Shown here: positions 1 through 64,000 of the stretch, piece by piece
Numbering within the stretch: position 1 is the stretch's first letter
How the letters are laid out: the number at the start of each line of letters is the position of its first letter
NCBI GenBank assembly: GCA_035537875.1
Contig: DATLLJ010000035.1
Location: forward strand, 29,358-93,357
Direction of reading: 5' to 3'
Origin: Vicinamibacterales bacterium
Lineage (GTDB): Bacteria; Acidobacteriota; Vicinamibacteria; Vicinamibacterales; CAVVIG01
DNA: 64,000 nt
Program-made: the position numbers and the translations under genes
Notes under the pieces: generated by a model
Seen by the model: the letters and a program-made list of their open reading frames with translations, nothing else
Told to the model about the DNA's origin: nothing
The model's database searches: none

Positions 1-560
1 CGCAGCCGCAGATTGGGGACCGCATCGTCGTCGTCGGCGGCGGAACGGTCGGCTGCCTCGTCGCATGGCTTGCGGGCCGGATTCCGGGCTGCGATGTGGA
101 ACTCGTGGACACGAATCCGCAGCGTGAGGCCATCGCGCACGTCATCGGCGTGCGGTTCGCCCTTCCGGACACCGTCTGGGAGGGCGCGGACGTCGTCATC
201 CATGCGAGCGGCTCGCCGGCCGGCCTGGAGCTGGCGCTCAAGATTGCGGGGTTCGAAGCGACGGTCGTAGAAATGAGTTGGTACGGCGACCAGATGGTTC
301 CGCTGTCGCTCGGCGAGGCCTTTCACGCGCGACGACTGACGCTCAAGTCTTCGCAGGTCGGCACGGTCGCCGAATCGCAGCGCGCCCGATGGGAGCCACG
401 CCGGCGGATGCAGCTGGCGCTGACGATGCTGGCCGACACGGTGCTCGACGTGCTGATCACCGGGGAGAGCGAGTTCGAGAACCTGCCGGAAACCATGGTC
501 CGCCTTTCGACCGACTCAGGCGACACGCTGTGCCATCGGGTGCGGTATCCAAAGGAGTAG
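1..560 (+). CDS. Medium-chain Zn-dehydrogenase/reductase-like oxidoreductase, C-terminal part (5' end outside window)
   Basis: Frame 3 is open from base 3. It reads QPQIGDRIVVVGGGTVGCLVAW (GxGxxG Rossmann) and runs into the 154-aa ORF ending at 560. Confidence 0.75.
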   Translation, partial: QPQIGDRIVVVGGGTVGCLVAWLAGRIPGCDVELVDTNPQREAIAHVIGVRFALPDTVWEGADVVIHASGSPAGLELALKIAGFEATVVEMSWYGDQMVPLSLGEAFHARRLTLKSSQVGTVAESQRARWEPRRRMQLALTMLADTVLDVLITGESEFENLPETMVRLSTDSGDTLCHRVRYPKE

Positions 561-571
561 AAGCATTGACG

Positions 572-1003
572 ATGTATGGCGTGTCCGTGCGCGACCACAT
601 GATGGTTGCGCACAGCTTCAAGGGAGAAGTCTTCGGCCCGGCGCAGCGGCTGCACGGAGCGACCTTGATCGTCGACGTCGAGTTCCGGCGCTCGGAGCTG
701 GATGGCGACGGGGTCGTGGTCGACATCGGTCGAGCCTCGGAAGTCCTGCGCGGCATGCTGGCCGAGCTGAACTTCCGGAACCTGGACGAGATGCCGGAAT
801 TCAGAGGCCGCAATACCACAACCGAATTCCTCGCACGCGTCGTCTTCGACCGGATGGTCGCCGCCATCAGACGCAACGATCTCGGGGCCGCCGCACGCGG
901 CATCGAACATTTGCGGGTCACGCTGCACGAATCGCACGTCGCCTCGGCATCTTTCGAGGGCGCCGTCCCCCGGGACGCCCAATCACCGGCGCACGCAGTC
1001 TGA
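572..1003 (+). CDS. 6-pyruvoyl-tetrahydropterin synthase/QueD-fold family protein (divergent, Cys-less)
   Basis: ATG 572 lies 12 nt after the upstream stop. MYGVSVRDHMMVAHSF..GPAQRLHGAT..TTEFLA..LHESH resembles the PTPS family. The 143 aa contain no cysteine and have HGA where canonical members have HGH. Confidence 0.7.
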   Translation: MYGVSVRDHMMVAHSFKGEVFGPAQRLHGATLIVDVEFRRSELDGDGVVVDIGRASEVLRGMLAELNFRNLDEMPEFRGRNTTTEFLARVVFDRMVAAIRRNDLGAAARGIEHLRVTLHESHVASASFEGAVPRDAQSPAHAV

Positions 1004-1006
1004 ACG

Positions 1007-2086
1007 ATGTCGTGCGATGTCGTGCTGCTGGCGCCGGCACCGCTCGACGCCCGAACCGGCGGCTACGAGTACGACCGGCGAATGGCCGCGGGCTTGCGCG
1101 CCCGCGGTTGGCGAGTGGAGGTTCGTGAGCTCGATCCGAGCTTTCCACGGCCGACCCATGCGGCGCGAGATCGGGCGGCACGCCTGCTGGCCGACGTCGC
1201 CGATAACACGACGGTTCTCATCGATGGGCTCGCGTTCGGGGCCATGCCGTCCGAGCTGACGCGGGAAGCGTCGCGCCTCAGGTTCGTTGCGCTGATTCAC
1301 ATGCCGCTGGCCGATGCGGTCGGCTTGAGCGCAGCGGAGGCGGCGAGGCTCGAGGCCAGCGAACGTCTTGCGCTCGCCACCGCGAGACTCGTCGTCGTAA
1401 CCGGAAGATCGACCGTCGCCACCATGGAGCGGTATGGTGTCGAACGTCGCCGCATCGCCGTGGTGGAACCGGGCACCGACCTGACGCCTCGAGCGCGAGG
1501 AACGCGACGCGACTCACCGGGACGTCACCTCGAGCTGCTCGCCGTCGGGAGTCTCACCGAAGGCAAGGGATACGAGGTGTTGATCCACGCGCTTGCGAGG
1601 ATCCCCGACCGCGCCTGGCATCTGACGTGTGCAGGAAGCCTCGATCGCGATCCTCCCGCGGTGGCACGTGTCCGTGCCGCGGTGCGTCGGGAGAAGCTCG
1701 AGGACCGCGTCACGCTTGCGGGAGAAGTCGATGGCGAAGCCCTCGCTGCCCATTACGACGCGGCCGATGTCTTCGTCCTGGCGACGCTTCGCGAGACATA
1801 TGGGATGGCTGTGGCCGAAGCGCTGGCACACGGGCTGCCCATCGTCAGTACGAGGACGGGCGCCATTCCGGAGCTCGTGGGCGCGACAGCTTCGAGAGGG
1901 CCCGCCGGGTTGTTGGTCCCGGCTGGGGACGTCGATGCCATGTCTGCCGCGCTGTCGCAGGTCATGTCCGACGCCGGACTCCGGGCTTCGCTTGCCGACG
2001 CCGCCTGGCAGGCCCGCGAGAGCCTGCCAGCCTGGGATGACGCCGTCCACGCGATGGCGACAACCTTGGAACGGGTTTGTCCATGA
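1007..2086 (+). CDS. GT4-type (GT-B) glycosyltransferase
   Basis: 359 aa. The C-terminal half has a typical Glycos_transf_1 pattern (LAGEVDGEAL..ADVFVLATLRETYGMAVAEALAHGLPIVSTRTGAIPELV). It starts 4 nt after the upstream stop. Confidence 0.85.
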   Translation: MSCDVVLLAPAPLDARTGGYEYDRRMAAGLRARGWRVEVRELDPSFPRPTHAARDRAARLLADVADNTTVLIDGLAFGAMPSELTREASRLRFVALIHMPLADAVGLSAAEAARLEASERLALATARLVVVTGRSTVATMERYGVERRRIAVVEPGTDLTPRARGTRRDSPGRHLELLAVGSLTEGKGYEVLIHALARIPDRAWHLTCAGSLDRDPPAVARVRAAVRREKLEDRVTLAGEVDGEALAAHYDAADVFVLATLRETYGMAVAEALAHGLPIVSTRTGAIPELVGATASRGPAGLLVPAGDVDAMSAALSQVMSDAGLRASLADAAWQARESLPAWDDAVHAMATTLERVCP

Positions 2087-2901
2087 CCGCCGAGTCGCTC
2101 TCCAGGTGGCTGGCGCTTCGGGAAGGGGCTGACGCCGCCGCGCGTTCCACGGTCATCACCCGGCTCGTCCGCGACCTGGTTGTGCGGACCGGGCCGCTGC
2201 GGGTCCTGGATCTCGGGGCCGGCACCGGCGCGAACCTTCGATATCTTGCCCCTCGCCTGCCCGTCGATCAGGAATGGCTCCTGATCGATCGCGATCCAAG
2301 GCTTCTCGACGAAGCGATTCGACGAAAACCTCGGCTTGACGGTGGATTCAGCTGCGCCGTCGACACGAGGTGCTTCGATCTGTGCGGCCTCGATACACCC
2401 GAACTCTTCAGCGGCCGTCAGCTGGTCACTGCCTCGGCGCTGCTCGACCTCGTCTCAGACAGCTGGCTCAGCGCGCTTGCCGAACAGTGCCGGTCGATCG
2501 GAGCCGTAAGCCTTCTCGCACTGACTTACACCGGTCGCTCGCGATGTTCGCCTGGCGAACCTGAAGACGAACAGGTGCAGGAGCTCATGAACCGGCATCA
2601 GCACACCGACAAAGGATTGGGCGGTCCGGCGGCCGGGCCGGATGCAGTTGACGGCGCCGCGCGTGCTTTTGCCGCTGTGGGTTACCTCGTGAAGCGTGAA
2701 CCGAGCGACTGGCTCCTGTCACCCGACCAGCCCGAGTTGCAGAAAGAGCTCATCGAAGGCTGGGCACGCGCCGCCATCGAAATCGCGCCGGATAACAGAA
2801 GCACCATTCAGAACTGGCTTGGCCGAAGGCTCGCTCACCTCGAGGCTGGTCGTTCACGCATCGTGGTCACCCACGAAGATCTTGCGGCGTGGCCGTCGTG
2901 A
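2083..2901 (+). CDS. Class I SAM-dependent methyltransferase
   Basis: ATG 2083 overlaps the upstream TGA (ATGA). Motif I is VLDLGAGTGANLRYL, followed by LIDRD. Confidence 0.8.
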   Translation: MTAESLSRWLALREGADAAARSTVITRLVRDLVVRTGPLRVLDLGAGTGANLRYLAPRLPVDQEWLLIDRDPRLLDEAIRRKPRLDGGFSCAVDTRCFDLCGLDTPELFSGRQLVTASALLDLVSDSWLSALAEQCRSIGAVSLLALTYTGRSRCSPGEPEDEQVQELMNRHQHTDKGLGGPAAGPDAVDGAARAFAAVGYLVKREPSDWLLSPDQPELQKELIEGWARAAIEIAPDNRSTIQNWLGRRLAHLEAGRSRIVVTHEDLAAWPS

Positions 2902-2910
2902 TCGACCCTT

Positions 2911-3636
2911 CTATTGGGCACGGGCCGTGAACTGAACCTCGAGGGCTACTTCGTTCGCTACCCGGAGGATGTCGCTGAATTCGATCGGTCCAATGCCAAA
3001 ATCGCTCAGGAGGACTCGCGTCGTGCCCACGCCGGAAAGGGTCGCGCCCGACAACTCGGCTCTGACGTCGAACGTCACGGGCCTGGCGATCTCGCGCACC
3101 GTCAAAACTCCAATCACCCGGAGAGTCAGCTCGCGGCCCGCTGTGGTGGCACGCGTCTCGCCGTCGATCGCCGTCGCCTTGAAGGCGGCCACGGGGTAGG
3201 CGTCGAAGCTCGGCCCACCGTCGTCACGAATTTCCCGCACGTAGTCATCGCGTTTCGACTGACTGCTCGTCAGGGTGTTCACGCGTACCGTAAACGAGTT
3301 CGTCCCGGCGAGGACATCCGGGTGCTCCGGATCCAGCTGGAACTGACCCTCGATGGCGTTGGTACTTCCCAGCGCTTCGATTTTGCCGGCTTCGATCCCC
3401 AGGAGGTTCAGCGCCCCACCAAAAAACTCTTCGCTCGCGCGGTACGAGGCTCTGGATTCGGACGGCGCGATGACGAACGTGCGGAGGCCCTTGACCGGCG
3501 GATCCGAACCGGCGGACCGCGGAGCGCCGTTGACGACAGTCGTCGCCGGTTCGGGGGCGTCGCCTCCGCACGCACCGAGAAGCAGGACGAGCGTCAGCGT
3601 CGCAGCAGATCTGGGGACCATCGCGGTCATCCTCAT
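2911..3636 (-). CDS. YceI-like (polyisoprenoid-binding) lipoprotein
   Basis: Signal peptide with lipobox LLLGAC. YceI-like pattern: SRASYRASEEF..GSTNAIEGQF..SSQSKRDDY..VTFDV. Confidence 0.75.
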   Translation of the reverse strand: MRMTAMVPRSAATLTLVLLLGACGGDAPEPATTVVNGAPRSAGSDPPVKGLRTFVIAPSESRASYRASEEFFGGALNLLGIEAGKIEALGSTNAIEGQFQLDPEHPDVLAGTNSFTVRVNTLTSSQSKRDDYVREIRDDGGPSFDAYPVAAFKATAIDGETRATTAGRELTLRVIGVLTVREIARPVTFDVRAELSGATLSGVGTTRVLLSDFGIGPIEFSDILRVANEVALEVQFTARAQ

Positions 3637-3644
3637 CCGCCGAG

Positions 3645-4637
3645 TCAGATCACACGAGTGACTGCTGGATCCGAGTCCGCCCGCTTATCGGGTTTGTCGT
3701 CGGGCGCTGTCAGGTCGCAATCGAACAACACGTCGCCCCCCATTCGAAACACGCGGTAGCGAGGACGGCGGCAATCACCGAGGGCGAGCGGAGGCGGCAC
3801 TCGAATAGCGGGACGACCATCTCCGATGAGCAGCGGAGCGATGGCCACGTGGAGGCGATCGAGGAGGTTCGCCTCCAGGAACATGGACACGGTGACCCCG
3901 CCACCTTCGACGAAGATCCGCGCGCACCCCCGCGCGCGGAGAAGACGCAACAGCTCGGCGGGATCGATGCTGTCGGGGGGCCCATCCACGCCGACGATGG
4001 TCGCACGACCGAACTGCTGCTCGCCCGCCTTCGTCAGCGAACGAGAACAGACGTAGAGCGTTTCCGCTGCCCTGTCGGCGAACACACGATGATCGACGCC
4101 GAGCCGCCGCGCCGGATCGAGCACGACGCGGAGCGGGTTGGGACCATCGACCAGTCTGGTCGTGAGCTGGGGGTCGTCTGCCGCCACGGTCCCAGCCCCA
4201 ACAATGACCACGTCGCACAGCGCCCGCAGCCGATGCATATGAAGGATGTTCTGGCCGCCGGTGATCCAGTGCGACTCGCCAGCGAGCGTGGCGATGAACC
4301 CATCGAGACTCTGCCCCACATGACCGACGGTGATCGGACGAGCGGTCGTCGCGCTGCAGATCGGCAGATACAGGTCGAGAAACGGTCGGCGTGCGTCGTC
4401 GGCCGGCAGCAAGGCCTCCCACACGCCGTCGGGGCGCCACGCAAGCAAGGCGGCCGGGTCGCTTTTCATCACTCGATGCAGCTGCCCGGCGTCGTTCAGC
4501 GCAAAGACAGCGGCCTGCGCAGCAGCGGCCGCACGGCCAGCCGCTCGAGCAGCGGCCGTCACCAGCCCCCACGCGCTATCGTCGGTCGACCGGGCATCGG
4601 CCGGGCGAGCGGGAACGCTGCTCATCGGTGGTCGCAT
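3645..4637 (-). CDS. RibD C-terminal domain / dihydrofolate-reductase-like reductase with ~100-aa N-terminal extension
   Basis: VGHVGQSLDGFIATLAGESHWITG..LRALCDVVIVGAGTVAADDPQLT..IFVEGGG is the RibD_C/DHFR-like signature. Confidence 0.8.
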   Translation of the reverse strand: MRPPMSSVPARPADARSTDDSAWGLVTAAARAAGRAAAAAQAAVFALNDAGQLHRVMKSDPAALLAWRPDGVWEALLPADDARRPFLDLYLPICSATTARPITVGHVGQSLDGFIATLAGESHWITGGQNILHMHRLRALCDVVIVGAGTVAADDPQLTTRLVDGPNPLRVVLDPARRLGVDHRVFADRAAETLYVCSRSLTKAGEQQFGRATIVGVDGPPDSIDPAELLRLLRARGCARIFVEGGGVTVSMFLEANLLDRLHVAIAPLLIGDGRPAIRVPPPLALGDCRRPRYRVFRMGGDVLFDCDLTAPDDKPDKRADSDPAVTRVI

Positions 4638-4665
4638 CTAGTTGACTATAGTGCCACACCCGCAG

Positions 4666-5985
4666 TCACGACTCGCTCCTACGGACGAGCTGTCGCCGCT
4701 CGAGCGTCATCCGAACAATTGGCGGTGGACGCAGCGTGATTCTTGGCTGCGGCACCAGCTCCGTGCCGTCGGCGATCAGTCGCAATCGCCATCGCTGCGC
4801 AAACGTGGCCAGCAGCAGCACGCCTTCCATCCAGGCAAACGCTTCGCCGATGCAGTTGCGCGGTCCGGCTCCGAAGGGGATGTAGGCCATCTTGGGCCTT
4901 CCCTGCGATAGGGGGTCCAGCCAGCGATCGGGATCGAACGTCGATGGGTCCGGAAAAAAACGGGGGTCGCGATGAAGCAGATACTGGCTGATCAGGACCG
5001 TTGCGCCGCCAGAAATGTATGTCCCGCCGATCTCGAGACCGGTGGCGGCTGTGCGGGCAATCACCCACGCGGGTGGGCGCAGCCGCATCGACTCCGCCAG
5101 AATTCGACGGGTTGTGGCGAGCGCCGGTAGATCGCTGGCGGTCGCCGCCCGCTCACCCAGCACGATGTCCACTTCCCGTTCGAGCTGCGCTTCAATCATC
5201 GGATGTTGCGCCAGCAGCGTCCACGTCCACACCAGGGCGTTGGCAATCGTCTCGTGACCCGCCAGTAAGATCGTCAGGGCATCGTCTCGAGCCTGCTCGA
5301 GAAGGGCTGGAGACCGATCCGCTGACCGCAGCAGCAGGGCGAGAAGGTCGTCAGGACCCGGGCCGTCGGAGAGCCGACCGTCGATGAGCGCGTCGACGAG
5401 CGCTGCCAGGCGTGCGCGCTCGGGCCGGACTCGCCGAACCGGCGCCAGCAGAGAGATGAACGGATCGAGGGAATCGCTGGCCGTCGTCGCGGCGCGGCGG
5501 ACCTCGTCCGATACGGTCCGCAGGTCGGTGCCAAACAGCGCCTGACCGACGATCGAGAGCGTGAGTGCGCCCGTGAGCGCCACGATGTTCACCGTCTCGC
5601 CGTCTCGCCAGCCGTCGCTCATCCGCGCGGTGTGGGCGACCATGATTTCGCTGTACCGTTCGAGGCACTGCCGGTGAAAGGCGGGCTGGATGGTGCTGCG
5701 TTGGCGCCGATGTCTTTCGCCGTCGGCCGTCAGCAAGCCCTGTCCGAGCAGTCGCGCCGCTCGCCGAAGCCCGCTTGACTTCGTAAACTTGTCCTGGTGG
5801 GTGACGAGGACGGCTTCCACGAGGTCGGGGTGTTTCAAGAGGAACGCCGGGCGACCTGCGAGCGAGAAGGGCACGATCTCGCCAGGCGAACAGGCGAGCG
5901 CGTCCAGGAACGCGAGAGGATTCCGGCTTGCGCGCCGCAGGCTCCAGCGGGAGCTACGGAAATCTGGGGGGTAAGTGACGGCCAC
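4666..5985 (-). CDS. Cytochrome P450
   Basis: Heme-thiolate loop FGAGPRNCIGEAFA, I-helix LLAGHETIAN and ExxR (AESMRL). GTG start at 5985. Confidence 0.9.
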   Translation of the reverse strand: MAVTYPPDFRSSRWSLRRASRNPLAFLDALACSPGEIVPFSLAGRPAFLLKHPDLVEAVLVTHQDKFTKSSGLRRAARLLGQGLLTADGERHRRQRSTIQPAFHRQCLERYSEIMVAHTARMSDGWRDGETVNIVALTGALTLSIVGQALFGTDLRTVSDEVRRAATTASDSLDPFISLLAPVRRVRPERARLAALVDALIDGRLSDGPGPDDLLALLLRSADRSPALLEQARDDALTILLAGHETIANALVWTWTLLAQHPMIEAQLEREVDIVLGERAATASDLPALATTRRILAESMRLRPPAWVIARTAATGLEIGGTYISGGATVLISQYLLHRDPRFFPDPSTFDPDRWLDPLSQGRPKMAYIPFGAGPRNCIGEAFAWMEGVLLLATFAQRWRLRLIADGTELVPQPRITLRPPPIVRMTLERRQLVRRSES

Positions 5986-6054
5986 TCGGCCATCGCATGT
6001 TATCAGGATCGCTCAAATCTGTTGGGCTATCATCGCGATCGGTTTTTCCCCTTG

Positions 6055-8091
6055 ATGGATACCGCACCGCCACTCGACGGATCCGATCCGGCCTGGGAAG
6101 CGTTTGCCGCGCGCGAGCCCTACTTCGCCGTGCTGACGGCCCGCACCTTCCTTCGCGCGAACCTGACACCCGAACGGGAGCGCGAGTTCTTCGCGAGCGG
6201 CGAGAACTACGTCCACTGGCTCCTCCACGTCATCAATCAGCATCTCGTGCCAGAGTTCGCGCCGATGTCGACCCTCGAGTTCGGCTGCGGCGTGGGACGT
6301 CTGGCGATCCCTTTCGCGCGCCGCGCGGGACGAGTCACGGCCGTCGATCGCTCGCCGACGATGATCAAGCTGGCCAGGGAGGAGGCGCATCGCCAGGGAG
6401 TCGATCACATCGACTTTCAGACTCCGGAAGAGCTCTTCCGCGACGGACGCAAATTCGATCTCATCAACTGCTACGGCGTTTTTCAGCGACTCGAGCCCGG
6501 GGCAGGACTGCTGTTACTGCGCCAACTGGTCGGCAGTCTTGGGACGGGCGGCGTCGGCGTCTTTCAGTTTCCCTATCGGGCCTCGACTTCGACCTTCGTG
6601 GGCCTCTCCCGACGCCTGCGTTCACGTGTCACGTGGCTCAACGGCATCATCAACGTAGTTCGCGGAAAGGCGTACAGCGACCCGTTCATCGCCACGCACA
6701 CCTATCATCTCGACGATGTCTTTCGCGTGCTGGACGAGGCGTTTCGGCACCGTTACGGCGCCCCTATCGCGGCGACGCACCTCCTGTTCGAGAATCAGGA
6801 GGGTCTTGCTGCCTTCATCGCGTGCGTGGAGGCTCCACGCGAGCACGCGCGGCCTAGTGGTGGGTCGGCGCAGCACGGTGGACCGGTCGACGTGCGGGCG
6901 CTGATCGAACAGACGGGTATCGACGACCTGAACCGAAGGGCCGAGGAATACTTTTCCACCCTGAAGAACTGGGACCACCACCTGGCGAAGCCGTTCAACA
7001 ACCCGGAAGAGACGCCGTCGCTGCTGACCGGCGTCGCGACGTTGCTTCAGGGTCTTCGACCGGCCGCCGGCATGACCGTGCTCGAGTTCGGCGCGGGTAC
7101 GGGATGGCTGTCACGATTCATGACTCAGCTGGGGTGTCGAGTGATTCTGCTCGACGTCTCGCCGAGCGCGCTGACCATCGCGCGAGAGCTGTACGAGCGT
7201 CAACCGATCGTCGGCGATCGACCCCGACCGCAGTTCCTCACGTTCGACGGCCGGCACATCGACCTGCCCGACCAGAGCATCGATCGCATCGTCAGCTTCC
7301 ACGCGTTCCACCACGTGCCGAATCCCGAAACCGTGCTGCGTGAGTTCGGCCGCCTGCTGCGGCCGGGTGGAATCGCAGGCTTCGTCGAGCCCGGCCCGCG
7401 GCACTCCCTTGATCCACAGTCACAATTCGAGATGCGCGCCTATCGCGTCGTCGAGAACGACATCGATGTGCACGCCCTCTGGCGGGCGGCGCTGACATGT
7501 GGATTCAGCGACTTGAAGCTGGCGGTACACCACGCGCCGCCTTTCCTGGTGTCGCTCAGCGAGTTCGAAGACTTCCTCGCCGACAGCGGCGCTGGCGAAC
7601 CCTGGGTGAACTCGACCCGCACATACCTCCGACATGTCCGAACCTTCTTTCTCCTCAAGACAGGGGTGGAGCGGCTCGATAGCCGGTCGGTCGGTGCCCT
7701 TGCGTGCCGGATTGACGCGGTGGTTGCCGACCGCTCCGGCGTCGGACAGCAACCGGTGAGCATCGACGCGACCGTCCGGAACACCGGCACCGGCGTCTGG
7801 CTGACGGCGGAATCGGAATACGGCGGGGTCGCACTCGGCGCTCATTTGTACGATGAGTCCGGGAAACTGATCGCATTCGATCTGGTCCGCCAGCGGCTGA
7901 CCGAGCCGTTGCGCGAGGTCGTTCCTGGCGAAGTCGTCACCTGCCGTCTGACGATTCCTCCACTACCGGCCGGCCGATACGTGGTCGAACTGGACTGCGT
8001 CGCGTCGAAAGTAATCTGGTTCTCGCAGGTCGGTTCCGAGCCCGTCCGGCTGACGATCGACATCCCGGTGGTCGACATCCCGGTGGCTTGA
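6055..8091 (+). CDS. Tandem double class I SAM-methyltransferase fusion with C-terminal Ig-like domain
   Basis: ATG 6055 is chosen because the longer ORF from 5797 overlaps the P450 gene. There are two motif-I sites, LEFGCGVGRLAIPFA and VLEFGAGTGWLSRFM. The C-terminus is beta-rich (VVTCRLTIPPLPAGRYVVELD). Confidence 0.8.
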   Translation: MDTAPPLDGSDPAWEAFAAREPYFAVLTARTFLRANLTPEREREFFASGENYVHWLLHVINQHLVPEFAPMSTLEFGCGVGRLAIPFARRAGRVTAVDRSPTMIKLAREEAHRQGVDHIDFQTPEELFRDGRKFDLINCYGVFQRLEPGAGLLLLRQLVGSLGTGGVGVFQFPYRASTSTFVGLSRRLRSRVTWLNGIINVVRGKAYSDPFIATHTYHLDDVFRVLDEAFRHRYGAPIAATHLLFENQEGLAAFIACVEAPREHARPSGGSAQHGGPVDVRALIEQTGIDDLNRRAEEYFSTLKNWDHHLAKPFNNPEETPSLLTGVATLLQGLRPAAGMTVLEFGAGTGWLSRFMTQLGCRVILLDVSPSALTIARELYERQPIVGDRPRPQFLTFDGRHIDLPDQSIDRIVSFHAFHHVPNPETVLREFGRLLRPGGIAGFVEPGPRHSLDPQSQFEMRAYRVVENDIDVHALWRAALTCGFSDLKLAVHHAPPFLVSLSEFEDFLADSGAGEPWVNSTRTYLRHVRTFFLLKTGVERLDSRSVGALACRIDAVVADRSGVGQQPVSIDATVRNTGTGVWLTAESEYGGVALGAHLYDESGKLIAFDLVRQRLTEPLREVVPGEVVTCRLTIPPLPAGRYVVELDCVASKVIWFSQVGSEPVRLTIDIPVVDIPVA

Positions 8092-8176
8092 CCACGGCGA
8101 AGCACATGGGTTACCGTTCACGCGGCTTTTCGCCCATATTTTCGCCTTCGTTGCAGAGGCGCCTGGAGGAAGCGTT

Positions 8177-9202
8177 ATGAAGCGCGGACTAGTGCTGTTT
8201 GCCATCGTCGGCGCTGGCGCTACGGCGATGGGGATTGCGGCGTGCGCCCAGCAGGCGCCGACAGAACAGCAGGCGCCCCCGGCCCAGGCCGCGCCCCAGG
8301 CACAAGCCGGCCAGGCGGGCGGCGGAGGGGCCGCCGGCGGCGGAGCCGCCGCACCTGAGCGACCCAGCCTTCAGCTCGAGAAGGTGAGGAACAACCTGTA
8401 TCAGCTGCCCATCTTCAATCAGAGCAACGCGCCTGGCGCCACCACGACCATCTTCGTATCCGAGAACAACGGCGTGATTCTCGTCGACACGAAGAACCCC
8501 GGTTCCGGAAAAGCGATCATCGAGAACGTCAAGAAGGTGACGGACAAACCGATCACCACGATCATCAACACTCATACTCACAACGACCACCTGGGCGGAA
8601 ACCTCGAATTCGAGCCCCAGGTTGAAGTGATCGTGCAGGAAAACACAGTCGGCTACATGAAGGGCTTGCCGCAATTCAAGGATGGCCAGAACGCCGACCG
8701 ACTGCCGAAGAAGACGTTCAAAGACAAGATGACGCTCTTCAGCGGAAACGATTCCATCGACCTTTATCACTTCGGTCCGGCACATACCGGCGGCGACGCA
8801 TTCGTGGTATTCAGAAACCTCCGTGTCATGGCCGCGGGTGACGTCGTGGCGGCGACCGGCACACCGGTGATGGATTTGGCCAACGGTGGAAGCGCTCTGC
8901 AGTGGGGTCAGACCATCGCCAAGGCGGCAGCCGGCATCAAGAACGTCGATCTCATTACGCGCGGACACACAAGCCAGACGTGCGACTGGGCTTGTTTCGT
9001 CGAGTACGGTCAGTTCATGACGGCGTATGCGGATGCCGCGCGAGCCGCCCACAAGGCCGGCAAGACCGTCGAGCAGGCCGTGGCCGAGATTCCGACCGCC
9101 ATGGGACCCCGGTGGAAGGACTACTTCGCCGGTCTGTCGGGTCGAAACCCAGGCACGAAAGCGAACGTCACCGCGTTTTACGAAGAACTGAACAAGAAGT
9201 AG
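8177..9202 (+). CDS. Secreted MBL-fold metallo-hydrolase
   Basis: Signal peptide, then a Q/A/P/G-rich linker, then HTHNDHLGGN (HxHxDH) and a later HTGGD. Confidence 0.85.
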   Translation: MKRGLVLFAIVGAGATAMGIAACAQQAPTEQQAPPAQAAPQAQAGQAGGGGAAGGGAAAPERPSLQLEKVRNNLYQLPIFNQSNAPGATTTIFVSENNGVILVDTKNPGSGKAIIENVKKVTDKPITTIINTHTHNDHLGGNLEFEPQVEVIVQENTVGYMKGLPQFKDGQNADRLPKKTFKDKMTLFSGNDSIDLYHFGPAHTGGDAFVVFRNLRVMAAGDVVAATGTPVMDLANGGSALQWGQTIAKAAAGIKNVDLITRGHTSQTCDWACFVEYGQFMTAYADAARAAHKAGKTVEQAVAEIPTAMGPRWKDYFAGLSGRNPGTKANVTAFYEELNKK

Positions 9203-9213
9203 CCTCTTCGCTC

Positions 9214-9248
9214 CCGTACGCGACGGCTCATCCATCCGTCGCGTACGG
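9214..9248 (+). terminator. Stem-loop downstream of the MBL gene
   Basis: Perfect 13-bp arms ccgtacgcgacgg / ccgtcgcgtacgg with a 9-nt loop, 12 nt after the stop. No T-tract. Confidence 0.5.
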
Positions 9249-9347
9249 AGTCTGAGCCCGCCGCTCCAGCTCAACCCGTTTATCGTTCAGCTCGGTCGCG
9301 TGGCGTGTCGGTACGCACTATGCGTTAAGTCCGGCCGGAGGCGCATT

Positions 9348-9911
9348 GTGAAACAGCTCCCGGTTGTGCTGGCTATTGGTCTAACGCTGCTCCGCGTGTC
9401 CGCCACCTCGGCTGTTCAAGCACCCGAAGTCAATCCCGACGCGCAACTCCTGCTCGAATTCAAGGAGCGCGTCGATCACTACCTGCAGCTTCGCAACAAA
9501 GCAGATGATGGAGCGCCTCCCCTGGAGAAAACGGAGGACGTCGCACAGATTCGCCAGGCCCAGCTGACGCTGGCCGAACGGATCAAGGCCGCCCGCTCGG
9601 GCGCCAAGCAAGGCGACATCTTCACGCCTGCCATTGCGTCGCAGTTCAAGCGGCTGGTCCACCTGCCGGCGAGGGAGACCGGTTCGAAGGAGATTCTCAA
9701 GGAGGACAATCCCGGAGCCATTACCTTCAAGGTCAACGAGCGCTACCCGGACAAGGAACCGCTTGCGACGGTACCGCCGGCTGTGCTCGGCAGTCTACCG
9801 AAGCTGCCGGAAAAGCAGGATCTCGAATACCGCTTCGTCGGCAAACACCTCGTTCTGCTCGACACGCGCGCACACTTGGTCGTCGATTACGTACCCAATG
9901 CCGTTTCGTAG
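9348..9911 (+). CDS. Hypothetical secreted protein
   Basis: GTG 9348 is preceded by GGAGG (9336-9340). Signal-like N-terminus VKQLPVVLAIGLTLLRVSATSAVQA. No recognisable domain. Confidence 0.5.
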   Translation: MKQLPVVLAIGLTLLRVSATSAVQAPEVNPDAQLLLEFKERVDHYLQLRNKADDGAPPLEKTEDVAQIRQAQLTLAERIKAARSGAKQGDIFTPAIASQFKRLVHLPARETGSKEILKEDNPGAITFKVNERYPDKEPLATVPPAVLGSLPKLPEKQDLEYRFVGKHLVLLDTRAHLVVDYVPNAVS

Positions 9912-9930
9912 GAGTGCGTGAGGTTCAATC

Positions 9931-10821
9931 ATGCCCAGCCGCCATGTCTCTCGATGTGCCAGTCTGCTGGCTTTGGTCGTCGCGATTGCCACGCTCGGAG
10001 CCCAGGACATCACGCTGCCGGCCAAGCCGGACTCACTGAAGTTTGCCGTGATCGGCGACAGCGGAACGGGCAGCTCCGCCCAGTACCGCGTGGCAGAAAT
10101 GCTGTTCAAGGCGCGGGCGACGTTCCCCTACGAGTTCGTGATCATGATGGGGGACAACCTATACGGCCGGGAGACGCCAAAGGACTTCGAGAGGAAGTTC
10201 GAGCTGCCGTATAAGCCGCTGCTCGATGCCAACGTCAAGTTCTACGCCAGTCTCGGCAATCACGATGAGGCCAACCAACGTTATTACAAGCTGTTCAACA
10301 TGAACGGCGAGAAGTACTACACGTTCAAGCCGAGAGATGGGGTGCGGTTTTTCGCGCTCGACAGCAACTACATGGACCAGGCTCAGCTCGACTGGCTGGA
10401 AAAGGAACTCGCCGCGAGCGGGTCGGACTGGAAGATCGCGTTCTTCCACCATCCTCTTTATTCGTCCGGGGGCCGGCACGGCTCCGACCTCCAGCTCCGT
10501 GAGCGGCTCGAGCCGATGTTCCTGAAACACGGCGTCGACGTCGTGTTCTCGGGCCACGAGCACTTCTACGAACGAGTCAAGCCGCAGAAGGCGATCTACT
10601 ACTTCGTGTCAGGAGGGGCCGGGAAGCTGCGGGAAGGCGACGTCAGGCCAAACAGCGAGCTGACCGCCAAAGGGTTCGATACGGGGTACCACTTCATGTT
10701 GCTGGAGCTCGAGAAGGACGTCATGCATTTCGAGGCGGTCAGCGACCAGGGCAAGAGCGTGGACAGCGGCAGCCTGCCGCGCTTCAGCGACGCCGAGAAA
10801 AAGAAACTGGCGGGCTTATAG
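9931..10821 (+). CDS. Secreted calcineurin-like metallophosphoesterase (purple-acid-phosphatase-like)
   Basis: Motifs GDSGTG, GDNLY, GNHD, HHPLYS and GHEHFYER. Signal peptide present. Confidence 0.85.
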   Translation: MPSRHVSRCASLLALVVAIATLGAQDITLPAKPDSLKFAVIGDSGTGSSAQYRVAEMLFKARATFPYEFVIMMGDNLYGRETPKDFERKFELPYKPLLDANVKFYASLGNHDEANQRYYKLFNMNGEKYYTFKPRDGVRFFALDSNYMDQAQLDWLEKELAASGSDWKIAFFHHPLYSSGGRHGSDLQLRERLEPMFLKHGVDVVFSGHEHFYERVKPQKAIYYFVSGGAGKLREGDVRPNSELTAKGFDTGYHFMLLELEKDVMHFEAVSDQGKSVDSGSLPRFSDAEKKKLAGL

Positions 10822-10833
10822 CCGCTCGAGCCA

Positions 10834-11067
10834 TCAGGAGCGGCCGAGCGCGTGTTGGACGGCCGCTAGCGCCTCTTCGTCGGCTGGAAAGCCCGCGGCG
10901 TCCTTTCTGGCGACGATCTGATCATCCACCCAGACGGTGAATTCACCCCGTCCGCCTTCGATGAGCTCAGCGTCGAGACCTGCCTGATCTTTGATGAGCG
11001 CGGCCACACGGACCGCGCGCGGCCGGTAATTTCAAACCTTGCAGTAACGAATGCGGATCTTGTTCAT
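10834..11067 (-). CDS. SelW/Rdx-family selenoprotein, in-frame UGA (Sec) at 11034-11032
   Basis: ATG 11067: MNKIRIRYCKV-UGA-NYRPRAVRVAALIKDQAGLDAELIEGGRGEFTVWVDDQIVARKDAAGFPADEEALAAVQHALGRS, stop at 10836-10834. The CxxU redox motif and the GxGxFxVxV core match the Rdx fold. A hairpin follows the UGA. Confidence 0.7.
10998..11018 (-). promoter_or_regulatory. Candidate bacterial SECIS hairpin
   Basis: On the mRNA, 16 nt after the U of UGA: GCGCGGUC-CGUGU-GGCCGCGC. This is an 8-bp stem (one G-U pair) with a 5-nt loop containing GU. Confidence 0.45.
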
Positions 11068-11087
11068 CGGGAACCGGGGCGAAAAAA

Positions 11088-11381
11088 CTAGTCGTCCTTG
11101 TGCTTCTTGGTCTCGGCTGCATCCATGCGGTGCTCTTCGTGTTCCTTGAGCGCCGACTGGTATTCTTCGTACTCGCGCCCCTTGTGGACGGGCGCCCAGC
11201 GCTTCCTTTCGGCACGAGCCAGCGCCAGCGTGTGCTCCTTCGTGGTCATGCCGGCGGGCACCGAGAGCAGCCGCTCGAGATCCGCCCCGCTGCACGATGG
11301 GCACGTCGGCGCATCTCCGGGACGCACCAGAATCTCGAATTGCTGGCCACAGGCCAGGCACCGATACTCGTAGAGCGGCAT
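11088..11381 (-). CDS. FmdB-family CxxC_CxxC zinc-ribbon protein
   Basis: ATG 11381: MPLYEYRCLACGQQFEILV..APTCPSCSG, the typical FmdB regulatory zinc-ribbon N-terminus. The C-terminal tail is charged. Confidence 0.75.
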   Translation of the reverse strand: MPLYEYRCLACGQQFEILVRPGDAPTCPSCSGADLERLLSVPAGMTTKEHTLALARAERKRWAPVHKGREYEEYQSALKEHEEHRMDAAETKKHKDD

Positions 11382-11473
11382 ACAACCAAAGTCTACCAGA
11401 TCGCTCTTTACAGAGAGGTGGGTGCGGTGTACTGTCGATGCGCTTTCGGCGATTTTGAAAGGATGGCCGGCGT

Positions 11474-12085
11474 ATGAAGAGTTCCGTCCGCACTCTGCTC
11501 GTCTTCGGCATGCTCGTGACAATCGTGCCTGCCGTCACGCATGCTCATTTCAGGCTGCTCGAACCTGCGTCATGGTTGATCGAAAACGAGCGTGGCGATC
11601 CGCAGAAAGCGGGTCCCTGCGGTGGCAGCAACACCGATTGGGGAAAACCAAGCTACATCGTCACGAAAGCCATGGGCGGGTCGAAGCTGCATCTCAAGGT
11701 CCAGGAGACGGTCTTCCACCCGGGGCATTATCGCGTGTCGCTGGCGGTGAACTCGCCCACCGAACTGCCGCCTGATCCCGAAACGCAGACCAAGCCGAGC
11801 GACCGCGGCCCCTGGTCGGTCACCGCCACAGTCCAGAACCCGCTGGCCATTCCGGTGCTGGCGGACGGGTTGTTCGTTCATACGGCTAGAGTGGATACGC
11901 CGTTTGAAACGGACGTGCAGCTCCCCAATATCAATTGCAAGAAGTGCACGCTTCAGGTCGTGCAGTGGATGGCCGAGCACGCCTTCAACAACCCCGGGGG
12001 CTACTCGTACCATCACTGCGCCGATCTGCAGATCACGGCAGACCCCTCGAAGCCGATCGACAAAGGTTGGCCTGCTGAACGTTAA
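11474..12085 (+). CDS. Secreted LPMO-like (histidine-brace candidate) protein
   Basis: Signal peptide MKSSVRTLLVFGMLVTIVPAVTHA followed by HFRLLEP, so the mature N-terminus would be His. Also an internal HPGHY and conserved Cys (PCGG, CKKC, HHCAD). Confidence 0.65.
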   Translation: MKSSVRTLLVFGMLVTIVPAVTHAHFRLLEPASWLIENERGDPQKAGPCGGSNTDWGKPSYIVTKAMGGSKLHLKVQETVFHPGHYRVSLAVNSPTELPPDPETQTKPSDRGPWSVTATVQNPLAIPVLADGLFVHTARVDTPFETDVQLPNINCKKCTLQVVQWMAEHAFNNPGGYSYHHCADLQITADPSKPIDKGWPAER

Positions 12086-12097
12086 CGGTCATGGTCT

Positions 12098-12126
12098 GGC
12101 GGGCGTCGTCGAAGGCGACGCCCGCC
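12098..12126. terminator. Stem-loop between convergent genes
   Basis: Perfect 11-bp arms ggcgggcgtcg / cgacgcccgcc with a 7-nt loop. Confidence 0.5.
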
Positions 12127-12282
12127 GGCCCGTTCGAAGGAGCTCGGGCCGCGCTTCCGCCGCCGCGTGAGCCACTCACTCCTCCTCCATCAGCCTGACG
12201 ATTTCCGCACATCTACTCTCGCCGTTTCGCGCACGACGACTGTCTTCGATCGCCGCGAGCTGGAGTCGGATGCGTGCGGGAC

Positions 12283-13299
12283 TCAGTGCGAATAGATGGT
12301 GTGATAGTTCTTGCGGAAGCCCGTTCGGCGATTCATCAGCTCGAAGCGTCCATCTGCTTCGGCGGTCAATTTGATCCAATACGCGGTCTCGCCCTCGTCG
12401 ACGTTCGCGATGAAGTCGTCAGCGGCGTTCTTCGCATCTGGATGATGCGAGGCGTGCAGCTGCCACAGGTCCATGTCCGGTCGAGATCCCAGCGTACGGA
12501 GCGAATCCGGTGCGCCCCCCTTGACCGCGCTGTTGTTCAGGATCGCGACCTGGGGCTGAAGTGCCGTGAGCATGGCGGGCACGTTGGAGTCGTAGTTCCC
12601 GTGGTGCGCGACGAGATACGCCGACACCCGGCCGAGCAGGTTCGTCGGGCACACGAGCTTGCCGAGCGTGTTGCCGCTCAAATCCCCCAGCGCGACAAAA
12701 CGGAATGCCCCCATCTGAAGCCGAAGGCCGATCGATCGGACATTCTCGGTGCCATCCTCGACGTGGTTCTCGAGCGTGGCGCACCCGGCGTTGCTTTGTC
12801 CTCCCCCAGCTAGTGGCTGCGACACCAGCTCACCGGAAACGCTGACGACCTCGACGTCGAGCCCGGCGAGCGCCAGGCGATCGCCCGGACGCGGGACCAG
12901 ATGTTTCCGATCGGCCCGGACCGGCTCGTAGGCGCGAAATCCATTGACGGCCATTCGGTCGGTGCCGAGTGGCTCGCCGTAGTCGATGAAGGTGCCGATC
13001 GGAATTCGCGCGGCAAGCTCCGGCACGCCGCCCACGTGATCGTTGTGAAAATGCGTAATGACGAGATAGTCGATGCGATCGATGCCGGCGTCCGCAATTG
13101 CGGCGAGAATTCTATCCGGATCCCGCGAGCCCCGATTTCCCCCGTATCCTGCGTCTATCAGCAAAGACTCGCCCGCCGGCGTCACGATGAGCGTGGCCTG
13201 CCCCCCTTCCACGTCGATGAAGTAGATCTGCAGATCTCTGGCGGAAGTGGGATTCGCCACCAGCACAAGCAGCGAAACGAGTAGAACGAGGCGCGGCAT
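12283..13299 (-). CDS. Secreted MBL-fold metallo-hydrolase
   Basis: Signal peptide. ITHFHNDHVGG (HxHxDH), LVAHHGN. Confidence 0.85.
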   Translation of the reverse strand: MPRLVLLVSLLVLVANPTSARDLQIYFIDVEGGQATLIVTPAGESLLIDAGYGGNRGSRDPDRILAAIADAGIDRIDYLVITHFHNDHVGGVPELAARIPIGTFIDYGEPLGTDRMAVNGFRAYEPVRADRKHLVPRPGDRLALAGLDVEVVSVSGELVSQPLAGGGQSNAGCATLENHVEDGTENVRSIGLRLQMGAFRFVALGDLSGNTLGKLVCPTNLLGRVSAYLVAHHGNYDSNVPAMLTALQPQVAILNNSAVKGGAPDSLRTLGSRPDMDLWQLHASHHPDAKNAADDFIANVDEGETAYWIKLTAEADGRFELMNRRTGFRKNYHTIYSH

Positions 13300-13374
13300 C
13301 CGACCTGAGGTGTCTCACGAGACGATACACCAGCCGCGCCGGAAAGACGACGAGGAAGTTGCGTTCCTAGTTCA

Positions 13375-13875
13375 TTAGCATGCACCGACCACCTGCTTGA
13401 TCGCGGTCACGGTCAGCTGCTCGACTTTCTTCTCGGGATTGCCCGCGGTTTCCACTTGCGGCTTTGGCTCGCCGTCGGCCCGCGGGGGCTCGTGCGTCGG
13501 CGCAGCAGCCGCGGCCGGCCTGGCCGTGATTTCCACCTTGTGACCGACGAAGGGCTTCATGTCGAGCGGCGCCACGCTGGCGCGGTCCAGCCGTTTTTCA
13601 GCCTTGAGCTCGTATTCCGTTTCCGCCTGAACGGCGGCGCCCGCGGCAGACGCGGCTGCGGCGGCGCCGGACGGAGTCGCCGTCACGGCCGGAATGACCG
13701 CTGCGTTCGTCAATTTGAACGTCGCTTCGTCGGGACCGGCGACCAGGCAACCGGTGATCAGCTTGGTGTCGTGCGCCGACTCAGGCGCAACAGGAGTCGT
13801 TCGATCGCCCTCCTGCGCCAACGGAGTTGCACATATCAGCCAGCTCACTGCCAGCGTCCACCCTATCGTCCTCAT
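13375..13875 (-). CDS. Hypothetical secreted Ala-rich protein
   Basis: Signal peptide MRTIGWTLAVSWLICATPLAQ. No recognisable domain. Same strand as the cytochrome genes and downstream of them. Confidence 0.5.
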   Translation of the reverse strand: MRTIGWTLAVSWLICATPLAQEGDRTTPVAPESAHDTKLITGCLVAGPDEATFKLTNAAVIPAVTATPSGAAAAASAAGAAVQAETEYELKAEKRLDRASVAPLDMKPFVGHKVEITARPAAAAAPTHEPPRADGEPKPQVETAGNPEKKVEQLTVTAIKQVVGAC

Positions 13876-14010
13876 GACTGCCTCCGCTGCAGCTCACAAC
13901 GAGCCGCCAGCAAACGCGATGCAATATGGCCGCCGACACGCGGATTATGGAAGGGGTGGCTCCGGGACAGACTGGGCGGTTACCCCGACTGCCCGTGCGG
14001 CAACCGCACG

Positions 14011-14553
14011 TCAGTGAGGGGGAAAGTTCGTTGCGAGATACTTGAGGATGATCGGGATCTGATCGTCGGTCAGCGGCGCGCCCTCGCCGATCATCGCGTT
14101 GAGCAGTTCGAACCAGTCTTCGACCGAACCACCATGGGTCCTCACCCGCTGCAGGTCGTGACACATGGTGCAGATGGTCAGCACGATCGCCTTGCCCTCG
14201 CCGTCGGGAAGGGGGCCGTGGAACCGCACGAGATAGTCGGTCAACACCGGCACGTCGCTCGGATCGACCTTCGCGCCCTTCTCGAGCATCGTCGCGATCG
14301 TTTTCGACCATGCCGCCTCGTCCATCGCGGCGGTCTGGATCGGGCGAATCGTGTGACAGCCGACCGCGCTGCAGCTGGCATTCATCACACGCTCGCCACG
14401 CTGGTAGCGCTCGAACAGCAACTGCTGCTCGGATTTCTGCGGCGCCGCGGCAGGGGTCCCGGCAGGCTGTTGTCCACTGACGACGATCGTCAGCGCTACC
14501 GCCCACGCCGATACCAATCCCAGGACCCGTCGAGTGGAGGGTTTCATCGACAC
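14011..14553 (-). CDS. Secreted c-type cytochrome-like protein (one CxxCH, one CX4CH)
   Basis: Signal peptide. CTMCH is canonical. CSAVGCH (CX4CH) was verified on the nucleotide sequence at about 14350-14372. The gene starts 12 nt after the upstream stop. Confidence 0.65.
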   Translation of the reverse strand: MSMKPSTRRVLGLVSAWAVALTIVVSGQQPAGTPAAAPQKSEQQLLFERYQRGERVMNASCSAVGCHTIRPIQTAAMDEAAWSKTIATMLEKGAKVDPSDVPVLTDYLVRFHGPLPDGEGKAIVLTICTMCHDLQRVRTHGGSVEDWFELLNAMIGEGAPLTDDQIPIILKYLATNFPPH

Positions 14554-14565
14554 GGAAGCTCCAGC

Positions 14566-15381
14566 TTATTTTTGCGGCGGCTCGCCGAGAGTCACCGTCT
14601 TGAGGGTCGCTGCGTCTGTCGCCAGCTCGGTGGCGCCGGCCGGATACTGGTTCGAGCTGAGAATGAAGGCGACGACGTCGGCCGTCTGCTGCGGCATCAG
14701 CGAACCGGGCGCGGTGAGCGGCATCGTTGTCTGGACGAGCTCGAGGAGCTCGCCCACCGATTTGGTCTTCCAGTTGGTCGCGAATTCTTTCCCGGCCAGC
14801 GGCGGGCCGACGCCGCCGGTCAATTTCGGATCGTGGCAGGCCGCGCAGTTGTCCGTATAGACGCTTTCACCGCGTTTCGCCTGTGCAGCCGCATAGAGAC
14901 CGGCGCCTGCCGCAGGCGCGGCGCCAGGGCTGGCGGATCCGGTGGTGACGGCGCCGGGCTCGGCCATCTTCACTGCCTTGAGTGCGGCGAGATCCGAGGG
15001 GAGCGGCGTGCTGCCTGACGGATATTTGTTGAAGCTCAGGATGAAGGACAAGACGTCTGCCGCTTGCTCCGGAGTGAGCGTCCCGGGAGAAGTCAGCGGC
15101 ATCGTCGTCTTGATGCGATCGAACAAATCTCCGACCGTCATCTCCTTCCATGCGGTGATGAATTCCATGCCGGCGAGCGCGGGACCGACGCCGCCTGTCA
15201 ACATGGGGTCGTGACAGGCCGCACAATTGTCGGTGTACACCATCTCGCCACGCTTCGCCTGTTCGGCGGCAAAGACACCGTCGTTCACGGAACGGGCCTG
15301 TTGCGCGCGCACAACCGAAGCCGAAAAGGCAGCGGCAATCGCCATTCCAATGAACGTCGCAATGAGCGCCTTGTGCCTCAT
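14566..15381 (-). CDS. Secreted di-haem c-type cytochrome (internal duplication)
   Basis: Two near-identical modules, each with AEQAKRGE.VYTDNCAACHDP.LTGGVGP.LAG and a distal TTMPL methionine. Confidence 0.85.
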   Translation of the reverse strand: MRHKALIATFIGMAIAAAFSASVVRAQQARSVNDGVFAAEQAKRGEMVYTDNCAACHDPMLTGGVGPALAGMEFITAWKEMTVGDLFDRIKTTMPLTSPGTLTPEQAADVLSFILSFNKYPSGSTPLPSDLAALKAVKMAEPGAVTTGSASPGAAPAAGAGLYAAAQAKRGESVYTDNCAACHDPKLTGGVGPPLAGKEFATNWKTKSVGELLELVQTTMPLTAPGSLMPQQTADVVAFILSSNQYPAGATELATDAATLKTVTLGEPPQK

Positions 15382-15825
15382 GTCGGCAATTGTAGCACAC
15401 GGCTTTTGGCCGAAAATCGGACCAAGACCGCATCAAAAGCATCATGTTCACTCGAGCGTCGCAGGTAAACGCCGAGCATGATGACGTCGTAATCTCAAGA
15501 GCGGGTCAAGCTCTGCCCGGCCACATGTGACGCGGATCGTGCGGATTGGTTCAGCGACAAGTCGAGACCGATTGCCTTGATCGCGCGTGTCCTGACGCGT
15601 GCTGTGCGGTCAGAGACCGTGACCGAACCGACCTGTCGCACGCCGTCCCCGTCGTTCATCTTCTTGATCGTCGGATGCTGCTCAGTCGTCTCAGCGGCGG
15701 CGCAGTGCCTGCTCGTGCCGTGCTCAGCGCATCGACGGGATAGAGTGAATCGTTGGTAATCGTTCGATTGCGGGACCATACTGGACCATTCCCGGTTCAC
15801 CTCGGGCGGCTGCAGGAGGTGGCGC

Positions 15826-18159
15826 GTGCGGGCAGGTACCCCCTGGGTCGCGGTCGCGACCGTATTCACGATGCTTGCCTCGCTGGCATCCGACTCGGCC
15901 GCAGCCCAGGACGAGGGCGCTCGTCCCGCTCCTGCTCCAGGCGTCACGAATCCTATAAGCCTCGAAGGTGTACAAGGCGGCCCGGTCGGCCCGGCGCCTC
16001 GCGACGGCGCTCGCCCTGCACGGCCGGCGCTCACACCCGTCCGCGCCCAGCAGGCGCCGTCGATTGACGGACGACTCGACGACGCCATCTGGCGAAGCGC
16101 GGCGCTCATCGACACCTTCGTTCAGGAAGAACCCATCGAAGGCGCGCCGGCGTCGGAGCAAACCGAGGTCCGCGTCGCGTACGACAGCGAGCGGCTGTAC
16201 ATCGGCATTGCAGCGCACTATGCCGACGTCAACCTGAGACGAGCGAACCGCTCCGATCGTGACCGGACCGACGAGGACGATACGGTGACGGTCTTCCTGG
16301 AGCCGTTCCTCGATTACATCCGCGGCTATTCGTTCTCGGTCAATGGTTACGGCGTGCAACGCGATTCGATGATCGTCGTGCAGAACGCGCAAAGTGACGC
16401 CGGCGGAAACACTTCCTTCAACGCCCTCTACTATTCAGGCGGCCAGCTCGTGGAAGACGGATGGACCGCCGAAATGGCCATCCCGTTCAAGAGTCTCAGG
16501 TACCCGGGCCGTGGCGCCGGGGAGGTCCATCGTTGGGGATTTCAGGTGAGGCGCACGATTCGGAGCAAGGACGAAAGCGCCGTCTGGTCCCCCGTCTCGC
16601 GCGCCGATCCGAACTTCCTCGGGCAGATCGGTCTGCTCACAGGGATGACCGATTTCTCGACCGAGCGGAACCTGGAACTCCTCCCGACCTTCACCGCCAT
16701 CCAGACGGGGACGCTCAACGCAACAACTGGAGAGTTCACGATCGACGATGTCGAAGAAGGTGGAGTGGATCTGAAGTACGGGATCAACTCGAACGTCACG
16801 TTCGACTTCACGTACAACCCCGATTTCTCGCAGATCGAATCCGACAACCAACAGATCGAGGTCAACCGGCGCTTTCCAATCAATTTCCCGGAGTTGCGGC
16901 CCTTCTTCCTCGAGGGCCGGGAAATCTACGAGATCCCTGGAGGATTCAGACCGGTCCAGACCCGGCGGATTGTCGACCCGCGCTACGCGGCGAAGCTCAC
17001 CGGAAAAATCAGCGCCCGCACGTCGCTCGGCCTCTTCTTTGCCGATGACGAAGCCCCTGGAAAAGTCGAGAGCTCGATCGATCCGGCCTACGGCCAGAAG
17101 GCGCAGAACGTGCTGGCGCGCGTGAAGTACGACCTCTATCGGAACGCACATGTCGGCGGGATCTTCACCGACCGAGAGTTCCTCGATGGTTACAGCCGGC
17201 TCGTGGGTTTCGATACCGCTCTGCCGATCGGTGTCAGCAAGAACTTCGGCCTCCGCTTTTACAAGAGCGAATCGCTGGCCAATAACGCCCGGGTCGGCGG
17301 ATGGGCGACGGAAAACACCTTCAGGCACAACGGCCGGAACCTGGGCTGGAGTCTCATTCACAACGCCATTTCGCCTCAGTTTGGCAGTCAATTGAGCTTC
17401 ATCGAGCGGACCGATCAGATACAGTCGATGCCGTCGATCAGCTATCGCTGGTATCCCGAGACATGGATCCGCAACTGGGGGCCCAACTTCGGCAACCCGC
17501 GTCTGTGGGACTTCAACGGCGTCCTCCAGAACGAAGACTACACTCCCCGCGTCAGCTTCTCCTTTGCCAAGAACATCACCCTCAATACGGGGTTCACACG
17601 GGCGATGGAGCGGTATCGCGACATCCCGTTCCACAAGAACACCTGGTCGATCTCAAGCAATGTGAACACGAGCCGGAAGATCTCCCTGTCGGCCAGCTTC
17701 GACAAAGGCGACGAGATCCGCTTTACCGTCAACCCGTATCTCGGGCGAAGCCGGGAATACGCCGCCACCGTCACGGCGCGACCGACGTCCCGCTTGCAGT
17801 CGGCGTTCAGAATCACCGCGAGCCGATTCATGGACCCCCGCAGCGGCAGCGATGAATTGGTGTTCAACGTCAAGATCCTGCGCTCGACGACAACCTACCA
17901 GTTCACCCCGCGTCTGCTCATACGGAACATCTGGGAGCTCAACACCGGGCAAGGCTCGAGGCATACGACGTTCGAGAACTTCCTGGTGACCTACCGCGTG
18001 AACAGCGGCACGGTGTTCTACGTGGGATACGACGACCGATTCCGCCAGGAGAGCACGGTCGAGGACCAGGTCATCGTCGACACATCCTATCGGCGTACGA
18101 ATCGGGCGATCTTCACCAAACTCAGCTACCTGTTCAGGCGGGGCGGGGCTGCCGAATAG
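15826..18159 (+). CDS. CBM9-like + DUF5916-type putative outer-membrane barrel protein, paralog 1
   Basis: GTG 15826 after AGGAGG (15814-15819). Signal peptide. APSIDGRLDDAIWRSAALIDTFVQEEP (CBM9/DOMON-like), then a long beta-rich region with NPDFSQIESD..RFP..PELRPFFLEGREIY. Confidence 0.8.
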   Translation: MRAGTPWVAVATVFTMLASLASDSAAAQDEGARPAPAPGVTNPISLEGVQGGPVGPAPRDGARPARPALTPVRAQQAPSIDGRLDDAIWRSAALIDTFVQEEPIEGAPASEQTEVRVAYDSERLYIGIAAHYADVNLRRANRSDRDRTDEDDTVTVFLEPFLDYIRGYSFSVNGYGVQRDSMIVVQNAQSDAGGNTSFNALYYSGGQLVEDGWTAEMAIPFKSLRYPGRGAGEVHRWGFQVRRTIRSKDESAVWSPVSRADPNFLGQIGLLTGMTDFSTERNLELLPTFTAIQTGTLNATTGEFTIDDVEEGGVDLKYGINSNVTFDFTYNPDFSQIESDNQQIEVNRRFPINFPELRPFFLEGREIYEIPGGFRPVQTRRIVDPRYAAKLTGKISARTSLGLFFADDEAPGKVESSIDPAYGQKAQNVLARVKYDLYRNAHVGGIFTDREFLDGYSRLVGFDTALPIGVSKNFGLRFYKSESLANNARVGGWATENTFRHNGRNLGWSLIHNAISPQFGSQLSFIERTDQIQSMPSISYRWYPETWIRNWGPNFGNPRLWDFNGVLQNEDYTPRVSFSFAKNITLNTGFTRAMERYRDIPFHKNTWSISSNVNTSRKISLSASFDKGDEIRFTVNPYLGRSREYAATVTARPTSRLQSAFRITASRFMDPRSGSDELVFNVKILRSTTTYQFTPRLLIRNIWELNTGQGSRHTTFENFLVTYRVNSGTVFYVGYDDRFRQESTVEDQVIVDTSYRRTNRAIFTKLSYLFRRGGAAE

Positions 18160-18307
18160 GCCTGCCGGACCGGCTGGGCCAGCCCCGAAAAACGTGGAGC
18201 AAGCGCCCCGACACTGATGTTAGAATGACCGCTCTGCCGAGCATAGAGCACCGCCCTCGAAGCGGCGAACCGGTCTCCTAGTTTCCATTTCTCCCGAGAA
18301 GAGAAGG

Positions 18308-20668
18308 ATGCTTTTGAACTTGAAGCCTGTGAGGCTCTGTCTTTCGTCGATCGCATTGGTGGCGCTGCTCGGCTCCTCCTCGTCCGCTCAGACACCAGCG
18401 ACGGCCTCGGGCGGCTCTCAACCTCAAGGCGAAGGGACAGGCCGGGGCAATCCGGGAACCCTGACCCTTCAAGGCGGCCAGGCGGGAGAGGTTCAGCAGG
18501 CACCGCGGTCCAGCGCGGCCGGCGGCCGACCGACGCTCACGGCCGTCCGTGCCGAGCAGGCACCGACGATCGACGGACGCCTGGACGATGCCATCTGGCG
18601 CAACGCCGCCCTGATCGACACGTTCGTGCAGGAAGAGCCGCTCGAAGGCGCCCCGGCGACGGAGAGAACCGAAGTGCGGGTCGCGTATGACAGCGATCAG
18701 CTCTATTTCGGCATCAGGGTGTATTACTCCGACATGAGCTTGATGAGGACGAACCGTTCGGACCGCGACAAGCTCGACAACGACGACACGGTCACGGTGT
18801 ACCTGGAGCCGTTTCTCGATTACCTCCGCGGCTACGCGTTCGCGGTGAACGGATATGGCGTGCAGCGCGACTCGATGGTCGTCGTGCAGAATGCGCAAAG
18901 TACCGCGAGCGGTGAGCTCTCGTTCAACGTGCTCTATTACTCGGGCGGACAGCTTGTCGAAGACGGGTGGACGGCGGAAATGGCCATCCCGTTCAAGAGC
19001 CTCCGCTACCCTGGGAAAGGCGCCGGAGAAACCCATCGCTGGGGCTTTCAGGTCCGGCGCGAGATCAAGAGCAAGGACGAAAAGGTCGTCTGGTCGCCGG
19101 TGTCGCGGAACAACTCGAACTTCCTCGGTCAGATCGGGCAGTTGACGGGAATGACCGATCTGTCGGTTCAGCGCAACTTCGAGCTGCTGCCGACGTTCAC
19201 CGCCGTGAATACCGGTGTGCTCAACACGTCAACAGGTGAGTTCGGGACTGACAATGCCACAGACGCCGGGATCGGTGCCAAGTACGGCATCACGTCGAAC
19301 CTGACCTTCGACTTCACTTACAATCCCGACTTCTCGCAGATCGAGTCCGACACCCAGCAGATCGAGATCAACCAGCGCTTCCCGCTCAATTACCCGGAGC
19401 TGCGACCGTTCTTTCTTGAAGGGCGCGAGATCTACGAGATTCCCGGTCGACCGCAGCCGGTGCAGACGCGCAAGATTGTCGACCCCAGGTACGGCGCCAA
19501 GCTGACAGGAAAAGTCGCACAGCGCTGGTCGGTCGGCATGTTCGTCGCCGACGACGAGGCGCCTGGCAAAGTGGACGACATCGCCAGCCCGGCATACGGA
19601 CAACGGGCGCAGAACGTGCTCGGCAGGGTCAAGTACGATTTGTACCGGAACTCGCACGTTGGCGTCATCTTCACCGACCGCGAGTTCCTCAACGACTTCA
19701 GCCGGCTCATCATGACGGACACGGGACTTCGCCTTGGCGAGACCGGGAATTTCGGGTGGCGGTTCTACAAGTCGAGCCAGGAGGAAGCCTCGATCCCGAA
19801 GCAAGGCTGGGCGACGGAAATGAGCATCCGACGGAACAGCCGGAACATCAACTGGGCCGTCATCGCCAATGCGATCTCACCCGAGTTCGGCAACGCGCTC
19901 AGCTTCGTGCAGCGCACCGACCAGATACAAATCATGGCGCCGCAGTTCTCCTACCAGTGGTACCCGGAGGGCTTGATCCGCAACTGGAGCGCCGGCTACA
20001 ACATGCCGCGACTCTACGATTTCGACAGTCACGAGCTGCTCGAGGCCAACTACCAGCCGAACGTGCGCTTCCAGTTCGCGAGGAACGTGCGCGTCGATGC
20101 GAGCGTCCTTCGGCAAATGGAGAGCTATCGTGGCATCGATTTCTGGAAGACGCGGTGGAACCTCTCGGGCAACGTCAATACGAGCCGCAAGATCTTGTTC
20201 TCCTACGGCGTGAGCGACGGAGATCAGATCCGCTTCGTCGCGAACCCCTTCCTGGGCAGGCTGCTCGATTACAACGTGTCGGCGACCTTCCGTCCGACCT
20301 CGCGCCTCGACTCGCGCCTGCAGATCGACGTCAACCGGTTCACCGACCCCGTGGAGCAGCGCCAGGAATTCCACGTGCGGATCCTCCGCTCGTCGACGAC
20401 CTACCAGTTCACGCCGCGGCTGTTGGTGCGCAACATCCTCGAGCTCAACACGGGAGCCGGCTCGAACCACACGCTCTTCGAGAACATCCTTCTGACGTAC
20501 CGCGTGAATTCCGGGACCGTCTTCTACTTCGGCTACGACGATCGCTTCAAGGAAGCCAACGCGATCAACGCCCAGCTGTTCTCGGATCCCGCCTACAAGC
20601 GCACGAATCGAGCCATCTTCACCAAGTTGCAGTACCTGTTCCGCAGCGGGGGCGGCGGCGGGGAGTAA
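18308..20668 (+). CDS. CBM9-like + DUF5916-type barrel protein, paralog 2
   Basis: Collinear with paralog 1 over its full length. Most positions are identical in the N-terminal block. Signal peptide ..LLGSSSSAQ. Confidence 0.8.
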   Translation: MLLNLKPVRLCLSSIALVALLGSSSSAQTPATASGGSQPQGEGTGRGNPGTLTLQGGQAGEVQQAPRSSAAGGRPTLTAVRAEQAPTIDGRLDDAIWRNAALIDTFVQEEPLEGAPATERTEVRVAYDSDQLYFGIRVYYSDMSLMRTNRSDRDKLDNDDTVTVYLEPFLDYLRGYAFAVNGYGVQRDSMVVVQNAQSTASGELSFNVLYYSGGQLVEDGWTAEMAIPFKSLRYPGKGAGETHRWGFQVRREIKSKDEKVVWSPVSRNNSNFLGQIGQLTGMTDLSVQRNFELLPTFTAVNTGVLNTSTGEFGTDNATDAGIGAKYGITSNLTFDFTYNPDFSQIESDTQQIEINQRFPLNYPELRPFFLEGREIYEIPGRPQPVQTRKIVDPRYGAKLTGKVAQRWSVGMFVADDEAPGKVDDIASPAYGQRAQNVLGRVKYDLYRNSHVGVIFTDREFLNDFSRLIMTDTGLRLGETGNFGWRFYKSSQEEASIPKQGWATEMSIRRNSRNINWAVIANAISPEFGNALSFVQRTDQIQIMAPQFSYQWYPEGLIRNWSAGYNMPRLYDFDSHELLEANYQPNVRFQFARNVRVDASVLRQMESYRGIDFWKTRWNLSGNVNTSRKILFSYGVSDGDQIRFVANPFLGRLLDYNVSATFRPTSRLDSRLQIDVNRFTDPVEQRQEFHVRILRSSTTYQFTPRLLVRNILELNTGAGSNHTLFENILLTYRVNSGTVFYFGYDDRFKEANAINAQLFSDPAYKRTNRAIFTKLQYLFRSGGGGGE

Positions 20669-20702
20669 GCATTAGCCCGACCAGGTTCAGGCGGGAGACA
20701 TC

Positions 20703-23003
20703 ATGGGCACAAAGGACGTCATACGCTTTCCCTTTGTGGTCGTCGTGTTGGCCCTGCTCGTGTTGTCGACGTCGACAGCCCTGGCCCAGAACGCGCCGGG
20801 AACGCTCGCCCTTCAGCCCACGCAGGGAGGGACCGAGCCGGCTCGTCCCGCGCCTGGCGCTCGACCAACCGTCACCGCTCTTCTCGCCGAACAGGCCCCC
20901 ACGATCGACGGCAGACTCGACGACGCGATCTGGCGCACGGCGGCGCTGATCGACACCTTTGTGCAGGAGGAACCAATCGAAGGCGCACCTGCCACGGAGC
21001 AGACCGAAGTGCGCGTTGCATTCGATCGCGAGACGCTGTTCTTCGGGATTCAAGTGCACTACTCCGACGTGAACTTGAGACGTGCCAACCGCTCCGATCG
21101 CGACAAGCTCGACAATGACGACACGGTCACAGTCACCCTCGAGCCGTTTCTGGACTATCTGCGCGGCTATTCCTTCTCCGTGAACGGGTACGGGGTGCAG
21201 AGCGATTCCATGATCGTCGTGCAGAACAATCAGAGCAGCGCCGGCGGCAATCTTTCGTTCAATGCGCTGTACTACTCGGGCGGGCAGCTATCTGAGGACG
21301 GATGGACAGCCGAGATCGGGATCCCCATCAAGAGCCTGCGCTATCCGAGCCGCAAAGCGGGCGAGCCGCATCGCTGGGGATTGCAGGTTCGACGCGAGAT
21401 CAAGAGCAGGGACGAATCCGATGTCTGGGCCCCCGTCTCGCGCAACAATCCCAATTACCTGGCTCAGATCGGCGTCCTGACGGGGATGACCGACTTCTCG
21501 ACGCAACGCAACTTCGAGCTGCTTCCGACCCTCACCGCAGTGTCGAGCACGCGGCTCAACCCGACGTCGGGCGAGTTCGTGGACGACACCTCCGGCGAAG
21601 GTGGAGTCGGCTTGAAGTACGGCATCAATTCGAATCTGACGTTCGACTTCACGTACAACCCCGACTTTTCCCAGATTGAATCGGAGACGCAGCAGATCGA
21701 CGTCAATCAGCGTTTCCCGCTGCAGTACCCCGAGCTGCGGCCCTTCTTCCTCGAAGGTCAGGAGATCTTCAACATCGTCGGCATGCCGCGTGCCGTGGAA
21801 ACCCGGAACATCGTTGACCCGCGCATCGGCGCCAAACTGAGCGGCAAGGTGGGCGATCGGTCGTCGATCGGTGTGCTGTTCGCGGACGACGAGGCCCCTG
21901 GCCGCACCGATCTTGAGACCGATCCCGCATTTGGCCGTCGCGCTCGAAGCGTGATCGCTCGGTACAAGTACGACTTGTACCGCAACGCGCACGTCGGCGG
22001 ATTGTTCACCGATCGCGAGTTCCTGAGCAATTACAGTCGGCTCGTCGCCTTCGACACGGCCCTCCCCTTCGCGGGGACCAGAAACATCGGGTACCGCTTC
22101 TTCAAATCCGAGCTCGAAGAGAACAACGCACGCAGGAGCGGCTGGGCCATGGAAGGGACGGTTCGACAGAATGCCCGAAACTTGAGCTGGGGGGCGGTCA
22201 CGACGTGGATGTCGCCGGAGTTCGCCAGTCGGCTCAGCTTCGTCCGCCGGGTGAACACCATCGAGAACCGGTACAACGTCGGCTACAAGTGGTACCCGGA
22301 GAGCTGGATCCGCAATTGGGGTCCTGGCTTCAACGTCGGCTGGCTGCACGACTACGACGGTATCCTCCAGAACCGCACCGACTGGAATCCCAGCGTCAGT
22401 TTCGTCTTCGACAAGAACATCACGCTCAACGCGAACGTCGCGCGCACCATGGAGCTGTATCGCGGCATCGAGTTCGTCAAGACGAACTGGACGGTATCGG
22501 GCAGCGTCAACACCAGCCGCAAAGTCCTCTTCTCGGCGGGCCTCACAAACGGGGACGAAATCCGGTTCATCGCGAACCCGTTTCTCGGCCGGTTGATGGA
22601 TTACAATGTGACCGCGACGTTCCGCCCGTTTTCGCGGTTGCAGTCGATCCTGAGAATGGACGGCAACCGTTTCCGGGATCCAGTCAACCAGGAGCAGGAG
22701 TTCCACGTCCGCATCTGGCGTTCGACGACCACTTACCAGTTCACCTCACGCTTGCTCGTCCGGAATATCTTCGAGTTGAACAGCGGAGAGGGATCGAACC
22801 ACACGTTGTTCGAGAACATCCTGTTGACGTATCGGGTGAACTCGGGCACCGTCTTCTACTTCGGTTACGACGATCGCTTCAAGGAGGGCGGGGCGATCAA
22901 CCCACAGCTGTTCTCCGATCCCACCTACCGCCGAACCAACCGAGCCGTATTTACCAAGCTCCAGTACCTCTTCAGGAGCGGTGGTACCGGCAGCGAGAGT
23001 TAG
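20703..23003 (+). CDS. CBM9-like + DUF5916-type barrel protein, paralog 3
   Basis: Collinear with paralogs 1 and 2. Starts 34 nt after paralog 2. Signal peptide ..STSTALAQ. Confidence 0.8.
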   Translation: MGTKDVIRFPFVVVVLALLVLSTSTALAQNAPGTLALQPTQGGTEPARPAPGARPTVTALLAEQAPTIDGRLDDAIWRTAALIDTFVQEEPIEGAPATEQTEVRVAFDRETLFFGIQVHYSDVNLRRANRSDRDKLDNDDTVTVTLEPFLDYLRGYSFSVNGYGVQSDSMIVVQNNQSSAGGNLSFNALYYSGGQLSEDGWTAEIGIPIKSLRYPSRKAGEPHRWGLQVRREIKSRDESDVWAPVSRNNPNYLAQIGVLTGMTDFSTQRNFELLPTLTAVSSTRLNPTSGEFVDDTSGEGGVGLKYGINSNLTFDFTYNPDFSQIESETQQIDVNQRFPLQYPELRPFFLEGQEIFNIVGMPRAVETRNIVDPRIGAKLSGKVGDRSSIGVLFADDEAPGRTDLETDPAFGRRARSVIARYKYDLYRNAHVGGLFTDREFLSNYSRLVAFDTALPFAGTRNIGYRFFKSELEENNARRSGWAMEGTVRQNARNLSWGAVTTWMSPEFASRLSFVRRVNTIENRYNVGYKWYPESWIRNWGPGFNVGWLHDYDGILQNRTDWNPSVSFVFDKNITLNANVARTMELYRGIEFVKTNWTVSGSVNTSRKVLFSAGLTNGDEIRFIANPFLGRLMDYNVTATFRPFSRLQSILRMDGNRFRDPVNQEQEFHVRIWRSTTTYQFTSRLLVRNIFELNSGEGSNHTLFENILLTYRVNSGTVFYFGYDDRFKEGGAINPQLFSDPTYRRTNRAVFTKLQYLFRSGGTGSES

Positions 23004-23217
23004 TTCGGCGACGACTCGAGATGACAGCGAAGACAGTCAGCTGTCGTCGTACAGAACTCATCCATACCTCGCATACACGTCGCACTCGCCCGTGTTTTCT
23101 GCCTTTTGTGTAGCGGCTGTGTAGTTCCTACCGGAACAGCGGTCGCACCGAGTAGCGAGTCACTTGCCGCGCGAATCGAATCTAGAAATTTCCTAGACAT
23201 CTGCGCCTAGTCTGCTT

Positions 23218-23233
23218 TGGCGACGACTTTGCC
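23218..23233 (+). promoter_or_regulatory. Weak sigma-54-like -24/-12 element
   Basis: TGGCgacgacTTTGCc has GG-N10-GC spacing and lies 30 nt upstream of ATG 23263. This is a single-site pattern match only. Confidence 0.2.
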
Positions 23234-23262
23234 AGTGTCCGCGAGCAAAGGACGACACCCTC

Positions 23263-25827
23263 ATGCTCAGATGGCGCAGAGCCGCCGTGATCGGCGGAAC
23301 GTTCGTGGTGTGTACCACTGCAAGTTCAGTCCAGGCTCAAACGGGTCCACGCATCGCGTGGGACGGTCAGGTCGCGCCGGCGATCAGTGGGTACGCGGTC
23401 ACGATCGATGGCGTTCGCACCAACTACGGGACGAGCCCGGTGATTAATGGCGCCTGCGGATGTTCCATCCCAGCCCCCTTCTCAGGTGGTAGACACACGA
23501 TTGTCGTCATCGCCTACAACTCGAGCGGCGAGACGCCATCGGCGCCGCTCACCGTCGGACCGGTCGCCAACGCTGGTGGACCTTACTCTGGTACGGCCGG
23601 CGCTGCGGTCGCCGTCATCGGCAGCAGCTCGGTGGCGCCCACAGGCAGCCTGACCAACTACACCTGGCGCTGGGGAGACGGAACGGCCGATACGAGCTCG
23701 TCTTCGGCGTCCGCGTCGCACGTGTACGCGGCGAGCGGCACATTTACGGTCACGCTGACGGTGAGAGACAACGCAGGCGCGACGGCGTCGGCCTCAACGA
23801 CCGCGACGATAGCCAGCGCCGCCCAGGCGCCGGCGGCTCTGCCGACGCCCTGGCTCACTCAAGACATCGGAAACGTTGGTCTCGCAGGAAGCGCGTCGTA
23901 TTCGTCCGGCCGATTCACGGTGGCTGGCGCCGGCGTGGACATCTATGGAAACGCAGACGCTTTCCGGTATGTGTACCACCCGCTTGCCGGTGACGGTCAG
24001 ATCGTCGCCCGCGTGGTCAGCACTCAAAACACGCACATCTACGCGAAGGCCGGCGTGATGATCCGGGAGTCGTTGACGCCCGGATCACCGCAAGCGGCCG
24101 TTGTGCTTCTTCCGGATGGCACAATCGAGTTCCTGACGAGATCGGTGGCCAATGGCGCGACCACGATTCCCGGCACGACATCGCAGTCGCCGCCGACGTG
24201 GCTGAAACTCGTGCGCACAGGAAACTCCATCGTCGCGTCGGTATCGGCCGACGGATCCGCATGGTCTGTAGTCGGGACGACGAACGTGACGATGACCGCT
24301 ACCGTCCAGATCGGCCTCGCCGTCACGAGCCATACGACGTCGCAGTTGAACACATCGGTGTTCGACAATGTGAGCGTCACGACCGGCAGCTCGACACAGC
24401 CGCCGGCAACTCCAAGCTCTCCGATGCCGAGCAACGGGGCCACCGGGGTGGCGCTGACATCAAGTCTGACGTGGAGCGCGATTGGCGCGACTTCTTACGA
24501 CGTCCGTTTCGGCACGACCAATCCACCGCCACAGGTAGCCACTGCCCTGGCTTCGCCGTCGTACCGCCCGGCATCGATGAACGGCAATACGAAGTACTAC
24601 TGGCAGGTCGTCGCCCGAAACGCCGGCGGATCCTCCACCGGTCCGGTCTGGTCGTTTACAGCAGCACCTCAATCAACCAGCACAGCCGTGCCGGCTCCGT
24701 GGGCGAATCAGGACATCGGTAGCGTGGGGTTGACCGGCAGCGCGTCATTGTCATCGGGCACCTTCTCCGTGTCGGGAAGCGGCAACGATATCTGGGGCAA
24801 GTCTGACGCCTTCCACTACGTCCACCAGCCACTGACGGGCGACGGTCAGATCGTGGCTCGCGTGACGAGCCTGGAGAATACTCATAGCGCCGCCGCGGCC
24901 GGGATCATGGTTCGAGACACCCTGACGGCCGGATCGCGGCATGTGCTCTTGTCCGTGAGTCCCGGTGGCGACGTCGGACTTCTTCGCCGAGCCAACTCGG
25001 GCGGCACCACGTCGAACGTTGCGAGTGGCTCGCAGTCCACGCCCGCCTGGCTCAAGCTCGTCCGGGTTGGGTCGACCATCACCGGTTACGTTTCCAATAA
25101 CGGTTCGGCGTGGACCCAGGTTGGATCCACGACGCTGACGCTCGGCTCGACACCCTCCATTGGGTTAATCGTCACCAGCCATGACGATACGACGCTGAAC
25201 ACGGCGACCTTCGACTCCGTCAGCGTCACGTACGGCGGATCCGCACCACCCCCGACAACCTCCAGCGGCAACGTCGTCATCTACGCGAGCGATATCCCCG
25301 CATCCGCGCGTCACGGCTCGTGGCAGACCGCCAGCGATCCGCTGTCGCCTGGTCTCGTGAAACTCAGGACTCCTGACAACGGCTTCCAGAGCTCGTCGGC
25401 ACCCTTGGCGGCGCCGACGGATTACGTGGACGTCACGTTCAATGCCGACGCGAACAAGCCTTATCGTCTCTGGCTGCGCCTGCGCGCGTCCGGCAATTCC
25501 GTGTCCAACGATTCCGTATGGGTGCAGTTTTCAGACGCACTGGTCAATGGAAGCCCGATGTTCCGAACGAACACGACGTCGGGCCTGCTCGTCAATCTCG
25601 TGGAAGATGCTTCGACCTTCCCGTTGGACTGGGGCTGGCGGAACACGACTTACTGGCTATCGCAGCCGACGACGTTCACATTCCCCACGAGCGGAATGCA
25701 CACAATCCGGATTCAGGTTCGTGAAGACGGCGTCGAGTTCGATCAGATTGTCCTGAGTCCCACCACGTATCTGAACACGCCGCCTGGGCCGATGACGGGA
25801 GATTCGACAATCGTTCCAAAAGAGTGA
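23263..25827 (+). CDS. Large secreted PKD / FN3-like / duplicated ConA-lectin-like / C-terminal CBM-like protein
   Basis: Signal peptide. PKD-like segment (NYTWRWGDGT..HVYAASGTFTVTLTVRDNAG). Two ~180-aa repeats (PW..QDIG.VGL.GSAS..G.F.V.G.G.DI.G..DAF.YV..PL.GDGQIVARV..). C-terminal beta-sandwich-like domain. Confidence 0.8.
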   Translation: MLRWRRAAVIGGTFVVCTTASSVQAQTGPRIAWDGQVAPAISGYAVTIDGVRTNYGTSPVINGACGCSIPAPFSGGRHTIVVIAYNSSGETPSAPLTVGPVANAGGPYSGTAGAAVAVIGSSSVAPTGSLTNYTWRWGDGTADTSSSSASASHVYAASGTFTVTLTVRDNAGATASASTTATIASAAQAPAALPTPWLTQDIGNVGLAGSASYSSGRFTVAGAGVDIYGNADAFRYVYHPLAGDGQIVARVVSTQNTHIYAKAGVMIRESLTPGSPQAAVVLLPDGTIEFLTRSVANGATTIPGTTSQSPPTWLKLVRTGNSIVASVSADGSAWSVVGTTNVTMTATVQIGLAVTSHTTSQLNTSVFDNVSVTTGSSTQPPATPSSPMPSNGATGVALTSSLTWSAIGATSYDVRFGTTNPPPQVATALASPSYRPASMNGNTKYYWQVVARNAGGSSTGPVWSFTAAPQSTSTAVPAPWANQDIGSVGLTGSASLSSGTFSVSGSGNDIWGKSDAFHYVHQPLTGDGQIVARVTSLENTHSAAAAGIMVRDTLTAGSRHVLLSVSPGGDVGLLRRANSGGTTSNVASGSQSTPAWLKLVRVGSTITGYVSNNGSAWTQVGSTTLTLGSTPSIGLIVTSHDDTTLNTATFDSVSVTYGGSAPPPTTSSGNVVIYASDIPASARHGSWQTASDPLSPGLVKLRTPDNGFQSSSAPLAAPTDYVDVTFNADANKPYRLWLRLRASGNSVSNDSVWVQFSDALVNGSPMFRTNTTSGLLVNLVEDASTFPLDWGWRNTTYWLSQPTTFTFPTSGMHTIRIQVREDGVEFDQIVLSPTTYLNTPPGPMTGDSTIVPKE

Positions 25828-25837
25828 AAATTCGCCA

Positions 25838-25868
25838 CCAGAGCAGCCGGCGCTTCCGGCTGCTCTGG
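25838..25868 (+). terminator. Stem-loop after the PKD protein gene
   Basis: Perfect 13-bp arms ccagagcagccgg / ccggctgctctgg with a 5-nt loop, 11 nt after the stop. Confidence 0.55.
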
Positions 25869-25896
25869 AGCCCGTCATCGACCGAAACACGAAAAG

Positions 25897-28344
25897 ATGA
25901 CGTGGCTCGCTGGCGGCGTCCTGTACTCGGTGGCCTATCTCGTCGCCGGCTCGTACTTGCGCGGAAATGCAACCTCGCTGGTCTGGCTCCGGATCGGCGC
26001 GCTTCTGATCCCTCCGCTCGTCGGCATTGTCATCATCGCCAGACGCCGCCAGGAATGGAGAGGCTGCCAGTGGCTCTTCTGGGCGACCATCGCTCTCGGT
26101 CTCTCGACAACCGCCATCGGCATCGTCGGCTGGACCGTCGACGAAATGCTCCTCGAGCACGAGACGTCGTGGCTCGGTTGGTACACGGTGTTCGCGCTGT
26201 TCGGTTCGATTGCTCCCCTGTTTGCGATGCTGGCTCAGCCCCACCGCGGGACGAGAGAATCGTCGACAGCCAGCACCGCCGTGGATATCGCCGGCATCGC
26301 GGTGATGACCGGGTTCCTGTATTCACACTTCGTGGTCGGCTCGAATCTGTCGCCGCTCACGACCCGGGAACCGTCGCTGCCGCTGGTTCTCCTGCACGAG
26401 CTGCAGCAGCTGCTGGTGTTCGCGGCGCTCGCCGTGGCGGCGCTCGCTTCCAGAGGCTCGACGTGGGCCGCGACCTACCGACGTCTGGCACTCGGCCTGC
26501 TGGTCAGCTTCACCATCCTGACGATTAGCAATCTCGGAATCCTGCAGGGCCTGTACCGGTCCGGCGGCGTCTACGACGTGATCTGGATTCTACCGTTTGC
26601 GTTCTTCGCGTGGGCGGCGGCATCAGCTCCAGGATCGCTCGACGACGAACAGACCGCTGCCAACCATCCGGTGACGCCGTCACGCCCGTGGGTGGTCTTC
26701 GGATCGCTCGCGACGCTGCCGATTCTCGATTTCGGCCTCCGGCAGGTCGTGCCGATCGATCCATCGCTCGAAGGCTTCCGCGACCTGTCGATGGTCATCA
26801 CGATATTCTCCGTCCTGCCGCTGCTGATGGCGCGGCTGGCGGTCGAAAACGCCGACGCCCAGCACGCCGACCGCCGGCGCCTCCTTCTGGCTGCGGCGAC
26901 CGAACAGGCCGGCGATCTCATCTCGATCATGACGCCGTCCGGCGACATCGAATACGCGAACGCCGCGTTCTGCCGCGCGCTCGGCTTCGAGTCCGATGAA
27001 GTGAGTCAGATGACGGCCACTGACTTTCTGTCGAGAGAATCGCACCCGCAGCTCGATGCCATCCGCGCGGAATTGCCAAGGCACGTGTGGCGCGGCACCT
27101 TCGTTCGACGGCGCAAGGACGGCTCGACGTTCCAGTCGGCCACGAGCGTCGTCGCGCTCACGGACGCTGCCGGACAGGTGACCAACTTCGTCGCCGTCGA
27201 GAGGGACACCACGCATGAGGCCCAACTGCGCGACCAGCTGATTCACAGCGAGCGTCTCGCGGCGGTCGGGCAACTCGTCTCCGGCGTCGCGCACGAACTC
27301 AACAACCCGCTGCAGTCGATTGTCGGGTTCACCGATCTGCTCATGGCGTCCGAGCGCCGGCCGGAGGTGCGCAGCGATCTCGAACAGGTCCATGCCGCGG
27401 CCGGCCGCGCCGCCAAGATCGTCCATAACCTGCTCGCCTTCGTTCGCCGCTCGTCGACCGAACGCAGACCGGCAAGTCTCAACGACGTCGTCCAAAGTAC
27501 CGTTTCGTTGCGGAGGTACGAGCTCGTAACGACCGGCCTCGCGGTCGATGAGACGTACGAGGACCATCTTCCGCCAGTGCTGGTCAACCCAGAGGAGATT
27601 CAGCAGATCATCCTCAATATCGTGCTCAACGCCGAGCAGGCGATGCGGACCGCGGCTCGCGGGCGATTGTCCGTACGCACCTTGCGGGCAAGCGCGACCG
27701 AGATCGCCGTCGAGATTTACGACGATGGACCGGGTGTGCCGCAGGCTCTTGCCGGTCGGATCTTCGAGCCATTCTTCTCGACGAAGGACGTCGGTGAAGG
27801 AACTGGCCTCGGACTGTCGCTCGCATTGGGTATTGCCGAGGCCCACGGAGGTGGCCTGACGCTCGTGCCCACGACGTCCGGCGCCTGCTTTCGCTTGACG
27901 TTGCCGATTGCACCGTTGACGGACCAGGCGAAGACGGACGCTTCGTCTCAGGCTCTTGCCGTCGCGGCCGTGAACGGTCGCCGGGCGCTCGTCGTCGATG
28001 ACGAGCCGGCCCTGCGGCGAATGCTTCAACGTTTGCTGACGCGCCGGGGATTCACCGTGGATCTGGCGGAGGATGGCGATCGCGCCTCCAGCCTGCTCGA
28101 GCGTCACCGCTACGACGTGATCTTCTCCGACGTGCAGATGCCGAATATGGGTGGGCTGGCTCTCCTCCAATGGATCCGCCAGCGGCAACCGGCCTCGGCT
28201 TCCGCGTTCGTCTTCGTCATGGGCGGGCTCGTCACGCCTGAGCTTCAATCGGCGATCGAATCTTCCCGCATTCCCGTGCTGTCGAAACCATTTGGCGCCG
28301 CTTCGTTCGACGCGCTGCTCGGGGACCTGTTTTCCGCCGCCTGA
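25897..28344 (+). CDS. Hybrid sensor histidine kinase / response regulator (multi-TM N-terminus, PAS, HisKA, HATPase_c, REC)
   Basis: H-box SGVAHELNNPL, N/G boxes (NAEQAM, DDGPGV, GTGLGLS) and a receiver domain (LVVDDEP..DVIFSDVQMPNMGG..SKPF). Confidence 0.9.
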   Translation: MTWLAGGVLYSVAYLVAGSYLRGNATSLVWLRIGALLIPPLVGIVIIARRRQEWRGCQWLFWATIALGLSTTAIGIVGWTVDEMLLEHETSWLGWYTVFALFGSIAPLFAMLAQPHRGTRESSTASTAVDIAGIAVMTGFLYSHFVVGSNLSPLTTREPSLPLVLLHELQQLLVFAALAVAALASRGSTWAATYRRLALGLLVSFTILTISNLGILQGLYRSGGVYDVIWILPFAFFAWAAASAPGSLDDEQTAANHPVTPSRPWVVFGSLATLPILDFGLRQVVPIDPSLEGFRDLSMVITIFSVLPLLMARLAVENADAQHADRRRLLLAAATEQAGDLISIMTPSGDIEYANAAFCRALGFESDEVSQMTATDFLSRESHPQLDAIRAELPRHVWRGTFVRRRKDGSTFQSATSVVALTDAAGQVTNFVAVERDTTHEAQLRDQLIHSERLAAVGQLVSGVAHELNNPLQSIVGFTDLLMASERRPEVRSDLEQVHAAAGRAAKIVHNLLAFVRRSSTERRPASLNDVVQSTVSLRRYELVTTGLAVDETYEDHLPPVLVNPEEIQQIILNIVLNAEQAMRTAARGRLSVRTLRASATEIAVEIYDDGPGVPQALAGRIFEPFFSTKDVGEGTGLGLSLALGIAEAHGGGLTLVPTTSGACFRLTLPIAPLTDQAKTDASSQALAVAAVNGRRALVVDDEPALRRMLQRLLTRRGFTVDLAEDGDRASSLLERHRYDVIFSDVQMPNMGGLALLQWIRQRQPASASAFVFVMGGLVTPELQSAIESSRIPVLSKPFGAASFDALLGDLFSAA

Positions 28345-28361
28345 GGGTTGATATCATCCGC

Positions 28362-29099
28362 GTGATGGGGGTCCGGCCCGTCCTGTTCTTCCCGGCGATT
28401 GCGCTTCTCTGTGTCTCCGCGAGCCCGATGTCGGCGCAGCCGCCGAGCGAGAGTCCGGATCAGCTGTACGCCAGACGCGCCGACCTGTCCAGCGCCCGAC
28501 AGGCCGCGGATCGGTGGCGGACGGCCCTTCAACGCAATCCCAAGGATTTCGAGGCGGCGTGGAAGCTCGCCCGCGCAGACTACTGGCTCGGCGGCCACGC
28601 GCCCGAAACCGATCGCCGGGCGTTCCTGGAGAACGGCATCGAGGCAGGCGAGACGGCCGCGACGATCGCGTCAGACCGGCCGGAGGGTCATTTCTGGATG
28701 GCCGCCAACATGGGCGCGCTGGCGGAATCGTTCGGCCTCCGTGCCGGCCTGAAGTACCGCAAGCCGGTCCGCGAGCGCCTGGAGCTCGTCCTGAAGATCG
28801 ATCCAGCTTTTCAACAGGGGTCGGCCGATCGCGCCCTGGGTCGCTGGTACTTCAAAGTCCCTCGCCTCTTTGGCGGCAGCCGGAAACGAGCCGAGGACCA
28901 TCTGCGCGCATCGCTGAAGTACAACCCGAACAGCACCGCTTCACACTTCTTTCTTGCCGAAGTCCTCGCCGCCGACAACCGCAACGCCGAAGCCCGAGAC
29001 GAGCTCCAGCGGGTGCTCGACGCGCCGCTCGATCCGGAGTGGACGCCCGAGGATCAGGAGTTCAAGGCGAAGGCGAAAGCGATGCTGGCCACGATCTAG
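28362..29099 (+). CDS. Secreted TPR-like (TatT-like) protein
   Basis: Signal peptide. Helical repeat content (FEAAWKLARADYWLG.., ALGRWYFKVP). Starts 17 nt after the kinase stop. Confidence 0.65.
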   Translation: MMGVRPVLFFPAIALLCVSASPMSAQPPSESPDQLYARRADLSSARQAADRWRTALQRNPKDFEAAWKLARADYWLGGHAPETDRRAFLENGIEAGETAATIASDRPEGHFWMAANMGALAESFGLRAGLKYRKPVRERLELVLKIDPAFQQGSADRALGRWYFKVPRLFGGSRKRAEDHLRASLKYNPNSTASHFFLAEVLAADNRNAEARDELQRVLDAPLDPEWTPEDQEFKAKAKAMLATI

Positions 29100-29156
29100 C
29101 GGCACGTTCTTGGTCCACGGTGCGGCAGACCGCTCCAGCCGATACGGAACCCGCCA

Positions 29157-30647
29157 TCACACGTACTCGCGTTCCAGGCGCCGCGCGGACCGATACCGTG
29201 CGAACACCTCCTCGTCGCCCTCGAGACCGAGAATCGACCGGAGCCTCACTCCCCGGAAGGTATGCATCATCATCTCTATCGCGTGCCGCAGCACGAACAA
29301 GGGACTGTGGGTGAACGCTGCGGGCATGTGGCGCACCTTCATCCACCGTTCGGCGCGCCACCGGAGGAACTCGATTTCCGCGGCCGACAGATGCTCGCTG
29401 CGCACGACGGCTGTCGTGCCATCGTAATGACTCACATCATCGTCCACGATGAGGCCGCGCTCCCGGAACTGGCTCGTCATCGGCGTGCCGGGATACGGCG
29501 TCGGATGCTGGATGTACGGCCAGTCCACGTACCGGCGCGCAAAGTCGAGGTTTGCCTCGATGGACTCCCGGGTATCGTCCGGATTGCCGACGATCAAGCC
29601 ACCCACCACGTAGAGCCCGTGCCGATGGAGATGCTCGATCGCCTCGATGGTGGCGTTCTCCGTCACCCGTCCAGGGCCGCGGCTGGCATTCTTTGCGCGT
29701 GCCTTGAGGAACGCGAGATCCGCGTCGAGCACGTTCTCGATGCCGAGAAACACGTACCTGAAACGCGCGCGGCGCATCAGCGGGGCGAGCCTGGCGCCGT
29801 GCTGCGCCAGCGGTGATGTCATGGCCTGGACGACGTAGTCCACGTCGTTGAAACCGGCCTCGATGATCGCGCCGCACAGCGACTCGAACCGGCGGATATC
29901 GAGCGTGATGTTGTCATCGACGAGGAAAATCGACTTCGCGCCCCTTCCCCTCGCGTCGGCGATGTCGGCCAGCACCCGCTCGAGAGGATAGGCGTGAAAG
30001 TTTCTTCCACGCATCTCGATGATCGAACAGAAGCTGCAGTCGAACGTGCAGCCCCGAGAGGTTTCCACCACGTCGACCTGACGGCCCAGAAGCGTGTACC
30101 CCCTCAGCACGCGGGCGCGTCGATTGGGCAGCCGCGGAGCCTCGGTCGCCAGGCGCGCGATAGGCCGGTCAGGGTTGTGCGCGAGGCCCGCCGAAGTCCG
30201 GTACGTGAGACCCGCCACCCCTTCGACCGTCGATCGTGACTCGAGCGCCCGCAGCAGTTCGCACAACGTCTGCTCGCCCTCTCCCCGCACGATGTAGTCC
30301 ACCTCGGAGCACGGCGAATACGCGAGCGGCGCAAGACTTGGATCGTACCCCCCGACCACGATATGCGTGGAGGGCCGCAGGTCTCGAACGAGACGCGCGA
30401 TCTTGAAGGCCGTCTGGCGTTGAAATGTCATGACAGACAGCCCCACCACGTCGGGCTGCAGCTCCTGCATCAGGCGGCTCACGGTCTGAGGCACGCGCGA
30501 TTGAGCGAGCACGAGGTCGGCCACCGACACCTGATGGTGAGCGTCGACATTGCCGGCGAGCGACGCCAGTGCGCCATTTGGCATGCGCACGGCGACCGTG
30601 GGCATGTGCTCGAACGAGTCCGGCATCGAAAGCAGGAGCACGTTCAC
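29157..30647 (-). CDS. B12-binding-domain radical SAM protein (class B, DUF4070-like C-terminus)
   Basis: N-terminal B12-binding-like Rossmann region, then the CX3CX2C cluster SRGCTFDCSFCS. Confidence 0.9.
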   Translation of the reverse strand: MNVLLLSMPDSFEHMPTVAVRMPNGALASLAGNVDAHHQVSVADLVLAQSRVPQTVSRLMQELQPDVVGLSVMTFQRQTAFKIARLVRDLRPSTHIVVGGYDPSLAPLAYSPCSEVDYIVRGEGEQTLCELLRALESRSTVEGVAGLTYRTSAGLAHNPDRPIARLATEAPRLPNRRARVLRGYTLLGRQVDVVETSRGCTFDCSFCSIIEMRGRNFHAYPLERVLADIADARGRGAKSIFLVDDNITLDIRRFESLCGAIIEAGFNDVDYVVQAMTSPLAQHGARLAPLMRRARFRYVFLGIENVLDADLAFLKARAKNASRGPGRVTENATIEAIEHLHRHGLYVVGGLIVGNPDDTRESIEANLDFARRYVDWPYIQHPTPYPGTPMTSQFRERGLIVDDDVSHYDGTTAVVRSEHLSAAEIEFLRWRAERWMKVRHMPAAFTHSPLFVLRHAIEMMMHTFRGVRLRSILGLEGDEEVFARYRSARRLEREYV

Positions 30648-30754
30648 AGCGCCATTGTGCCACCAACGGAAGGTTTGGGAGCCAGCCGATGGGGAACCGT
30701 GTAAAGTATCGGACCGTCGGGCACTCGAGCTACTTGAAGCAGCGAGGTTTGAAG

Positions 30755-32647
30755 ATGAGCTCGCGAACGCTGGAGATCCGCGGCAATCTCGAGAAGACGT
30801 ACGAGGACCTGTTCACGCCGGAGGCGGTCGCCGCGCTCGAGGCGCTGGCCGGGCTGGACGCCGATCGCAAAGCGATCATGACCGCCCGCATCCACCGGCG
30901 CGCCGCGCGGGCCCGAGACAGGCAACCCATCACCTTTCTCGACCCTGAATCATCCATCCCCCGAACGGGCCTACGGGTCAAAGACGCTCGAAGCGGCAAC
31001 TTCGTCGGCAGCGAGATCCCCCGCGACCTCGAGCGCCAGTGGATTCAGGGCACCGGGCCGGCGGCCAGGCCTCATGCGCCTGTGGATCAAAGCATCCGCA
31101 ACATCGCGTACGCCCTGCTGTCGGGTGCTGATGGCTGGATGTTCGACGGCGAAGACGCGTTGGGACAGATATCGACCATGTCGTTGGACAACCAGCGAAA
31201 CCTGGCCCTGGCCATCCGGCGGGACCCGATCTTCATGACGGTCGCTGAACGCGTCGCTTCTGAAATGAACAAGTGGGCCCGCGAGTTCTTTGGGCGACCG
31301 ATCATCGATGACTGGGTCAAGCAGTTGGATTTCACGACGAAGATCTTCCGGGCGCGCGGGCTCCACCTCGACGACCGTCACGTGCGGCATGCCGGCGGCG
31401 CGGGCTTCTCGGCCTCCATCGTCGATGCCACCCTCTACATCGTCCACAACCATCGGCCGCTCAGGAACGCTGGAGCGTCGCTGGTCCTGTATCTGCCGAA
31501 GATTCAGACGGCCGAAGAAGCAGCGCTCTGGAAAGACATCCTCGAAGCGCTCGAGCAGCATCGTGGCCTTCCGAGCGGTTCGATCAAGGCGTACGTGCTC
31601 GTCGAGCAGCTCGAGGCGTGTTTTCAGCTGATGGAAATTCGCGCCGCGCTCGGCACGCATTTCGTCGGCTTCAACACGGGCCGCTGGGACTACATCAACA
31701 GCGTCTCGGACGCCATGGCTTGGGACGCCGCGTTCGTCAACCCCAACATCGACGCGGTCACGATGACGTACGGTTACATGCGGAACTACGAGGATCGGGT
31801 CAGGCGCGCGGTCAACACGCCCGACCGGGACGGACGCTACGCGCTATGGCAGGGCGGGATGGAACCGAACATCCCGGTCGGATCGGAAGCGGGCGTCGCA
31901 AACGGCATGAAACGGGCCGTCAGCGGGGCCGAACGCGAGCAGCGCGAAGGCGCGAGCGGCAAGTGGGTCGCCCATTGGAAGATGGTTCACATCGTGCGGC
32001 CGGTGTGGGAAAAAGCGGGCGAGAACAATCAACTGGGCAGGCAGTTCCCCCGCCTGACCTTCACCGCTGCCGATGCTGCCGGCCTCACGCTCATCGAATC
32101 GGCGCCCCGGACAATCCGCGGCGCCCGCGACCTGTTCAGCGTGGCCCTTCAGTACGGCAACGCCTTTCTGCAGGGTCTTCAGGCGGCCGCGCTCAAGCCC
32201 GCCGATTTCTTCGGCAACGACGACGTGCTCTATCTGATGGAGGATATGGCGACCGGTGAAATTCGACTCAGCATTCTGTGGGAATGGCTGCACAAGGGGG
32301 CATTGCTGACGGAAGCCGACGAGCAGAGCCACATGAAAGCAGGCGATCGGGTGACGGTCGATCTGTATCAGCGGCTCCTTGCCGAAGAGTACGAGAAGCT
32401 GCGTCAAGCCAGCAATCGGGACGTCCACGACATCTCGAAAGCTACCACGCTGCCGATTGCGCGTGAGATCGTCGAGACATACGTCCTCGACGCCTCGAAG
32501 CTGCCCTGGTACATCGACCTGCTCAACATCAACCTCGGCGACACCGACCTTCTCGAGGCGAGGAGGCGCATCCGGCTGCTCACCGATGCGTTTCACAAAG
32601 ACGGCACGAGGATTACGGAGAACCTCGACTTCGCAAAGGCCAGTTGA
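30755..32647 (+). CDS. Malate synthase family protein, atypical length (630 aa)
   Basis: ATG 30755 is chosen because the ORF from 30569 overlaps the radical SAM gene. GTHFVGFNTGRWDYINS is a near match to the malate synthase signature (..H..GLN.GRWDYIF). MFDGEDALGQ corresponds to the DFEDS site. Confidence 0.7.
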   Translation: MSSRTLEIRGNLEKTYEDLFTPEAVAALEALAGLDADRKAIMTARIHRRAARARDRQPITFLDPESSIPRTGLRVKDARSGNFVGSEIPRDLERQWIQGTGPAARPHAPVDQSIRNIAYALLSGADGWMFDGEDALGQISTMSLDNQRNLALAIRRDPIFMTVAERVASEMNKWAREFFGRPIIDDWVKQLDFTTKIFRARGLHLDDRHVRHAGGAGFSASIVDATLYIVHNHRPLRNAGASLVLYLPKIQTAEEAALWKDILEALEQHRGLPSGSIKAYVLVEQLEACFQLMEIRAALGTHFVGFNTGRWDYINSVSDAMAWDAAFVNPNIDAVTMTYGYMRNYEDRVRRAVNTPDRDGRYALWQGGMEPNIPVGSEAGVANGMKRAVSGAEREQREGASGKWVAHWKMVHIVRPVWEKAGENNQLGRQFPRLTFTAADAAGLTLIESAPRTIRGARDLFSVALQYGNAFLQGLQAAALKPADFFGNDDVLYLMEDMATGEIRLSILWEWLHKGALLTEADEQSHMKAGDRVTVDLYQRLLAEEYEKLRQASNRDVHDISKATTLPIAREIVETYVLDASKLPWYIDLLNINLGDTDLLEARRRIRLLTDAFHKDGTRITENLDFAKAS

Positions 32648-32657
32648 GAGCGAATCG

Positions 32658-33053
32658 TTACCGGGGCCGCTTCATCACAACGGCGTTCCCTTGCGGCGTC
32701 GACAACATGAGCCCCGTTGTCTCCCACCCGTTCGTGCCGGCGGCGTTCAGCGCGGCGGTCGCGTCCGAGCCGGCCGGAATGGCCAGGATCTGATACTCCC
32801 ACTGCTGCGCCACGACTCGCGCGTCTACCACCGTTCTCGGGCCCAGTTCCACACGGATGGGCGCAACGTCCGAGGCGACTCCCTGGATAGTGACAGGGAC
32901 TGCCTCGTCCCTCTCGCGGTTCCCGATCAACACGCGCGCTTGAGTCGGTTGCCCGGGTGTCAGGGTCCCTTCCTGGGCAAACGCGTCCGGCAGTAAGACC
33001 GCGCTCGCGAAAGCCATGGCTGCAACCGCCACATACGACAGAGTCTTGCGCAT
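32658..33053 (-). CDS. Hypothetical secreted protein
   Basis: ATG 33053 lies 5 nt after GGGAGGAAG. Signal peptide MRKTLSYVAVAAMAFASA. Confidence 0.5.
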   Translation of the reverse strand: MRKTLSYVAVAAMAFASAVLLPDAFAQEGTLTPGQPTQARVLIGNRERDEAVPVTIQGVASDVAPIRVELGPRTVVDARVVAQQWEYQILAIPAGSDATAALNAAGTNGWETTGLMLSTPQGNAVVMKRPR

Positions 33054-33083
33054 CGTCTTCCTCCCGATCAATGGTGGGTTCGC

Positions 33084-33525
33084 TTACGGATGGCCGATGA
33101 ACACCGCCTGTCGAACGAAGCGGTGTTGTTCGAGCACATCGAGCACGAATTGAGCGACTTCCTTCCTCGATATCCCGCGCAGCGTGACGCCTTCGACTTC
33201 AACGACAGCCTGCGGGGTCCGCTTGGAGTCCGCGCGCGGAATATAGCCGGTCGCACAATCGTCCAAGCGTCGATTCCGAAAACAGCGTCGTCTGCCGCAC
33301 GTTGCCGGCGCCGATCGCGTAGAAGACCGCTTCCCGACCCTCGACTGCCCGCTAGACGGCATCGGAATCGAGGGCGTTGCCCCGCACCACGCTGACGCGG
33401 CCGGCGAGGTCGTCCAGTTTCTCCGGCGTGCGCGCCAGCCCTCGGACCTCATGGCCCCGGGATAATGCCTCCTCGACGATCAGCCTGCCGACCGATCCGG
33501 TCGCCCCCAGGACGAGTATTCGCAT
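33084..33525 (-). pseudogene. Decayed NAD(P)H-binding (NmrA/BVR-B-like atypical SDR) gene
   Basis: GGAGG plus ATG 33525: MRILVLGATGSVGRLIVEEAL..GNALDSDAV, then an in-frame TAG (33354-33352). Homology continues (RAVEGREAVFYAIGAGN). The C-terminal segment GISRKEVAQFVLDVLEQHRFVRQAVFIG is in another frame. The span is 442 nt, not a multiple of 3, and about 70-80 codons shorter than usual. Confidence 0.55.
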
Positions 33526-33628
33526 GACAATCAGCCTCCGTGAACGGGCCGGTCGAAAGGGCTGAAGAGCGGACTCGTGAGCGCCGAAATAGGAGGTTGG
33601 CGCCCCCCGCCGGTGCAAGGAGCCTCAG

Positions 33629-34108
33629 ATGTGGAATAAGCCAGGATCGTCCGCCAGCGACACACCCCAACAGCCCGGCAGCAACGTTCCTGCCACAGGG
33701 GGGCGAATGCCCGATGAGCGGCGAACGGTCGCCTGGGTCGGCAAATCCGTTATTTTCCGTGGCGATCTCATCAGCGCCGAAGACATGACCATCGACGGGC
33801 GAATCGAGGGGACCATCGAGGTCCGCGACCATCATTTGACCATCGGGCCGAACGCCAGCATCGAGGCAGATGTTGTCGCAAAACAGGTCACTATCTTCGG
33901 GAAGGTCAACGGGAGCGTCACCGGGAACGAGAAGGTCGAAATCCGAATCGGGGCGTCGGTCGAGGCGGACGTAGCCTGCTCGGTGCTCGCGATCCAGGAA
34001 GGCGCGCATTTCAGCGGCAAAGTCGCGATGCAATCGCCTCGCTCGCAGACCGATCAGGCCGACGGCAGCGAGCCTGCGAAGAACCGGTCAGCGTCCTCTA
34101 CTTCCTAG
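33629..34108 (+). CDS. Bactofilin family cytoskeletal protein
   Basis: AAGGAG RBS. Beta-helix repeats: VIFRGDLISAEDMTIDGRIEGTIEV..LTIGPNASIEADVVAKQVTIFGKVNGSVTG..VEIRIGASVEADV. Confidence 0.85.
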   Translation: MWNKPGSSASDTPQQPGSNVPATGGRMPDERRTVAWVGKSVIFRGDLISAEDMTIDGRIEGTIEVRDHHLTIGPNASIEADVVAKQVTIFGKVNGSVTGNEKVEIRIGASVEADVACSVLAIQEGAHFSGKVAMQSPRSQTDQADGSEPAKNRSASSTS

Positions 34109-34142
34109 ACCAGAGCAGTTCTCAGTTCCTTGGCGGGGCGGC

Positions 34143-34427
34143 GTGGCTCCGTCGCGAACTGTATCAAAACGGATAACGCCTTGGGCTGCCGGCGAAGCAG
34201 CGAACCTCGTTGGCCCCGGACCCGTATCTACCAATGTGACCAAGTTTCTGCTCTGGTGCATCCTGCTCGTGCTGTGCTGGCCGCTCGCCCTCCTGGCGCT
34301 TATCGTCTACCCGATCGTGTGGATCGCCCTGATTCCCTTTCGGCTGGTCGGAATCGCCGTCGACAGCGTCCTGGGCCTGCTGCGCGGTGTGGTGATGCTC
34401 CCGGCCAGGCTGCTCCGCGGAGTGTGA
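34143..34427 (+). CDS. Small two-TM membrane protein (start uncertain; GTG 34236 possible)
   Basis: Hydrophobic core KFLLWCILLVLCWPLALLALIVYPIVWIALIPFRLVGIAV. No clear RBS. Confidence 0.4.
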   Translation: MAPSRTVSKRITPWAAGEAANLVGPGPVSTNVTKFLLWCILLVLCWPLALLALIVYPIVWIALIPFRLVGIAVDSVLGLLRGVVMLPARLLRGV

Positions 34428-34433
34428 GCCGCC

Positions 34434-35561
34434 CTACAGGTCGAGGGACGCCGGGTAGAACACCTCCTCGAGCGACAACCGCCGCTTCGTGAGCCCCTGC
34501 TCGAACGAGAACTGCGTCAGGGCGTCGAGCATCGCCCGGTTGGCTTTGACGCCGTACGGATAGGGATCGATGTCGAGCACTTCGCGATGCGCGCCCGGCA
34601 GCAAGTCCAGGTCGAAGTAGATCGAAGCAAATTCCCGTCCGGGCAGCTGCACCAGATCCTTCGCCGCGCCGAACGCCTTGTAGACATTGAGCGCCGCCCA
34701 CGGATGCTCCTCGAGCACGCGGCGCTGGAAGACCACGCAGTGATTGGCCGGATAGAAGCCGGTCTTCTTGTAGTACCTGGCCCCCTCGGCGACCTGGTCG
34801 CGGAACAGCAGCCGCACCTCGGAACGCTTGCTCAAATCCACGCGGCTGCGGTCCACGAGATTGACGTCCGTCAAATAGAGAAGCGACGCGTCGACCCTGC
34901 CGTCGAGCAGCATCGTGCCGATGTTATCGGGGGGCTCGATGCGCTGGAACTTGAGGCCCGCCGGCGGCTGGAATCCCGTGGCGCCTCCGTGGCTGAGCTC
35001 CTCCGTGCGTTCCATGTACCAGTCCATGTCGAACGCCGTCACGCCGAATTCGTGCTGCAGCACTCCTCTGCTCCAGAGAGCAGACGTCTGTTGGTACTCG
35101 GGCACTGCGACGCGCTTCCCTTTCAGGTCCTGGGGCTTCTCGATACCCCGGTCGGTTCGGACGAGAATGCCGGTGTGAGGGAACCCGCGCAACGTGAAAA
35201 TCGGCAGCGCCACCCAACGCGTGTCTCCTTGTGAGATCGCGATGAGGAGCGACGACCACGACATTTCCGAGATGTCGAATTCGGAGAAGCGCAGCTGCCG
35301 CCAGAACATCTCGGAGGGGTGGATCGTGCTGACCGCGAGGGTGATGCCGTCCGGCTTGACCCGGCCGTCCCGGAGGGGCAGCGTGCGAGCATTGTCGGAG
35401 ACGCACATGCTCAGGTGAATGTCGCCTGCATGGGAAGGCGAGGCCTGCGTCGCCGGTGCCACCGATTGAGCTGCAGCCGACACCCCCGCCGGCACGGAGG
35501 CCAGCAGCGAGCCGGCGCCCGCCGTGTAAAGCCAGTCCCTTCGTGACATCCGGGTTCGCAT
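34434..35561 (-). CDS. Tat-exported NMT1/THI5-like (PhtD-like) periplasmic substrate-binding protein
   Basis: Twin-arginine signal MSRRDWLYTAGAGSLLA. Type-2 periplasmic-binding-fold pattern (LKGKRVAVPEYQQTSALW..). Confidence 0.7.
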   Translation of the reverse strand: MRTRMSRRDWLYTAGAGSLLASVPAGVSAAAQSVAPATQASPSHAGDIHLSMCVSDNARTLPLRDGRVKPDGITLAVSTIHPSEMFWRQLRFSEFDISEMSWSSLLIAISQGDTRWVALPIFTLRGFPHTGILVRTDRGIEKPQDLKGKRVAVPEYQQTSALWSRGVLQHEFGVTAFDMDWYMERTEELSHGGATGFQPPAGLKFQRIEPPDNIGTMLLDGRVDASLLYLTDVNLVDRSRVDLSKRSEVRLLFRDQVAEGARYYKKTGFYPANHCVVFQRRVLEEHPWAALNVYKAFGAAKDLVQLPGREFASIYFDLDLLPGAHREVLDIDPYPYGVKANRAMLDALTQFSFEQGLTKRRLSLEEVFYPASLDL

Positions 35562-35649
35562 TTGCCTACCTCCCCTTTAACGAATAATGCTCGCGCCATA
35601 GTAGATCAGTCGATGCCCGGCGCCTAGCCTCGACGTCGACCGGAAATCC

Positions 35650-37194
35650 GTGGAGTTCGGCTTGCACAACCGGGCCAGCAGCACGATACTCCCGCTAGCG
35701 CAAACGATGATCGTCCACTTCAACCAGAACCTGCAGGCCAGGCGCACCGGCACCGAGGGTTCGGGCGAGACATTCGCCCAGCTGACCGGCCGCGTCGTCG
35801 AGTCCCTCACGACCCTGCTGCAGCAGGGGGAGGTGGACGCCCGCACCTGGTCAACCCTGCGCATTCACCTCGACTGGATTCAGTACCGCGAGAACTTTCG
35901 CGACCCAGTCATGGTTCGGCGCGCGGTTGACCCGGCTGGACGACCGCTGGCGCTCGCGGAGGTGGCCATCGACCTGCGTCAGGTGACCCCTGACGGGCTG
36001 GCCCCGATGCTGGCCGAAGCGCAACGCGGGCTTCGAGGCCGTCCGGCGCCGACAGGCGAGCCCGGCCCTCTGCCGCTCGGGGACTTCAGCCCGCTGCGTG
36101 AAAGCCCGATCTGGGCGTTCAATCGGCTCTTCTGGCAGCGGCTGGCGGACTGGGAGGCGGTATCGGGGCGACCATTCGATGCGGCGCTTCCAGGAGGGAC
36201 GTCGGACGGGAATCATCCACAAGCCATCGCCGACTCGGTGGGCGACTTCTGGACGTTGCTCCGCGACCTCGAAGCACGCAGTCAGCTTCCGGCAGAGATC
36301 TTCTGCGTGGAAGTGGGCGTGGGGTCCGGCACCCGCGCGCGGCTCTGGCTCGATCGATTCAAGGCGCTCGACGAGCACTGCGGCAGTGCGTACTACCCGC
36401 GATTGAGGATGCTGCTCGGCGACTATTCGCCGAGGACGCTCGATGCGGCCCTCGAAGCCATGGGTCCGCACGCCCCCCTCGTCAGCGTCGTCGCGATCGA
36501 CGCCCTCAATCCGCTGAAGACGCTGTCGTTCCTCCGGTTCAAGGCGCTCTACGTCCACCTCACGAACGTGTACGACAACCTGCCGTTCGACGAGCTGGTC
36601 CGTCGCGACGGCCGGCTGTATGTGATTGAGGCGCGTCCGTACGTGAGCTCGGCGACGGCGCGACACCTGTCGACGGAACTCGGCGTCTCGCGCGATGACC
36701 TCCCGGGCCTCGCACAGCGGCTGCTGGACGGTGGACCGCAGGCCTTCGACGATCCCCGCCGCGGGATGCTGCTCTGGCGCTGTCTCTGGTCGGGCCTTCG
36801 TCTCGAAGAGCGCCTTCGAGCTGTCGAGGACGGGGACGAAGGGCACGTGCCGCAAGGGTTGACGCGCGTGCACCTCGACGACCTGCTGAACGAGGCGCCC
36901 TACGACGTTCGGTTTCAGGTTTCACGAGGCGCGGCCGAAAGCTTCGCCAACACCTTGCCGCTGTTGCATCCGCGCGGGTACCTGCAGGTTCAGGATATCT
37001 TCGTCCCGGCCATGGAGGACTATCGCCAGGGGTTCAGGGGCCCGGGCAAACTCGACGGCGCGGTCGTCGTCTGGGTCAACGGGCCGCTGCTGCGCACGGT
37101 GGGCGCGCGGGCCGGTTACGACGTGCACTTCGCGCCCTTCCGCTACCGCCCGGGATCGAAGACGACCACGCTCTTCACGACGCAGCGCGATTGA
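35650..37194 (+). CDS. Uncharacterised protein with SAM-methyltransferase-like (MidA/NDUFAF7-like) core; start uncertain (GTG 35650 or ATG 35707)
   Basis: VEVGVGSGTRARLWLD (motif I-like) and TNVYDNLPFDE (resembles the NE..DA.P motif of the MidA family). The rest is unrecognised. Confidence 0.5.
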   Translation: MEFGLHNRASSTILPLAQTMIVHFNQNLQARRTGTEGSGETFAQLTGRVVESLTTLLQQGEVDARTWSTLRIHLDWIQYRENFRDPVMVRRAVDPAGRPLALAEVAIDLRQVTPDGLAPMLAEAQRGLRGRPAPTGEPGPLPLGDFSPLRESPIWAFNRLFWQRLADWEAVSGRPFDAALPGGTSDGNHPQAIADSVGDFWTLLRDLEARSQLPAEIFCVEVGVGSGTRARLWLDRFKALDEHCGSAYYPRLRMLLGDYSPRTLDAALEAMGPHAPLVSVVAIDALNPLKTLSFLRFKALYVHLTNVYDNLPFDELVRRDGRLYVIEARPYVSSATARHLSTELGVSRDDLPGLAQRLLDGGPQAFDDPRRGMLLWRCLWSGLRLEERLRAVEDGDEGHVPQGLTRVHLDDLLNEAPYDVRFQVSRGAAESFANTLPLLHPRGYLQVQDIFVPAMEDYRQGFRGPGKLDGAVVVWVNGPLLRTVGARAGYDVHFAPFRYRPGSKTTTLFTTQRD

Positions 37195-37199
37195 CGATT

Positions 37200-38201
37200 A
37201 TGAGCCTACCCCCACTCCCCACCACCGTGACCGGCAGCTACTCGATGCCCGAGTGGCTGAAGCGGGCGAAGAACGATTACCTGCAGCGGCGCGTGAGCCG
37301 CCACGACCTGGAGGAGATGCACGACGCCGTCCGCAAGGGCGCGATCAAGGACCAGGAAGTGGCCGGCGTGGACGTCATCTCAGACGGCGAACTGCAGCGG
37401 GACAACATGATCGACTACTTCGCCGAACGTCTGCCTGGCGTGCAGATCGATCTGGGCTCCAAGCGCTTCTACTACGATTTCTACGACAGCGCGGTCCGGT
37501 CGAAGCTGGCCACCGGCGCGCTCGGCCTGGTCGAAGACGCCCGATTCCTGCGCCGATTCACCGATCGGCCTACGAAGGTGACGATTTCCGGTCCGCATAC
37601 TCTCGTCAAGCGTATTCAGAACCAGTACTACCCTTCGGAAGAAGCCTTCGCGCTGGAACTGGCGCGCGTCCTGAACCTGGAGCTGCGTGAGCTGGCGCGA
37701 GCCGGCGTGACCGACCTGCAGATCGACGAGCCCTACTATTCTGGTTTTCCCGAGGATCTGCCGTGGGCCGTCCGCGCCGTCAACGCGATGGTGGATTCGG
37801 TGGACGCTCATCTCACGCTCCACATCTGTTACGGCAACCGGTACGGAAAGCCGTCTTGGGAAGGCAGCTACCGGTACCTCTTTCCGACGATAGGCGAGGC
37901 CAAGGTGCACGCGATCTCGCTCGAGTTCGCACGGCGCGGCGACGAGGACCTGCAGCTGTTCGAGCAGTTCAACGTGCCCTTCAAGGTCGGCCTCGGCGTC
38001 ATCGACGTCAAGACTCACGACGTGGAGCCTGCGGCCGTCGTCGGCGACCGAATCCGCCGCGCGCTCAAGATTCTTCCGGCCGAACGCCTCATCATCAATC
38101 CCGACTGCGGGCTCGTGCATCTGCCCCGCGAGGTGGCGTTCATGAAGTTGTGCGCGATGGTGGAAGGCACGCGGCTCGTGCGGCAGGAGCTTGCCCGGTG
38201 A
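37200..38201 (+). CDS. Short cobalamin-independent methionine-synthase-like protein (MetE C-terminal domain only, core-MetE type)
   Basis: TGSYSMPEWL, Zn-ligand motifs LHICYGN and NPDCGL, acidic SLEFAR. Only about 333 aa, against about 750 aa for full-length MetE. Confidence 0.8.
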   Translation: MSLPPLPTTVTGSYSMPEWLKRAKNDYLQRRVSRHDLEEMHDAVRKGAIKDQEVAGVDVISDGELQRDNMIDYFAERLPGVQIDLGSKRFYYDFYDSAVRSKLATGALGLVEDARFLRRFTDRPTKVTISGPHTLVKRIQNQYYPSEEAFALELARVLNLELRELARAGVTDLQIDEPYYSGFPEDLPWAVRAVNAMVDSVDAHLTLHICYGNRYGKPSWEGSYRYLFPTIGEAKVHAISLEFARRGDEDLQLFEQFNVPFKVGLGVIDVKTHDVEPAAVVGDRIRRALKILPAERLIINPDCGLVHLPREVAFMKLCAMVEGTRLVRQELAR

Positions 38202-39670
38202 CCAACCACCTCGCCGACGCCCTGAACAGTCGGCGATTCTGTTACGTCGTCGAGCTCGTGGCATCGGCCCTCAAGCGCGAGGCGCAGGTCCTGGAGATCG
38301 GCGCCAGGCTGGCGACCGTGCCGGAAATCGTCGCGGGCAGCGTGACCAGTTATGCCGGCGGACGCTTCGGACAGGATCCCGTCCGCGTAGCCACCGCCGT
38401 GCGAGCGCGCGGGTTGACGCCCAACGTCCACCTGACCTGCGTCTACAGCGACCGAACGAGCATCCACAAAACGCTCAAGGCCCTCAACGCCCTCGAGCTC
38501 TACAACGTGTTCGCCCTGACGGGTGACTACCCGAAGCAGGATCAAACCAAACCGATCTTCGACCTTGATTCCGTGCAGTTGATTGAGTTGATCGCGCGGC
38601 TCCGCGAGGATCAGGGTATCCCGTTTCATATTTCCGTGGCGGTATCGCCATTCAAGTACGCACGCGAAGACTGCCTGTACCAGTATCTGAAGCTCGAAAA
38701 GAAAGTCGCGGCTGGCGCGAACGTCGCCATCACGCAGGTCGGGTGGGACGCCCGGAAGTTCGCCGAGTTGAAGCGTTACCTGGACGACCGCGGAATGGAC
38801 GTGCCTCTGCTGGGCAACGTCTACGTGCTGGGGAAGCGCGCCGCCGAGAAGATGGCCGGCGGGTCGCCGCCGGGATGCTGGACTTCCCCGGAACTCGTCG
38901 AGCGGATTCGCAGGGAAGCCGAGGCACCGGACGGCGGGCTGGAAGCGCGGCTCGAGCGTGCCGCGCAGGCCGTGGCGGTGCTGAAGGGACTTGGCTATGC
39001 GGGCGCGTACATAGGGGGGACACACGACGCCGACCAGCTGACGCGGATCATCGCCCGTGCGCGGGAGCTGGAAACGCGCTGGGAGGAGTGCGCCGCCGAA
39101 CTCCACTTCGGACGGGCAGATGGTTTCTACGTCTACGATTCCCCGAAGCCGAGAAGCCGACGGCTGCCAATGGTGGCACGAGTGCTCGACGTCACCGGCC
39201 AGCTGGCGCCGGTTACCCGGGACACGTGGCTTCGTCGGCTGCTCGAGTCGTTGTCGGCGTGGGTCGACCGACGGCCGCTCCTCGCCAGGTGGACCGAACG
39301 CTTCGAGTACGCCATCAAACGGCCCGTCTTCGGATGCCAGGCCTGCGGGAACTGCGTGCTGGGCCACATGGAATACGTGTGCCCGCAAACCTGTCCCAAG
39401 CAGATGCGCAACGGGCCCTGCGGCGGCACGCTGCACACACGCTGCGAAGTGATCGATCAGGAGTGCATCTGGGTGTCGGTGTATCAGCGGGCCGAAGCCG
39501 CCGAGCGCGTGCCCGAGTTGAAGACGTTCATTCCGGCGCCCGATCGCGCTCTGCAGGGGACGAGCTCGTGGATCAACTATTTCCTGGGCCGGGACCGCCG
39601 TCCGGCCGGGGATGCGGCCAAGGCGCGCCGGCCGCCGGTGCAGGAAACCCTGCCGGCGCGCCGATCGTGA
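38198..39670 (+). CDS. metF: Methylenetetrahydrofolate reductase (MetF) fused to a Cys-rich MetV-type (MTHFR_C) domain
   Basis: GTG 38198 overlaps the upstream TGA (GTGA). MetF-like TIM-barrel part (VELV..NVHLTC..ALTGDYPK). C-terminal FGCQACGNCVLGHMEYVCPQTCPKQMRNGPCGG. Confidence 0.8.
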   Translation: MTNHLADALNSRRFCYVVELVASALKREAQVLEIGARLATVPEIVAGSVTSYAGGRFGQDPVRVATAVRARGLTPNVHLTCVYSDRTSIHKTLKALNALELYNVFALTGDYPKQDQTKPIFDLDSVQLIELIARLREDQGIPFHISVAVSPFKYAREDCLYQYLKLEKKVAAGANVAITQVGWDARKFAELKRYLDDRGMDVPLLGNVYVLGKRAAEKMAGGSPPGCWTSPELVERIRREAEAPDGGLEARLERAAQAVAVLKGLGYAGAYIGGTHDADQLTRIIARARELETRWEECAAELHFGRADGFYVYDSPKPRSRRLPMVARVLDVTGQLAPVTRDTWLRRLLESLSAWVDRRPLLARWTERFEYAIKRPVFGCQACGNCVLGHMEYVCPQTCPKQMRNGPCGGTLHTRCEVIDQECIWVSVYQRAEAAERVPELKTFIPAPDRALQGTSSWINYFLGRDRRPAGDAAKARRPPVQETLPARRS

Positions 39671-39737
39671 CGCGGCTGCCACGGGAAAGTGTTACGCTCT
39701 TGGCCTTTCTCGCGACACCCAGAGGAGGTTACCAGCC

Positions 39738-41132
39738 GTGAGCCACAAGAATCTGGACGAGGTCATCCAAGCTGCCGGCAATCCGGTGCAGATGCTGCGG
39801 AATTCTCAATTGGGCCCCTATGTGTATCCGGTGGTGCCGTCGGAGTTTTCGAACTGGAGAGACGAGCAGCGGGCATGGAAGGAGACCTGCGTGCTGTTCA
39901 ACCAGTCGTACCACATGGCAGACATGTGGATTGAGGGCCCTGACGCGATCAAACTGCTGTCGGCCACCGGTATCAACAGCTTCGAGAACTTCCCGGTCAA
40001 CAAGGCCAAGCAGTTCGTCGGGTGCAACTACGATGGCTTCGTGATCGGTGACGCAATCCTTTTTCATCTGGACAAGAACTCACTGGTGCTGGTCGGCCGC
40101 CCTTCCATTCACAACTGGGTGCAGTACCACGCCGAGACTGGCGGGTACAAGGTGTCCCTGTCACGCGACGAACGATCGATCGCTCGAGACGTCCCGATCG
40201 TCCGGCGGCTCTACCGCTATCAGATCCAGGGCCCGAACGCCTCCCAGGTGCTGAACAAGCTGAACGGGGGGCCGATGCCCGAGATCAAATTCTTCAACCT
40301 GGGAGAAATCACCATCGCGGGACGCAAGGTCCGCGCGCTGCGTCACGGCATGGCGGGCGCCCCAGGGCTCGAAATCTGGGGACCCCACGAGGAACGCGAG
40401 GAGATTCGCGCGGCGATCGTCGAAGCTGGCGAATCGTTCGGACTGCGACAGGTCGGCGCGAGGGCATACGCGACCAACACGCTCGAATCGGGGTGGATTC
40501 CGTCGCCGATGCCGGCGGTGTACTCCGGCGAGAAGATGAAAGCCTACCGCCAGTGGCTGCCTGCGAAGGGCTACGAAGCCACGGCGTCCCTTGGCGGCAG
40601 CTTCTACTCGAACAACATCGAGGACTACTACCTCACCCCCTGGGACCTCGGCTACGGCTTCATGGTCAAGTTCGACCACGACTTTACCGGACGCGAGGCG
40701 CTCGAGAACGTTGCGAAGAACCCACGTCGCAAGAAGGTCACGCTCGCCTGGAACGCCGAGGATGTCACGCGCGCCATCGGATCGATGTTCCAGAAGGGCG
40801 ACGTCGTCAAGTTCATCGATCTCCCGCTGACGAATTACGCGTCGTTGTCGTACGACAAGGTCCTGAAGGGCGGGAAGATGATCGGGGTCTCCACGTTCAG
40901 CAGCTACAGCTACAACGAGCGGTCGATGCTCTCCCTGGCGATCCTGGATACCGAGTACAGCGAGGTCGGCACCGAAGTGACGTTCGTGTGGGGCGAAGAA
41001 GGCGGCGGGTCGTCGAAGCCAACGGTCGAACGCCACCGGCAAATCGAAATCCGTGCGACAGTGGGTCCCATCCCCTATGCTCAGCAGGCACGGGAAACGT
41101 ACGCCGAAGGGTGGCGCACCGTCCAGAAGTGA
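39738..41132 (+). CDS. GcvT-family tetrahydrofolate-dependent aryl O-demethylase (LigM/DesA-like)
   Basis: AGAGGAGG RBS 9 nt before GTG 39738. 464 aa. YVYPVVPSEFSNWRDEQRAW, RHGMAGAPGLEIWGP, ESGWIPSP, KAYRQWLP and KKVTLAW match my recollection of the LigM family. Not checked by alignment. Confidence 0.75.
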   Translation: MSHKNLDEVIQAAGNPVQMLRNSQLGPYVYPVVPSEFSNWRDEQRAWKETCVLFNQSYHMADMWIEGPDAIKLLSATGINSFENFPVNKAKQFVGCNYDGFVIGDAILFHLDKNSLVLVGRPSIHNWVQYHAETGGYKVSLSRDERSIARDVPIVRRLYRYQIQGPNASQVLNKLNGGPMPEIKFFNLGEITIAGRKVRALRHGMAGAPGLEIWGPHEEREEIRAAIVEAGESFGLRQVGARAYATNTLESGWIPSPMPAVYSGEKMKAYRQWLPAKGYEATASLGGSFYSNNIEDYYLTPWDLGYGFMVKFDHDFTGREALENVAKNPRRKKVTLAWNAEDVTRAIGSMFQKGDVVKFIDLPLTNYASLSYDKVLKGGKMIGVSTFSSYSYNERSMLSLAILDTEYSEVGTEVTFVWGEEGGGSSKPTVERHRQIEIRATVGPIPYAQQARETYAEGWRTVQK

Positions 41133-41162
41133 AACGGGCGGACCCTTGTGGTTCGTGGGGTC

Positions 41163-43343
41163 TCAAAAGCGGTGGCGGTAGGAGGCCTTGAAGAACAGAC
41201 CCCGGCTGACCGTCAGGTAGTCACCTCCCTCGGGGAGGAGGCGCTCGGCCTCGAAAACGCGCTTTTCGTACAGGGAACCGTAGCCGCCGTGAAGCACGGT
41301 TCCCGGTACGAACTCGTACGAAGCGAGGAAGTCGGTCAACAGCCGATTGTTCGAGCTGTCGTACTGTTCGATGAGCCGCACGAGGAAGTGACGGTCGAAC
41401 TGGTACGTCGCTTTGAGGTTCACGATGTGGACCGTGAAGACGCGCGTTCCATCTGACACGCGGTTGAACCGGACCGTGTCGTAATCGATACCCTGATTGA
41501 AGTGCTCATCGGGCTGCAGCGTCACGTTGAACGAGGGGCTGGTCGAACTCCCTTGAAACGGGTTCACCGGATCGTAGAAGATTTCGAGTCCCTTGTTGAA
41601 ACCGCCGCCGATCCTCAGCCAGCGGAGAATTTGTGCCTGGCCGTAGAAATTGATGCCGCGTCCCGTCTCGAATGACTGGCCGGCCCAGGGCTCGACCCCG
41701 CGGGCGTGCGAGATGTTCACGAAGCCTTGCCGCGTGAAGTTGAATCGGATGCCAGCGTTCAGAAACCATTCGTCCCCGTTCTGGATCCGATCGACACCTC
41801 GTTTGGTGAAATAGAAGGGGCTGATGCGCTTCAGCCAGAACTCCTGACCTTCTCGAGGGTAGAAATTCACTTCGCCGTACGACCACCCCGCCGTGAAGCC
41901 TGTCCGGTTGAAAAACGCGGTGTCCATCCGGAAGGCCTCGTCGTAGTGCTCGATCTGGTTCGACCAGGAAAACCTGCGGTTGTTGAAACGGTACGTCGCC
42001 TGGGATGCTGTGCCGCGGGCGCTGCCCGAGGCGAGGCCGGTGTCCGATGACAGAAACGTCGCCGACAGTGAATGAGCGGCCGAGAGCCTGAGCGAAAGGT
42101 CGCCGCCAATCACCCGGTTGTGGCGTCCCACGTGCTCGGTGTCCGTGAAGATCGCACCGACGTAATTCGACTGGCCCAGCGAATAGCTGAGGCGGCCGAG
42201 TGAAAAGAACTTGTTCTGCGGCGCGACCGAATCGCCCAACGCAGCACTCGCCTGCGGGCTTTCATCCGAGGCGTTCAGCAACCCAAAAGCGGCTTTGCCG
42301 ATCGTGCCGGTGAGCTTGCTGCCCCAGAACGGGTCGATGATCCGGCGCGTGTGCACGGCCGTCCGCATGTTCCCGTCTCCACCCGTGCCGGCCACGTCGA
42401 ACAGGCCCATACCCTCCATGAAGAACGGTCGCTTCTCCGAGTAGAAGATCGGGAAGCGCTGGTTCACGTCGACCTGAAAGGCGTCGCTCTCGACCTGGCT
42501 GAAATCGGGGTTGAGCGTCCCGTCGAACGTCACATTCGACGTGATCCCGTATTTGCCGCTCAGACCGATGTCGGCGTCGCTCGAGGCGGCCTCCCACCGA
42601 TCGCGCGAAGCACGCAGCTGGCTGATTCCGTATGTCGCGCTGGGCAGCAGTTCGATCAGCGGCGGCTGCGTCAGATTGCTGAACAGGAGATGACCCGGTC
42701 TGTCGAACACCCACTGCCCGGGCGCCATTTCGGGCCACGACGCCGACACGCCCGTGCGGCTGACGCGCCGAAAGAACAGGATCCCCATGCTCACTTGGTC
42801 ACCGCCCGAAAAACGGATGGTCTGCAACGGCAGCCGGATCTCGACGACATAGCCGTCTTCGGTGACGGCGCCGGCGCTGTCCCAGAGCAAATCTGCTTCG
42901 AAGCGCTCACCCGAGGCGGTGTTCAAGGCATCCATCTGAATGCCGCTTGGATTCACGAACAGGTGATAGGCGGTCTGTCCGGTCCCCGTCGAATCGAGAC
43001 TCAAAGCGACCCAATCGTCGTTGAAGACGTTGTCGCGGCGACTGATGGTCGTGCGGATTCTGGAAGCCTCCGTGTCGAAACAATGGAAGGCGAAATAGAT
43101 GAACCGGCTGTCGTACACGATCCGAACGTCCGTCTTGAAGGCCATCGGCTCGCCGCGCAGCGGGTTGTAGGAGATCCACCGGTCGAGGTCGAGCGGCGCG
43201 TCGTTCCACGCCTCGTCGGTCAGCTGCCCGTCGATGAGTGGCGGCGTGCTGACGCGCGCCACGTGGAAGTCCGCTTGAGCGTCAGCCGAGGCGGGCACCG
43301 CCAGCGCCGATAGAACAACGGCGACCCAGGTGCAACCTCTCAT
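41163..43343 (-). CDS. CBM9-like + DUF5916-type barrel protein, paralog 4 (divergent)
   Basis: ATG 43343: MRGCTWVAVVLSALAVPASADAQ. PPLIDGQLTDEAWNDAP, NPDFSQVESD..RFPIFYSEKRPFFMEG. C-terminal ..ASYRHRF (OMP-like terminal Phe). Confidence 0.8.
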   Translation of the reverse strand: MRGCTWVAVVLSALAVPASADAQADFHVARVSTPPLIDGQLTDEAWNDAPLDLDRWISYNPLRGEPMAFKTDVRIVYDSRFIYFAFHCFDTEASRIRTTISRRDNVFNDDWVALSLDSTGTGQTAYHLFVNPSGIQMDALNTASGERFEADLLWDSAGAVTEDGYVVEIRLPLQTIRFSGGDQVSMGILFFRRVSRTGVSASWPEMAPGQWVFDRPGHLLFSNLTQPPLIELLPSATYGISQLRASRDRWEAASSDADIGLSGKYGITSNVTFDGTLNPDFSQVESDAFQVDVNQRFPIFYSEKRPFFMEGMGLFDVAGTGGDGNMRTAVHTRRIIDPFWGSKLTGTIGKAAFGLLNASDESPQASAALGDSVAPQNKFFSLGRLSYSLGQSNYVGAIFTDTEHVGRHNRVIGGDLSLRLSAAHSLSATFLSSDTGLASGSARGTASQATYRFNNRRFSWSNQIEHYDEAFRMDTAFFNRTGFTAGWSYGEVNFYPREGQEFWLKRISPFYFTKRGVDRIQNGDEWFLNAGIRFNFTRQGFVNISHARGVEPWAGQSFETGRGINFYGQAQILRWLRIGGGFNKGLEIFYDPVNPFQGSSTSPSFNVTLQPDEHFNQGIDYDTVRFNRVSDGTRVFTVHIVNLKATYQFDRHFLVRLIEQYDSSNNRLLTDFLASYEFVPGTVLHGGYGSLYEKRVFEAERLLPEGGDYLTVSRGLFFKASYRHRF

Positions 43344-43483
43344 CGATGCATCCCGACACCTGCTGGGTGACCCGCTGGCTCGCGACAGACCGCCGTTCTG
43401 CCGCCCACCGGGCAAGTTTTCTGAAGGCTTAGACGAGCGAGGGGTGTAACCGGTTCGGTCCGCCGGCGAGGGCCCTACACCTC

Positions 43484-44191
43484 CTACTTGCCGCAGCTCT
43501 CGATCTCGTCGAACAGGCGGGGCGAGAGTCCAATCTCCGGGGCGCGCAGACGATGCTCCTGGCCCTTCTCGATTGCAAAGGCGATTCGAAAGCCCTGGGC
43601 TCGTAAGCTGTCGGCCTGCTTCTGCATCGCCGACAGCCAACCGGTGTCGCGATCGCCCACGTGCATGTAGACGCAGAGCGATTTCAGAGCCGCGGCGGGT
43701 TGTCCCTCCAGCAGGCCCGGATAACCGGTGACGGTCGTGAAGTAGCTGGGGAACTTCGCGGCGACGTGGAACGCGCTGATGCCGCCGTTCGAGTGGCCGG
43801 CGACATGGAGCTTGCCGCCTCGCGCCTTGTAGTCGCGGAGAATCTGGTCGAGAAACTCGGGGAAGATCCGGTCCGCATCTTCGAAGAACAGGCTGCCGTT
43901 CGGGGTGCCCGGACTGATCACGACGTAGCCGCGGCGCTCGGCTTCCTCCCGCCAGTCGGTGTTCAACGTGCTCTCGGCCCCCCGCAGCTGCTGCGCTCCA
44001 CCGGTGAACACGAGAATGACAGGATACGACCGCGCGGGCTCGTACCCCGTCGGCAGCACCACCTTGTAGGTCACCTGCAGGCCACCGAACTTGCCGGTCC
44101 GTTCGACGAGTTCAGCCGAGGCCGGCGACGCAAGGCCGCAGAGTACAACGAGGATCAGCAGGCACGTGGCACCTAGCGGTGAAGGCATCAT
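43484..44191 (-). CDS. Secreted alpha/beta-hydrolase (esterase / dienelactone-hydrolase-like)
   Basis: Signal peptide. Nucleophile elbow GHSNGG. Confidence 0.8.
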   Translation of the reverse strand: MMPSPLGATCLLILVVLCGLASPASAELVERTGKFGGLQVTYKVVLPTGYEPARSYPVILVFTGGAQQLRGAESTLNTDWREEAERRGYVVISPGTPNGSLFFEDADRIFPEFLDQILRDYKARGGKLHVAGHSNGGISAFHVAAKFPSYFTTVTGYPGLLEGQPAAALKSLCVYMHVGDRDTGWLSAMQKQADSLRAQGFRIAFAIEKGQEHRLRAPEIGLSPRLFDEIESCGK

Positions 44192-44201
44192 GAACCTCGC
44201 T

Positions 44202-44891
44202 CTACTTGAACTCGATCACGATCGATCGCCGCGGGATGGGGCTGGCTCCGACATCGGCGTGAACCCGGCCCTTCGTCTGGAACCGCACCTGCCCCACCTC
44301 GAAACGGCGTTCCTCGCTGGCGCCGTCGAGACCGACGTCCCGGATGGCGCCGGGAGCGATCGTGACGCTCATCAGATCGTACGGATGGGTGTGCATCTCC
44401 GTGCGACGGTTGTTCTCGAGCGTCACGTCCCAGAGAATCACGCGGTCGTTCTCGAGAATCTTCTTCGCGCCTTCTCTCGGATAAGCCGGCGGATAGCTCG
44501 ATGGGGCTGGCGCGCCACCAGGCGCGACCGGCTTCAGCTCCGTCACGATCGCACGGCGCGGCGGATCGGTCAGGCCCACCTCGAAGTGAGTGCGCCCTTT
44601 GGGAGTGAACCGGACGTCGCCCGTTTTGAACATGCGCTCTTCGGTGACACCGTCCGCCCCGTTGTCCTGATGGCCGCCCGGTGTGAGCGTGACGCTCACG
44701 ATGTCATAGGGGTGCGTGTGCATCGCTGCGCGCTGCCCCTTCTGCAACTGGACGTCCCAGACGATGACCCGCTCGTTCTCGAGAAGTTTTGTCGCACCTT
44801 CGCGAGGGAACGCCGGCGGCGGCTGCCCCGCCGTCGATCCGGCTGCCATCACGACCGCCAGCGCGACGAACAGTGACCGGCTCCGGCGCAT
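44202..44891 (-). CDS. Secreted duplicated cupin-like protein
   Basis: Signal peptide. Two repeats: PREGA.K.LEN.RVI.WDV.L......MHTHPYD..SVT..PG. Confidence 0.6.
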   Translation of the reverse strand: MRRSRSLFVALAVVMAAGSTAGQPPPAFPREGATKLLENERVIVWDVQLQKGQRAAMHTHPYDIVSVTLTPGGHQDNGADGVTEERMFKTGDVRFTPKGRTHFEVGLTDPPRRAIVTELKPVAPGGAPAPSSYPPAYPREGAKKILENDRVILWDVTLENNRRTEMHTHPYDLMSVTIAPGAIRDVGLDGASEERRFEVGQVRFQTKGRVHADVGASPIPRRSIVIEFK

Positions 44892-44956
44892 ACGCCACGA
44901 GAATCGTGCGCTTTGCAGCCGTTGTCAACAGATGTTTCCGGCGGACGTCCGACGCG

Positions 44957-45130
44957 TCAGAGCTCGCTTTCGTCCTCGCTGATCGGGCGGTTTTCTTCCT
45001 CGTCTTTCTTGCCATCGTCTTCGTCGTCGTCCAAGTCCTCGAACTCCTCTGCCGTCACCGGAAAGCTGTCGGTCTCCTCCTCGGCGTCGTCAAGGACTTC
45101 GGACGTCAGGTCGTCGTCGTGCTCGTCCAT
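44957..45130 (-). CDS. Extremely acidic 57-aa protein (not in the ORF track, below the length cut-off)
   Basis: GGAGG lies 4 nt before ATG 45130. MDEHDDDLTSEVLDDAEEETDSFPVTAEEFEDLDDDEDDGKKDEEENRPISEDESEL. GC-rich third positions. Confidence 0.4.
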   Translation of the reverse strand: MDEHDDDLTSEVLDDAEEETDSFPVTAEEFEDLDDDEDDGKKDEEENRPISEDESEL

Positions 45131-45224
45131 GAACCCTCCGTCTCGCGTAACACGCGGCCACAGGATGCCGGGCTACTGCACCGGTGGGCGGCCCGATCAC
45201 TCGTCGGGCGTCCCGAGCAGCCAC

Positions 45225-45803
45225 TCATCGGTCGCGCGAACCAGGAGCACGACCGGGTACGCGCAGCGGTCGCAGCGTGTGCCGCGCGGAAGCAGTGCCT
45301 CGAAGCCACTCCCTGATCGTACCGGCGCATGGAGGAAGCGGATCGCAGGCCAGCAGATACAGCACCAAGGTCGTTAAAACGATGAGGGCGTAACCAAGCA
45401 GCACAACCTGGAGATGCAGGTTGGCATACACCATGACCGCTGGATAGCCGAGCATCAACGACAGCGTCAGAAAAGAAATGCGAAGAAGCGCGTCCCGGAT
45501 GCGCCGCGGGTTTCTGAAGCCCTTCGAGACCCGCCTGTACGCGTCGGTCTCGTACGTTTCGATCGGAACCTTGAACACCGTCTGGGCCAGCAGGTACAGG
45601 ACGCCGCCGCAGAACAGCCAGACGAACAATCGTGGACCGACGTCGCTGCTCCATGAATACACCACGGCCCAGACGAAATAGACCACGATGCTGAGATTGG
45701 TGAGCTGGCCGGCCAGCCACACATTCGTTCTGCCTGTCAGCATCTGAAACCTGCGACAGACTCCCTCGATGAGGTTCAACAGGAATGAATCGATATAGGT
45801 CAT
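45225..45803 (-). CDS. Hypothetical integral membrane protein (about 4 TM)
   Basis: ATG 45803 is preferred because the upstream ATGs fall inside the palindrome. Hydrophobic segments LSIVVYFVWAVVY, LFVWLFCGGVLYLLA, FLTLSLMLGYPAVMVY and VVLLGYALIVLTTLVLYLLA. Confidence 0.5.
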   Translation of the reverse strand: MTYIDSFLLNLIEGVCRRFQMLTGRTNVWLAGQLTNLSIVVYFVWAVVYSWSSDVGPRLFVWLFCGGVLYLLAQTVFKVPIETYETDAYRRVSKGFRNPRRIRDALLRISFLTLSLMLGYPAVMVYANLHLQVVLLGYALIVLTTLVLYLLACDPLPPCAGTIREWLRGTASARHTLRPLRVPGRAPGSRDR

Positions 45804-45824
45804 CGTCCCAAGCGCGGCACGGTT

Positions 45825-45877
45825 CATGTGTGATTGAACCTCAGCCACGCGCCGAGGTTCAATCACACATGTATAAT
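45825..45877. promoter_or_regulatory. 18-bp perfect inverted repeat (11-nt spacer) abutting a consensus TATAAT
   Basis: catgtgtgattgaacctc (45825-45842), N11, gaggttcaatcacacatg (45854-45871), then tataat (45872-45877). It sits between divergent genes, 50 nt upstream of ATG 45928. Confidence 0.45.
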
Positions 45878-45927
45878 CCGTACGCTACACACTTCCCGTT
45901 CCGAATCCAACACATCTGGAGGCACGT

Positions 45928-47412
45928 ATGCAGATCAGGACGCTTACGATTGCCGCTCTTTTCGTCGCCTGCCAGTCGATGGACATTGCGGCTCAAAACA
46001 CCAACGCGGTTGTCGGCGCGGCCTCGAAAGCCATGGGGGCTGCGACACTGAATTCAATCACGTACTCGGGAACGGCACGAAACGGGGCCTTCGGGCAGAG
46101 CAAGAGCATTGGCGACCCGATGGGGCCGGTCAACGTCACGCAGATCACGACGTACACCCGGACGATCAACTTCGGGCAGCCGGCGGACCCGGCGGCGCTC
46201 GTTTCCCGAGCGACAGGCCCGACGCAGCCGCCGACGGTGCCGGGCGTGCCGGCGCCGGCGCCGGGCGTGTTCAACCAGAACGTCACCGGCATGCAGGCCG
46301 GCAGCAACTGGGGCCAGGCGCTCAACATCTGGACGACGCCATGGGGCTTCCTCAAGGGTGCGACGGCGAACAATGCCACGGTTCGCCAGGAGGGCGGACA
46401 GCAGATCGTCACGTACTCGCCACCCAACCTCAAGTCACCGTCCGGCCAGATGTACACGGTGACCGGTTACATCAACAACCAGAACCTGGTGACCAAGGTC
46501 GAGACGCGCGTCGAGCACGCCGTCGTCGGCGATCTGCTCGTCGAATTCGACTACTCGAACTACCAGAACATGAACGGCGTGCAGGTCCCCGGCCGCATCG
46601 TCCAACGGCAGGCCGGTCTGACCACGTTCGACGCCAACATCAAGTCGGCTACGCCGAACCCCCCAAACCTCGCCGAGCTGCTCACACTGCCTCCGGCGCC
46701 GGCTGGCCAGGCCGGTGGCGGTGGAGGCGGCCCGCAGCCGCCCGCGGCGCCGCCCGTCGAGAAGCTGGGCGACGGCGTTTTCAAGATCGGCGGCAACTAC
46801 GCGGCGCTCGCGATCGACATGGGCGATCACATCCTCGTCGTCGAGAGCGGCCAGAGTGACGCCCGCGGCTCAGCGGTGATGGCGGCGGCCAAACAAGCCA
46901 TCCCGAACAAGCCGGTCCGCTTCGTCGTCAACTCACATCCGCACTTCGATCATGCGAGCGGCCTCGCGGCGGCCGTCGCGGAGGGCGCGACGATCCTGAC
47001 GCATGCCAACAACGAACAAGTGCTCGAACGGCTTCTTTCCGGACCGCGCACGCTCACCGGCGACAGCCTGTCGAAAGTCGCGAGTCGCCGAGCGAACGTC
47101 GTCGAGGGCGTCGGCGAACGCGACGTTCGGAAAGGGACGACCGGCAAAGTCGTCGAGCTCCACCACATTCCGAACGAACACAGCGACGGGATGCTCGCCG
47201 TGTATCTCCCGGCCGAAAAGGTGCTGTATACGGCGGACATGACGGTCGTCAATCCCAACCCCGCCCAGCTGGGCGTGCTGAAATCGGCCGTTCAGGCCTT
47301 CAATCGCCTGAAGCTCGACTTCAACACGTGGATCCCGGCGCATCCGCCGAACCCGGATAAGCCGCTGACCAGAGCGGACGTCATGGCCGCTGCTAGCGCC
47401 GGCGCGAACTGA
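45928..47412 (+). CDS. Secreted MBL-fold metallo-hydrolase with ~270-aa N-terminal domain
   Basis: Signal peptide, G/P/A-rich linker, then NSHPHFDHASG. Confidence 0.85.
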   Translation: MQIRTLTIAALFVACQSMDIAAQNTNAVVGAASKAMGAATLNSITYSGTARNGAFGQSKSIGDPMGPVNVTQITTYTRTINFGQPADPAALVSRATGPTQPPTVPGVPAPAPGVFNQNVTGMQAGSNWGQALNIWTTPWGFLKGATANNATVRQEGGQQIVTYSPPNLKSPSGQMYTVTGYINNQNLVTKVETRVEHAVVGDLLVEFDYSNYQNMNGVQVPGRIVQRQAGLTTFDANIKSATPNPPNLAELLTLPPAPAGQAGGGGGGPQPPAAPPVEKLGDGVFKIGGNYAALAIDMGDHILVVESGQSDARGSAVMAAAKQAIPNKPVRFVVNSHPHFDHASGLAAAVAEGATILTHANNEQVLERLLSGPRTLTGDSLSKVASRRANVVEGVGERDVRKGTTGKVVELHHIPNEHSDGMLAVYLPAEKVLYTADMTVVNPNPAQLGVLKSAVQAFNRLKLDFNTWIPAHPPNPDKPLTRADVMAAASAGAN

Positions 47413-47428
47413 CGCGTCAACGTCGGTG

Positions 47429-47460
47429 CTGGAACCCGGAACAGTCGTTCCGGGTTCCAG
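47429..47460. terminator. Bidirectional stem-loop between convergent genes
   Basis: Perfect 14-bp arms ctggaacccggaac / gttccgggttccag with a 4-nt loop. Confidence 0.6.
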
Positions 47461-47523
47461 ACCATCAACGTTCGTGCTGTTTTTCGGGTCCCTGCTGTCG
47501 CAGTCCTCGCCGATCTCGAAACG

Positions 47524-47940
47524 TTAGGTGCGTGCCGCCGCGGAGCGGATTTCGGTGACGGCGTCGGCCGTGTCGAGATATTCCTCGAAGTTCACGACTT
47601 TGCCGTTCTTGATCACAAAGACGTGAGCCCATGATCCACTCAAGACCTTGCCGGTGGCCTTGATGCGGGTCGTGTCCTCGCCCAGGACCACGACGCGATC
47701 GCCCTGCGCGACGAACGTCTTGGGCTCGAACCGCTGCATCTCGAAGACCTCGTCCACTGCCCGGAAGAATTCCGCGACCTGCTGCCGCCCGCGTCGCGTC
47801 CCGGCCGTCGGAAGATCGGATGGTCCTGGTGACACCCATTCGATGTTGTCGTCGAAGAGGTTGAGCATTCCATCGATGTCGCCGCGTCCGAACGCCGCGT
47901 AACCCTGTCGTACGAGTTCCACGTTCTGCTGTTCGCCCAT
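47524..47940 (-). CDS. SnoaL-like / NTF2-fold protein
   Basis: AAGGAGG RBS before ATG 47940. NVELVRQGYAAFGRGDIDGMLNLFDDNIEW. Confidence 0.8.
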   Translation of the reverse strand: MGEQQNVELVRQGYAAFGRGDIDGMLNLFDDNIEWVSPGPSDLPTAGTRRGRQQVAEFFRAVDEVFEMQRFEPKTFVAQGDRVVVLGEDTTRIKATGKVLSGSWAHVFVIKNGKVVNFEEYLDTADAVTEIRSAAART

Positions 47941-48137
47941 GTGCGCCCTCCTTGGAAGTGAGAAGGTGGCTATCATAGTCGTCTTCGCCGCGGTCGTGTC
48001 GCAACAATTCTCGGGTGCTGTCTGGAGTGTCTGGCTGGAGACGGACAACCGACGGCATCAGCTGGAGCCAGCCCCACTCCCCGGGCAAGCGCCGGGGTTA
48101 AAGTCAGCTCGACCCGCGTGGTGCATCGTCTCGGCGA

Positions 48138-48497
48138 TCACGCTGAGAGCCACGCGCGCGCTTCTGCGAGTCGCTTCTCGGAAAAAAATTCGACAGGGGC
48201 CCGCCGCAGGTCAGCGGACGCGAACATGAGGGCCTCGCTGCGCCAGCGTTCGTCCCCGGTGATGGCGATCTTCTCGATGGAGTCGCCGTGCTTGACGTAG
48301 AACGTCAGGTCGCCCCAGTTGGGATTCGCTTCCCACCCCTTGAAGCCGCTCAAGACGACGAGCAGCCTCGCCGAACCCGTACGCTTCATGGCGGCGACCA
48401 GCCACGCCTGGCTCTGATCCAGATCCGCCTTGCTCAACACTCCGCTGACCTCCATGCGGTAGACGTTGTCGCGTTCGTGATGCATCGTGATCGGCAT
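48138..48497 (-). CDS. STAS/SpoIIAA-like (DUF3478-type) protein
   Basis: 119 aa. LLVVLSGFKGWE..WGDLTFYVKHGDSIEKIAITGDERW. Confidence 0.7.
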   Translation of the reverse strand: MPITMHHERDNVYRMEVSGVLSKADLDQSQAWLVAAMKRTGSARLLVVLSGFKGWEANPNWGDLTFYVKHGDSIEKIAITGDERWRSEALMFASADLRRAPVEFFSEKRLAEARAWLSA

Positions 48498-48552
48498 GAT
48501 GTGTCAGTGACTCCGCCCGGTCCCGGATCGTGGTGTCTCGTCAGCGCGTCGG

Positions 48553-49245
48553 TTACACGTGCGCCTTCGTCGCGCCCATCACTTCCCACCCGGACCCGTG
48601 GTCGTAGGATGAGCGCCTCGCTGGATGAATGGAAAAACCATCGTAACAGAGCTTCCTCAGAATGGAATCGGGACGAAGATGCCAGCTCGCCCACGTCAGC
48701 GGCGAATCGCCGTTCATGTCCTTGGCGTCCTTGCGAGCGCCCGCGTTCAAGAGCAGGTCGATCGTCTGTTCGCTCCCGAACGCGCCCGCGCGGTGCAAAG
48801 GCGTCTCCGCCTTCGTTCGACAATCCCGCATGAAGCAGCCTGTCTCCGCGGACGCCGTTGTCACCGCATTCGGGTCTGCGCGGTTGGCCAGGAGTACCTT
48901 GACGACCTCGTCGTGGACAGGGCGATTCGCTTTGCACAGCGCGGCGTGCAGCGGGGTCTCGCCCGTGTCGGCGGCGCGATGGTTGGCGTCGGCGCCGTTC
49001 TCGAGCAGGAATTGACATAACTGCCAGTGACCGTGGAAGGCCGCCCCGCCCAGATTGAGGTTCTCACCGAGAGCGGCGAGCGATTCGCCTCGCGACAGCA
49101 GGAATCGGATCGCGCTGACGTCTCCGTAGTAGGCGCACCAGTTGATCAACGACACCCTGTCGGCATCCGTCGCGTTCGGCGGATGTCCGTCGGCCAGGAA
49201 GTCGAAGACCAGGTCGGTGCGGCCGTCGGCGATTCGGTCGATCAT
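48553..49245 (-). CDS. Ankyrin-repeat protein
   Basis: Repeats GETPLHAAL.., ETPLHRAGAFGSEQTIDLLLNAGA and GDSPLTWA. Confidence 0.85.
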   Translation of the reverse strand: MIDRIADGRTDLVFDFLADGHPPNATDADRVSLINWCAYYGDVSAIRFLLSRGESLAALGENLNLGGAAFHGHWQLCQFLLENGADANHRAADTGETPLHAALCKANRPVHDEVVKVLLANRADPNAVTTASAETGCFMRDCRTKAETPLHRAGAFGSEQTIDLLLNAGARKDAKDMNGDSPLTWASWHLRPDSILRKLCYDGFSIHPARRSSYDHGSGWEVMGATKAHV

Positions 49246-49270
49246 CCTGCGCTCCTGAAGCTATCAGTCG

Positions 49271-50389
49271 TCAGTTCTTGACGTACTTCGTCACACCCCT
49301 CAGTTGTGCTTCTGCGGTGTAGACATTGCCTGCCGCGTCGATGGCGATGCCTTCGCCCATGGCGCCATCGGCCGAATTCGGGCTCATATGAGCCGGTATG
49401 AACGTCGTCACCTTCCCGTCTTTGAGGCTGCCAATCCGGATTCCCCTCTGCCACCCGGGGTGAACGCGTTCGGTCGACTCCGAGTCGGCGGTGTAGATCA
49501 CATCGTCCTTGTCGATGGCGAGGCCGCTGGTGCGTCCGAAATCGTGATACTCAGCGACGAATTTTCCCTCCTTCGTCAGGATCTGGATGCGATGGTTGTG
49601 GCGGTCGGCGACGATCAACCGGCCCTGGGAATCGAACTCGAGCGCGTGCGGCGTCCGGAACTCGCCCGGTCCCGTTCCGGTTTTGCCGATCACTCTCAGG
49701 AACTTCCCGGTTCTGTCGAACACCGAGATGCGCCCGATCAGATTGGGATCCGTGACGTCGGTGTGACTTTCCGCAACGTAAACGTCGCCATTGCCGGGGT
49801 CGGTCACGACGTCGGTCGGGTCCGTCAACGCTTCGGGGGGATTTCCCCTCACACCCGGCCTCCCCAGCGTCATCAGGACTTTACCTTCAGGGCTGAACTT
49901 GACGACGACGCTGCCTTTCGCGCCTTCACCCGGAAGCTTCTTCAGCTCCTCCGTACTGGCGGCGCGTGCGTCGGCCACCCAGACGTTTCCCTCTCGATCG
50001 ACATGGATGCCGTGCGGCCAGACGAACATCCCTCCGCCGAAGCTCCGGATTTCCTTCCCCGACTCATCGAAATGATGAACCGGGTTGGCTTTGGCGCCCA
50101 GACAGCCCGGGGCCGTTCCCGGGGAGCATCGGTCGACCGCCCACACGGACCGGCCATCCCGGTCGACGGCCACGCCGTTGGAGCCGCCCCACGGCCTCCC
50201 TTCTGAAGTGAGCTGTGCCCAATCCCGAATCACCTTATAGGGATTGGCGCCGCTGTTGACAGGCGGCGCTTTGTCGGTCTGAACGGTGCCGCCGCGTTGC
50301 TGCGTCCGAACGCCGGTAGCGAGCAGCGCCACACAGACGACCGTGAACGCCACTGCCGTCCAGCACCTGAATGATGGCGAAGTGGACAT
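49271..50389 (-). CDS. Secreted NHL-repeat six-bladed beta-propeller (peptidyl-hydroxyglycine-lyase-like)
   Basis: GGAGG RBS. Signal peptide. Repeated P.G..VD..GN.WV.D / D..GR..VADR.NHRIQ motifs. Confidence 0.8.
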   Translation of the reverse strand: MSTSPSFRCWTAVAFTVVCVALLATGVRTQQRGGTVQTDKAPPVNSGANPYKVIRDWAQLTSEGRPWGGSNGVAVDRDGRSVWAVDRCSPGTAPGCLGAKANPVHHFDESGKEIRSFGGGMFVWPHGIHVDREGNVWVADARAASTEELKKLPGEGAKGSVVVKFSPEGKVLMTLGRPGVRGNPPEALTDPTDVVTDPGNGDVYVAESHTDVTDPNLIGRISVFDRTGKFLRVIGKTGTGPGEFRTPHALEFDSQGRLIVADRHNHRIQILTKEGKFVAEYHDFGRTSGLAIDKDDVIYTADSESTERVHPGWQRGIRIGSLKDGKVTTFIPAHMSPNSADGAMGEGIAIDAAGNVYTAEAQLRGVTKYVKN

Positions 50390-50407
50390 GTGGTTCCTCC
50401 CCGTTAC

Positions 50408-50890
50408 TCACTTCCAGCTCTCGATGGCTTTCTGATGCAGCGACTCGGGCGGGAGTTCGGCCAGCTCGATACGGCCCATGTACGGATCGGTGATGTTGGC
50501 CAGGATCGCCTTCGTGTCGCTCACGTTCGTGTTGCTGACCGTCACGCCGCTCTTTCTGAAACGGGCGACTGCCTCTGCCACGTTGTCGACATGCAGGCCG
50601 TAATGGGTGAACCCGGCGGGCCGCTCGGCGTTCGCGGGGTTGAGTTCGAGAAACGTGTTCCGGCTGATGTGCAGGTACACGATTCTGGGCTGTCCCTTGT
50701 CATCGTTCACGCGGAACGCTTCGCGATAGCCCATCTTCTGCGTGTAGTACGTCACCGCCTCGGCGATGTTCGGCACGTTGATAGCGACGTGATTCATCAT
50801 CACGACACCGCTGCTGGCGTTCTGCGCGATCGCCACGTGGACTGCCAGCCCGGCGAAGAGTCCGGCTGCAAAGAGCATCGCACTACGCAT
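50408..50890 (-). CDS. Secreted VOC/glyoxalase-fold protein
   Basis: AGGAGG RBS before ATG 50890. Signal peptide. NHVAINVPNI..A..FY..K.G, HYGLHVDNV. Confidence 0.8.
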   Translation of the reverse strand: MRSAMLFAAGLFAGLAVHVAIAQNASSGVVMMNHVAINVPNIAEAVTYYTQKMGYREAFRVNDDKGQPRIVYLHISRNTFLELNPANAERPAGFTHYGLHVDNVAEAVARFRKSGVTVSNTNVSDTKAILANITDPYMGRIELAELPPESLHQKAIESWK

Positions 50891-51003
50891 ACGGCCTCCT
50901 GAATGGTTTGTCCGAGCCCTCATTGTGAAACAAAGCGGTGCCCGAAAAGGAGAAATTGTGGGCCGGCTGATGGGTAATCCGTGGCACACTGGGGCCGATC
51001 ACC

Positions 51004-52107
51004 ATGAGATCTACGATGAGGACGATCGTGAAGGCTACGACGTCCATCGCCTGTGGCGTGGCGCTCGCGGCCGCAATGCTGGAGGCCCAGGGGCGCGGCG
51101 GCCGACCGGTGGCAACAACCGGCACCGTCGAGCACATCACCGTTCACGGCAAGGCGCTCGAAGGCAATCTCGAGGGCGACTCTCCCGATCGCGACGTTAC
51201 CGTCTATCTGCCACCGGGCTACGAGGGCGACGACACCCGCCGCTACCCGGTGGTTTATCTGCTGCACGGCTACGGTGGGCGCGACGACACCTTCACCGCC
51301 CGGCTCGCCGCTCTTCAAGAAAGCGCGGACAGGCTTGCTGCCGCCCAGGGCTTCAGCGCATCGATCGTGGTCACGCCCAACGCGTTCACCCTGCACAAGG
51401 GCAGCATGTATTCCAACTCACCCACCACGGGCGATTGGGAGCGCTTCGTCGCGGAGGACCTCGTCGCACACATCGATCAGCGTTACCGCACGATCGCCAA
51501 CCGCATGAGCCGTGGCCTCGGCGGCCACTCGATGGGGGGGTATGGAGCGGTTCGCATCGGGATGAAGCGGCCGGACGTCTTCTCGAGCTTGTACATCATG
51601 AGCGCGTGCTGTTTGACCGCCAACCGCAGCCCGCGGCCGGAGACGATGGCGGCGGCCGAAGCGATCCGGACGCGCGAACAGGCCGAGGAAGCCTCACGCG
51701 GCCGCGGCTTCGGGCCTTCGGCGAGCCTCGCGTCTGCCGCGGCGTGGTCGCCCAATCCGGATAACCCGCCGCTCTATCTCGATCTCCCGATGAAAGACGG
51801 CAAGGTCCGGCCGGACATCGTCGCGAAATGGGTGGCCAACGCGCCGCTCGAGATGCTCGCAGCGTACGAGGCGAGCCTGAAGCGGTACTACGCCATCGCG
51901 ATCGACATCGGTGCGGACGACACGCTGCTCGCGTCGAACAGGCAACTGCACGACGCGATGACGCGCCTGCGGATCCCCCACAGTTACGAAGAGTACGACG
52001 GCGATCACACCAACAGGGTTCGCGAACGGATCGAGAGGAACGTGCTTCCGTTCTTCTCGAAGAACCTCGCGGCGCCGGCGAACCCGAGCTCGCCATCGCC
52101 ACAGTAA
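51004..52107 (+). CDS. Secreted putative esterase (esterase D / enterochelin-esterase-like)
   Basis: Signal peptide. YPVVYLLHGYGG, nucleophile GGHSMGGYGA. Confidence 0.8.
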   Translation: MRSTMRTIVKATTSIACGVALAAAMLEAQGRGGRPVATTGTVEHITVHGKALEGNLEGDSPDRDVTVYLPPGYEGDDTRRYPVVYLLHGYGGRDDTFTARLAALQESADRLAAAQGFSASIVVTPNAFTLHKGSMYSNSPTTGDWERFVAEDLVAHIDQRYRTIANRMSRGLGGHSMGGYGAVRIGMKRPDVFSSLYIMSACCLTANRSPRPETMAAAEAIRTREQAEEASRGRGFGPSASLASAAAWSPNPDNPPLYLDLPMKDGKVRPDIVAKWVANAPLEMLAAYEASLKRYYAIAIDIGADDTLLASNRQLHDAMTRLRIPHSYEEYDGDHTNRVRERIERNVLPFFSKNLAAPANPSSPSPQ

Positions 52108-52161
52108 GGCGAAGCCGAGGCGGTCCTAGTCCAGTACGAAGCGCCCGCTGCGATGCACCGG

Positions 52162-52416
52162 CTACCAGCTCATCCGAACGTTTCGGCCGGCGACGTGGCC
52201 GGGCTGTTGAACGACGACGAAGCCGAGCGCCGCCCAGCTTGCCGGTTCTTGTCCCCTTCGTTGGGTCTGGCGGCGCTCCGGCATGAGAGCAGTATCCGAC
52301 GTCCCGCGCCGTTCGCGAACCCGCCGATCCCAGATGACCGGCGTCGTGGAGCCGAACGTCCTGTGAAGGAGGTCGAAACGCTGATAGTCGCCGCGCTTGA
52401 TGATGATGCAGTACAT
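52162..52416 (-). CDS. Possible small Arg-rich protein
   Basis: 84-aa ORF MYCIIIKRGDYQRFDLLHRTFGSTTPVIWDRRVRERR.. with mostly GC third positions. No SD and no recognised domain. Confidence 0.3.
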   Translation of the reverse strand: MYCIIIKRGDYQRFDLLHRTFGSTTPVIWDRRVRERRGTSDTALMPERRQTQRRGQEPASWAALGFVVVQQPGHVAGRNVRMSW

Positions 52417-52508
52417 GGCTGGCGACGGCCGGATGTCGCGGGCCGTCCTCCAAGCTCAGTTATCGACACGTTTCCGCCGCAACATGAGGTCTCCACGAGC
52501 TTGACGGG

Positions 52509-55148
52509 CTATCTCTTCAACTCGGCCCAGTTCATCAAGATCGTGATCGGCGCCGGCTCCGCGGTGACGGTCGAAACCAGGAATCGTTGGCCGTCCGGCG
52601 AGGCGAGAAATCCTCCCCGGGGGCCCGTAAACAGAGGCACCGGTGTCCCGGCTTTCGCGCTGTTGCCGTCCAACGTCATCGGCACCGCCATGACACGGTC
52701 GCCCAAGCCGACGTAGTACAACTCGCGGCCATCGCGCCGCCATTGAACGCCAGTGGTGCTGCCCGGTATGCCAGTCCCGATCTGCATTCTGCCGCCGGGC
52801 CCTGGAAACGGCTGAACGTAGACTTCGCCCTGCCCCGATTCGTTGGACATATACGCAATCCAGCGCCCGTCCGGTGAAAACCGTCCGTTTCGCTCCTCGA
52901 ACGGCGTCTTGGCGACAGGTAGCGGCTTGGAATCTGGCGCGAGCGGCAGGGCCCAGAGATCGCGGTTGGTCTTCGGGTGCTGCTCGTGGTACAGGATGAA
53001 TCGACCATCGGACGACCAGTCTTCGAGATGTTTGGGCTCCGGCGAGGATGCCAATAGCCTTTCGACCTCCGTTCCGTCGATGGCTCTCAGGTAAAGATCG
53101 AAGACGCCCGTTCGCTCAGAGGCGAAGGCGACGTGTCGTCCATCAGGTGACCAGACAGGCGTGTGATCCCGCACCGCCTCGGAGGTGAACCGACGGCGAA
53201 TGTCTCCCTCGGCGTCAACGAGCCAGATGTCCGTGTTTCCGTTGACGGTCCGAGCGAGAGCCAGCGTGCGTCCATCCGGAGAGAGTTGGCCGTCTCCACC
53301 GGCGGTATACCACGGCTGTGCCTCGTCGGGGCCGCCCAACTTCCCGATCTCACGGCCGGAGCGATCGAGCCAGAGGAACTGGCGTTCCTCGGCATTCGCC
53401 CGGTAAGCGACCACCCCCGCAGCAGAAGCCGAAACGGCCACGCGGTTGAAGTTCCCCGGCGCCAGCGCGACGCGTGTGGCGACAGGCACCTGCGCTCCTT
53501 CCATCTGGAGCGCTTCGAGATTCAGCCGCTGGGCCAGCAGCGCACCGTCCCTCATGAACAGAATCCAGTCCGGCGGCAGAACCCGCGCGGGTGAGTCGGC
53601 TTCGAACAGCCGGTGCGTCTCCTGGGAATCGAGCGACCCGACGTAGATCCCCCTCGTTTCGAGGGGACCTGAGGCAAAAAATATGAAATGGCGTCCGTCG
53701 GGGAGGAACTCCGGGAAGCGATGGGCGATCTGTCGTGTCGGATCGAGACGAGTGGCGTCCCTGAGATCGCTGCCGTCCGCACCGACGCGCATTAGCGGGC
53801 TCGACGGAGACGGTGTGAACAGAATCGTCCCCTCGTTGTTCCAGGTCCCGGCTCCAGCCTGAGTGGATGTGGCGATGGCCCGAACGAGACCGGTGTCGAG
53901 GTCGATGCGTTTCAATTGGGCACCGGAGAAGAATCCGATCGACCGGCCGTCTGGAGACCAGAACGGAAGATCGCCAACGACACTCTCCGTGCCGGTCAGC
54001 GGTTGGATCGTGTCCGAACCGAATGGCCGGAGCCAGAGCTGGCCATTCGCCTGAAATACGAGCTTCGTGCCGTCGGGAGACACCGCGAACGAGGCAAGCG
54101 TTCCAGGCGCTGGAGGGGGAGTGATGACCTGCAGGCGAGTCTCAGGCGGCGGCGCCGGCCTCGGCGCGCTGAGTGCGTACAACGCGGCGAAAACCGCTGC
54201 GACCACCAGCGAAACCACAGCGATCGCCCACGCGAGCCGATCGAGTCGCGCCCGCTTGACACTGGTGAGGACCGGCGCCTGCATTTCCGAGTGGCTCGTG
54301 AGGCTCTCCAGCGCGAACGCGAGATCGTCGGCCGATTTGAAACGCGCTGCGGGTGCCTTCTGCAGACAGCGATCGACAATCCGCGCGAGCCCGGGTGGAA
54401 TGTTGCGGTCGGCGATCGGCAGGTCTCTCGGGTCTTCCTTGAGGATCGCCGTCATCGTGTCGGCGGTCGTGTTCCCGTGAAACGCCCGCTGGCCGCATAG
54501 CATTTCGTAGAACACGGCACCAAACGCGAAGATGTCCGATCGATGATCGGCCGGAAGACCGCGCACCTGTTCGGGCGCCATGTAGCCGAGCGTTCCGAGC
54601 ACCACGCCCGGAGTCGTATTCGGTGGGCTCGTCGGAAGCGCGCTCAGGGCCGCCAGAGCCGGTTCGGTCTGGGTGAGCTTGGCCAGGCCGAAATCGAGAA
54701 TCTTCACGCGGCCGTCGGCGGTGACGAACAGATTCTCCGGCTTCAGATCGCGATGGACGATTCCCTTGTCGTGAGCCGCGGCCAGCCCGCGGGCGATCTG
54801 GACCGCGTACTCGACCGCCTTTCGAACCGGCGGCGCGCCAGCCCTGAGTCGCTCGCGCAGCGTGTCCCCTTCGAGGAGCTCCGAAACAATGTAAGGTGCG
54901 GCGTCGTGCTGACCGATGTCGTAGATCGCGAGAATGTTCGGATGGTTGAGGGCCGCCGACGCTCGCGCTTCCTGTTCGAACCGTTGGAGCCGTTCGGGAT
55001 CGGCGGAGAAGGCAGCAGGCAGAACCTTTATCGCGACGTCCCGATCGAGCCTCGCATCGTGAGCGCGATAGACCTCACCCATCCCGCCGGCCCCGATGGC
55101 AGAGTGGATCTCAAACGGGCCGAGGCGTACGCCGGCAGCAAGAGCCAT
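52509..55148 (-). CDS. Ser/Thr protein kinase with TM segment and C-terminal TolB/WD40-like beta-propeller repeats
   Basis: ATG 55148: GPFEIHSAIGAGGMGEVYRAHD, VAIK, HRDLKPEN, DFG, APE. The C-terminus has repeated SPDG....F motifs. Confidence 0.9.
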   Translation of the reverse strand: MALAAGVRLGPFEIHSAIGAGGMGEVYRAHDARLDRDVAIKVLPAAFSADPERLQRFEQEARASAALNHPNILAIYDIGQHDAAPYIVSELLEGDTLRERLRAGAPPVRKAVEYAVQIARGLAAAHDKGIVHRDLKPENLFVTADGRVKILDFGLAKLTQTEPALAALSALPTSPPNTTPGVVLGTLGYMAPEQVRGLPADHRSDIFAFGAVFYEMLCGQRAFHGNTTADTMTAILKEDPRDLPIADRNIPPGLARIVDRCLQKAPAARFKSADDLAFALESLTSHSEMQAPVLTSVKRARLDRLAWAIAVVSLVVAAVFAALYALSAPRPAPPPETRLQVITPPPAPGTLASFAVSPDGTKLVFQANGQLWLRPFGSDTIQPLTGTESVVGDLPFWSPDGRSIGFFSGAQLKRIDLDTGLVRAIATSTQAGAGTWNNEGTILFTPSPSSPLMRVGADGSDLRDATRLDPTRQIAHRFPEFLPDGRHFIFFASGPLETRGIYVGSLDSQETHRLFEADSPARVLPPDWILFMRDGALLAQRLNLEALQMEGAQVPVATRVALAPGNFNRVAVSASAAGVVAYRANAEERQFLWLDRSGREIGKLGGPDEAQPWYTAGGDGQLSPDGRTLALARTVNGNTDIWLVDAEGDIRRRFTSEAVRDHTPVWSPDGRHVAFASERTGVFDLYLRAIDGTEVERLLASSPEPKHLEDWSSDGRFILYHEQHPKTNRDLWALPLAPDSKPLPVAKTPFEERNGRFSPDGRWIAYMSNESGQGEVYVQPFPGPGGRMQIGTGIPGSTTGVQWRRDGRELYYVGLGDRVMAVPMTLDGNSAKAGTPVPLFTGPRGGFLASPDGQRFLVSTVTAEPAPITILMNWAELKR

Positions 55149-55434
55149 CGCTCGTGTAGGGCGAGTGCTTGATTCTACCGGGCGTGCGCGATCCGCTGAA
55201 GAAGAAAAACGCGATCGAAACGGTCGGCTTTCGGCCCAGCGGCGCCGCTCACACCGATGAAGTACCGCCCCGCGGCGTCCTGTCAGCGCACGCGGACTCT
55301 GTTGAGCTCGGTACACCCGGTCGGTGACGACACGCGAGGACACCAAAAAGAAAACTGCGCAATCCGACCCCGAGGTGAGGGTAGTATGTGCACGTCTCGT
55401 CCCCGTCACACCGGAACTCGCATGGAGGGTGCAC

Positions 55435-58400
55435 ATGCCGATCATGCGTCGTGCCAACAGGGTTCTCCTCGGAAGTCTCGTCGCCTCGCTGTGCTTCACG
55501 TCCATCGGGTTCGCGCAGAGCGTCGCGACCGCGTCCATTGCGGGCACGGTCCACGATACGAGCGGCGGTGTACTACCCGGCGTCACGGTGACGGCGACGC
55601 AATCCGACACGGGTCTCACGCGAACCGCCGTCTCTGACGAAGAGGGACGCTACACCATCACCCCTCTTCCGGTCGGTCCGTATCGCCTGGAGTTTTCGCT
55701 CCAGGGCTTCCGAACGGTCGTGCAAACCGGCGTCGTGCTCCAGGTCAATTCCAACCCGACCATCAACGCCTCCCTCGAGATCGGCAACCTCGCTGAAACG
55801 GTTCTGGTCGAAGGCGAGTCGCCGCTCATCGAGACGCGAAGCGTCGGCATCGGGATGGTAGTGGACAATCAGCGCGTCCTCGAGCTGCCGCTCAACGGCC
55901 GTCAGACGCTGGACCTCGTGTTCATGACGGGCATGGCGGTCTCGGGCGGCACACTGGGCGGCGCGCGCGGAGGGGCCACGTCCACGTCCCCCGGAACCAT
56001 CGCCGTCGCCGGGGGCCTGCCGAACGCCACGGCGTACACGCTGGACGGGGCGACGCACACCGACCCGTTCAACGGCTCGTCGTTGCCGTTGCCGTTTCCC
56101 GAGGCGCTGCAGGAATTCAGGGTCGAGACGAGCGCTCTGCCCGCACAGTACGGGCATCACTCGGCGGCCGCCGTCAACGCGATCACCAAGTCCGGCACGA
56201 ATACCGTCACGGGCAGCGTTTTCGAGTTCGTCCGCGACGACGCGCTGAACGCCACCGACCCGTTCGCGCCACTTGGCCCGGACGGCGAGCGGCGCAGCGA
56301 CGGGTTGAACCGCAACCAGTTCGGCGGTTCGATCGGCGGCCCGATCCTCCGGGACCGGCTGTTTTACTTCCTGGCCTACCAACGCACCAGGATCCGGCGG
56401 GTTCCCGCGTCCTCCTTCCAGTTCGTGCCGACGCAGGCGATGCTGAACGGCGATTTCACCACCATCGCGTCGGCGGCGTGCAACACAGGCGGGGCGATCC
56501 AGCTCAGGACGCCGTTTGTGAACAACAAAATCGACCCGTCGCTCTTTTCTCCGGCGTCACTGGCGCTGGCGAACCAGTTGCCGAAAACGGACGACCCCTG
56601 CGGCCAGGTCTTCTTCGACCGCATCGACAACAGTGACGAGGACGTGTTCACCACCAAGGTCGACTACACAATCAACAATAAACAGTCGGTCTTCGGTCGG
56701 CTGCTCATTTCGGACTACTTCTCGCCGAGCGACTACGACGGGAAGACGCTGCTGTCTCCTACGAAGTCCGCCTCCATGGACGGCGCGTACTCAGGCGTGT
56801 TCGGTCACCAGCTCCTCGTCAGCAACACCACGGTCAACTCGTTCCGCGTGACGGCCAACAAAGGCCCTCACACCAAAGAGTACGTTCCGCTGCTCGACTA
56901 CAACGATCTCGGCATCAAGGCCACACCCGTCCTGCCCGAGTACTTGCGTCTGAGCGTGTCGGGCGGCTTCTCCATGTCGCCAGGTCTGCCGACGGCCACG
57001 CCGACGTTGGTGTACCAGGTCTCGGACGACATGAGCATCCTTCGCGGGAATCACCAGCTCGGGATCGGCGCCAACTACATCTACTCGAAGTACGATCCGG
57101 AGTCGTACACTTCCGCCGCCGGCAACACGTCGTTCAACGGTAGTGTGACCAGGCTCGGCCTGGCCGATTTCATGATCGGCAGAGCGAACCAGTTCACCGC
57201 TGGCACGCCGACGGGGGCGAAGATGCGATCCAACTACTTCGGGATATACCTCCAGGACAGCTGGACCATGTCGCCGAAGGTGACGCTGAATGTCGGCCTC
57301 CGGTGGGATCCGTACTTTCCGGCCTACAGCGGACCGGGCGAGATCACACATTTCGATCGCGCGCGTTTCGATGCGGGACTCAAGAGTGCGGTTTTCCACA
57401 ACGCTCCCGCCGGGCTCATCTTCACGGGCGACGAAGGGATGCCGGGGAACTCGGTCGCCCGGCGCGATCCCTGGAATTTCGCGCCGCGCCTCGGCGTCGT
57501 CTGGGATCCGCGGGGCGATGGGCGCCAGACGCTGCGGCTGGCCTACGGACGGCTCTACGATCTGCCCCACCTGCAGACCTATACGGGCCTCGCGCAGATG
57601 TCGCCTTGGGGGAATTCGATCGTCGTCAACAACCTCCCGAAGGGCTGGGACGACCCGTGGGCCGGGACGGCGGGCGGCGATCCGATTCCCGGCCTCCTCA
57701 ACGGGGCGAGCCCGGACTCGATATTCCCGCTCGGGGGCAACTACACGACGTACCCGCTCGACCTGCAGGCAACGGCCGTGGATCAGTGGAATGTGAGCTA
57801 TCAGAAGCAGCTCACCACCGACTGGATGGTCTCGGCGAACTACATCGGGAGCATCACGAACCACATCTGGGGGACGAACCAGATCAATCCGGCGATCTAC
57901 ATTCCGGGCGCGTCGACCACGGGCAACACGCAATCGCGCCGCGTGCTGAACATGCAGAACGCGGAGGAAGGAAAGTACTTCGCCAGTATCCAGGAGCTCG
58001 ATGACGACGCCTCGTCGAACTACAACGGGGTGCTGCTGTCGGTGCAGAAGCGCCAGAGCAACGGCTTCTCCCTGCAGGGCAACTACGCCATCTCGCGGTG
58101 CATCACCGATCGGTGGAACAGCGAGCCAGGCGTGGCCGGCGTGCCGTACATGATTCCTGGTGACCGCGAGGCCGACCGGGCCCGGTGCCCGAATTCGCCG
58201 GACCACAACGTCAACGTGTCCGTCGTCTACCAGATACCCGGGTCCGAGGGCGACTCCGTTGCCAGCGCGTTCACCCGCGACTGGCAGATCTCGGGCATTC
58301 TGAGCGTCCGGTCGGGCGCGTACTTCACTGTGACGACCGGTGCCGATACGGCGTTGACCGGCCAGCAGAACAACCAGCGCGCGATCCAGACCATCGACGA

Positions 58401-58722
58401 TCCGTTCGTGGCCGACCGAACCCTCACGGAGTGGCTGAATCCCGCGGCGTTCCAGGCGCCCCAATCCGGGACGTACGGGACGATGCCGCTCGACGCGATC
58501 CTCGGTCCGGGGCGTTGGAACGTCGACACGGCGTTGTCGCGATCCTTCCGGTTCGGCACTCAGCAGATGCAGTTCCGGTGGGAGGTGTTCAACGTCTTCA
58601 ATACGATGACGCCGAGCACCCCCGTCTCGACGCTGAACAGCTCGGACTTCGGCAAGGTGACCTCGCTCGCGGCGGGGACGGCGCCGCGCATCATGCAGTT
58701 CGGAATCAAGTTCCTCTTCTAG
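55435..58722 (+). CDS. TonB-dependent receptor-like outer-membrane protein with N-terminal carboxypeptidase-regulatory domain
   Basis: GGAGGG RBS. Signal peptide. IAGTVHDTSGGVLPGVTVTATQ..GRYTITPLPVGPYRLEF, plug-like region, long beta-barrel, C-terminal ..QFGIKFLF. Confidence 0.85.
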   Translation: MPIMRRANRVLLGSLVASLCFTSIGFAQSVATASIAGTVHDTSGGVLPGVTVTATQSDTGLTRTAVSDEEGRYTITPLPVGPYRLEFSLQGFRTVVQTGVVLQVNSNPTINASLEIGNLAETVLVEGESPLIETRSVGIGMVVDNQRVLELPLNGRQTLDLVFMTGMAVSGGTLGGARGGATSTSPGTIAVAGGLPNATAYTLDGATHTDPFNGSSLPLPFPEALQEFRVETSALPAQYGHHSAAAVNAITKSGTNTVTGSVFEFVRDDALNATDPFAPLGPDGERRSDGLNRNQFGGSIGGPILRDRLFYFLAYQRTRIRRVPASSFQFVPTQAMLNGDFTTIASAACNTGGAIQLRTPFVNNKIDPSLFSPASLALANQLPKTDDPCGQVFFDRIDNSDEDVFTTKVDYTINNKQSVFGRLLISDYFSPSDYDGKTLLSPTKSASMDGAYSGVFGHQLLVSNTTVNSFRVTANKGPHTKEYVPLLDYNDLGIKATPVLPEYLRLSVSGGFSMSPGLPTATPTLVYQVSDDMSILRGNHQLGIGANYIYSKYDPESYTSAAGNTSFNGSVTRLGLADFMIGRANQFTAGTPTGAKMRSNYFGIYLQDSWTMSPKVTLNVGLRWDPYFPAYSGPGEITHFDRARFDAGLKSAVFHNAPAGLIFTGDEGMPGNSVARRDPWNFAPRLGVVWDPRGDGRQTLRLAYGRLYDLPHLQTYTGLAQMSPWGNSIVVNNLPKGWDDPWAGTAGGDPIPGLLNGASPDSIFPLGGNYTTYPLDLQATAVDQWNVSYQKQLTTDWMVSANYIGSITNHIWGTNQINPAIYIPGASTTGNTQSRRVLNMQNAEEGKYFASIQELDDDASSNYNGVLLSVQKRQSNGFSLQGNYAISRCITDRWNSEPGVAGVPYMIPGDREADRARCPNSPDHNVNVSVVYQIPGSEGDSVASAFTRDWQISGILSVRSGAYFTVTTGADTALTGQQNNQRAIQTIDDPFVADRTLTEWLNPAAFQAPQSGTYGTMPLDAILGPGRWNVDTALSRSFRFGTQQMQFRWEVFNVFNTMTPSTPVSTLNSSDFGKVTSLAAGTAPRIMQFGIKFLF

Positions 58723-58736
58723 GCCCTCAACGTCGA

Positions 58737-58764
58737 GCGACGCTGCGCCGGTGCGCGGCGTCGC
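58737..58764 (+). terminator. Stem-loop after the TonB receptor gene
   Basis: 12-bp stem (one G-U) gcgacgctgcgc / gcgcggcgtcgc with loop cggt, 15 nt after the stop. Confidence 0.5.
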
Positions 58765-58947
58765 CCGTCGGGGAAGGTGTCACTCTTCTCAAGCCGAAGA
58801 CCTCGAGGTTCCGCTTCTCGGAGCGATTGGCTCCGCCCACAGTGAGCTCCCGCTGAAATGGCCATTCGCTCGCTTGCCGGCACAGAAGATGCCGTGTGGC
58901 GAGGCGATCTGAAGGCACTTGCCGTTTTCAGTAGAGGAACCGTTTTC

Positions 58948-59556
58948 ATGATCGCGTCACGGCTGTGGATCACATCCATTTTCGTCCTTGCCGTTGCAGT
59001 TCTGTCGCAACCGGCCGCTCAGGAGCGTTTCGACAGCCCGACGGCGGGCATTGCGCTGCAGCCGCCGCGAGGGTGGCGCTCCGCGACGCTTGCACAGGTT
59101 CAGGCGAATCGGCAGCGGGTCCGCCTTTCAGACCCTGAGCTGCAGGCGGCGCTCGCCACCCGAAGCGCCATGCCGCTCGCGACGTTCATGAAATATCCGG
59201 AGCCGCACGCCGGACTGAACCCGACCGTCCAAGTGACACTGAGGCCTGCGCTCGATGGAAGCGCGACACGATTGCTCTCGTCAGCGCTCTCCCAAATGCA
59301 GCGCGGTTTTCCCAACTTTCGAATCGTGTCGCCGGTTCATGCGGCCGACGTTGGAGGGTGGCCAGGGGCGCACGTACGCGTGTCGTACACGTTGAAGAAT
59401 GCGGCCGGCGACAGCTTCGACGTGCTGAGCCGGCTCTGGCTCGTTCCGCGAGGGCCGCTGATGTTCCTGATCGGGATGAGCGGCACCGAAACCGGCGCCG
59501 ACGTGTGCGAAGAGGAATTCGCTGCCGTTCTCGCCTCCGTGGAGATCCGGCAGTAG
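58948..59556 (+). CDS. Hypothetical secreted protein
   Basis: ATG 58948: MIASRLWITSIFVLAVAVLSQPAAQ. No recognised domain. Confidence 0.5.
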   Translation: MIASRLWITSIFVLAVAVLSQPAAQERFDSPTAGIALQPPRGWRSATLAQVQANRQRVRLSDPELQAALATRSAMPLATFMKYPEPHAGLNPTVQVTLRPALDGSATRLLSSALSQMQRGFPNFRIVSPVHAADVGGWPGAHVRVSYTLKNAAGDSFDVLSRLWLVPRGPLMFLIGMSGTETGADVCEEEFAAVLASVEIRQ

Positions 59557-59566
59557 CGGACCGGTC

Positions 59567-60724
59567 TCAAGGAACCGGGGGCGACCAGCGCACTTCCGTC
59601 GGACCCGCCGACTTCGAGGCCGACGTCGCGGGTTGGGGATCTGTATCGGGCGCGACGTTGCCCGGCGGGCGCTGGAAGCCGATCAGCGCCGCCTCGCGGT
59701 CGAAGTCGGTCGGCTCGGGGCCGATGGACGGATTCATGATCGACGGTCGCGACGTGACGTGGAGATAGCCGAGCGCATGCCCGAGCTCGTGGATCCTGAG
59801 CAGCCGGCGTCGTGCATCGTCGTGATCGAAGTCGCGGTCGAGATACATGGCCCCGGCCACGACCGAGCCGTTGTCGGTCTCGGCCCAGGTGCCGTATCCG
59901 ATCGTGCCGTCGAGGGACGTGATGCCGTTGTATTCAGCGACGACAATCTTCCCCATGCGCGCGGCCGCGACGCGCTCGCCGGAAGCCGGACGTTCGACGG
60001 TGACCGTGCTGAACCTGGAGTACGTGCCACCCGTCAGCAGCGACAGGCCTTCGGTGAGATGCTCGATCATCTCCGCCACTTCCTCGCCTGACATCTGGTG
60101 GCTCGTGGCCGGGTATTCCTCTCCGGACGCACCTCGATACGAGAGGACGGTCGCCACGAGCACGAGCTGCGGCTGCGTCGTCCAGCGCTGGAGCCGTCGA
60201 TTCGTCGCACGCATCAACTGATCGAAGGCGGCAAGATCGAACGTCGCCGGGATGAGCGGCATCCTGAGGCGGTCTCCGGACGTTGCGCTGATGCTGGTAT
60301 AACGCTCGACCACGCTCGTCCCGCGGATGACCGTTGCGTAGCTGCCTGGGCCGCCGACCTCGACATCGAACGAGCCAGTGCCATCAGTGGTGACCGCCCG
60401 TTCGTTTCCGACCTGCACCTCGATCCCTGAGAGCGTCGCCCCGTCGATGGCATTGACCGTCTGCCCGCGCAGCATGCTCGGGGACGAGGAGTCGCCGGGC
60501 GCGGCGGGTGAGTCGGTGCAGCCAGCCAACAGCGCAGCGGACAGGCACATCGCCAGGCACACAAATAGTTGTGGCACGGCGGACTCGGCTTGCAAGCCTC
60601 GTGCAGCCCGTCGTTTCAGCAGGTTGCCCGCTCTGGCCACACAGACGGCACGAACTCTTACCAAACTGCAGGATGAGTTGCGAGGATGTAATCTGGGCAT
60701 AGCGCGGACTCGACCCGAAGTCAT
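59567..60724 (-). CDS. Putative zinc metalloprotease lipoprotein (HExxH) with carboxypeptidase-regulatory-like domain; start uncertain
   Basis: IHELGHALGYLH (HExxHxxG), lipobox LLAGC. Candidate starts are ATG 60724 (TGATG overlap with the upstream gene), ATG 60700 and GTG 60640. Confidence 0.6.
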   Translation of the reverse strand: MTSGRVRAMPRLHPRNSSCSLVRVRAVCVARAGNLLKRRAARGLQAESAVPQLFVCLAMCLSAALLAGCTDSPAAPGDSSSPSMLRGQTVNAIDGATLSGIEVQVGNERAVTTDGTGSFDVEVGGPGSYATVIRGTSVVERYTSISATSGDRLRMPLIPATFDLAAFDQLMRATNRRLQRWTTQPQLVLVATVLSYRGASGEEYPATSHQMSGEEVAEMIEHLTEGLSLLTGGTYSRFSTVTVERPASGERVAAARMGKIVVAEYNGITSLDGTIGYGTWAETDNGSVVAGAMYLDRDFDHDDARRRLLRIHELGHALGYLHVTSRPSIMNPSIGPEPTDFDREAALIGFQRPPGNVAPDTDPQPATSASKSAGPTEVRWSPPVP

Positions 60725-61230
60725 CAACGAGATCTTCGACCGCGTCGCGTCGGCAGCCGCTTTCGCCTGGCCGCCCGCTTCGTCGATGATTTCGAACGCC
60801 TCGCGGCGCGCTTCACGGCGACCACGTCTTCCCTCTGGTACGCTTCATACAGCCAGTCGGTGATCGGCGCTTCGACCTCGTCCCGGTGGGTAATCCGGAT
60901 CATGTTGGCGAATTTCGACGCCGACCCGGCCATCACTTTCCGCACCTGCGGCGCCTTGAGCGGCCTCGACAGCATGATGCACACTTCCAGACATTTCGTC
61001 TTCGGCCGCACGAAGAAATAGCAGACCCTGCGCGAGAACATGATGGAGTGATGCGATGCGTAGATCCGCTGCTCGCCAAACTCCACAGCGGTCTCGCGGA
61101 GCCGCTCCCAGGCATCCTTCAAGTCTTCTGACAGATCCTGTGTGAGCGCCGCCTCCGTCGTCGTCCAGCAGTCGTGCGCCTCGCCTTCTTCGATCCAGTG
61201 TTTGCAGTGATAGCATTCCCGGCCGGCCAT
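60724..61230 (-). CDS. DUF5655-like protein with N-terminal Cys/His cluster and highly basic tail
   Basis: ATG 61230: MAGRECYHCKHW..HDCW. Core ..YASHHSIMFSR..FFVRPKTKCLEVCI. Tail KRAARRSKSSTKRAARRKRLPTRRGRRSR. Confidence 0.5.
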   Translation of the reverse strand: MAGRECYHCKHWIEEGEAHDCWTTTEAALTQDLSEDLKDAWERLRETAVEFGEQRIYASHHSIMFSRRVCYFFVRPKTKCLEVCIMLSRPLKAPQVRKVMAGSASKFANMIRITHRDEVEAPITDWLYEAYQREDVVAVKRAARRSKSSTKRAARRKRLPTRRGRRSR

Positions 61231-61348
61231 GCCCAATTTTAGCGATCGGGATTGGCTCGGGGCGCAGCGTCGTCCCCCTTCACAATCTCTCCACAATCGC
61301 TCTCCACACTGTCCTTGTCGCCATCACGGATGGAGAAAGGACTGAACA

Positions 61349-61741
61349 ATGGACGATCGACGTCAAATGGGACACTGGGGGCCGTGGGTTCCCTGGGCCT
61401 TCACCTCGCTGGCGCTCGTGGCGGTCGCCGCCATCGCCTACAGCCTGGGAGCGAGTCGCGAGGCCGGTGCGCTGGCCTCCGAGCCGGCGCGCTGGCGCTA
61501 CGGCGGCTTTGGCGGCATCTGGCTGTTCTTCCTGCTGTTTTGGATCTTTGGCGGGCTTCGGTGGATGTGGTGGGGCGGCTACGGCTACCGGCCGTGGCAC
61601 TACCGCCGCTACTACGGGCCTTACCCCGACAATCGCGACGAATGGGAAGAGTGGCACCGGAGGGAGCACGAGCGCATGAACCGCACGAACCAGCCGGGAC
61701 CTGCGCCGTCGTCCGGGTCCGCCGACCGGCCGATCACGTAG
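61349..61741 (+). CDS. Small membrane protein with W/Y/R/G-rich segment
   Basis: Two hydrophobic segments, then WMWWGGYGYRPWHYRRYYGPYPDNRDEWEEWHRREHE. Lies 37 nt upstream of the response regulator. Confidence 0.45.
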   Translation: MDDRRQMGHWGPWVPWAFTSLALVAVAAIAYSLGASREAGALASEPARWRYGGFGGIWLFFLLFWIFGGLRWMWWGGYGYRPWHYRRYYGPYPDNRDEWEEWHRREHERMNRTNQPGPAPSSGSADRPIT

Positions 61742-61778
61742 GATCGAGGGACCGCGCGGGGCGCGGTCCCATTCCGCC

Positions 61779-62456
61779 ATGCCCACTGTCCTGGTCGTAG
61801 ACGATGAGCCCCAAATCGCGACCATCGCGCGTGACTATCTAACGCGCGCGGGCTTCTCGGTCGCGGTGGCGTCTGACGGCAGCACCGGCCTCGACCTCGC
61901 CAGGCGGAAGCGGCCGGACCTCGTCGTCCTGGACCTGGGGCTGCCGTCGCTCGACGGCCTGACAGTCGCCCGCACCCTGCGTCTGGAATCGGACGTGCCG
62001 ATCATCATGCTCACGGCGCGGGTAGACGAAACCGATCGGCTCGCCGGCTTTGACGTTGGGGCGGATGACTACATCACCAAGCCCTTCAGTCCACGCGAGC
62101 TGGTTGCGCGCGTGTCCAGCGTGCTGCGTCGCTCGCGCCACGCGCTGGCGGTCGGGACGTTCGAGGTCGCCGACCTGTCGATCGATCCGGCGAAAATGCG
62201 CGTCGAGCGGTGCGGTGCGACCATCGATCTGACGCCGACCGAATTTCAGCTGCTTGCCGGGCTCGCTCGCTATCCGGGCCGCGTGTTCACGCGTGCCCAA
62301 CTGCTCGATGCGGTCCGCGGCACGGAGATCGAGTCGTTCGAGCGCGCCATCGATGCGCACGTCAAGAACGTTCGCCGGAAGCTGGAGCGCAACCCTCATC
62401 GTCCCCGCTATGTGCTGACGGTCTACGGCATTGGCTACAAGTTCGCGGAATCATGA
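61779..62456 (+). CDS. OmpR-family response regulator
   Basis: REC (VLVVDDEP..DLVVLDLGLP..TKPF) plus a winged helix (LTPTEFQLL..VYGIGYKF). Confidence 0.9.
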   Translation: MPTVLVVDDEPQIATIARDYLTRAGFSVAVASDGSTGLDLARRKRPDLVVLDLGLPSLDGLTVARTLRLESDVPIIMLTARVDETDRLAGFDVGADDYITKPFSPRELVARVSSVLRRSRHALAVGTFEVADLSIDPAKMRVERCGATIDLTPTEFQLLAGLARYPGRVFTRAQLLDAVRGTEIESFERAIDAHVKNVRRKLERNPHRPRYVLTVYGIGYKFAES

Positions 62457-63565
62457 GGGACTGGCACGGCCGCCGGTGGCACGGCGAGGGGCCGCCACCC
62501 TGGTGGCCGCGCGACGAGCCCTGGCCGCCGCCGGGCGGCCGCGCGCTTCGCGATCGCCAGCGCGCGCAGTTCGTCAGGCGCAGCGGCTGGTACAGCTTCT
62601 GGCCGGCGTGGGTGCTTCTGTGGTTGATTGCGAGCAGCGCCGGACGGCGTGGCGTCGGCGGATCCCTGCCATTCGGCGGAGCCGTCACGTGGCTGCTTCT
62701 CTCAGCCGTCGTCGCCGGATGTGTCGCGATCATCATTCGCCGTATCGCCGGTCCGGTGGCCGACATCGTTTCAGCCGCCGGCAGGATTGCCCAGCGGGAC
62801 TACAACGTTCGCGTCCGTGAACCCGAGTTCGGGCCGGCCTGGATCGGCGACACCGCGCGGGCGTTCAACGCGATGGCGAAGGAGCTCGACGCGCAGGACA
62901 AGGCGCGCCGACACCTGATGGCCGACATCGCCCACGAGCTCAGGACACCTCTGACGATCGTCCAGGGAAAGCTCGAGGGCCTTCTTGACGGTGTCTACCC
63001 GCGAGACGACCAACAGCTGCAGGGACTGCTGGAAGACACGCACGTTCTTGTCAGGCTCGTCGAGGACTTGCGCACGCTCTCAACCGCCGAAAGCGGCGCG
63101 TTGGCGCTGTCGACGGAACCGACCGACATCCTCGCGTTGGCGGACGATGTCGTGTCGTCGCTGTCGGCGCGGGCTGAAAGCGGGGGCGTGACGCTGCGGG
63201 TGGAGGCCGATGTTCAAGGCGATATCCAGCCGATCAAGATCGATCCGCTGCGGATTCGCGAAGTCCTCACGAACCTCGTGACCAACGCGCTCCACCATAC
63301 GCCTCGCGGCGGGTCGGTGCTCGTCAGGGTCAGCGCTCGCGCTGACAGCCTGGACGTCTCAGTCGTCGACAACGGTGCCGGCATTGCCGAAGCGGAGCTG
63401 CCGCGTATCTTCGATCGCTTCTACAAGGGACCGGGTTCGTCAGGCCTGGGGCTTGGGCTGACGATTGCGCGAGGCCTTGTTGAAGCACACGGCGGAACGA
63501 TCCGCGCCGAGAGCCGCATCGGCGCTGGAACGACGATCACTGTTTCTCTACCTCGCGAATCGTGA
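62453..63565 (+). CDS. Sensor histidine kinase (TM, HAMP, HisKA, HATPase_c)
   Basis: ATG 62453 overlaps the upstream TGA (ATGA). H-box MADIAHELRTPLT, N box NLVTNALHHTP, DNGAGI, GLGLGLTIA. Confidence 0.9.
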   Translation: MRDWHGRRWHGEGPPPWWPRDEPWPPPGGRALRDRQRAQFVRRSGWYSFWPAWVLLWLIASSAGRRGVGGSLPFGGAVTWLLLSAVVAGCVAIIIRRIAGPVADIVSAAGRIAQRDYNVRVREPEFGPAWIGDTARAFNAMAKELDAQDKARRHLMADIAHELRTPLTIVQGKLEGLLDGVYPRDDQQLQGLLEDTHVLVRLVEDLRTLSTAESGALALSTEPTDILALADDVVSSLSARAESGGVTLRVEADVQGDIQPIKIDPLRIREVLTNLVTNALHHTPRGGSVLVRVSARADSLDVSVVDNGAGIAEAELPRIFDRFYKGPGSSGLGLGLTIARGLVEAHGGTIRAESRIGAGTTITVSLPRES

Positions 63566-63618
63566 CCGCGATAGACCTCGCCCATGCACGACCGCGCTGA
63601 CGATTTCGTACTTATCTC

Positions 63619-64000
63619 CTACCTGACCCTGGTTCCAAGCCATGCGGCTCGGAATGCGCTCTGCCCAGTGGTCACTGTTTCCATCGATACGAGCCGCTGG
63701 ACGGTCGGATCTGCTTTCAACGTGATCGTCTTACGAATCGCGGCTCCACCCCGGCGCATCACCGTAAGCGTGACCGGCTCTCCGGGTTTCCTGGTGCCTA
63801 TCTCGTTCCAGGCCGCCGTTGTCGCCGGTCGATCGTCGATCGCCCTGATGACATCGCCCGAATCGATTCCTGCCTCATAGAGCGGCGTATTGAACGGCAC
63901 CGCCATGGCCCGTGTGACCGGATTCCCGGACGCTGCGCTGCCCACAACACCGACCGCGAGACCTTCTGGCGTCTCGGCGACCGACACGTTGCCAATCCAC
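63619..64000 (-). CDS. C-terminal PDZ-containing part of a larger (peptidase-like) protein; 5' end outside window
   Basis: The frame is open to the window edge. PDZ-like TPLYEAGIDSGDVIRAIDDRP..GEPVTLTVMRRG. Confidence 0.55.
   Translation of the reverse strand, partial: WIGNVSVAETPEGLAVGVVGSAASGNPVTRAMAVPFNTPLYEAGIDSGDVIRAIDDRPATTAAWNEIGTRKPGEPVTLTVMRRGGAAIRKTITLKADPTVQRLVSMETVTTGQSAFRAAWLGTRVR

Follow-up and report, generated by a model that had tools for sequence, protein, structure and literature searches.

T-fold proteins of the PTPS family bind purine or pterin-like rings. In the pteridine glycoside systems of cyanobacteria and Chlorobium (BGluT, PgtA), a ~350-aa GT-B enzyme attaches a sugar to the side chain of the pterin, and the known pteridine glycosides bear sugars that include methylated ones. 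These pathways use canonical GTP cyclohydrolase I, PTPS and sepiapterin-reductase chemistry and have no lipid-transfer genes. Coenzyme F420 is made by Actinomycetota, a phylum rich in the gene cluster described here. The PTPS-IV subfamily, with its published signature FGPAQ, includes SCO6650 of Streptomyces coelicolor, whose structure bears the title 'Uncharacterized protein' (PDB 3D7J), and was said in a review to take part in F420 synthesis, on the basis of unpublished work (PMC5041015).

Other systems that resemble parts of this cluster are the early steps of the riboflavin, archaeal F420 and toxoflavin pathways (GTP cyclohydrolase II/III with a pyrimidine reductase of the RibD_C type), the phospholipid head-group enzymes (PgsA, Pss and PIP synthase; EptA, LtaS, OpgB, GacH and BcsG), the flippase domain of MprF, and the first steps of mycobacterial PIM and mycothiol synthesis (PIP synthase with PimA; MshA acting on inositol phosphate).

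Gene content and packing of the locus

The stretch of DNA analysed here (the window, 64,000 nt of a soil acidobacterium, Vicinamibacterales bacterium) covers the right half of a gene cluster of the PTPS-IV (SCO6650) type. All seven ORFs reported in the first-pass annotation are present where it had placed them, but the locus is longer than could be seen there: beyond the left edge of the window, divergent from the MDR gene, lie genes for a CDP-alcohol phosphatidyltransferase and an LtaS/EptA-like protein, separated in this genome by 6 nt. The features are as follows.

L002 16073-16801, outside the window, minus strand: CDP-alcohol phosphatidyltransferase (PF01066, 6.3e-16)
L002 16917-17918, plus strand: full MDR gene, beginning 442 nt left of the window
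1..560, plus strand: MDR oxidoreductase, 3' part; Zn-less, BchC-like, NAD-type (full gene 333 aa)
572..1003, plus strand: PTPS-IV (SCO6650-type) T-fold protein, 143 aa (PF01242, 1e-21; 3D7J; FGPAQ)
1007..2086, plus strand: GT4 retaining glycosyltransferase, 359 aa (Glyco_trans_1_4, 2.5e-29)
2083..2901, plus strand: class I SAM methyltransferase, 272 aa, cluster-specific (Methyltransf_25, exactly at the cut-off)
2911..3636, minus strand: YceI-family lipoprotein (PF04264, 2.3e-15; lipobox LLLGAC)
3645..4637, minus strand: RibD_C-type pyrimidine (ribosylamino) reductase paralogue, 330 aa (PF01872, 1.1e-39)
4666..5985, minus strand: cytochrome P450, 439 aa (PF00067, 3.5e-66)

The tight packing and the convergence of two runs of genes, both described earlier, are evident from the coordinates. 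The MDR stop codon (558-560) is followed by AAGGAG and the PTPS-IV start codon at 572, the PTPS-IV stop codon (1001-1003) by the GT4 start codon at 1007, the GT4 and methyltransferase genes share an ATGA overlap at 2083-2086, and the methyltransferase stop codon (2899-2901) is 9 nt from that of the convergent YceI gene. Compared with SCO6650-type loci, this genome's cluster has no dedicated GTP cyclohydrolase II (GCH II) and no flippase-like gene, and adds the YceI lipoprotein and the P450.

PTPS-IV and the enzymes encoded beside it

By its sequence, the 143-aa protein belongs to the PTPS-IV subfamily of COG0720/PF01242 and is a close homologue of SCO6650. The proposed PTPS/QueD family membership was borne out by a PF01242 match well above the cut-off (77.6 versus 22.4 bits) that covers profile positions 2-120 of 121, and SCO6650 was matched with an E value of 1.2e-47 (residues 1-131 versus 21-151 of 3D7J). 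The PTPS-IV signature is present: EVFGPAQRLHGAT. Among 82 PTPS-IV sequences from four phyla, 39 columns are at least 98% conserved, F21, G22, P23, A24 and Q25 among them, and proteins from different phyla are 60-78% identical.

As noticed earlier, the protein contains no cysteine and has LHGAT in place of the HGH motif (FGPAQRLHGAT). It carries neither the PTPS-I/QueD nor the PTPS-II motif (CxxxHGH or CxxxxxHGH plus the Asp-His dyad) and scores 35.9 bits with the QueD model TIGR03367, whose cut-off is 89. These losses are not peculiar to the locus; they are an already published hallmark of PTPS-IV/SCO6650, and the protein shares with SCO6650 both FGPAQ and the loss of the Cys, one Zn His and the Asp-His dyad. 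In an alignment to the genome's own QueD, PTPS-IV keeps, besides the Glu, two of the three Zn His residues (the first and one from the HGH pair), with Ala replacing both the Cys and the third Zn His and NF replacing the DH dyad. The ring-anchoring Glu is invariant among PTPS-IV sequences. Two canonical paralogues, with CQHPHGH and CEGLHGH, are encoded elsewhere in this genome.

In 80 of the 82 loci the MDR gene immediately precedes that of PTPS-IV. Its reading as a dehydrogenase stood as to superfamily and position, but the window contains only its 3' part and the gene proved to be Zn-less. The full 333-aa protein reads SGISRGTE where Zn-dependent alcohol dehydrogenases have GICGSD, has no Zn-ligand Cys or His in its N-terminal half, and carries neither the Cys of GxCxxD nor the His of GHE. 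ADH_N was undetected in it and ADH_zinc_N remained under the Pfam cut-off; the best match, BchC (6.8e-16), is far below the cut-off of that model. The protein has the Rossmann motif GGGTVG and a conserved Asp after beta-2. It could act as a reductase instead of a dehydrogenase.

The RibD_C paralogue matches PF01872 with 136.7 bits (cut-off 24), has no deaminase domain and starts with an extension of ~100 aa that has no assigned fold. Among solved structures, the diaminopyrimidinone-phosphate reductases 6P8C and 2AZN match it best, a likeness that the cluster shares with the early riboflavin, archaeal F420 and toxoflavin steps, together with the GCH II found in the clusters of many relatives and in SCO6650-type neighbourhoods. 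What such RibD_C enzymes reduce is the side chain, a ribosyl group, and not, as had been suggested, the ring. Unlike the riboflavin reductases, the paralogue stays under the riboflavin-specific cut-offs (133 bits with TIGR00227, cut-off 150), has the extra N-terminal segment, and also falls short of the archaeal reductase model TIGR01508 (99 bits, cut-off 186). Unlike the riboflavin and F420 pathways, the cluster has no deaminase, lumazine synthase, riboflavin synthase or FO synthase.

The glycosyltransferase has ETYGMAVAE as its E-x7-E motif, and its nearest solved relatives (sucrose-phosphate synthase, MshA, BshA and PimA) act on phosphorylated polyols or phosphatidylinositol. For a likeness to the cyanobacterial and Chlorobium pterin glycosyltransferases, raised earlier, the names of GT4 homologues offer no support: they are generic and none is that of a pterin glycosyltransferase. 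What is shared with the pteridine-glycoside systems is the idea of a sugar placed on a pterin by a GT-B enzyme. The methyltransferase has an N-terminal WLxLREPAD motif and the SAM motif VLDLGAGTG; its AF2 model (pLDDT 96.6) retrieved only generic class I methyltransferases in Foldseek. A triple PTPS-IV protein fused to the cluster's methyltransferase exists (P0245), and the double methyltransferase is a local addition.

Conservation of the cluster and its membrane genes

Of 82 PTPS-IV loci overall, we compared the 57 whose flanks are complete; they come from Acidobacteriota, Actinomycetota, Proteobacteria and Myxococcota. PTPS-IV is accompanied by GT4 in all 57, by MDR in 56, by RibD_C in 47, by the methyltransferase in 45 and by a dedicated GCH II in 35 (5 of the 12 acidobacterial loci among them); RibD_C or GCH II occurs in 50. 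The co-location of the core genes is not a matter of chance, and the claim of a conserved biosynthetic cluster around a catalytically altered PTPS-fold protein, with a glycosyltransferase and a methyltransferase among its members, is supported across the four phyla; the P450 is not conserved. An alpha-proteobacterial version, mentioned in the first-pass annotation, was indeed found in a Hyphomicrobiales MAG. PTPS-IV is patchily distributed in Acidobacteriota (16 of 301 genomes), whereas 72 of the 81 genomes of one actinobacterial genus carry it, which makes it near-core there. The conserved neighbours include no transporter and no resistance gene. The cluster is widespread and present here in one more copy; the literature searched describes no characterization of it, in line with the earlier statement that its product is unassigned.

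At least one membrane gene accompanies the core in 55 of the 57 loci: a CDP-alcohol phosphatidyltransferase in 41, an MprF-type flippase-like protein (PF03706), found in other phyla, in 42 and an LtaS-like protein in 34. The CDP-alcohol phosphatidyltransferase is absent from 16 loci, and in some the flippase-like gene is the sole membrane gene, so that coupling to a lipid may be optional or may vary from lineage to lineage. Both membrane enzymes are fused into one ORF in 12 of the 82 loci, and in one locus MDR, PTPS-IV, the CDP-alcohol phosphatidyltransferase and the flippase-like gene form a single operon.

In this genome the CDP-alcohol phosphatidyltransferase has an intact DGx2ARx8Gx3Dx3D motif, which in the longer form D(x)2DG(x)2AR(x)8G(x)3D(x)3D reads LDGVDGWMARREGLASPFGARFDVETD, with these positions conserved in 61 homologues. 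It shows weak similarity to PIP synthase and archaetidylinositol-phosphate synthase and scores 34.7 bits with pgsA (cut-off 109). The LtaS/EptA-like protein matches PF00884 with 31.9 bits (cut-off 25), while a profile search of the PDB gave no sequence match (best E about 0.8). An AF2 model of a 65%-identical orthologue (pLDDT 87.9) has helices at 2-206, the N-terminal TM part, followed by an alkaline-phosphatase (AP)-type alpha/beta domain, and Foldseek retrieved 9NWW, 5FGN, 4UOP, 2W8D, 6DGM and 6PCZ at E values of 4e-9 to 1e-5, the best folds being full-length phosphoethanolamine transferases, LtaS/LtaP, GacH and BcsG. The modelled architecture is therefore that of LtaS/EptA, a TM bundle with a predicted extracytoplasmic AP-type domain. 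Among 29 homologues E235, S271, D470 and H471 are invariant and T278 nearly so, a set that may resemble the active-site set of LtaS.

The CDP-alcohol motif and the AP-type fold are common to the cluster and the phospholipid head-group systems, as is the flippase-like domain to MprF, and so would be the logic of a lipid made inside and a phospho-alcohol transferred outside. In contrast to those systems, sequence similarity to the characterized enzymes is very low, and the presumed head group would be not glycerol, ethanolamine, serine or inositol but the product of the PTPS-IV operon. GT4 relatives and a CDP-alcohol phosphatidyltransferase are likewise shared with the PIM and mycothiol starts, although the cluster has no inositol-phosphate synthase and its polyol would come from GTP via RibD_C, MDR and PTPS-IV.

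The YceI lipoprotein is predicted from its sequence to be an accessory binder of lipids or polyisoprenoids in the periplasm; it recurs only in Gram-negative versions of the cluster (here, L003, L005 and L006), and in five Hydrogenophaga-type loci the two membrane genes have a different YceI between them. Apart from this genome, a P450 occupies the same place only in its nearest relatives, L003 and L006, which are 2 of the 12 acidobacterial loci; L005 and all other Gram-negative loci lack it. The P450 may serve as a tailoring enzyme specific to the lineage or may be an unrelated neighbour, and hydroxylation as a cluster step, considered earlier, is not supported.

A proposed pathway and its alternatives

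The cluster probably adds a sugar and methylation to a ring compound derived from GTP and hands the resulting molecule to phospholipid-type membrane enzymes. That the substrate is of the pterin or pyrimidine type, as proposed earlier, and derived from GTP is the best guess in view of RibD_C and GCH II in so many loci; the neighbourhoods do not make an origin from GTP obligatory, since RibD_C is missing in about a fifth of the loci and no GCH II (PF00925) is found in the cluster neighbourhood of this genome, whose sole such gene lies on another contig. We consider it an evenly balanced proposition that a GTP-derived pyrimidine- or pterin-like polyol is oxidized or cyclized, glycosylated, methylated and joined to CDP-diacylglycerol, with the phospho-head group maybe moved to an envelope acceptor.

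What the analysis shows are gene families that are conserved together, together with fusions and folds; from these we infer each chemical step, the order of the steps and the acceptor. GCH II (here the single housekeeping enzyme, in many relatives a dedicated cluster copy) would produce 2,5-diamino-6-ribosylamino-4(3H)-pyrimidinone 5'-phosphate, and the deaminase-less RibD_C paralogue would reduce its ribosyl to a ribityl chain, thereby diverting the compound from riboflavin synthesis. The Zn-less, NAD-type MDR would oxidize a side-chain alcohol or reduce a C=N or C=C bond, and PTPS-IV would bind the 2-amino-4-oxo-pyrimidine face and rearrange or cyclize the product to a pterin-like ring. After addition of a sugar by GT4 and a methyl group by the methyltransferase, the CDP-alcohol phosphatidyltransferase would use CDP-diacylglycerol to make a phospholipid with a new head group, and the LtaS/EptA-like enzyme would pass its phospho-head group on to an acceptor beyond the cytoplasmic membrane. 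In the periplasm, the lipid form may be bound or carried by the YceI lipoprotein.

The first-pass annotation had favoured a glycosylated, methylated and perhaps hydroxylated pterin or related heterocycle. A soluble pterin of this kind would resemble the pteridine glycosides of cyanobacteria or Chlorobium, with the membrane genes, in such a case, unrelated or serving export only. The tight operon that joins the genes for the PTPS-fold protein, GT4 and methyltransferase agrees with such a product, as do the loci that have no CDP-alcohol phosphatidyltransferase, but the membrane lipid-type genes, in the PTPS-IV operon or fused together, point to a lipid-linked or envelope product. In addition, PTPS-IV has lost residues required for the PTPS/QueD reaction on dihydroneopterin triphosphate, and neither the non-conserved P450 nor the names of the GT4 homologues speak for a free pterin, which we regard as unlikely. 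The product is more likely a component of the cell envelope.

A diffusible product made from GTP, either a secondary metabolite or a cofactor, that starts from GCH II plus a RibD-type enzyme as toxoflavin and riboflavin analogues do, with membrane proteins for self-protection, export or unrelated lipid modification, would account for GCH II and RibD_C in the cluster, the patchy acidobacterial distribution and the induction of the S. coelicolor neighbour SCO6652 in late mycelium. In five loci the GCH II residue that corresponds to E. coli Tyr105 is Met, the same change reportedly found in SCO6655, where it alters the product. We nevertheless judge this decidedly improbable: near-core presence in a genus and high conservation between phyla fit envelope or cofactor physiology better than an antibiotic, the conserved neighbours offer no transporter or resistance gene, and the fusion of the CDP-alcohol phosphatidyltransferase with the LtaS-like protein argues that both share a substrate made by the cluster.

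That the product is an ordinary glycolipid or envelope glycan not made from GTP, with MDR and PTPS-IV acting on a sugar or polyol and RibD_C and GCH II coincidental or regulatory, is very doubtful. The invariant triad consists of MDR, PTPS-IV and GT4 only, this genome's cluster has no GCH II, and GT4 enzymes and CDP-alcohol phosphatidyltransferases commonly build glycolipids; against this stand the 50 loci, in several phyla, with RibD_C or GCH II inside the cluster, and the invariant Glu in a fold whose family binds purine or pterin-like rings. A role of PTPS-IV in F420 or FO biosynthesis, despite the statement in the review and the F420 ligase CofE encoded in this genome, is most improbable and was rejected on co-occurrence: among the 301 Acidobacteriota genomes 16 carry PTPS-IV and 33 CofE, with an overlap of one (this genome; ~1.8 expected by chance) that leaves 15 of 16 PTPS-IV carriers without CofE, unlike the archaeal F420 system, and no F420 gene is among the conserved neighbours.

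Returning to the lipid-linked product, we put forward, as a tentative proposal that is rather less probable than the pathway itself, that a phospholipid made in at least four bacterial phyla has as its head group a pteridine or diaminopyrimidine polyol that is derived from GTP, glycosylated and methylated, and that a dedicated LtaS/EptA-like enzyme transfers this phospho-head group to an envelope acceptor. If true, this would be a membrane-lipid class and an envelope decoration without a described counterpart, and would provide the first function for PTPS-IV and its Zn-less MDR partner.

The PTPS-IV protein and the genes around it

The PTPS-like protein of the locus is a close homologue of Streptomyces coelicolor SCO6650 (PDB 3D7J; E 1.2e-47), whose crystal structure, available since 2008, was deposited under the title 'Uncharacterized protein'. 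It has no cysteine residues and reads FGPAQRLHGAT; the canonical paralogues in the source genome carry CQHPHGH and CEGLHGH. Alignment with these paralogues showed that the first zinc-binding His, one of the two His residues of the HGH motif and the Glu are retained, whereas the Cys, the other HGH His and the Asp-His dyad are replaced. Analysis of the PTPS-IV subfamily has identified FGPAQ as its signature and noted PF00925 (GTP cyclohydrolase II, GCH II) in its neighbourhood (PMC5445326). Judged from its sequence, which has the FGPAQ signature and is homologous to SCO6650, the T-fold protein belongs to PTPS-IV and is not a canonical PTPS or QueD; an adjacent GCH II gene is found in the relatives only. 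The first-pass annotation had correctly described the Cys-less, HGA-bearing state of this protein; however, given the signature, the homology and the replaced residues, this state is not peculiar to the locus, being already a hallmark of the subfamily.

The PTPS-IV family is both large and highly conserved. The matches listed span over 8000 clusters at the 90% identity level, there were 78 matches at E up to 1e-30 among the 1.84 billion representatives searched, and in an alignment of 82 sequences from four phyla, 39 of the 143 positions show conservation of 98% or higher. Three tandem PTPS-IV domains per chain occur in the proteins P0244 (L097, a TARA ocean metagenome scaffold, 258–1724), P0245, P0281 and P0250, which look eukaryote-like in composition; such chains could possibly be single-chain pseudo-trimers. 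In P0245 (855 aa), the tandem domains run into a domain that matches the methyltransferase profile of the cluster (hhalign probability 94.7%). Two apparent MDR-PTPS fusion proteins (P0374 and P0322) seem to be frameshifted gene calls and were left out as evidence.

All open reading frames previously drawn in this part of the window (G000:C35:29358–93357, source genome and contig) were recovered at the coordinates given, with the family matches named for them, and the cluster extends beyond the upstream edge (upstream DNA taken as locus L002) by two more genes.

Genes of the cluster
572–1003, plus strand: PTPS fold (PF01242, 77.6 bits)
1007–2086, plus strand: GT4 glycosyltransferase (family match)
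2083–2901, plus strand: class I methyltransferase (family match)
2911–3636, minus strand: YceI lipoprotein (family match)
3645–4637, minus strand: RibD_C protein (family match)
4666–5985, minus strand: P450 (family match)
Upstream of the window, divergent from the dehydrogenase and 115 nt from it: CDP-alcohol phosphatidyltransferase (PF01066, 6.3e-16)
6 nt beyond the latter, divergent: 542-aa polytopic protein with a sulfatase/alkaline-phosphatase-type domain (PF00884)

The gene junctions bear out the tight packing and the two convergent runs that had been proposed: the PTPS ATG, preceded by AAGGAG, lies 11 nt past the dehydrogenase stop, the PTPS stop is 3 nt from the GT4 ATG, the GT4 and methyltransferase genes overlap in ATGA, and the convergent runs are 9 nt apart. 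The full dehydrogenase gene (333 aa, in L002) encodes a Zn-less MDR protein that retains the Rossmann GGGTVG motif and the Asp after beta-2; its N-terminal half has SGISRGTE without the Zn-ligand Cys and His residues. Its top family match is BchC (6.8e-16), far under the cut-off of the BchC model.

Several other genes adjoin the cluster. Genes for a cytochrome-like DUF1592/PSD-domain protein and for a DUF1552 (HXXSHH) protein (L002 9977–14023, upstream of the window; L096 4921–8284) lie by it in three places, namely the source genome, its near relative L003 and a distant proteobacterial MAG, which could be a coincidence or an additional link. Two large ankyrin-repeat proteins (∼650–750 aa, overlapping ORF calls; L002 6007–9922) are encoded upstream of the window and also in L003. 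On the other side, divergent from the P450, a gene for a 675-aa protein (6064–8091, plus strand) encodes two class I methyltransferase domains, both complete; none of the 81 related loci has it, and it therefore lies outside the cluster.

Conservation and the membrane module

Scanning one genome per species yielded at least 363 relatives, of which the best 80 loci with 10-kb flanks were used; these are the top-scoring ones, with Micromonospora predominating. Gene presence was scored by tblastn and iterated profile searches with the window proteins and the extra neighbours, relying on profile matches because ORF calling in high-GC DNA gave shadow ORFs.

Gene presence among the 57 full-flank loci
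GT4: 57
MDR: 56
RibD_C: 47
Methyltransferase: 45
PF03706/MprF-type flippase-like protein: 42
CDP-OH transferase: 41
RibA-type GTP cyclohydrolase II (NF001591, 5.4e-77): 35
LtaS-like protein: 34
At least one membrane gene: 55
RibD_C or GCH II: 50

The P450 is found in the same position in the two nearest relatives only (L003 and L006), and the metallo-beta-lactamase-fold gene shows no conservation alongside the cluster. YceI genes come in two independent placements: on the downstream side of the methyltransferase gene among the closest relatives, and flanked by the two membrane genes in five loci of the Hydrogenophaga type. They are present in 9 of 24 Gram-negative loci and in none of the 58 actinobacterial ones. 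PTPS-IV is near-core in Micromonospora (the genus of L058; 72 of 81 species genomes), and its occurrence in Acidobacteriota is patchy, with 16 of 301 genomes and 10 of 186 genera carrying it. The alpha-proteobacterial version mentioned in the first-pass annotation does exist, in one Hyphomicrobiales MAG. Two loci in MAGs labelled Synechococcus sp. UW140 (L021, cluster arranged as in the Hydrogenophaga type) and Bifidobacteriaceae (L018, acidobacterial type) probably result from mis-binning of contigs and do not represent copies native to cyanobacteria or bifidobacteria. The cluster may have been acquired horizontally, given its patchy phylum distribution and its G+C content, which is higher (0.66–0.685 at 1–6000) than that of the downstream DNA (0.59–0.62 at 8000–12000).

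The CDP-OH transferase carries the complete motif of its family, LDGVDGWMARREGLASPFGARFDVETD. For its LtaS-like neighbour, a model built on a 65%-identical orthologue and a 29-sequence alignment (pLDDT 87.9) has N-terminal helices (residues 2–206) followed by an alpha/beta domain, and its Foldseek neighbours are full-length phosphoethanolamine transferases (9NWW, 5FGN), LtaS/LtaP, GacH, BcsG and PbgA. Most of these enzymes transfer a phospho-alcohol from a membrane phospholipid to an extracytoplasmic acceptor. In the 29-sequence alignment E235, S271, D470 and H471 are invariant and T278 almost so; sequence and profile searches of the PDB with the LtaS-like protein gave no significant match.

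In 12 of 82 loci, 2 acidobacterial and 10 actinobacterial, the CDP-OH transferase and the LtaS-like protein are fused in one ORF of 709–896 aa (L010, L013, L025, L033, L036, L040, L047, L053, L055, L056, L069 and L073), and in one locus the genes for MDR, PTPS-IV, CDP-OH transferase and the flippase-like protein form a single operon. These fusions and the shared operon are the strongest argument that what the PTPS-IV operon makes would be the substrate of the membrane enzymes.

A probable link to GTP and alternative roles

The RibD_C protein of the window lacks a deaminase domain, and among solved structures the diaminopyrimidinone-phosphate reductases 6P8C and 2AZN are its top relatives. Its N-terminal ∼100 aa (3645–3950) form a conserved extension, ALLAWRPDGVWEALLP...LYLPICS, that matched no family; the acidobacterial and proteobacterial versions have it and the 223-aa Pseudonocardia version (L093) lacks it. 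In the cluster-linked GCH II of the relatives, the position of E. coli Tyr105 is occupied by Tyr in 36 and by Met in 5, the latter being the SCO6655 type, reported to halt at the formylated intermediate. The only GCH II gene of the source genome is on another contig, and the precursor would therefore come from the housekeeping enzyme. The closest solved relatives of GT4 are sucrose-phosphate synthase, MshA, BshA and PimA, whose substrates are phosphorylated polyols, small acids or phosphatidylinositol; the source names of the GT4 homologues are generic only. The methyltransferase model (pLDDT 96.6) retrieved only generic class I methyltransferases in a fold search (TM about 0.5–0.6).

A folate route independent of GCH I is unlikely as an essential role: two FolE genes and a pair of canonical PTPS/QueD paralogues are present in the genome, and the distribution of the cluster within the phylum is patchy. 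PTPS-IV has also been said, on unpublished work, to take part in F420 synthesis (PMC5041015), and the source genome encodes the F420 ligase CofE (G000:C24:13324–13968, in L092; 3.9e-77). We reject this link because, in the same 301 Acidobacteriota genomes, the 16 with PTPS-IV and the 33 with CofE overlap in the source genome only. By the latter count, the use of F420 is not uncommon among the sampled Acidobacteriota. An anti-phage 'conflict system', prompted by the PF20706 match of GT4, was dismissed, PADLOC giving no match except a generic methylase. A search at E up to 1 for a riboswitch or other RNA clue to the class of metabolite gave no Rfam match near the cluster; across seven related loci the sole match was a SAM-IV riboswitch in a Micromonospora locus (L038 19138–19248, minus strand, 103 bits), which lies ∼9 kb from the cluster and is probably unrelated to it.

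A putative pathway and its significance

A six-step outline leads from GTP through a glycosylated and methylated product to a lipid-coupled head group; we put its chances at about even, and those of each single step lower. GTP would be converted to the GCH II product (step 1), which the RibD_C paralogue would reduce to ribityl-diaminopyrimidinone phosphate (step 2). The NAD-type MDR and the T-fold protein would then oxidize this compound and rearrange or cyclize it (step 3); a chemically economical option would be to oxidize C2' and then close the ring with the 5-amino group, yielding a dihydropterin. GTP cyclohydrolase I arrives at a dihydropterin by an Amadori rearrangement. GT4 would add a sugar and the methyltransferase a methyl group (step 4), the CDP-OH transferase would join the product to CDP-diacylglycerol (step 5), and the LtaS/EptA-like enzyme would move the phospho-head group onto an envelope acceptor (step 6). 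YceI may be the periplasmic lipid binder of the Gram-negative hosts, and the MprF-type flippase-like protein may serve in actinobacteria.

The neighbourhood evidence ties PTPS-IV to two well-understood modules, the early GTP-started riboflavin-type chemistry and the synthesis and transfer of phospholipid head groups, which are not known to have been met together before, and the cluster, judged from its genes, would work like a hybrid of the two. Among the papers searched, none describes such a hybrid, none names SCO6650, none brings together a PTPS, a CDP-alcohol phosphatidyltransferase and a glycosyltransferase, and none that deals with both GCH II and CDP-alcohol genes is about this cluster; the sole expression hint for the cluster is the induction of S. 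coelicolor SCO6652 in late mycelium. The result for the window itself is more modest than this family-wide reading: its cluster is one more copy, a Gram-negative variant with YceI and P450. If true, the family-wide reading predicts a new lipid head group, or a new modification of the envelope, that is probably fluorescent and would be easy to look for in laboratory strains of Streptomyces, and it would settle a long-standing annotation problem in COG0720.

Follow-up and report, generated by a model that had tools for sequence, protein, structure and literature searches.

The question raised by this locus is whether the TGA at 11034-11032, on the minus strand of the window (the whole stretch of 64,000 nucleotides analysed here), ends a short reading frame or encodes selenocysteine (Sec) within a longer gene. 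The frame is opened by an ATG at 11067-11065 and reads MNKIRIRYCKV (11 sense codons) up to this TGA, after which 65 further sense codons (NYRPRAVRVAALIKDQAGLDAELIEGGRGEFTVWVDDQIVARKDAAGFPADEEALAAVQHALGRS) lead to its own stop, a TGA at 10836-10834; all of these elements, as given in the original prediction, are present in the sequence. We conclude with high confidence that 11067-10834 is one gene, which encodes a genuine Sec-containing SelW-like protein and carries its own SECIS element. The comparisons made here establish the family membership, the conservation of the UGA, its correspondence to a Cys in homologues, the presence of a conserved and co-varying hairpin, and the use of UGA as a stop otherwise. 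The features of the locus are collected in Table 1.

The ORF list of the window had been described as containing only the first 11 codons of this gene, as the tail of a 168-aa ORF, and nothing for the rest. The former is correct, but a 57-aa ORF exists downstream, starting at GTG 11007, and is under the default 60-aa listing threshold.

Table 1. Coordinates of the predicted selenoprotein gene, its elements and the adjacent upstream gene (window positions)
Feature	Positions	Strand	Evidence
SelW-like (Rdx family) selenoprotein CDS, complete (predicted)	10834..11067	-	77 residues, Sec at position 12; translation, Pfam Rdx, conservation in 47 loci
Cys9 codon TGC, first residue of the C-x-x-U redox motif	11041..11043	-	47 relatives: TGC 38, TGT 7, TGA 2
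In-frame UGA, predicted to be read as selenocysteine (U12)	11032..11034	-	TGA in 47/47 aligned loci; opposite the second CxxC cysteine of solved Rdx proteins and Cys-form homologues
Putative SECIS hairpin, 8-bp stem GCGCGGUC/GGCCGCGC, 5-nt apical loop CGUGU at 11010-11006	10998..11018	-	Covariation, invariant loop G, absence in 5 unselected Cys forms
GTG, Val21 of the full protein and false start of the 57-aa 'hypothetical protein'	11005..11007	-	Junction of hairpin loop and 3' arm; ORF 10834..11007
FmdB-family zinc-ribbon gene, all-Cys form (CxxC twice)	11088..11381	-	Pfam Zn_ribbon_8 56 bits, TIGR02605 56.5 bits; context only, not part of the element

Family membership and the position of the UGA

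With Cys substituted for the UGA, the 77-residue product scores 44.8 bits with the Pfam Rdx family (PF10262), whose gathering score is 22.6. Residues 3-70 are matched to profile positions 1-72 of 74, the UGA thus lying inside the match, and the membership in the Rdx family that had been claimed for this frame is thereby borne out. Two NCBIfam models also align end to end with the protein: NF041051 (SelTWH_Campy), an equivalog model for another lineage, over residues 4-70 with a score of 63.6 (cutoff 88), and TIGR02174 (CXXU_selWTH) over residues 4-71 with 33.8, a marginal miss of the curated cutoff of 34.2. Because these scores are under the curated cutoffs, the NCBI pipeline would not name the protein from either model, and we do not file it under them; the sub-cutoff scores probably contribute to the protein being missed by that pipeline.

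A sequence search of the PDB retrieved MIEN1/C17orf37 (2LJK, E = 8e-7), SAV_2001 (3DEX) and Atu0228 (2FA8). Each of them has a CxxC motif at the end of its first beta-strand whose first Cys is matched by C9 and whose second Cys by the UGA position, with YCKV(U)NY aligned to YCEPCGF in 2LJK, YCTQCRW in 3DEX and YCTQCNW in 2FA8. A Cys is found opposite the UGA also in the 14 full-length CxxC representative clusters described below, so the UGA does align to Cys in homologues, a point that had been set out as a check of the original prediction. From the homology to these solved structures, the protein is predicted to adopt a thioredoxin-like fold.

Conservation of the UGA and mis-annotation of related genes

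When one genome per GTDB species was scanned, 48 loci with 42-74% protein identity were obtained, distributed over Acidobacteriota (Vicinamibacterales, Pyrinomonadales, Blastocatellia), Myxococcota, Desulfobacterota, Acidimicrobiia and others. Of the genomes, a Vicinamibacterales MAG (74% identity) and a syntenic Acidobacteriota MAG match most closely. Every locus that covers the N-terminus has an in-frame stop exactly at the CxxU position, preceded by IR[YFH]Cxx and followed by NYxPRAARVAA. In the alignment of the window with 46 of the related loci the codon at this position is TGA in all 47 sequences. Neither another stop codon (TAA or TAG) nor a sense codon is seen there, and all 47 show conserved protein before and after it; nowhere among them do homologues terminate at this position without conservation downstream. 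At the Cys9 codon (Table 1) the change between TGC and TGT is synonymous, which indicates that the Cys is kept, and the two codons of the 'x' positions vary freely.

The invariant TGA, together with the two-sided conservation, excludes a pseudogene or a sequencing error. Such an origin, with a Cys codon (TGC/TGT) mutated or misread to TGA in a dead gene, would require a change of a single base, full-length CxxC homologues do exist, and no Sec machinery is seen within the 64-kb window. Its probability is nevertheless practically nil, given that the TGA recurs in 47 independent genomes from several phyla, that identities of 42-74% exclude copies of a single contaminating sequence, that the identical or 98%-identical fragment is found in independent JGI and ENA assemblies, and that a co-varying hairpin is located at SECIS distance.

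Elsewhere in the window TGA acts as a stop. It ends 11 of the 16 Pfam-supported or syntenic genes, the selenoprotein gene included, and no other internal stops are found in these genes. As TGA is the usual stop in this organism, the recoding is specific to the UGA at 11034-11032 and does not reflect a reassigned code. A GC3 scan of the window for other read-through TGAs gave 79 candidates, comparable to off-frame noise, and did not recover the true gene; at 64% GC this approach is uninformative.

The conservation of the UGA is hidden in the protein databases. A search of about 5.8 billion proteins retrieved 123 relatives, almost all of 54-66 aa, which is the length of the post-UGA fragment. 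When the exact 65-aa post-UGA segment was compared with 1.84 billion cluster representatives (E<=1e-3), 149 clusters were obtained: 106 consist of fragments of <=70 aa without the redox motif, 14 are full-length CxxC forms, 7 appear as 'CxxW', 1 appears as 'WxxW', and 21 are other. At the DNA level, each 'W' in the one CxxW entry and in the WxxW entry that were read proved to be a TGA to which the wrong translation table had been applied. Thus, about 71% of the related clusters (106/149) are truncated at the UGA and 8 more have it translated as Trp, which substantiates the claim that gene callers miss such genes. The start codon chosen by the gene callers itself sits within the putative SECIS hairpin. 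For the locus studied here, the JGI and ENA gene calls (on an identical locus in sample 3300038441 and on a 98%-identical locus in the 137-kb contig ERZ27256789 k141_2350669, respectively) give only the 57-aa fragment, with no Pfam match. The source database gives the entry P0067 the name 'Rdx family', although the 57-aa fragment has no precomputed Pfam match.

These gene calls bear on the possibility that the 57-aa ORF from GTG 11007 is the real product, the 11 upstream codons and the UGA being a leader peptide or non-coding. Both public calls choose this ORF and its GTG is conserved in relatives, but the conservation of the GTG arises because it lies inside the hairpin and encodes a conserved Val. 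The Rdx profile, whose match starts at residue 3, needs the N-terminal strand with CxxU; the amino acids encoded upstream are conserved while their codons change synonymously; and the fragment, which has no precomputed Pfam match, would be without the redox motif and hence without the active site of the family. We regard the 57-aa product as extremely improbable. With the full-length reading, what is now a 57-aa 'hypothetical protein' very probably becomes a correctly delimited selenoprotein gene in this genome.

The 'CxxW' entries could also be taken to mean that the UGA is read as a standard amino acid, be it Trp, Cys or Gly, by near-cognate decoding or under a reassigned code, and the Sec machinery of the host is itself deduced from the gene. 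However, the 'W' residues read at the DNA level come from the wrong table, TGA is a terminator in this window, also of the selenoprotein gene, and a documented selenoprotein family has its catalytic Cys/Sec at this position (PMC1088965, PMC2398784). Moreover, the UGA is accompanied by a SECIS-type hairpin that unselected Cys forms lack, as described below. Decoding as a standard amino acid is therefore highly improbable, and selenocysteine remains the preferred reading of this UGA.

A conserved and co-varying hairpin downstream of the UGA

The hairpin that had been predicted downstream of the UGA is present at 11018-10998 and is conserved. Its distance needs a correction: the sixteen nt that had been given is obtained when counting starts at the U, and there are 13 nt between the A of the UGA and the first stem base. 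The UGA is 21 nt from the loop. The published consensus for bacterial SECIS elements has a G in the first two loop positions, at 16-37 nt from the UGA (PMC13188914), and as judged from its sequence the hairpin fits this consensus in stem, loop G and UGA spacing.

Taken alone, the sequence of the window would not single out this structure. Its z-score of -1.25 is unremarkable, and the MFE fold is a slipped register with loop CGGUC, at -17.6 kcal/mol vs -14.0 kcal/mol for the register with loop CGUGU; the slipped register likewise meets the bSECIS rules. It requires, however, the GCGCGCGG repeat, which few of the sequences have, and most relatives fold to the CGUGU-loop register unaided. No Rfam family matches the window at gathering thresholds.

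It is only in the comparison of relatives that the pattern goes far beyond chance, with TGA in 47/47 and covariation in the hairpin. We tested the hairpin in a codon-anchored alignment of the 47 sequences, with columns 32-39 paired with columns 45-52. In this register 86% of the cells are paired and the covariation score is 0.274, vs 0.141 in shuffles, none of 500 of which reached 0.274; slid registers all have lower covariation, the best at 0.132. The pair 36-48 (11014/11002) joins the wobble bases of two Ala codons and is CG in 21 sequences, UG in 11, UA in 9 and GC in 6, so that it is paired in 47/47 with no mismatch, a result equalled by 0 of 200000 permutations. Pair 33-51 alternates between C:G (17) and G:C (9), and pair 39-45 between C:G (44) and U:A (3). 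The conserved stem is 6-8 bp long. The consensus proposed by RNAalifold itself, a 5-bp register displaced by 3 columns whose covariation term is -0.1, was rejected because the covariation score of the hairpin named here is double that of any slid register.

The loop is equally constrained. It reads CGUGU in 23 of the 47 sequences, CGGGU in 12, CGUGC in 5, CGGGC and AGUUU in 2 each, and AGUUC, AGGCU and GGUGC in 1 each, which corresponds to C-G-K-G-Y in 42/47. The second position is G in all 47, followed by U or G, and this G is kept even where the Arg codon has changed to Ser (AGU) or Gly (GGU). The distance from the UGA to the loop is 21 nt in 37 sequences, the window among them, and 24 nt in 10. 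The proposal that this hairpin is a bacterial SECIS thus gains support from a register that is conserved and co-varying and that agrees with the bSECIS consensus (PMC13188914).

As the hairpin is written in coding sequence, its conservation could follow from that of the peptide. Homologues in which Sec is replaced by Cys provide a control, and we compared Cys-form DNA from 8 of the 14 CxxC representative clusters, 3 of them chosen for the PRAARVA peptide and 5 unselected. The five unselected loci have 2-3 of 6 pairs at the homologous positions, vs about 5.7 of 6 in the Sec forms, and no homologous hairpin. The three loci chosen for keeping the PRAARVA peptide retain 5 of 6 core pairs, but the choice is circular and n=3 is uninformative. 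One Cys form (L069) encodes P-R-A-A-S-L-A, as do three Sec forms (L021, L023, L058), with the codons AGC CTC GCC in place of AGT TTG GCG in the Sec forms, which abolishes the pairing. The Cys form that keeps the peptide without the pairing, and the unselected Cys forms without a hairpin, indicate that selection acts on the hairpin as RNA and that it goes with the UGA. For the three CxxC loci that retain it, recent conversion from Sec to Cys, with the hairpin left as a relic, is the best reading; their retention of it also means that the hairpin by itself is no proof of current SECIS function.

These data also allow us to weigh the reading in which the gene encodes a selenoprotein, but the hairpin is a by-product of the GC-rich RAxRVAA codons, or the slipped CGGUC register is the functional one. 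The single-sequence z-score, the greater stability in the window of an alternative that satisfies the bSECIS rules, and the persistence of the hairpin in three CxxC forms are all in line with it. It is contradicted by the wobble-to-wobble covariation, in which four types of pair occur and none of the 47 sequences has a mismatch, by the folding of most relatives to the CGUGU-loop register, the slipped one being limited to the few with the GCGCGCGG repeat, by the retention of G41 through amino-acid changes, and by the Cys form that keeps the peptide and not the pairing. We therefore consider it very unlikely, and retain the CGUGU-loop hairpin as the candidate SECIS of this gene.

In some relatives both positions of the redox motif are TGA (U-x-x-U). 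Two in-frame TGAs are found in two genomic relatives (L036, L040) and in a database entry (L063), as well as in three distinct metagenomic sequences (L053, L058 and L059, the last identical to L061). The metagenomic cases were found with a targeted DNA pattern, for which six other matches are due to chance. The U-x-x-U relatives have conserved N-termini and a hairpin as in the window gene, and all five of those scanned (L036, L040, L053, L058, L059; U replaced by C) pass the Pfam Rdx threshold, with 43.6-71 bits. The reviews and the GOS paper describe UxxU only in Prx-like proteins, a mercuric-reductase-like protein and the FmdB family, not in SelW-like proteins. This variant is absent from the window, whose gene is of the CxxU form.

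Genomic context, proposed mechanism and comparison with known systems

The FmdB-type gene at 11381-11088 is located 20 nt upstream on the same strand, where the original prediction had placed it, and is identified by its Zn_ribbon_8 and TIGR02605 matches. No promoter-like or terminator-like site was found between the FmdB and selenoprotein genes, and their co-transcription is possible. The adjacency is shared only with L002, the closest syntenic relative, in which several genes are syntenic, and a functional operon with FmdB was rejected on these grounds. The neighbours comprise, besides the FmdB zinc ribbon, a metallophosphoesterase, two metallo-beta-lactamase-fold proteins, cytochromes c, a P450, methyltransferases and CBM9/DUF5916 paralogues. 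None of them is linked to selenium, nor did Pfam searches of ten large window ORFs give anything related to it, and clustering across loci, which is dominated by spurious GC-rich off-frame ORFs, gave no neighbour conserved across phyla. Synteny across the loci is only lineage-local, as with ligA in Myxococcota.

With E. coli SelA, SelB and SelD as tblastn queries, no selA, selB or selD was found in the 64-kb window or near the gene in related loci. The window contains no tRNA, and no tRNA-Sec is present near the gene in the 53 loci scanned. Because so little sequence per genome is covered, these results say nothing either way about the machinery. Acidobacteria have been recorded with selenoproteins (PMC1794560), and from the gene itself we infer the Sec-decoding capacity of the host. 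The finding predicts a full Sec-insertion machinery, and a need for selenium, in this uncultured Acidobacteriota organism.

The features described above suggest the following mechanism. When the ribosome arrives at the UGA at 11034-11032, the mRNA hairpin at 11018-10998, which may bind SelB, would recruit SelB loaded with selenocysteyl-tRNA(Sec), and selenocysteine would be inserted at position 12 in place of termination. The hairpin would then be unwound and translated as Arg-Ala-Val-Arg-Val-Ala-Ala-Leu. The mature 77-residue thioredoxin-fold protein, with its Cys9-Lys-Val-Sec12 motif, would most likely be a small thiol/selenol oxidoreductase, cycling through an intramolecular Cys9-Sec12 selenenylsulfide. 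The insertion of Sec in this host, the redox chemistry and the physiological substrate are the steps of this scheme that we infer.

The statement that SelW-like selenoproteins are known in bacteria agrees with the literature, in which SelW-like CxxU proteins are a catalogued bacterial selenoprotein family (PMC1088965, PMC2398784, PMC9312934, PMC13188914), whose early catalogues drew on marine metagenomes and anaerobes. Reviews of 2022 and 2026 list SelW-like proteins under PF10262, with the CxxU motif and one Sec (PMC9312934, PMC13188914). The family is among the most abundant and longest-known bacterial selenoprotein families, described since about 2004-2005. The window gene is an unannotated but ordinary CxxU member of it, and it leaves selenoprotein biology unchanged, since the family, the motif and the SECIS type have already been described.

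More tentatively, the relatives may form a large, mostly soil, systematically mis-annotated SelW-like clade, in which the SECIS is written into the segment P-R-A-A-R-V-A-A and probably dictates it, and which includes a UxxU subform with a potential diselenide, where a single hairpin would have to act on two UGAs, 21 and 30 nt before its loop. We put this forward as a plausible proposal that falls somewhat short of being probable.

The prototype SECIS elements of E. coli fdhF and fdnG are likewise hairpins within the ORF, just 3' of the UGA and with a small apical loop. The fdhF element carries a bulged U, which has no counterpart in the window hairpin. There is no sequence similarity between the E. 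coli elements and the hairpin described here, whose stem is a short perfect GC-rich helix of 6-8 bp with a 5-nt loop C-G-K-G-Y. In both cases the loop presents a G followed by U or G (consensus from PMC13188914).

The solved Cys-form Rdx proteins, human MIEN1/C17orf37 (2LJK), Streptomyces SAV_2001 (3DEX), Agrobacterium Atu0228 (2FA8) and the Vibrio 'selenoprotein W-related' protein (2P0G), are homologous to the window protein over about 70 residues. They differ from it in having Cys in place of Sec, no in-frame UGA or SECIS and a length of 105-117 aa, and they are without the PRAARVAA segment that encodes the hairpin in the window gene.

The closest likeness is to the bacterial SelW-like family (PF10262 Rdx, formerly PF05169), with which the window gene has in common the domain, a length of about 75-80 aa, an N-terminal C-x-x-U motif with one Sec, an in-CDS SECIS just downstream with a G in a small apical loop, and few Cys homologues. 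The function of the family is presumed to be redox, and likewise that of the window gene. There is no essential difference between the two; the copy in the window comes from an uncultured soil-type lineage of Acidobacteriota and had been left unannotated.

False start codon and Sec UGA read as Trp

The annotated 57-aa 'hypothetical protein' of the window begins at a GTG that lies within the SECIS, and an equivalent GTG is found in the relatives in A1, the codon-anchored alignment of the window with 46 related loci (Table). The triplet is kept because the loop and 3' arm of the SECIS (CGU GUG GCN) contain it, and the false start codon chosen by gene callers therefore comes from the SECIS itself, which also explains why the database fragments are uniform in length, at 54-58 aa.

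Full-length SelW-like entries with Trp at the Sec UGA also exist in public protein collections, seven of them as CxxW (P0125, P0166, P0204, P0246, P0247, P0261 and P0267) and one as WxxW (P0203). The Trp apparently results from gene calling with a table in which UGA encodes Trp. In both loci checked at the DNA level, L064 and L063, the codon is TGA, and 'CxxW' SelW-like entries of this kind are hidden selenoproteins.

Table. Coordinates of the features discussed.
Feature	Location	Strand	Remark
GTG start of 57-aa ORF	window 11005-11007	-	A1 columns 43-45 in relatives
FmdB-family gene	window 11088-11381	-	TIGR02605; upstream of SelW-like gene
Three tandem paralogues	window 15826-23003	+	about 770-790 aa each
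B12-binding radical SAM gene	window 29157-30647	-	
Malate-synthase-like gene	window 30569-32647	+	
MTHFR-like gene	window 37763-41132	+	
Fourth paralogue copy	window 41163-43640	-	
UxxU SelW-like gene	L036:3022-3087		
UxxU SelW-like gene	L040:1700-1765		
UxxU SelW-like gene	L053:1179-1222	+	
UxxU SelW-like gene	L058:1784-1827	-	
UxxU SelW-like gene	L059:6907-6950	-	identical to L061:5253-5296 (+)
UxxU SelW-like gene	L063:58-288		TGA confirmed
SelW-like gene, Trp at Sec UGA in database	L064:480-707		TGA confirmed
CxxC form with PRAARVA and hairpin	L065:301-543		
CxxC form with PRAARVA and hairpin	L066:301-558		
CxxC form with PRAARVA and hairpin	L067:301-558		
Second small hairpin, example	L040:1712-1727		

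UxxU and CxxC relatives and the hairpin

Six distinct SelW-like/Rdx sequences, from divergent lineages, carry two in-frame TGAs, one for each position of the redox motif (U-x-x-U), as in MKRITIRH-U-VR-U-GFQPRAARAAAAL. With U replaced by C, all five that were scanned (L036, L040, L053, L058 and L059; L063 was left out) pass the Pfam Rdx threshold, at 43.6-71 bits. A single conserved hairpin is present in all six, and would have to serve both UGAs, whose distances to the loop are 21 and 30 nt.

The SECIS-type hairpin is also retained in three Cys (CxxC) forms that keep the PRAARVA peptide, and in one of them (L067) the two wobble bases even form a new pair, A:U. The hairpin is most likely a relic of recent Sec-to-Cys conversion, while a second role for it is possible in these three sequences.

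Many relatives have a second small hairpin, GAGGCU-AUC-AGCCUC, which the window lacks. The GA of the Sec UGA forms its first two bases, and the main hairpin follows immediately on its 3' side; its carriers are the A1 sequences from Myxococcota together with L021, L023, L024, L036 and L040. Possibly this hairpin extends the SECIS as a lower stem in certain lineages.

Gene neighbourhood and known selenoproteins

Elsewhere in the window, the three tandem paralogues have syntenic counterparts in L052 that bear CBM9_1 and DUF5916 domains, both of which were found by direct scan in the fourth copy; this is a local gene-family expansion. The MTHFR-like gene has a DUF5981 C-terminal domain and overlaps the start of a GcvT-like aminomethyltransferase. 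Together with the radical SAM and malate-synthase-like genes, these may form a one-carbon or methyl-transfer cluster, which has no relation to the SelW-like selenoprotein.

The pairing of FmdB and SelW-like genes was found only in L002, the closest syntenic relative. The selenoprotein reviews consulted give SelW-like proteins only as CxxU, with one Sec (PMC9312934, PMC13188914). The 2026 review (PMC13188914) counts FmdB among the UxxU selenoprotein families, for some metagenomic organisms; the FmdB protein of the window is all-Cys (CLAC ... CPSC).

Follow-up and report, generated by a model that had tools for sequence, protein, structure and literature searches.

Background

CBM9 modules of xylanases, such as TmCBM9-2 (1i82) and the CBM9 of C. 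kristjanssonii (7nwo), have a beta-sandwich fold. The tryptophans of TmCBM9-2 that stack on the reducing-end sugar are Trp71 and Trp175. TonB-dependent transporters, SusC among them, carry an N-terminal globular domain directly before a large barrel of 22 strands, and their genes are multi-copy and clustered. LptD joins a periplasmic N-terminal beta-sandwich to a very large barrel of 26 strands. OmpA, OmpM/SlpA and PilQ likewise combine a barrel with a periplasmic module, which in PilQ includes AMIN, a known peptidoglycan-binding module. Tandem gene arrays are usual for channel and porin families. A DOMON-like CBM9 module that works in the periplasm is part of PghK, a histidine kinase of Shewanella; its ligand is only hypothesised (bioRxiv 10.1101/2023.05.05.539549).

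DUF5916 comprises ~32,000 clusters at 50% identity (E<=1e-3) and is among the larger outer-membrane protein families without an assigned function. Literature searches with DUF5916, PF19313, PF06452 and the NCBI product name turned up no publication about the family, including on its localisation or on transport. This agrees with a preliminary description of the locus studied here, which knew of no experimentally defined function of the family. Several DUF5916 copies are present per genome of Vicinamibacterales, an order that is abundant in soil and has few cultured members.

Here we describe a tandem triplication of DUF5916 genes in a 64-kb stretch of chromosomal DNA from a Vicinamibacterales bacterium, a soil member of the Acidobacteriota (below, the window). 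The four proteins found in it are members of a known, uncharacterised family, and the triplication itself is ordinary paralog biology. The predicted position of the CBM9-like domain and the sites at which the paralogs differ narrow down what such proteins may do.

Results

Genes and their relationships

The window contains three consecutive DUF5916 genes, called copies A, B and C, and a fourth one, copy D, on the other strand. All four are intact.

15826..18159, plus strand: copy A, 777 aa, with signal peptide, Pro/Gly-rich linker, CBM9-fold domain and barrel; it starts with GTG, preceded at 8 nt by GGAGG (ORF and translation)
18308..20668, plus strand: copy B, 786 aa, same architecture as A; the modelled copy (ORF and translation)
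20703..23003, plus strand: copy C, 766 aa, architecture as in A and B (ORF and translation)
41163..43343, minus strand: copy D, 726 aa, paralogous but divergent, from a separate, widespread subfamily

All coordinates and lengths reported earlier for the three genes were confirmed, as were the intergenic gaps of 148 nt (A-B) and 34 nt (B-C). The same holds for the fourth copy, which lies 18.2 kb from the array (about 18 kb in the preliminary description), has the C-terminus YRHRF with a terminal Phe and is devoid of the N-terminal linker.

Copies A, B and C are collinear, with a pairwise amino-acid identity of 64-67%, and are 29-30% identical to copy D. The similarity of the four is far beyond chance, because tblastn gives ~1000 bits for A, B and C among themselves and ~250-275 bits for each against D; the same search found no DUF5916 copies in the window beyond A-D. 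At the nucleotide level A, B and C are 67-68% identical overall, a value that rises to 0.72-0.80 when 60-codon windows of the conserved N-terminal third are compared. The identical blocks previously quoted as common to the copies are present in the alignment, and the estimate of about four-fifths DNA identity in them matches the latter values.

Copy A is identical to the deposited protein P0031. Copies B and D are 100% identical to P0001 and P0278 (the latter with the same start), both deposited as 'DUF5916 domain-containing protein [Vicinamibacterales bacterium]'. The counterparts of copy D in other genomes stand alone, and its orthologs, Terriglobia included, show 60-72% identity.

Family assignment

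The assignment to CBM9 and DUF5916, made earlier by inspection, withstood a profile check. In all four copies CBM9_1 (PF06452) scores 28.3-35.3 bits (33.5 in copy A) and DUF5916 (PF19313) scores 56.7-65.1 bits (62.4 in copy A); the Pfam gathering cut-offs are 23.4 and 22.6 bits, respectively. The DUF5916 profile aligns only over positions ~11-86 of 572, i.e., over strands 1-3 and loop L2 of the barrel, and none of A-D gives a full-length alignment along it. The remainder of the barrel, too diverged for the Pfam DUF5916 model, is recognisable solely by its fold and its homologs. No NCBIfam model covering the four proteins was found, and searches of PDB sequences with copy B and with a 46-sequence profile returned nothing meaningful.

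By fold and Pfam score the N-terminal domain is a CBM9. It is not one in the CAZy sense, i.e., part of a carbohydrate-active enzyme: its sole partner domain is the barrel, and there is no catalytic domain.

Predicted structure of copy B

The full-length AF2 model of copy B has a pLDDT of 79.7 and a pTM of 0.74, with 13% of the chain disordered. It is divided as follows.

18392..18529, plus strand: Pro/Gly/Ala-rich disordered linker, aa 29-74 (pLDDT below 50)
18530..19177, plus strand: CBM9-fold beta-sandwich, aa 75-290 (Pfam CBM9_1, structure matches, omega)
19178..20632, plus strand: 24-strand beta-barrel, aa 291-775 (DSSP of the AF2 model)
19322..19489, plus strand: loop L2, aa 339-394, NPDFSQIESDTQQIEINQRFPLNYPELRPFFLEG..., 56 aa (family signature)

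The Sec-type signal peptides, judged by eye, have a hydrophobic core followed by AAQ/D, SAQ/T, LAQ/N or DAQ/A (the slash marks the presumed cleavage point). A disordered linker of 45-55 aa comes next in copies A-C; it contains a strand-like motif, TLTLQG in copy B (aa 51-56; generally TLxLQG), which is conserved in the A/B/C clade only. The CBM9-fold domain (~215 aa) is connected to barrel strand 1 by ~8 residues in the model. The long loops of the modelled barrel (56, 17, 15 and 13 residues) are all situated at odd-to-even strand junctions, opposite the termini, and most extracellular loops are very short. Invariant residues of the 46-sequence alignment are at their densest in loop L2, the best-conserved element of the barrel, which follows strand 3. 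Its pLDDT is low; in the model it lies on the extracellular side, and it probably folds into the lumen. The last strand is aromatic-rich (..KLQYLF(R), in copy D ..YRHRF).

Foldseek matches the barrel only to generic large outer-membrane barrels (TonB-dependent transporters, LptD, MtrB), with a probability of 1.0 and TM <=0.45; no close solved relative was found. The model of the N-terminal domain superimposes on the CBM9 structures 7nwo, 7nwn and 1i82 with TM 0.57-0.69. Judged by sequence and model, with a signal peptide, an even number of strands and alternating loops, the copies have the characters of an outer-membrane beta-barrel. The succession of a signal peptide, a CBM9/DOMON-like module and a large barrel that had been read from the letters is thus borne out by Pfam, AF2 and Foldseek (by eye for the signal peptides), and the AlphaFold model of copy B sets the strand number at 24.

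Homologs with N-terminal extensions

Sixteen representatives of the family have long N-terminal extensions. AMIN was found in 5/16, TolB_N/FlgO in 5/16 and T2SS-T3SS_pil_N (secretin-N) in 1/16, so that only periplasmic module types occur there. The extended homologs P0122, P0158 and P0215 are each a single polypeptide with a single N-terminal signal peptide.

Age and divergence of the paralogs

On sequence grounds, the triplication is ancient and maintained and is not a recent amplification, since each copy has its own orthologs with 72-82% identity (75-80% for A-type and 77-82% for C-type orthologs) versus 62-69% between paralogs. A, B and C are under purifying selection, with omega of 0.19-0.23 overall and 0.07-0.12 in the CBM9-like domain. 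The earlier view of an old duplication whose copies were kept stands. The arrays of three near relatives (loci L002-L004), which come from nanopore MAGs, contain frameshifted B-type copies that may be pseudogenes. The dS values are 1.2-1.5, near saturation (almost 2 in single-domain comparisons), and dN/dS is therefore not further refinable.

We found 38 fixed, group-specific sites; 24 of them lie in strands, seven in L2 and only one in the N-terminal domain. The CBM9-like domain is the least diverged part among the A/B/C paralogs. This single site and the low omega of the domain make it unlikely that the paralogs acquired different glycan specificities through this module; the preliminary description had suggested a family of proteins that differ in specificity. 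Tandem expansion is recurrent in the family, with independent origins of DUF5916 arrays in at least three clades.

Gene neighbourhood

A divergently transcribed trio of genes flanks the array.

12283-13299, minus strand: MBL-fold protein (Pfam, translation)
13375-13875, minus strand: secreted 166-aa protein (translation)
14566-15381, minus strand: periplasmic di-haem cytochrome c (Pfam, translation)

The trio (12283..15381) also adjoins the arrays of three near relatives (loci L002-L004) and does not accompany the DUF5916 genes at most other loci of Vicinamibacterales. A general link with the cytochrome c/MBL flank was rejected, the conservation being limited to these three relatives. Besides the cytochrome c and the MBL-fold protein, the neighbours of the array in the window are a PKD/DUF1349 protein and a hybrid kinase. 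The lectin/PKD protein had been taken as a functional hint. The arrays of the three closest relatives have other right flanks and lack it, and a functional link to it was rejected for want of conservation.

There is no partner gene conserved across DUF5916 loci. Nevertheless, in 79 loci GSDH-like genes (PF07995/DUF7133) are ~15-fold denser at <1 kb from DUF5916 genes than at 5-10 kb, a ratio uncorrected for shared ancestry. Often such a gene lies 4 nt downstream of the DUF5916 gene and in the same direction; this is seen in three or more sub-clades, in arrangements of several kinds. The GSDH-like protein of locus L061 has a signal peptide. PQQ propeller dehydrogenases also recur near DUF5916 genes, and GH63, GDE and GH15 genes are directly upstream of a distant family member. 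The coupling of DUF5916 with GSDH is known from sister clades and is without counterpart at the array of the window: the 64 kb contain no GSDH or PQQ dehydrogenase gene, and the array has neither a CAZyme neighbour nor a SusD-like partner beside it.

Upstream of the array, a riboswitch and a structured leader were both excluded (no Rfam match at E<=1; fold z-score +0.89). A scan for promoters and terminators gave no information: it found no promoter-like site, and terminator-like sites were at shuffle level.

Discussion

Predicted position and putative ligand of the CBM9-like domain

The CBM9-like domain is most likely located at the barrel's periplasmic mouth or in its lumen, away from the cell surface. 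This placement follows from the model, in which the domain is N-terminal to an even-stranded barrel with its long loops opposite the termini, and from the homologs that put AMIN, TolB_N/FlgO or secretin-N before it. Compared with the CBM9 of xylanases, the domain shares the same beta-sandwich fold, with a weak profile match (E=5.6e-4) and an identity of 16-18%; it differs from them in being without a glycoside hydrolase and in its predicted periplasmic or lumenal position. In this weak profile alignment (E=5.6e-4) the first stacking Trp of TmCBM9-2 (NPWEQD) corresponds to an Asp in RDKLDNDD, and the second Trp is outside the aligned range; sugar binding by the module is accordingly putative.

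A proposed selective channel

We tentatively read A, B and C as plugged or gated outer-membrane channels selective for hydrophilic solutes, with the CBM9-like domain as a periplasmic gate; we would put this joint model at somewhat less than an even chance. The solutes let through would plausibly be sugars or their derivatives. The CBM9-like module would be a shared gate or receptor, or a plug, on the periplasmic side or inside the barrel. Its short connection to strand 1 and the pTM reached despite the disordered part of the chain suggest that it docks on the barrel, as a plug or gate would. Selectivity may reside in loop L2 and in strands 8-14 of the barrel wall, which differ among the paralog types, and the three copies would then be subfunctionalised paralogs. 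In sister clades, the channel may deliver substrates to a secreted PQQ-type sugar-dehydrogenase-like propeller for periplasmic oxidation, as suggested by the direct coupling of the channel gene to the GSDH-like gene. A carbohydrate-related role in uptake is possible, via a geometry other than surface capture. The repeated origin of tandem arrays also accords with channels. The very short extracellular loops and the lack of GSDH, PQQ and CAZyme neighbours at the window's own array count against the model.

A bolder version of the channel reading is that DUF5916 is an unrecognised class of plugged transporters, with a CBM9/DOMON plug and a TonB-box-like coupling to a periplasmic partner through TLxLQG in the A/B/C clade, that supplies secreted PQQ-type dehydrogenases with sugars or related solutes. 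We consider it improbable. If it is true, DUF5916 plugged transporters would be a major nutrient-uptake route in soil Acidobacteriota. The copies resemble TonB-dependent transporters and SusC in the domain order, in their multi-copy, clustered genes and in the top Foldseek matches. Membership in that family was rejected: none of the four copies has a Plug (PF07715) or TonB_dep_Rec (PF00593) match at E<=0.01, the modelled barrel counts 24 strands instead of 22, and the TLxLQG motif, unlike a TonB box, is clade-specific and not family-wide.

A possible peptidoglycan tether

The proteins could instead tie the outer membrane to peptidoglycan, similarly to OmpA/OmpM, with the CBM9-like module binding glycan strands and the paralogs providing abundance or variants for particular conditions. 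We hold this to be unlikely. It accords with an N-terminus on the periplasmic side, with the AMIN modules added in 5/16 extended homologs, with the mostly stand-alone DUF5916 genes, similar to those of structural outer-membrane proteins, and with the very strong conservation of the N-terminal domain, as expected for an invariant ligand. The periplasmic CBM9-like sensor of PghK has been proposed to recognise glycan fragments of peptidoglycan (bioRxiv 10.1101/2023.05.05.539549). The AMIN-bearing homologs would fit peptidoglycan anchoring at least as well as transport. However, the ~8-residue connection and the high pTM suggest a barrel-docked domain that does not reach the cell wall, and an anchor would need far less than a barrel of 24 strands with its highly conserved internal loop. 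The addition of AMIN suggests that peptidoglycan binding is not a property of the core protein itself. The close coupling with GSDH-like genes, at 4 nt, is left unexplained, and OmpA_C and SLH domains, present in OmpA and OmpM/SlpA, are absent from the copies.

A possible export conduit

An LptD- or secretin-like conduit, in which the periplasmic beta-sandwich passes a glycolipid or polysaccharide through the barrel, appears to us improbable. The order of an N-terminal beta-sandwich and a large barrel does resemble LptD, which is among the top Foldseek matches; AMIN and secretin-N modules, found in homologs, are typical of PilQ-type exporters, and a periplasmic carbohydrate-binding fold is suited to the handling of polymers. 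Yet the TM to LptD is only ~0.3, and OstA/LptD Pfam domains are absent, on which grounds LptD membership was rejected. In contrast to LptD, the copies have no LptE-like neighbour. Genes for polysaccharide synthesis or export do not recur beside family members in the 79 loci, and a dedicated exporter would not usually have several diverged paralogs in one genome.

Surface capture and redox functions as unlikely alternatives

The preliminary description had favoured surface-exposed CBM9 modules that capture different glycans for import through the barrel, by analogy with SusC/D arrays. The true CBM9 fold, the PKD/DUF1349 lectin-like neighbour in the window, the glycoside hydrolase genes adjoining the distant family member and the maintenance of the paralogs speak for it. 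We nonetheless judge it very unlikely. The topology and the periplasmic N-terminal modules of homologs point inward, the CBM9-like domain holds 1/38 of the paralog-specific sites, the lectin neighbour is not conserved, the extracellular loops are short and the stacking Trp has no aromatic counterpart in the weak alignment (E=5.6e-4). Both a SusD-like partner and the plug domain of TonB-dependent transporters are missing; a SusC/SusD-type uptake locus was rejected, the neighbours including neither a SusD-like lipoprotein nor glycoside hydrolases.

A redox role, with a haem-binding DOMON-type cytochrome as the N-terminal domain and an MtrB-like barrel as a conduit working with the di-haem cytochrome c, is hardly credible: the conserved, divergent cytochrome gene beside the arrays of near relatives, the structural matches to MtrB, EBDH-gamma and NxrC (the latter two being haem DOMON proteins) and the association with PQQ dehydrogenases would favour it, but the 46-sequence alignment shows no invariant or near-invariant His, Met or Cys in the N-terminal domain and a near-invariant Lys without a conserved Met partner, so that with the axial ligands (Met/His, Met/Lys) missing a haem-DOMON or cytochrome b identity was rejected, CBM9 structures match better than haem DOMONs, and the cytochrome gene adjoins the array in one small clade only.

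Conclusions

The selective-channel reading and its alternatives are narrowed by three observations. The CBM9-like module is probably periplasmic or lumenal rather than a surface lectin. Differences among the paralogs are seen in the barrel wall and in loop L2. Sister clades repeatedly pair DUF5916 with a gene for a secreted, PQQ-type dehydrogenase-like protein. Whether these proteins are uptake channels, cell-wall tethers or exporters would inform models of carbon acquisition in Vicinamibacterales.

Gene copies in the window

The window encodes four DUF5916 proteins, three of them in a tandem array:

15826-18159, plus strand: copy A, 777 aa, GTG start, GGAGG 8 nt upstream
18308-20668, plus strand: copy B, 786 aa
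20703-23003, plus strand: copy C, 766 aa
41163-43343, minus strand: copy D, 726 aa, C-terminal YRHRF

The gaps are 148 nt (A-B) and 34 nt (B-C). The ORF call for copy D reaches a TTG at 43640; the deposited protein begins at the ATG at 43343. The gene layout is exactly as given in the preliminary description, including the divergent fourth copy ending in YRHRF. The whole-length collinearity reported there for the tandem copies holds for all four proteins. Amino-acid identity is 64-67% among A, B and C and 29-30% between each of them and D. Nucleotide identity among A, B and C is 67-68% overall and 0.72-0.80 across the conserved N-terminal third, in line with the earlier estimate of about four-fifths in shared blocks. 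A tblastn search of the window detected no copy or fragment beyond A-D, and G+C content is 61-67% throughout. Deposited entries named [quoted passage not shown] match copies B and D at 100% identity.

Domains and predicted fold

All four copies score above the Pfam gathering cut-offs of both CBM9_1 and DUF5916; of the 572 positions in the DUF5916 profile, only ~12-86 align. Neither NCBIfam models nor PDB sequences gave a match to the four proteins. An AlphaFold2 model of copy B, built from a 46-sequence alignment (mean pLDDT 79.7, pTM 0.74), contains the following parts:

N-terminus: signal-peptide helix
residues 19-72: disordered stretch
residues ~75-290: beta-sandwich, referred to below as the N-domain
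residues 291-775: 24 beta-strands

In a Foldseek search against the PDB, every match to this model was a large outer-membrane barrel of a generic type (TonB-dependent transporters, LptD, MtrB), with probability 1.0 and TM <=0.45; therefore there is no close solved relative. The model, Pfam and Foldseek agree with the previously proposed signal peptide, CBM9-like module and large barrel.

Modelled by itself (pLDDT 76.7, pTM 0.80), the N-domain is structurally closest to genuine CBM9 modules (7nwo, 7nwn, 1i82; TM 0.57-0.69), followed by a putative carbohydrate-binding protein of Bacteroides. Lower still rank the DOMON-like subunits that bind haem in ethylbenzene dehydrogenase and nitrite oxidoreductase. 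A cytochrome-type DOMON is unlikely, because none of the His, Met or Cys residues in the N-domain alignment is invariant. The first sugar-stacking Trp of TmCBM9-2 aligns with a non-aromatic residue in a profile alignment that is itself weak (E=5.6e-4); canonical CBM9 sugar binding is thus at most putative.

The disordered linker includes a short alternating motif (window 18458-18475, copy B aa 51-56) with equivalents in A and C (variants TLTLQG, TLALQP, ISLEGV). It is kept in the A/B/C clade and some relatives, and is missing from copy D and from family members with a short N-terminus. The motif may serve strand augmentation in the manner of a TonB box, or may be incidental.

Topology

We read the topology from the DSSP string of the copy B model. 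Loops of 56, 17, 15 and 13 residues occur at junctions 3/4, 5/6, 11/12 and 23/24, all at the end of the barrel away from the two termini; at the other end, where the termini are, the junctions are 2-5 residues long. An even count of 24 strands would place both termini on the periplasmic side. The N-domain is connected to strand 1 by only ~8 residues, and pTM reaches 0.74 despite disorder in 13% of the chain; both points speak for an N-domain docked on or in the barrel.

At E<=1e-3, a profile search of 1.84 billion representatives returned 32,383 proteins, of which 5,880 remained at E<=1e-30. Among the 150 best homologs, 16 have at least ~190 extra N-terminal residues. These extensions contain AMIN (5/16), TolB_N/FlgO (5/16), T2SS-T3SS_pil_N (1/16) or nothing recognisable (4/16); the remaining one carries a cytoplasmic kinase domain and is probably a gene-call fusion. 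The three extended homologs that we read have a single N-terminal signal peptide, then the module, a low-complexity linker and the CBM9-like domain. AMIN, TolB_N/FlgO and T2SS-T3SS_pil_N are all periplasmic modules. Hence the CBM9-like domain should lie inside the barrel or at its periplasmic opening, not on the cell surface, and the homologs lend independent support to the model-derived topology.

Age and divergence of the paralogs

The 120 best homologs of copy B include three clear orthogroups. Identity within types is 75-80% to A, 72-77% to B and 77-82% to C; across types it is 62-69%. Because orthologs (72-82%) are closer than copies of different types, the triplication is older than the split of several lineages. 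The A-B-C order is kept in the arrays of three near relatives. Among A, B and C, dS is 1.3-1.5 and omega 0.19-0.23 overall (Nei-Gojobori). By region, omega is lowest in the CBM9-like domain (0.07-0.12), intermediate in the barrel (0.23-0.25) and highest in the linker (~0.48). Every copy in the window is intact. The duplication is thus old and maintained, as had been proposed from the sequence.

Some array copies of the near relatives carry 1-3 frameshifts: the B-type copy in L003 (7673-9969) and in L004 (12537-14671), and two copies in L002 (5264-9853), with intact neighbours in each case. These genomes are long-read MAGs, and the frameshifts may be assembly or sequencing errors or real pseudogenisation.

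The three orthogroups, represented by 8, 8 and 14 members, differ from one another at 38 sites that are fixed within each of them. Strands hold 24 of these, mostly strands 8-14; seven are in L2, the 56-residue loop after strand 3, and one is in the N-domain (216 positions). This clustering outside the N-domain points to a common N-domain function, with the differences between paralogs in the barrel.

Within codon windows 560-780 of the array alignment (15826-23003), similarity among the paralogs is mosaic. The closest pair is A and C near codons 560-640 (0.69 vs 0.59-0.65), but B and C over the last ~100 codons (0.69-0.80 vs 0.67), a pattern suggestive of ancient recombination or gene conversion among the copies.

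Neighbourhood in the window

To the left of the array are divergently transcribed genes for a di-haem cytochrome c, a secreted 166-aa protein and an MBL-fold protein, a block kept in the three near relatives, not beyond. Two genes follow the array:

23263-25827, plus strand: PKD + DUF1349 (concanavalin-like) protein, directly downstream
25897-28344, plus strand: PAS-containing hybrid histidine kinase/response regulator

Neither is conserved beside the arrays of relatives, which speaks against the functional link earlier seen in a lectin/PKD neighbour. We found no GSDH (PQQ-type sugar dehydrogenase) or PQQ gene in the window, and no riboswitch or structured leader upstream of the array.

Other genes in the window were as follows:

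8177-9202, plus strand: secreted-type MBL-fold protein, 80 bits against a cut-off of 280 for "quinoprotein relay system zinc metallohydrolase 2" and so sub-threshold, a faint hint of a further PQQ relation near the array
11474-12085, plus strand: 203-aa "SCE4755 family polysaccharide monooxygenase-like protein" (NCBIfam, 119.5 bits vs cut-off 75), weak Pfam match to BIM1-like copper acquisition factor; such a gene is also in the flank of relatives L003-L005
13456-15018, plus strand: 520-aa TTG ORF overlapping, on the opposite strand, the genes for cytochrome c and the 166-aa protein; unmatched in Pfam and NCBIfam, a high-GC ORF that is probably spurious
37191-41132, plus strand: one-carbon cluster adjoining copy D (MetE-like Meth_synt_2, MTHFR with DUF5981, GCV_T-like aminomethyltransferase)
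52509-55619, minus strand: Ser/Thr kinase with PD40 repeats
55324-58722, plus strand: Oar-like outer-membrane protein, CarboxypepD_reg and an 838-position OMP_b-brl_4 / TonB-dependent barrel

The last two are typical of Acidobacteriota. In L085, a Meth_synt_2 gene (13360-14391) is likewise found ~4 kb away from copy D's Terriglobia ortholog, which may be remnant synteny.

Neighbourhoods in other genomes

A scan of GTDB genomes gave 78 loci, nearly all from Vicinamibacterales. With duplicates removed, two or more copies occur within 10 kb at 21 of 79 loci. Tandem expansion is recurrent, since the seven loci with 3 or 4 copies are spread over at least three sub-clades. Orthologs of copy D are stand-alone genes.

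After clustering of neighbouring ORFs, one of the most frequent clusters was a GSDH-like PQQ-type beta-propeller (PF07995/DUF7133), present in 20-21 loci from several sub-clades. Its density is ~15x higher within 1 kb than at 5-10 kb (13/145 kb vs 3/515 kb). The one such protein inspected (L061, 3221-4381) has a signal peptide. Other common neighbours are PQQ dehydrogenase propellers, leuA-like/leuB-like housekeeping genes and glyoxalase-fold proteins; another DUF5916 member lies near a PQQ dehydrogenase.

The GSDH-like/DUF7133 gene often begins 4 nt past the DUF5916 stop on the same strand (L028, L054, L061, L079 and others); elsewhere it is divergent. In L083 (1297-12867), a distant DUF5916 member is directly preceded by co-oriented GH63-like, GDE (glycogen-debranching) and GH15 genes; after it comes a convergent DUF5916 gene for an 886-aa protein.

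Possible functions

Tentatively, we favour a plugged or gated 24-strand channel. Its selectivity would be set by the barrel wall and loop L2, and the CBM9-fold domain would be a shared gate or receptor facing the periplasm. Secreted PQQ-type dehydrogenase-like enzymes would be supplied through this channel in sister clades. A peptidoglycan tether is unlikely, even with AMIN-bearing homologs and a precedent in the periplasmic CBM9-like sensor of PghK (bioRxiv 10.1101/2023.05.05.539549) in its favour. Less probable again is export through an LptD- or secretin-like conduit. The idea first proposed by analogy with SusC/D, in which the copies capture different glycans at the cell surface, is hard to sustain: it conflicts with the topology and with the periplasmic modules of homologs, and paralog-specific change is nearly absent from the CBM9-like domain. 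A haem or redox role is highly improbable.

Significance

In the literature that could be searched, we found no paper mentioning DUF5916 or PF19313. The four copies are members of a known, uncharacterised family, whose name already accompanies the exact public sequences of A, B and D, and the tandem paralogy of A, B and C is ordinary. The significance of these genes lies in the size of the unexplained DUF5916 family and in the testable points that they raise.
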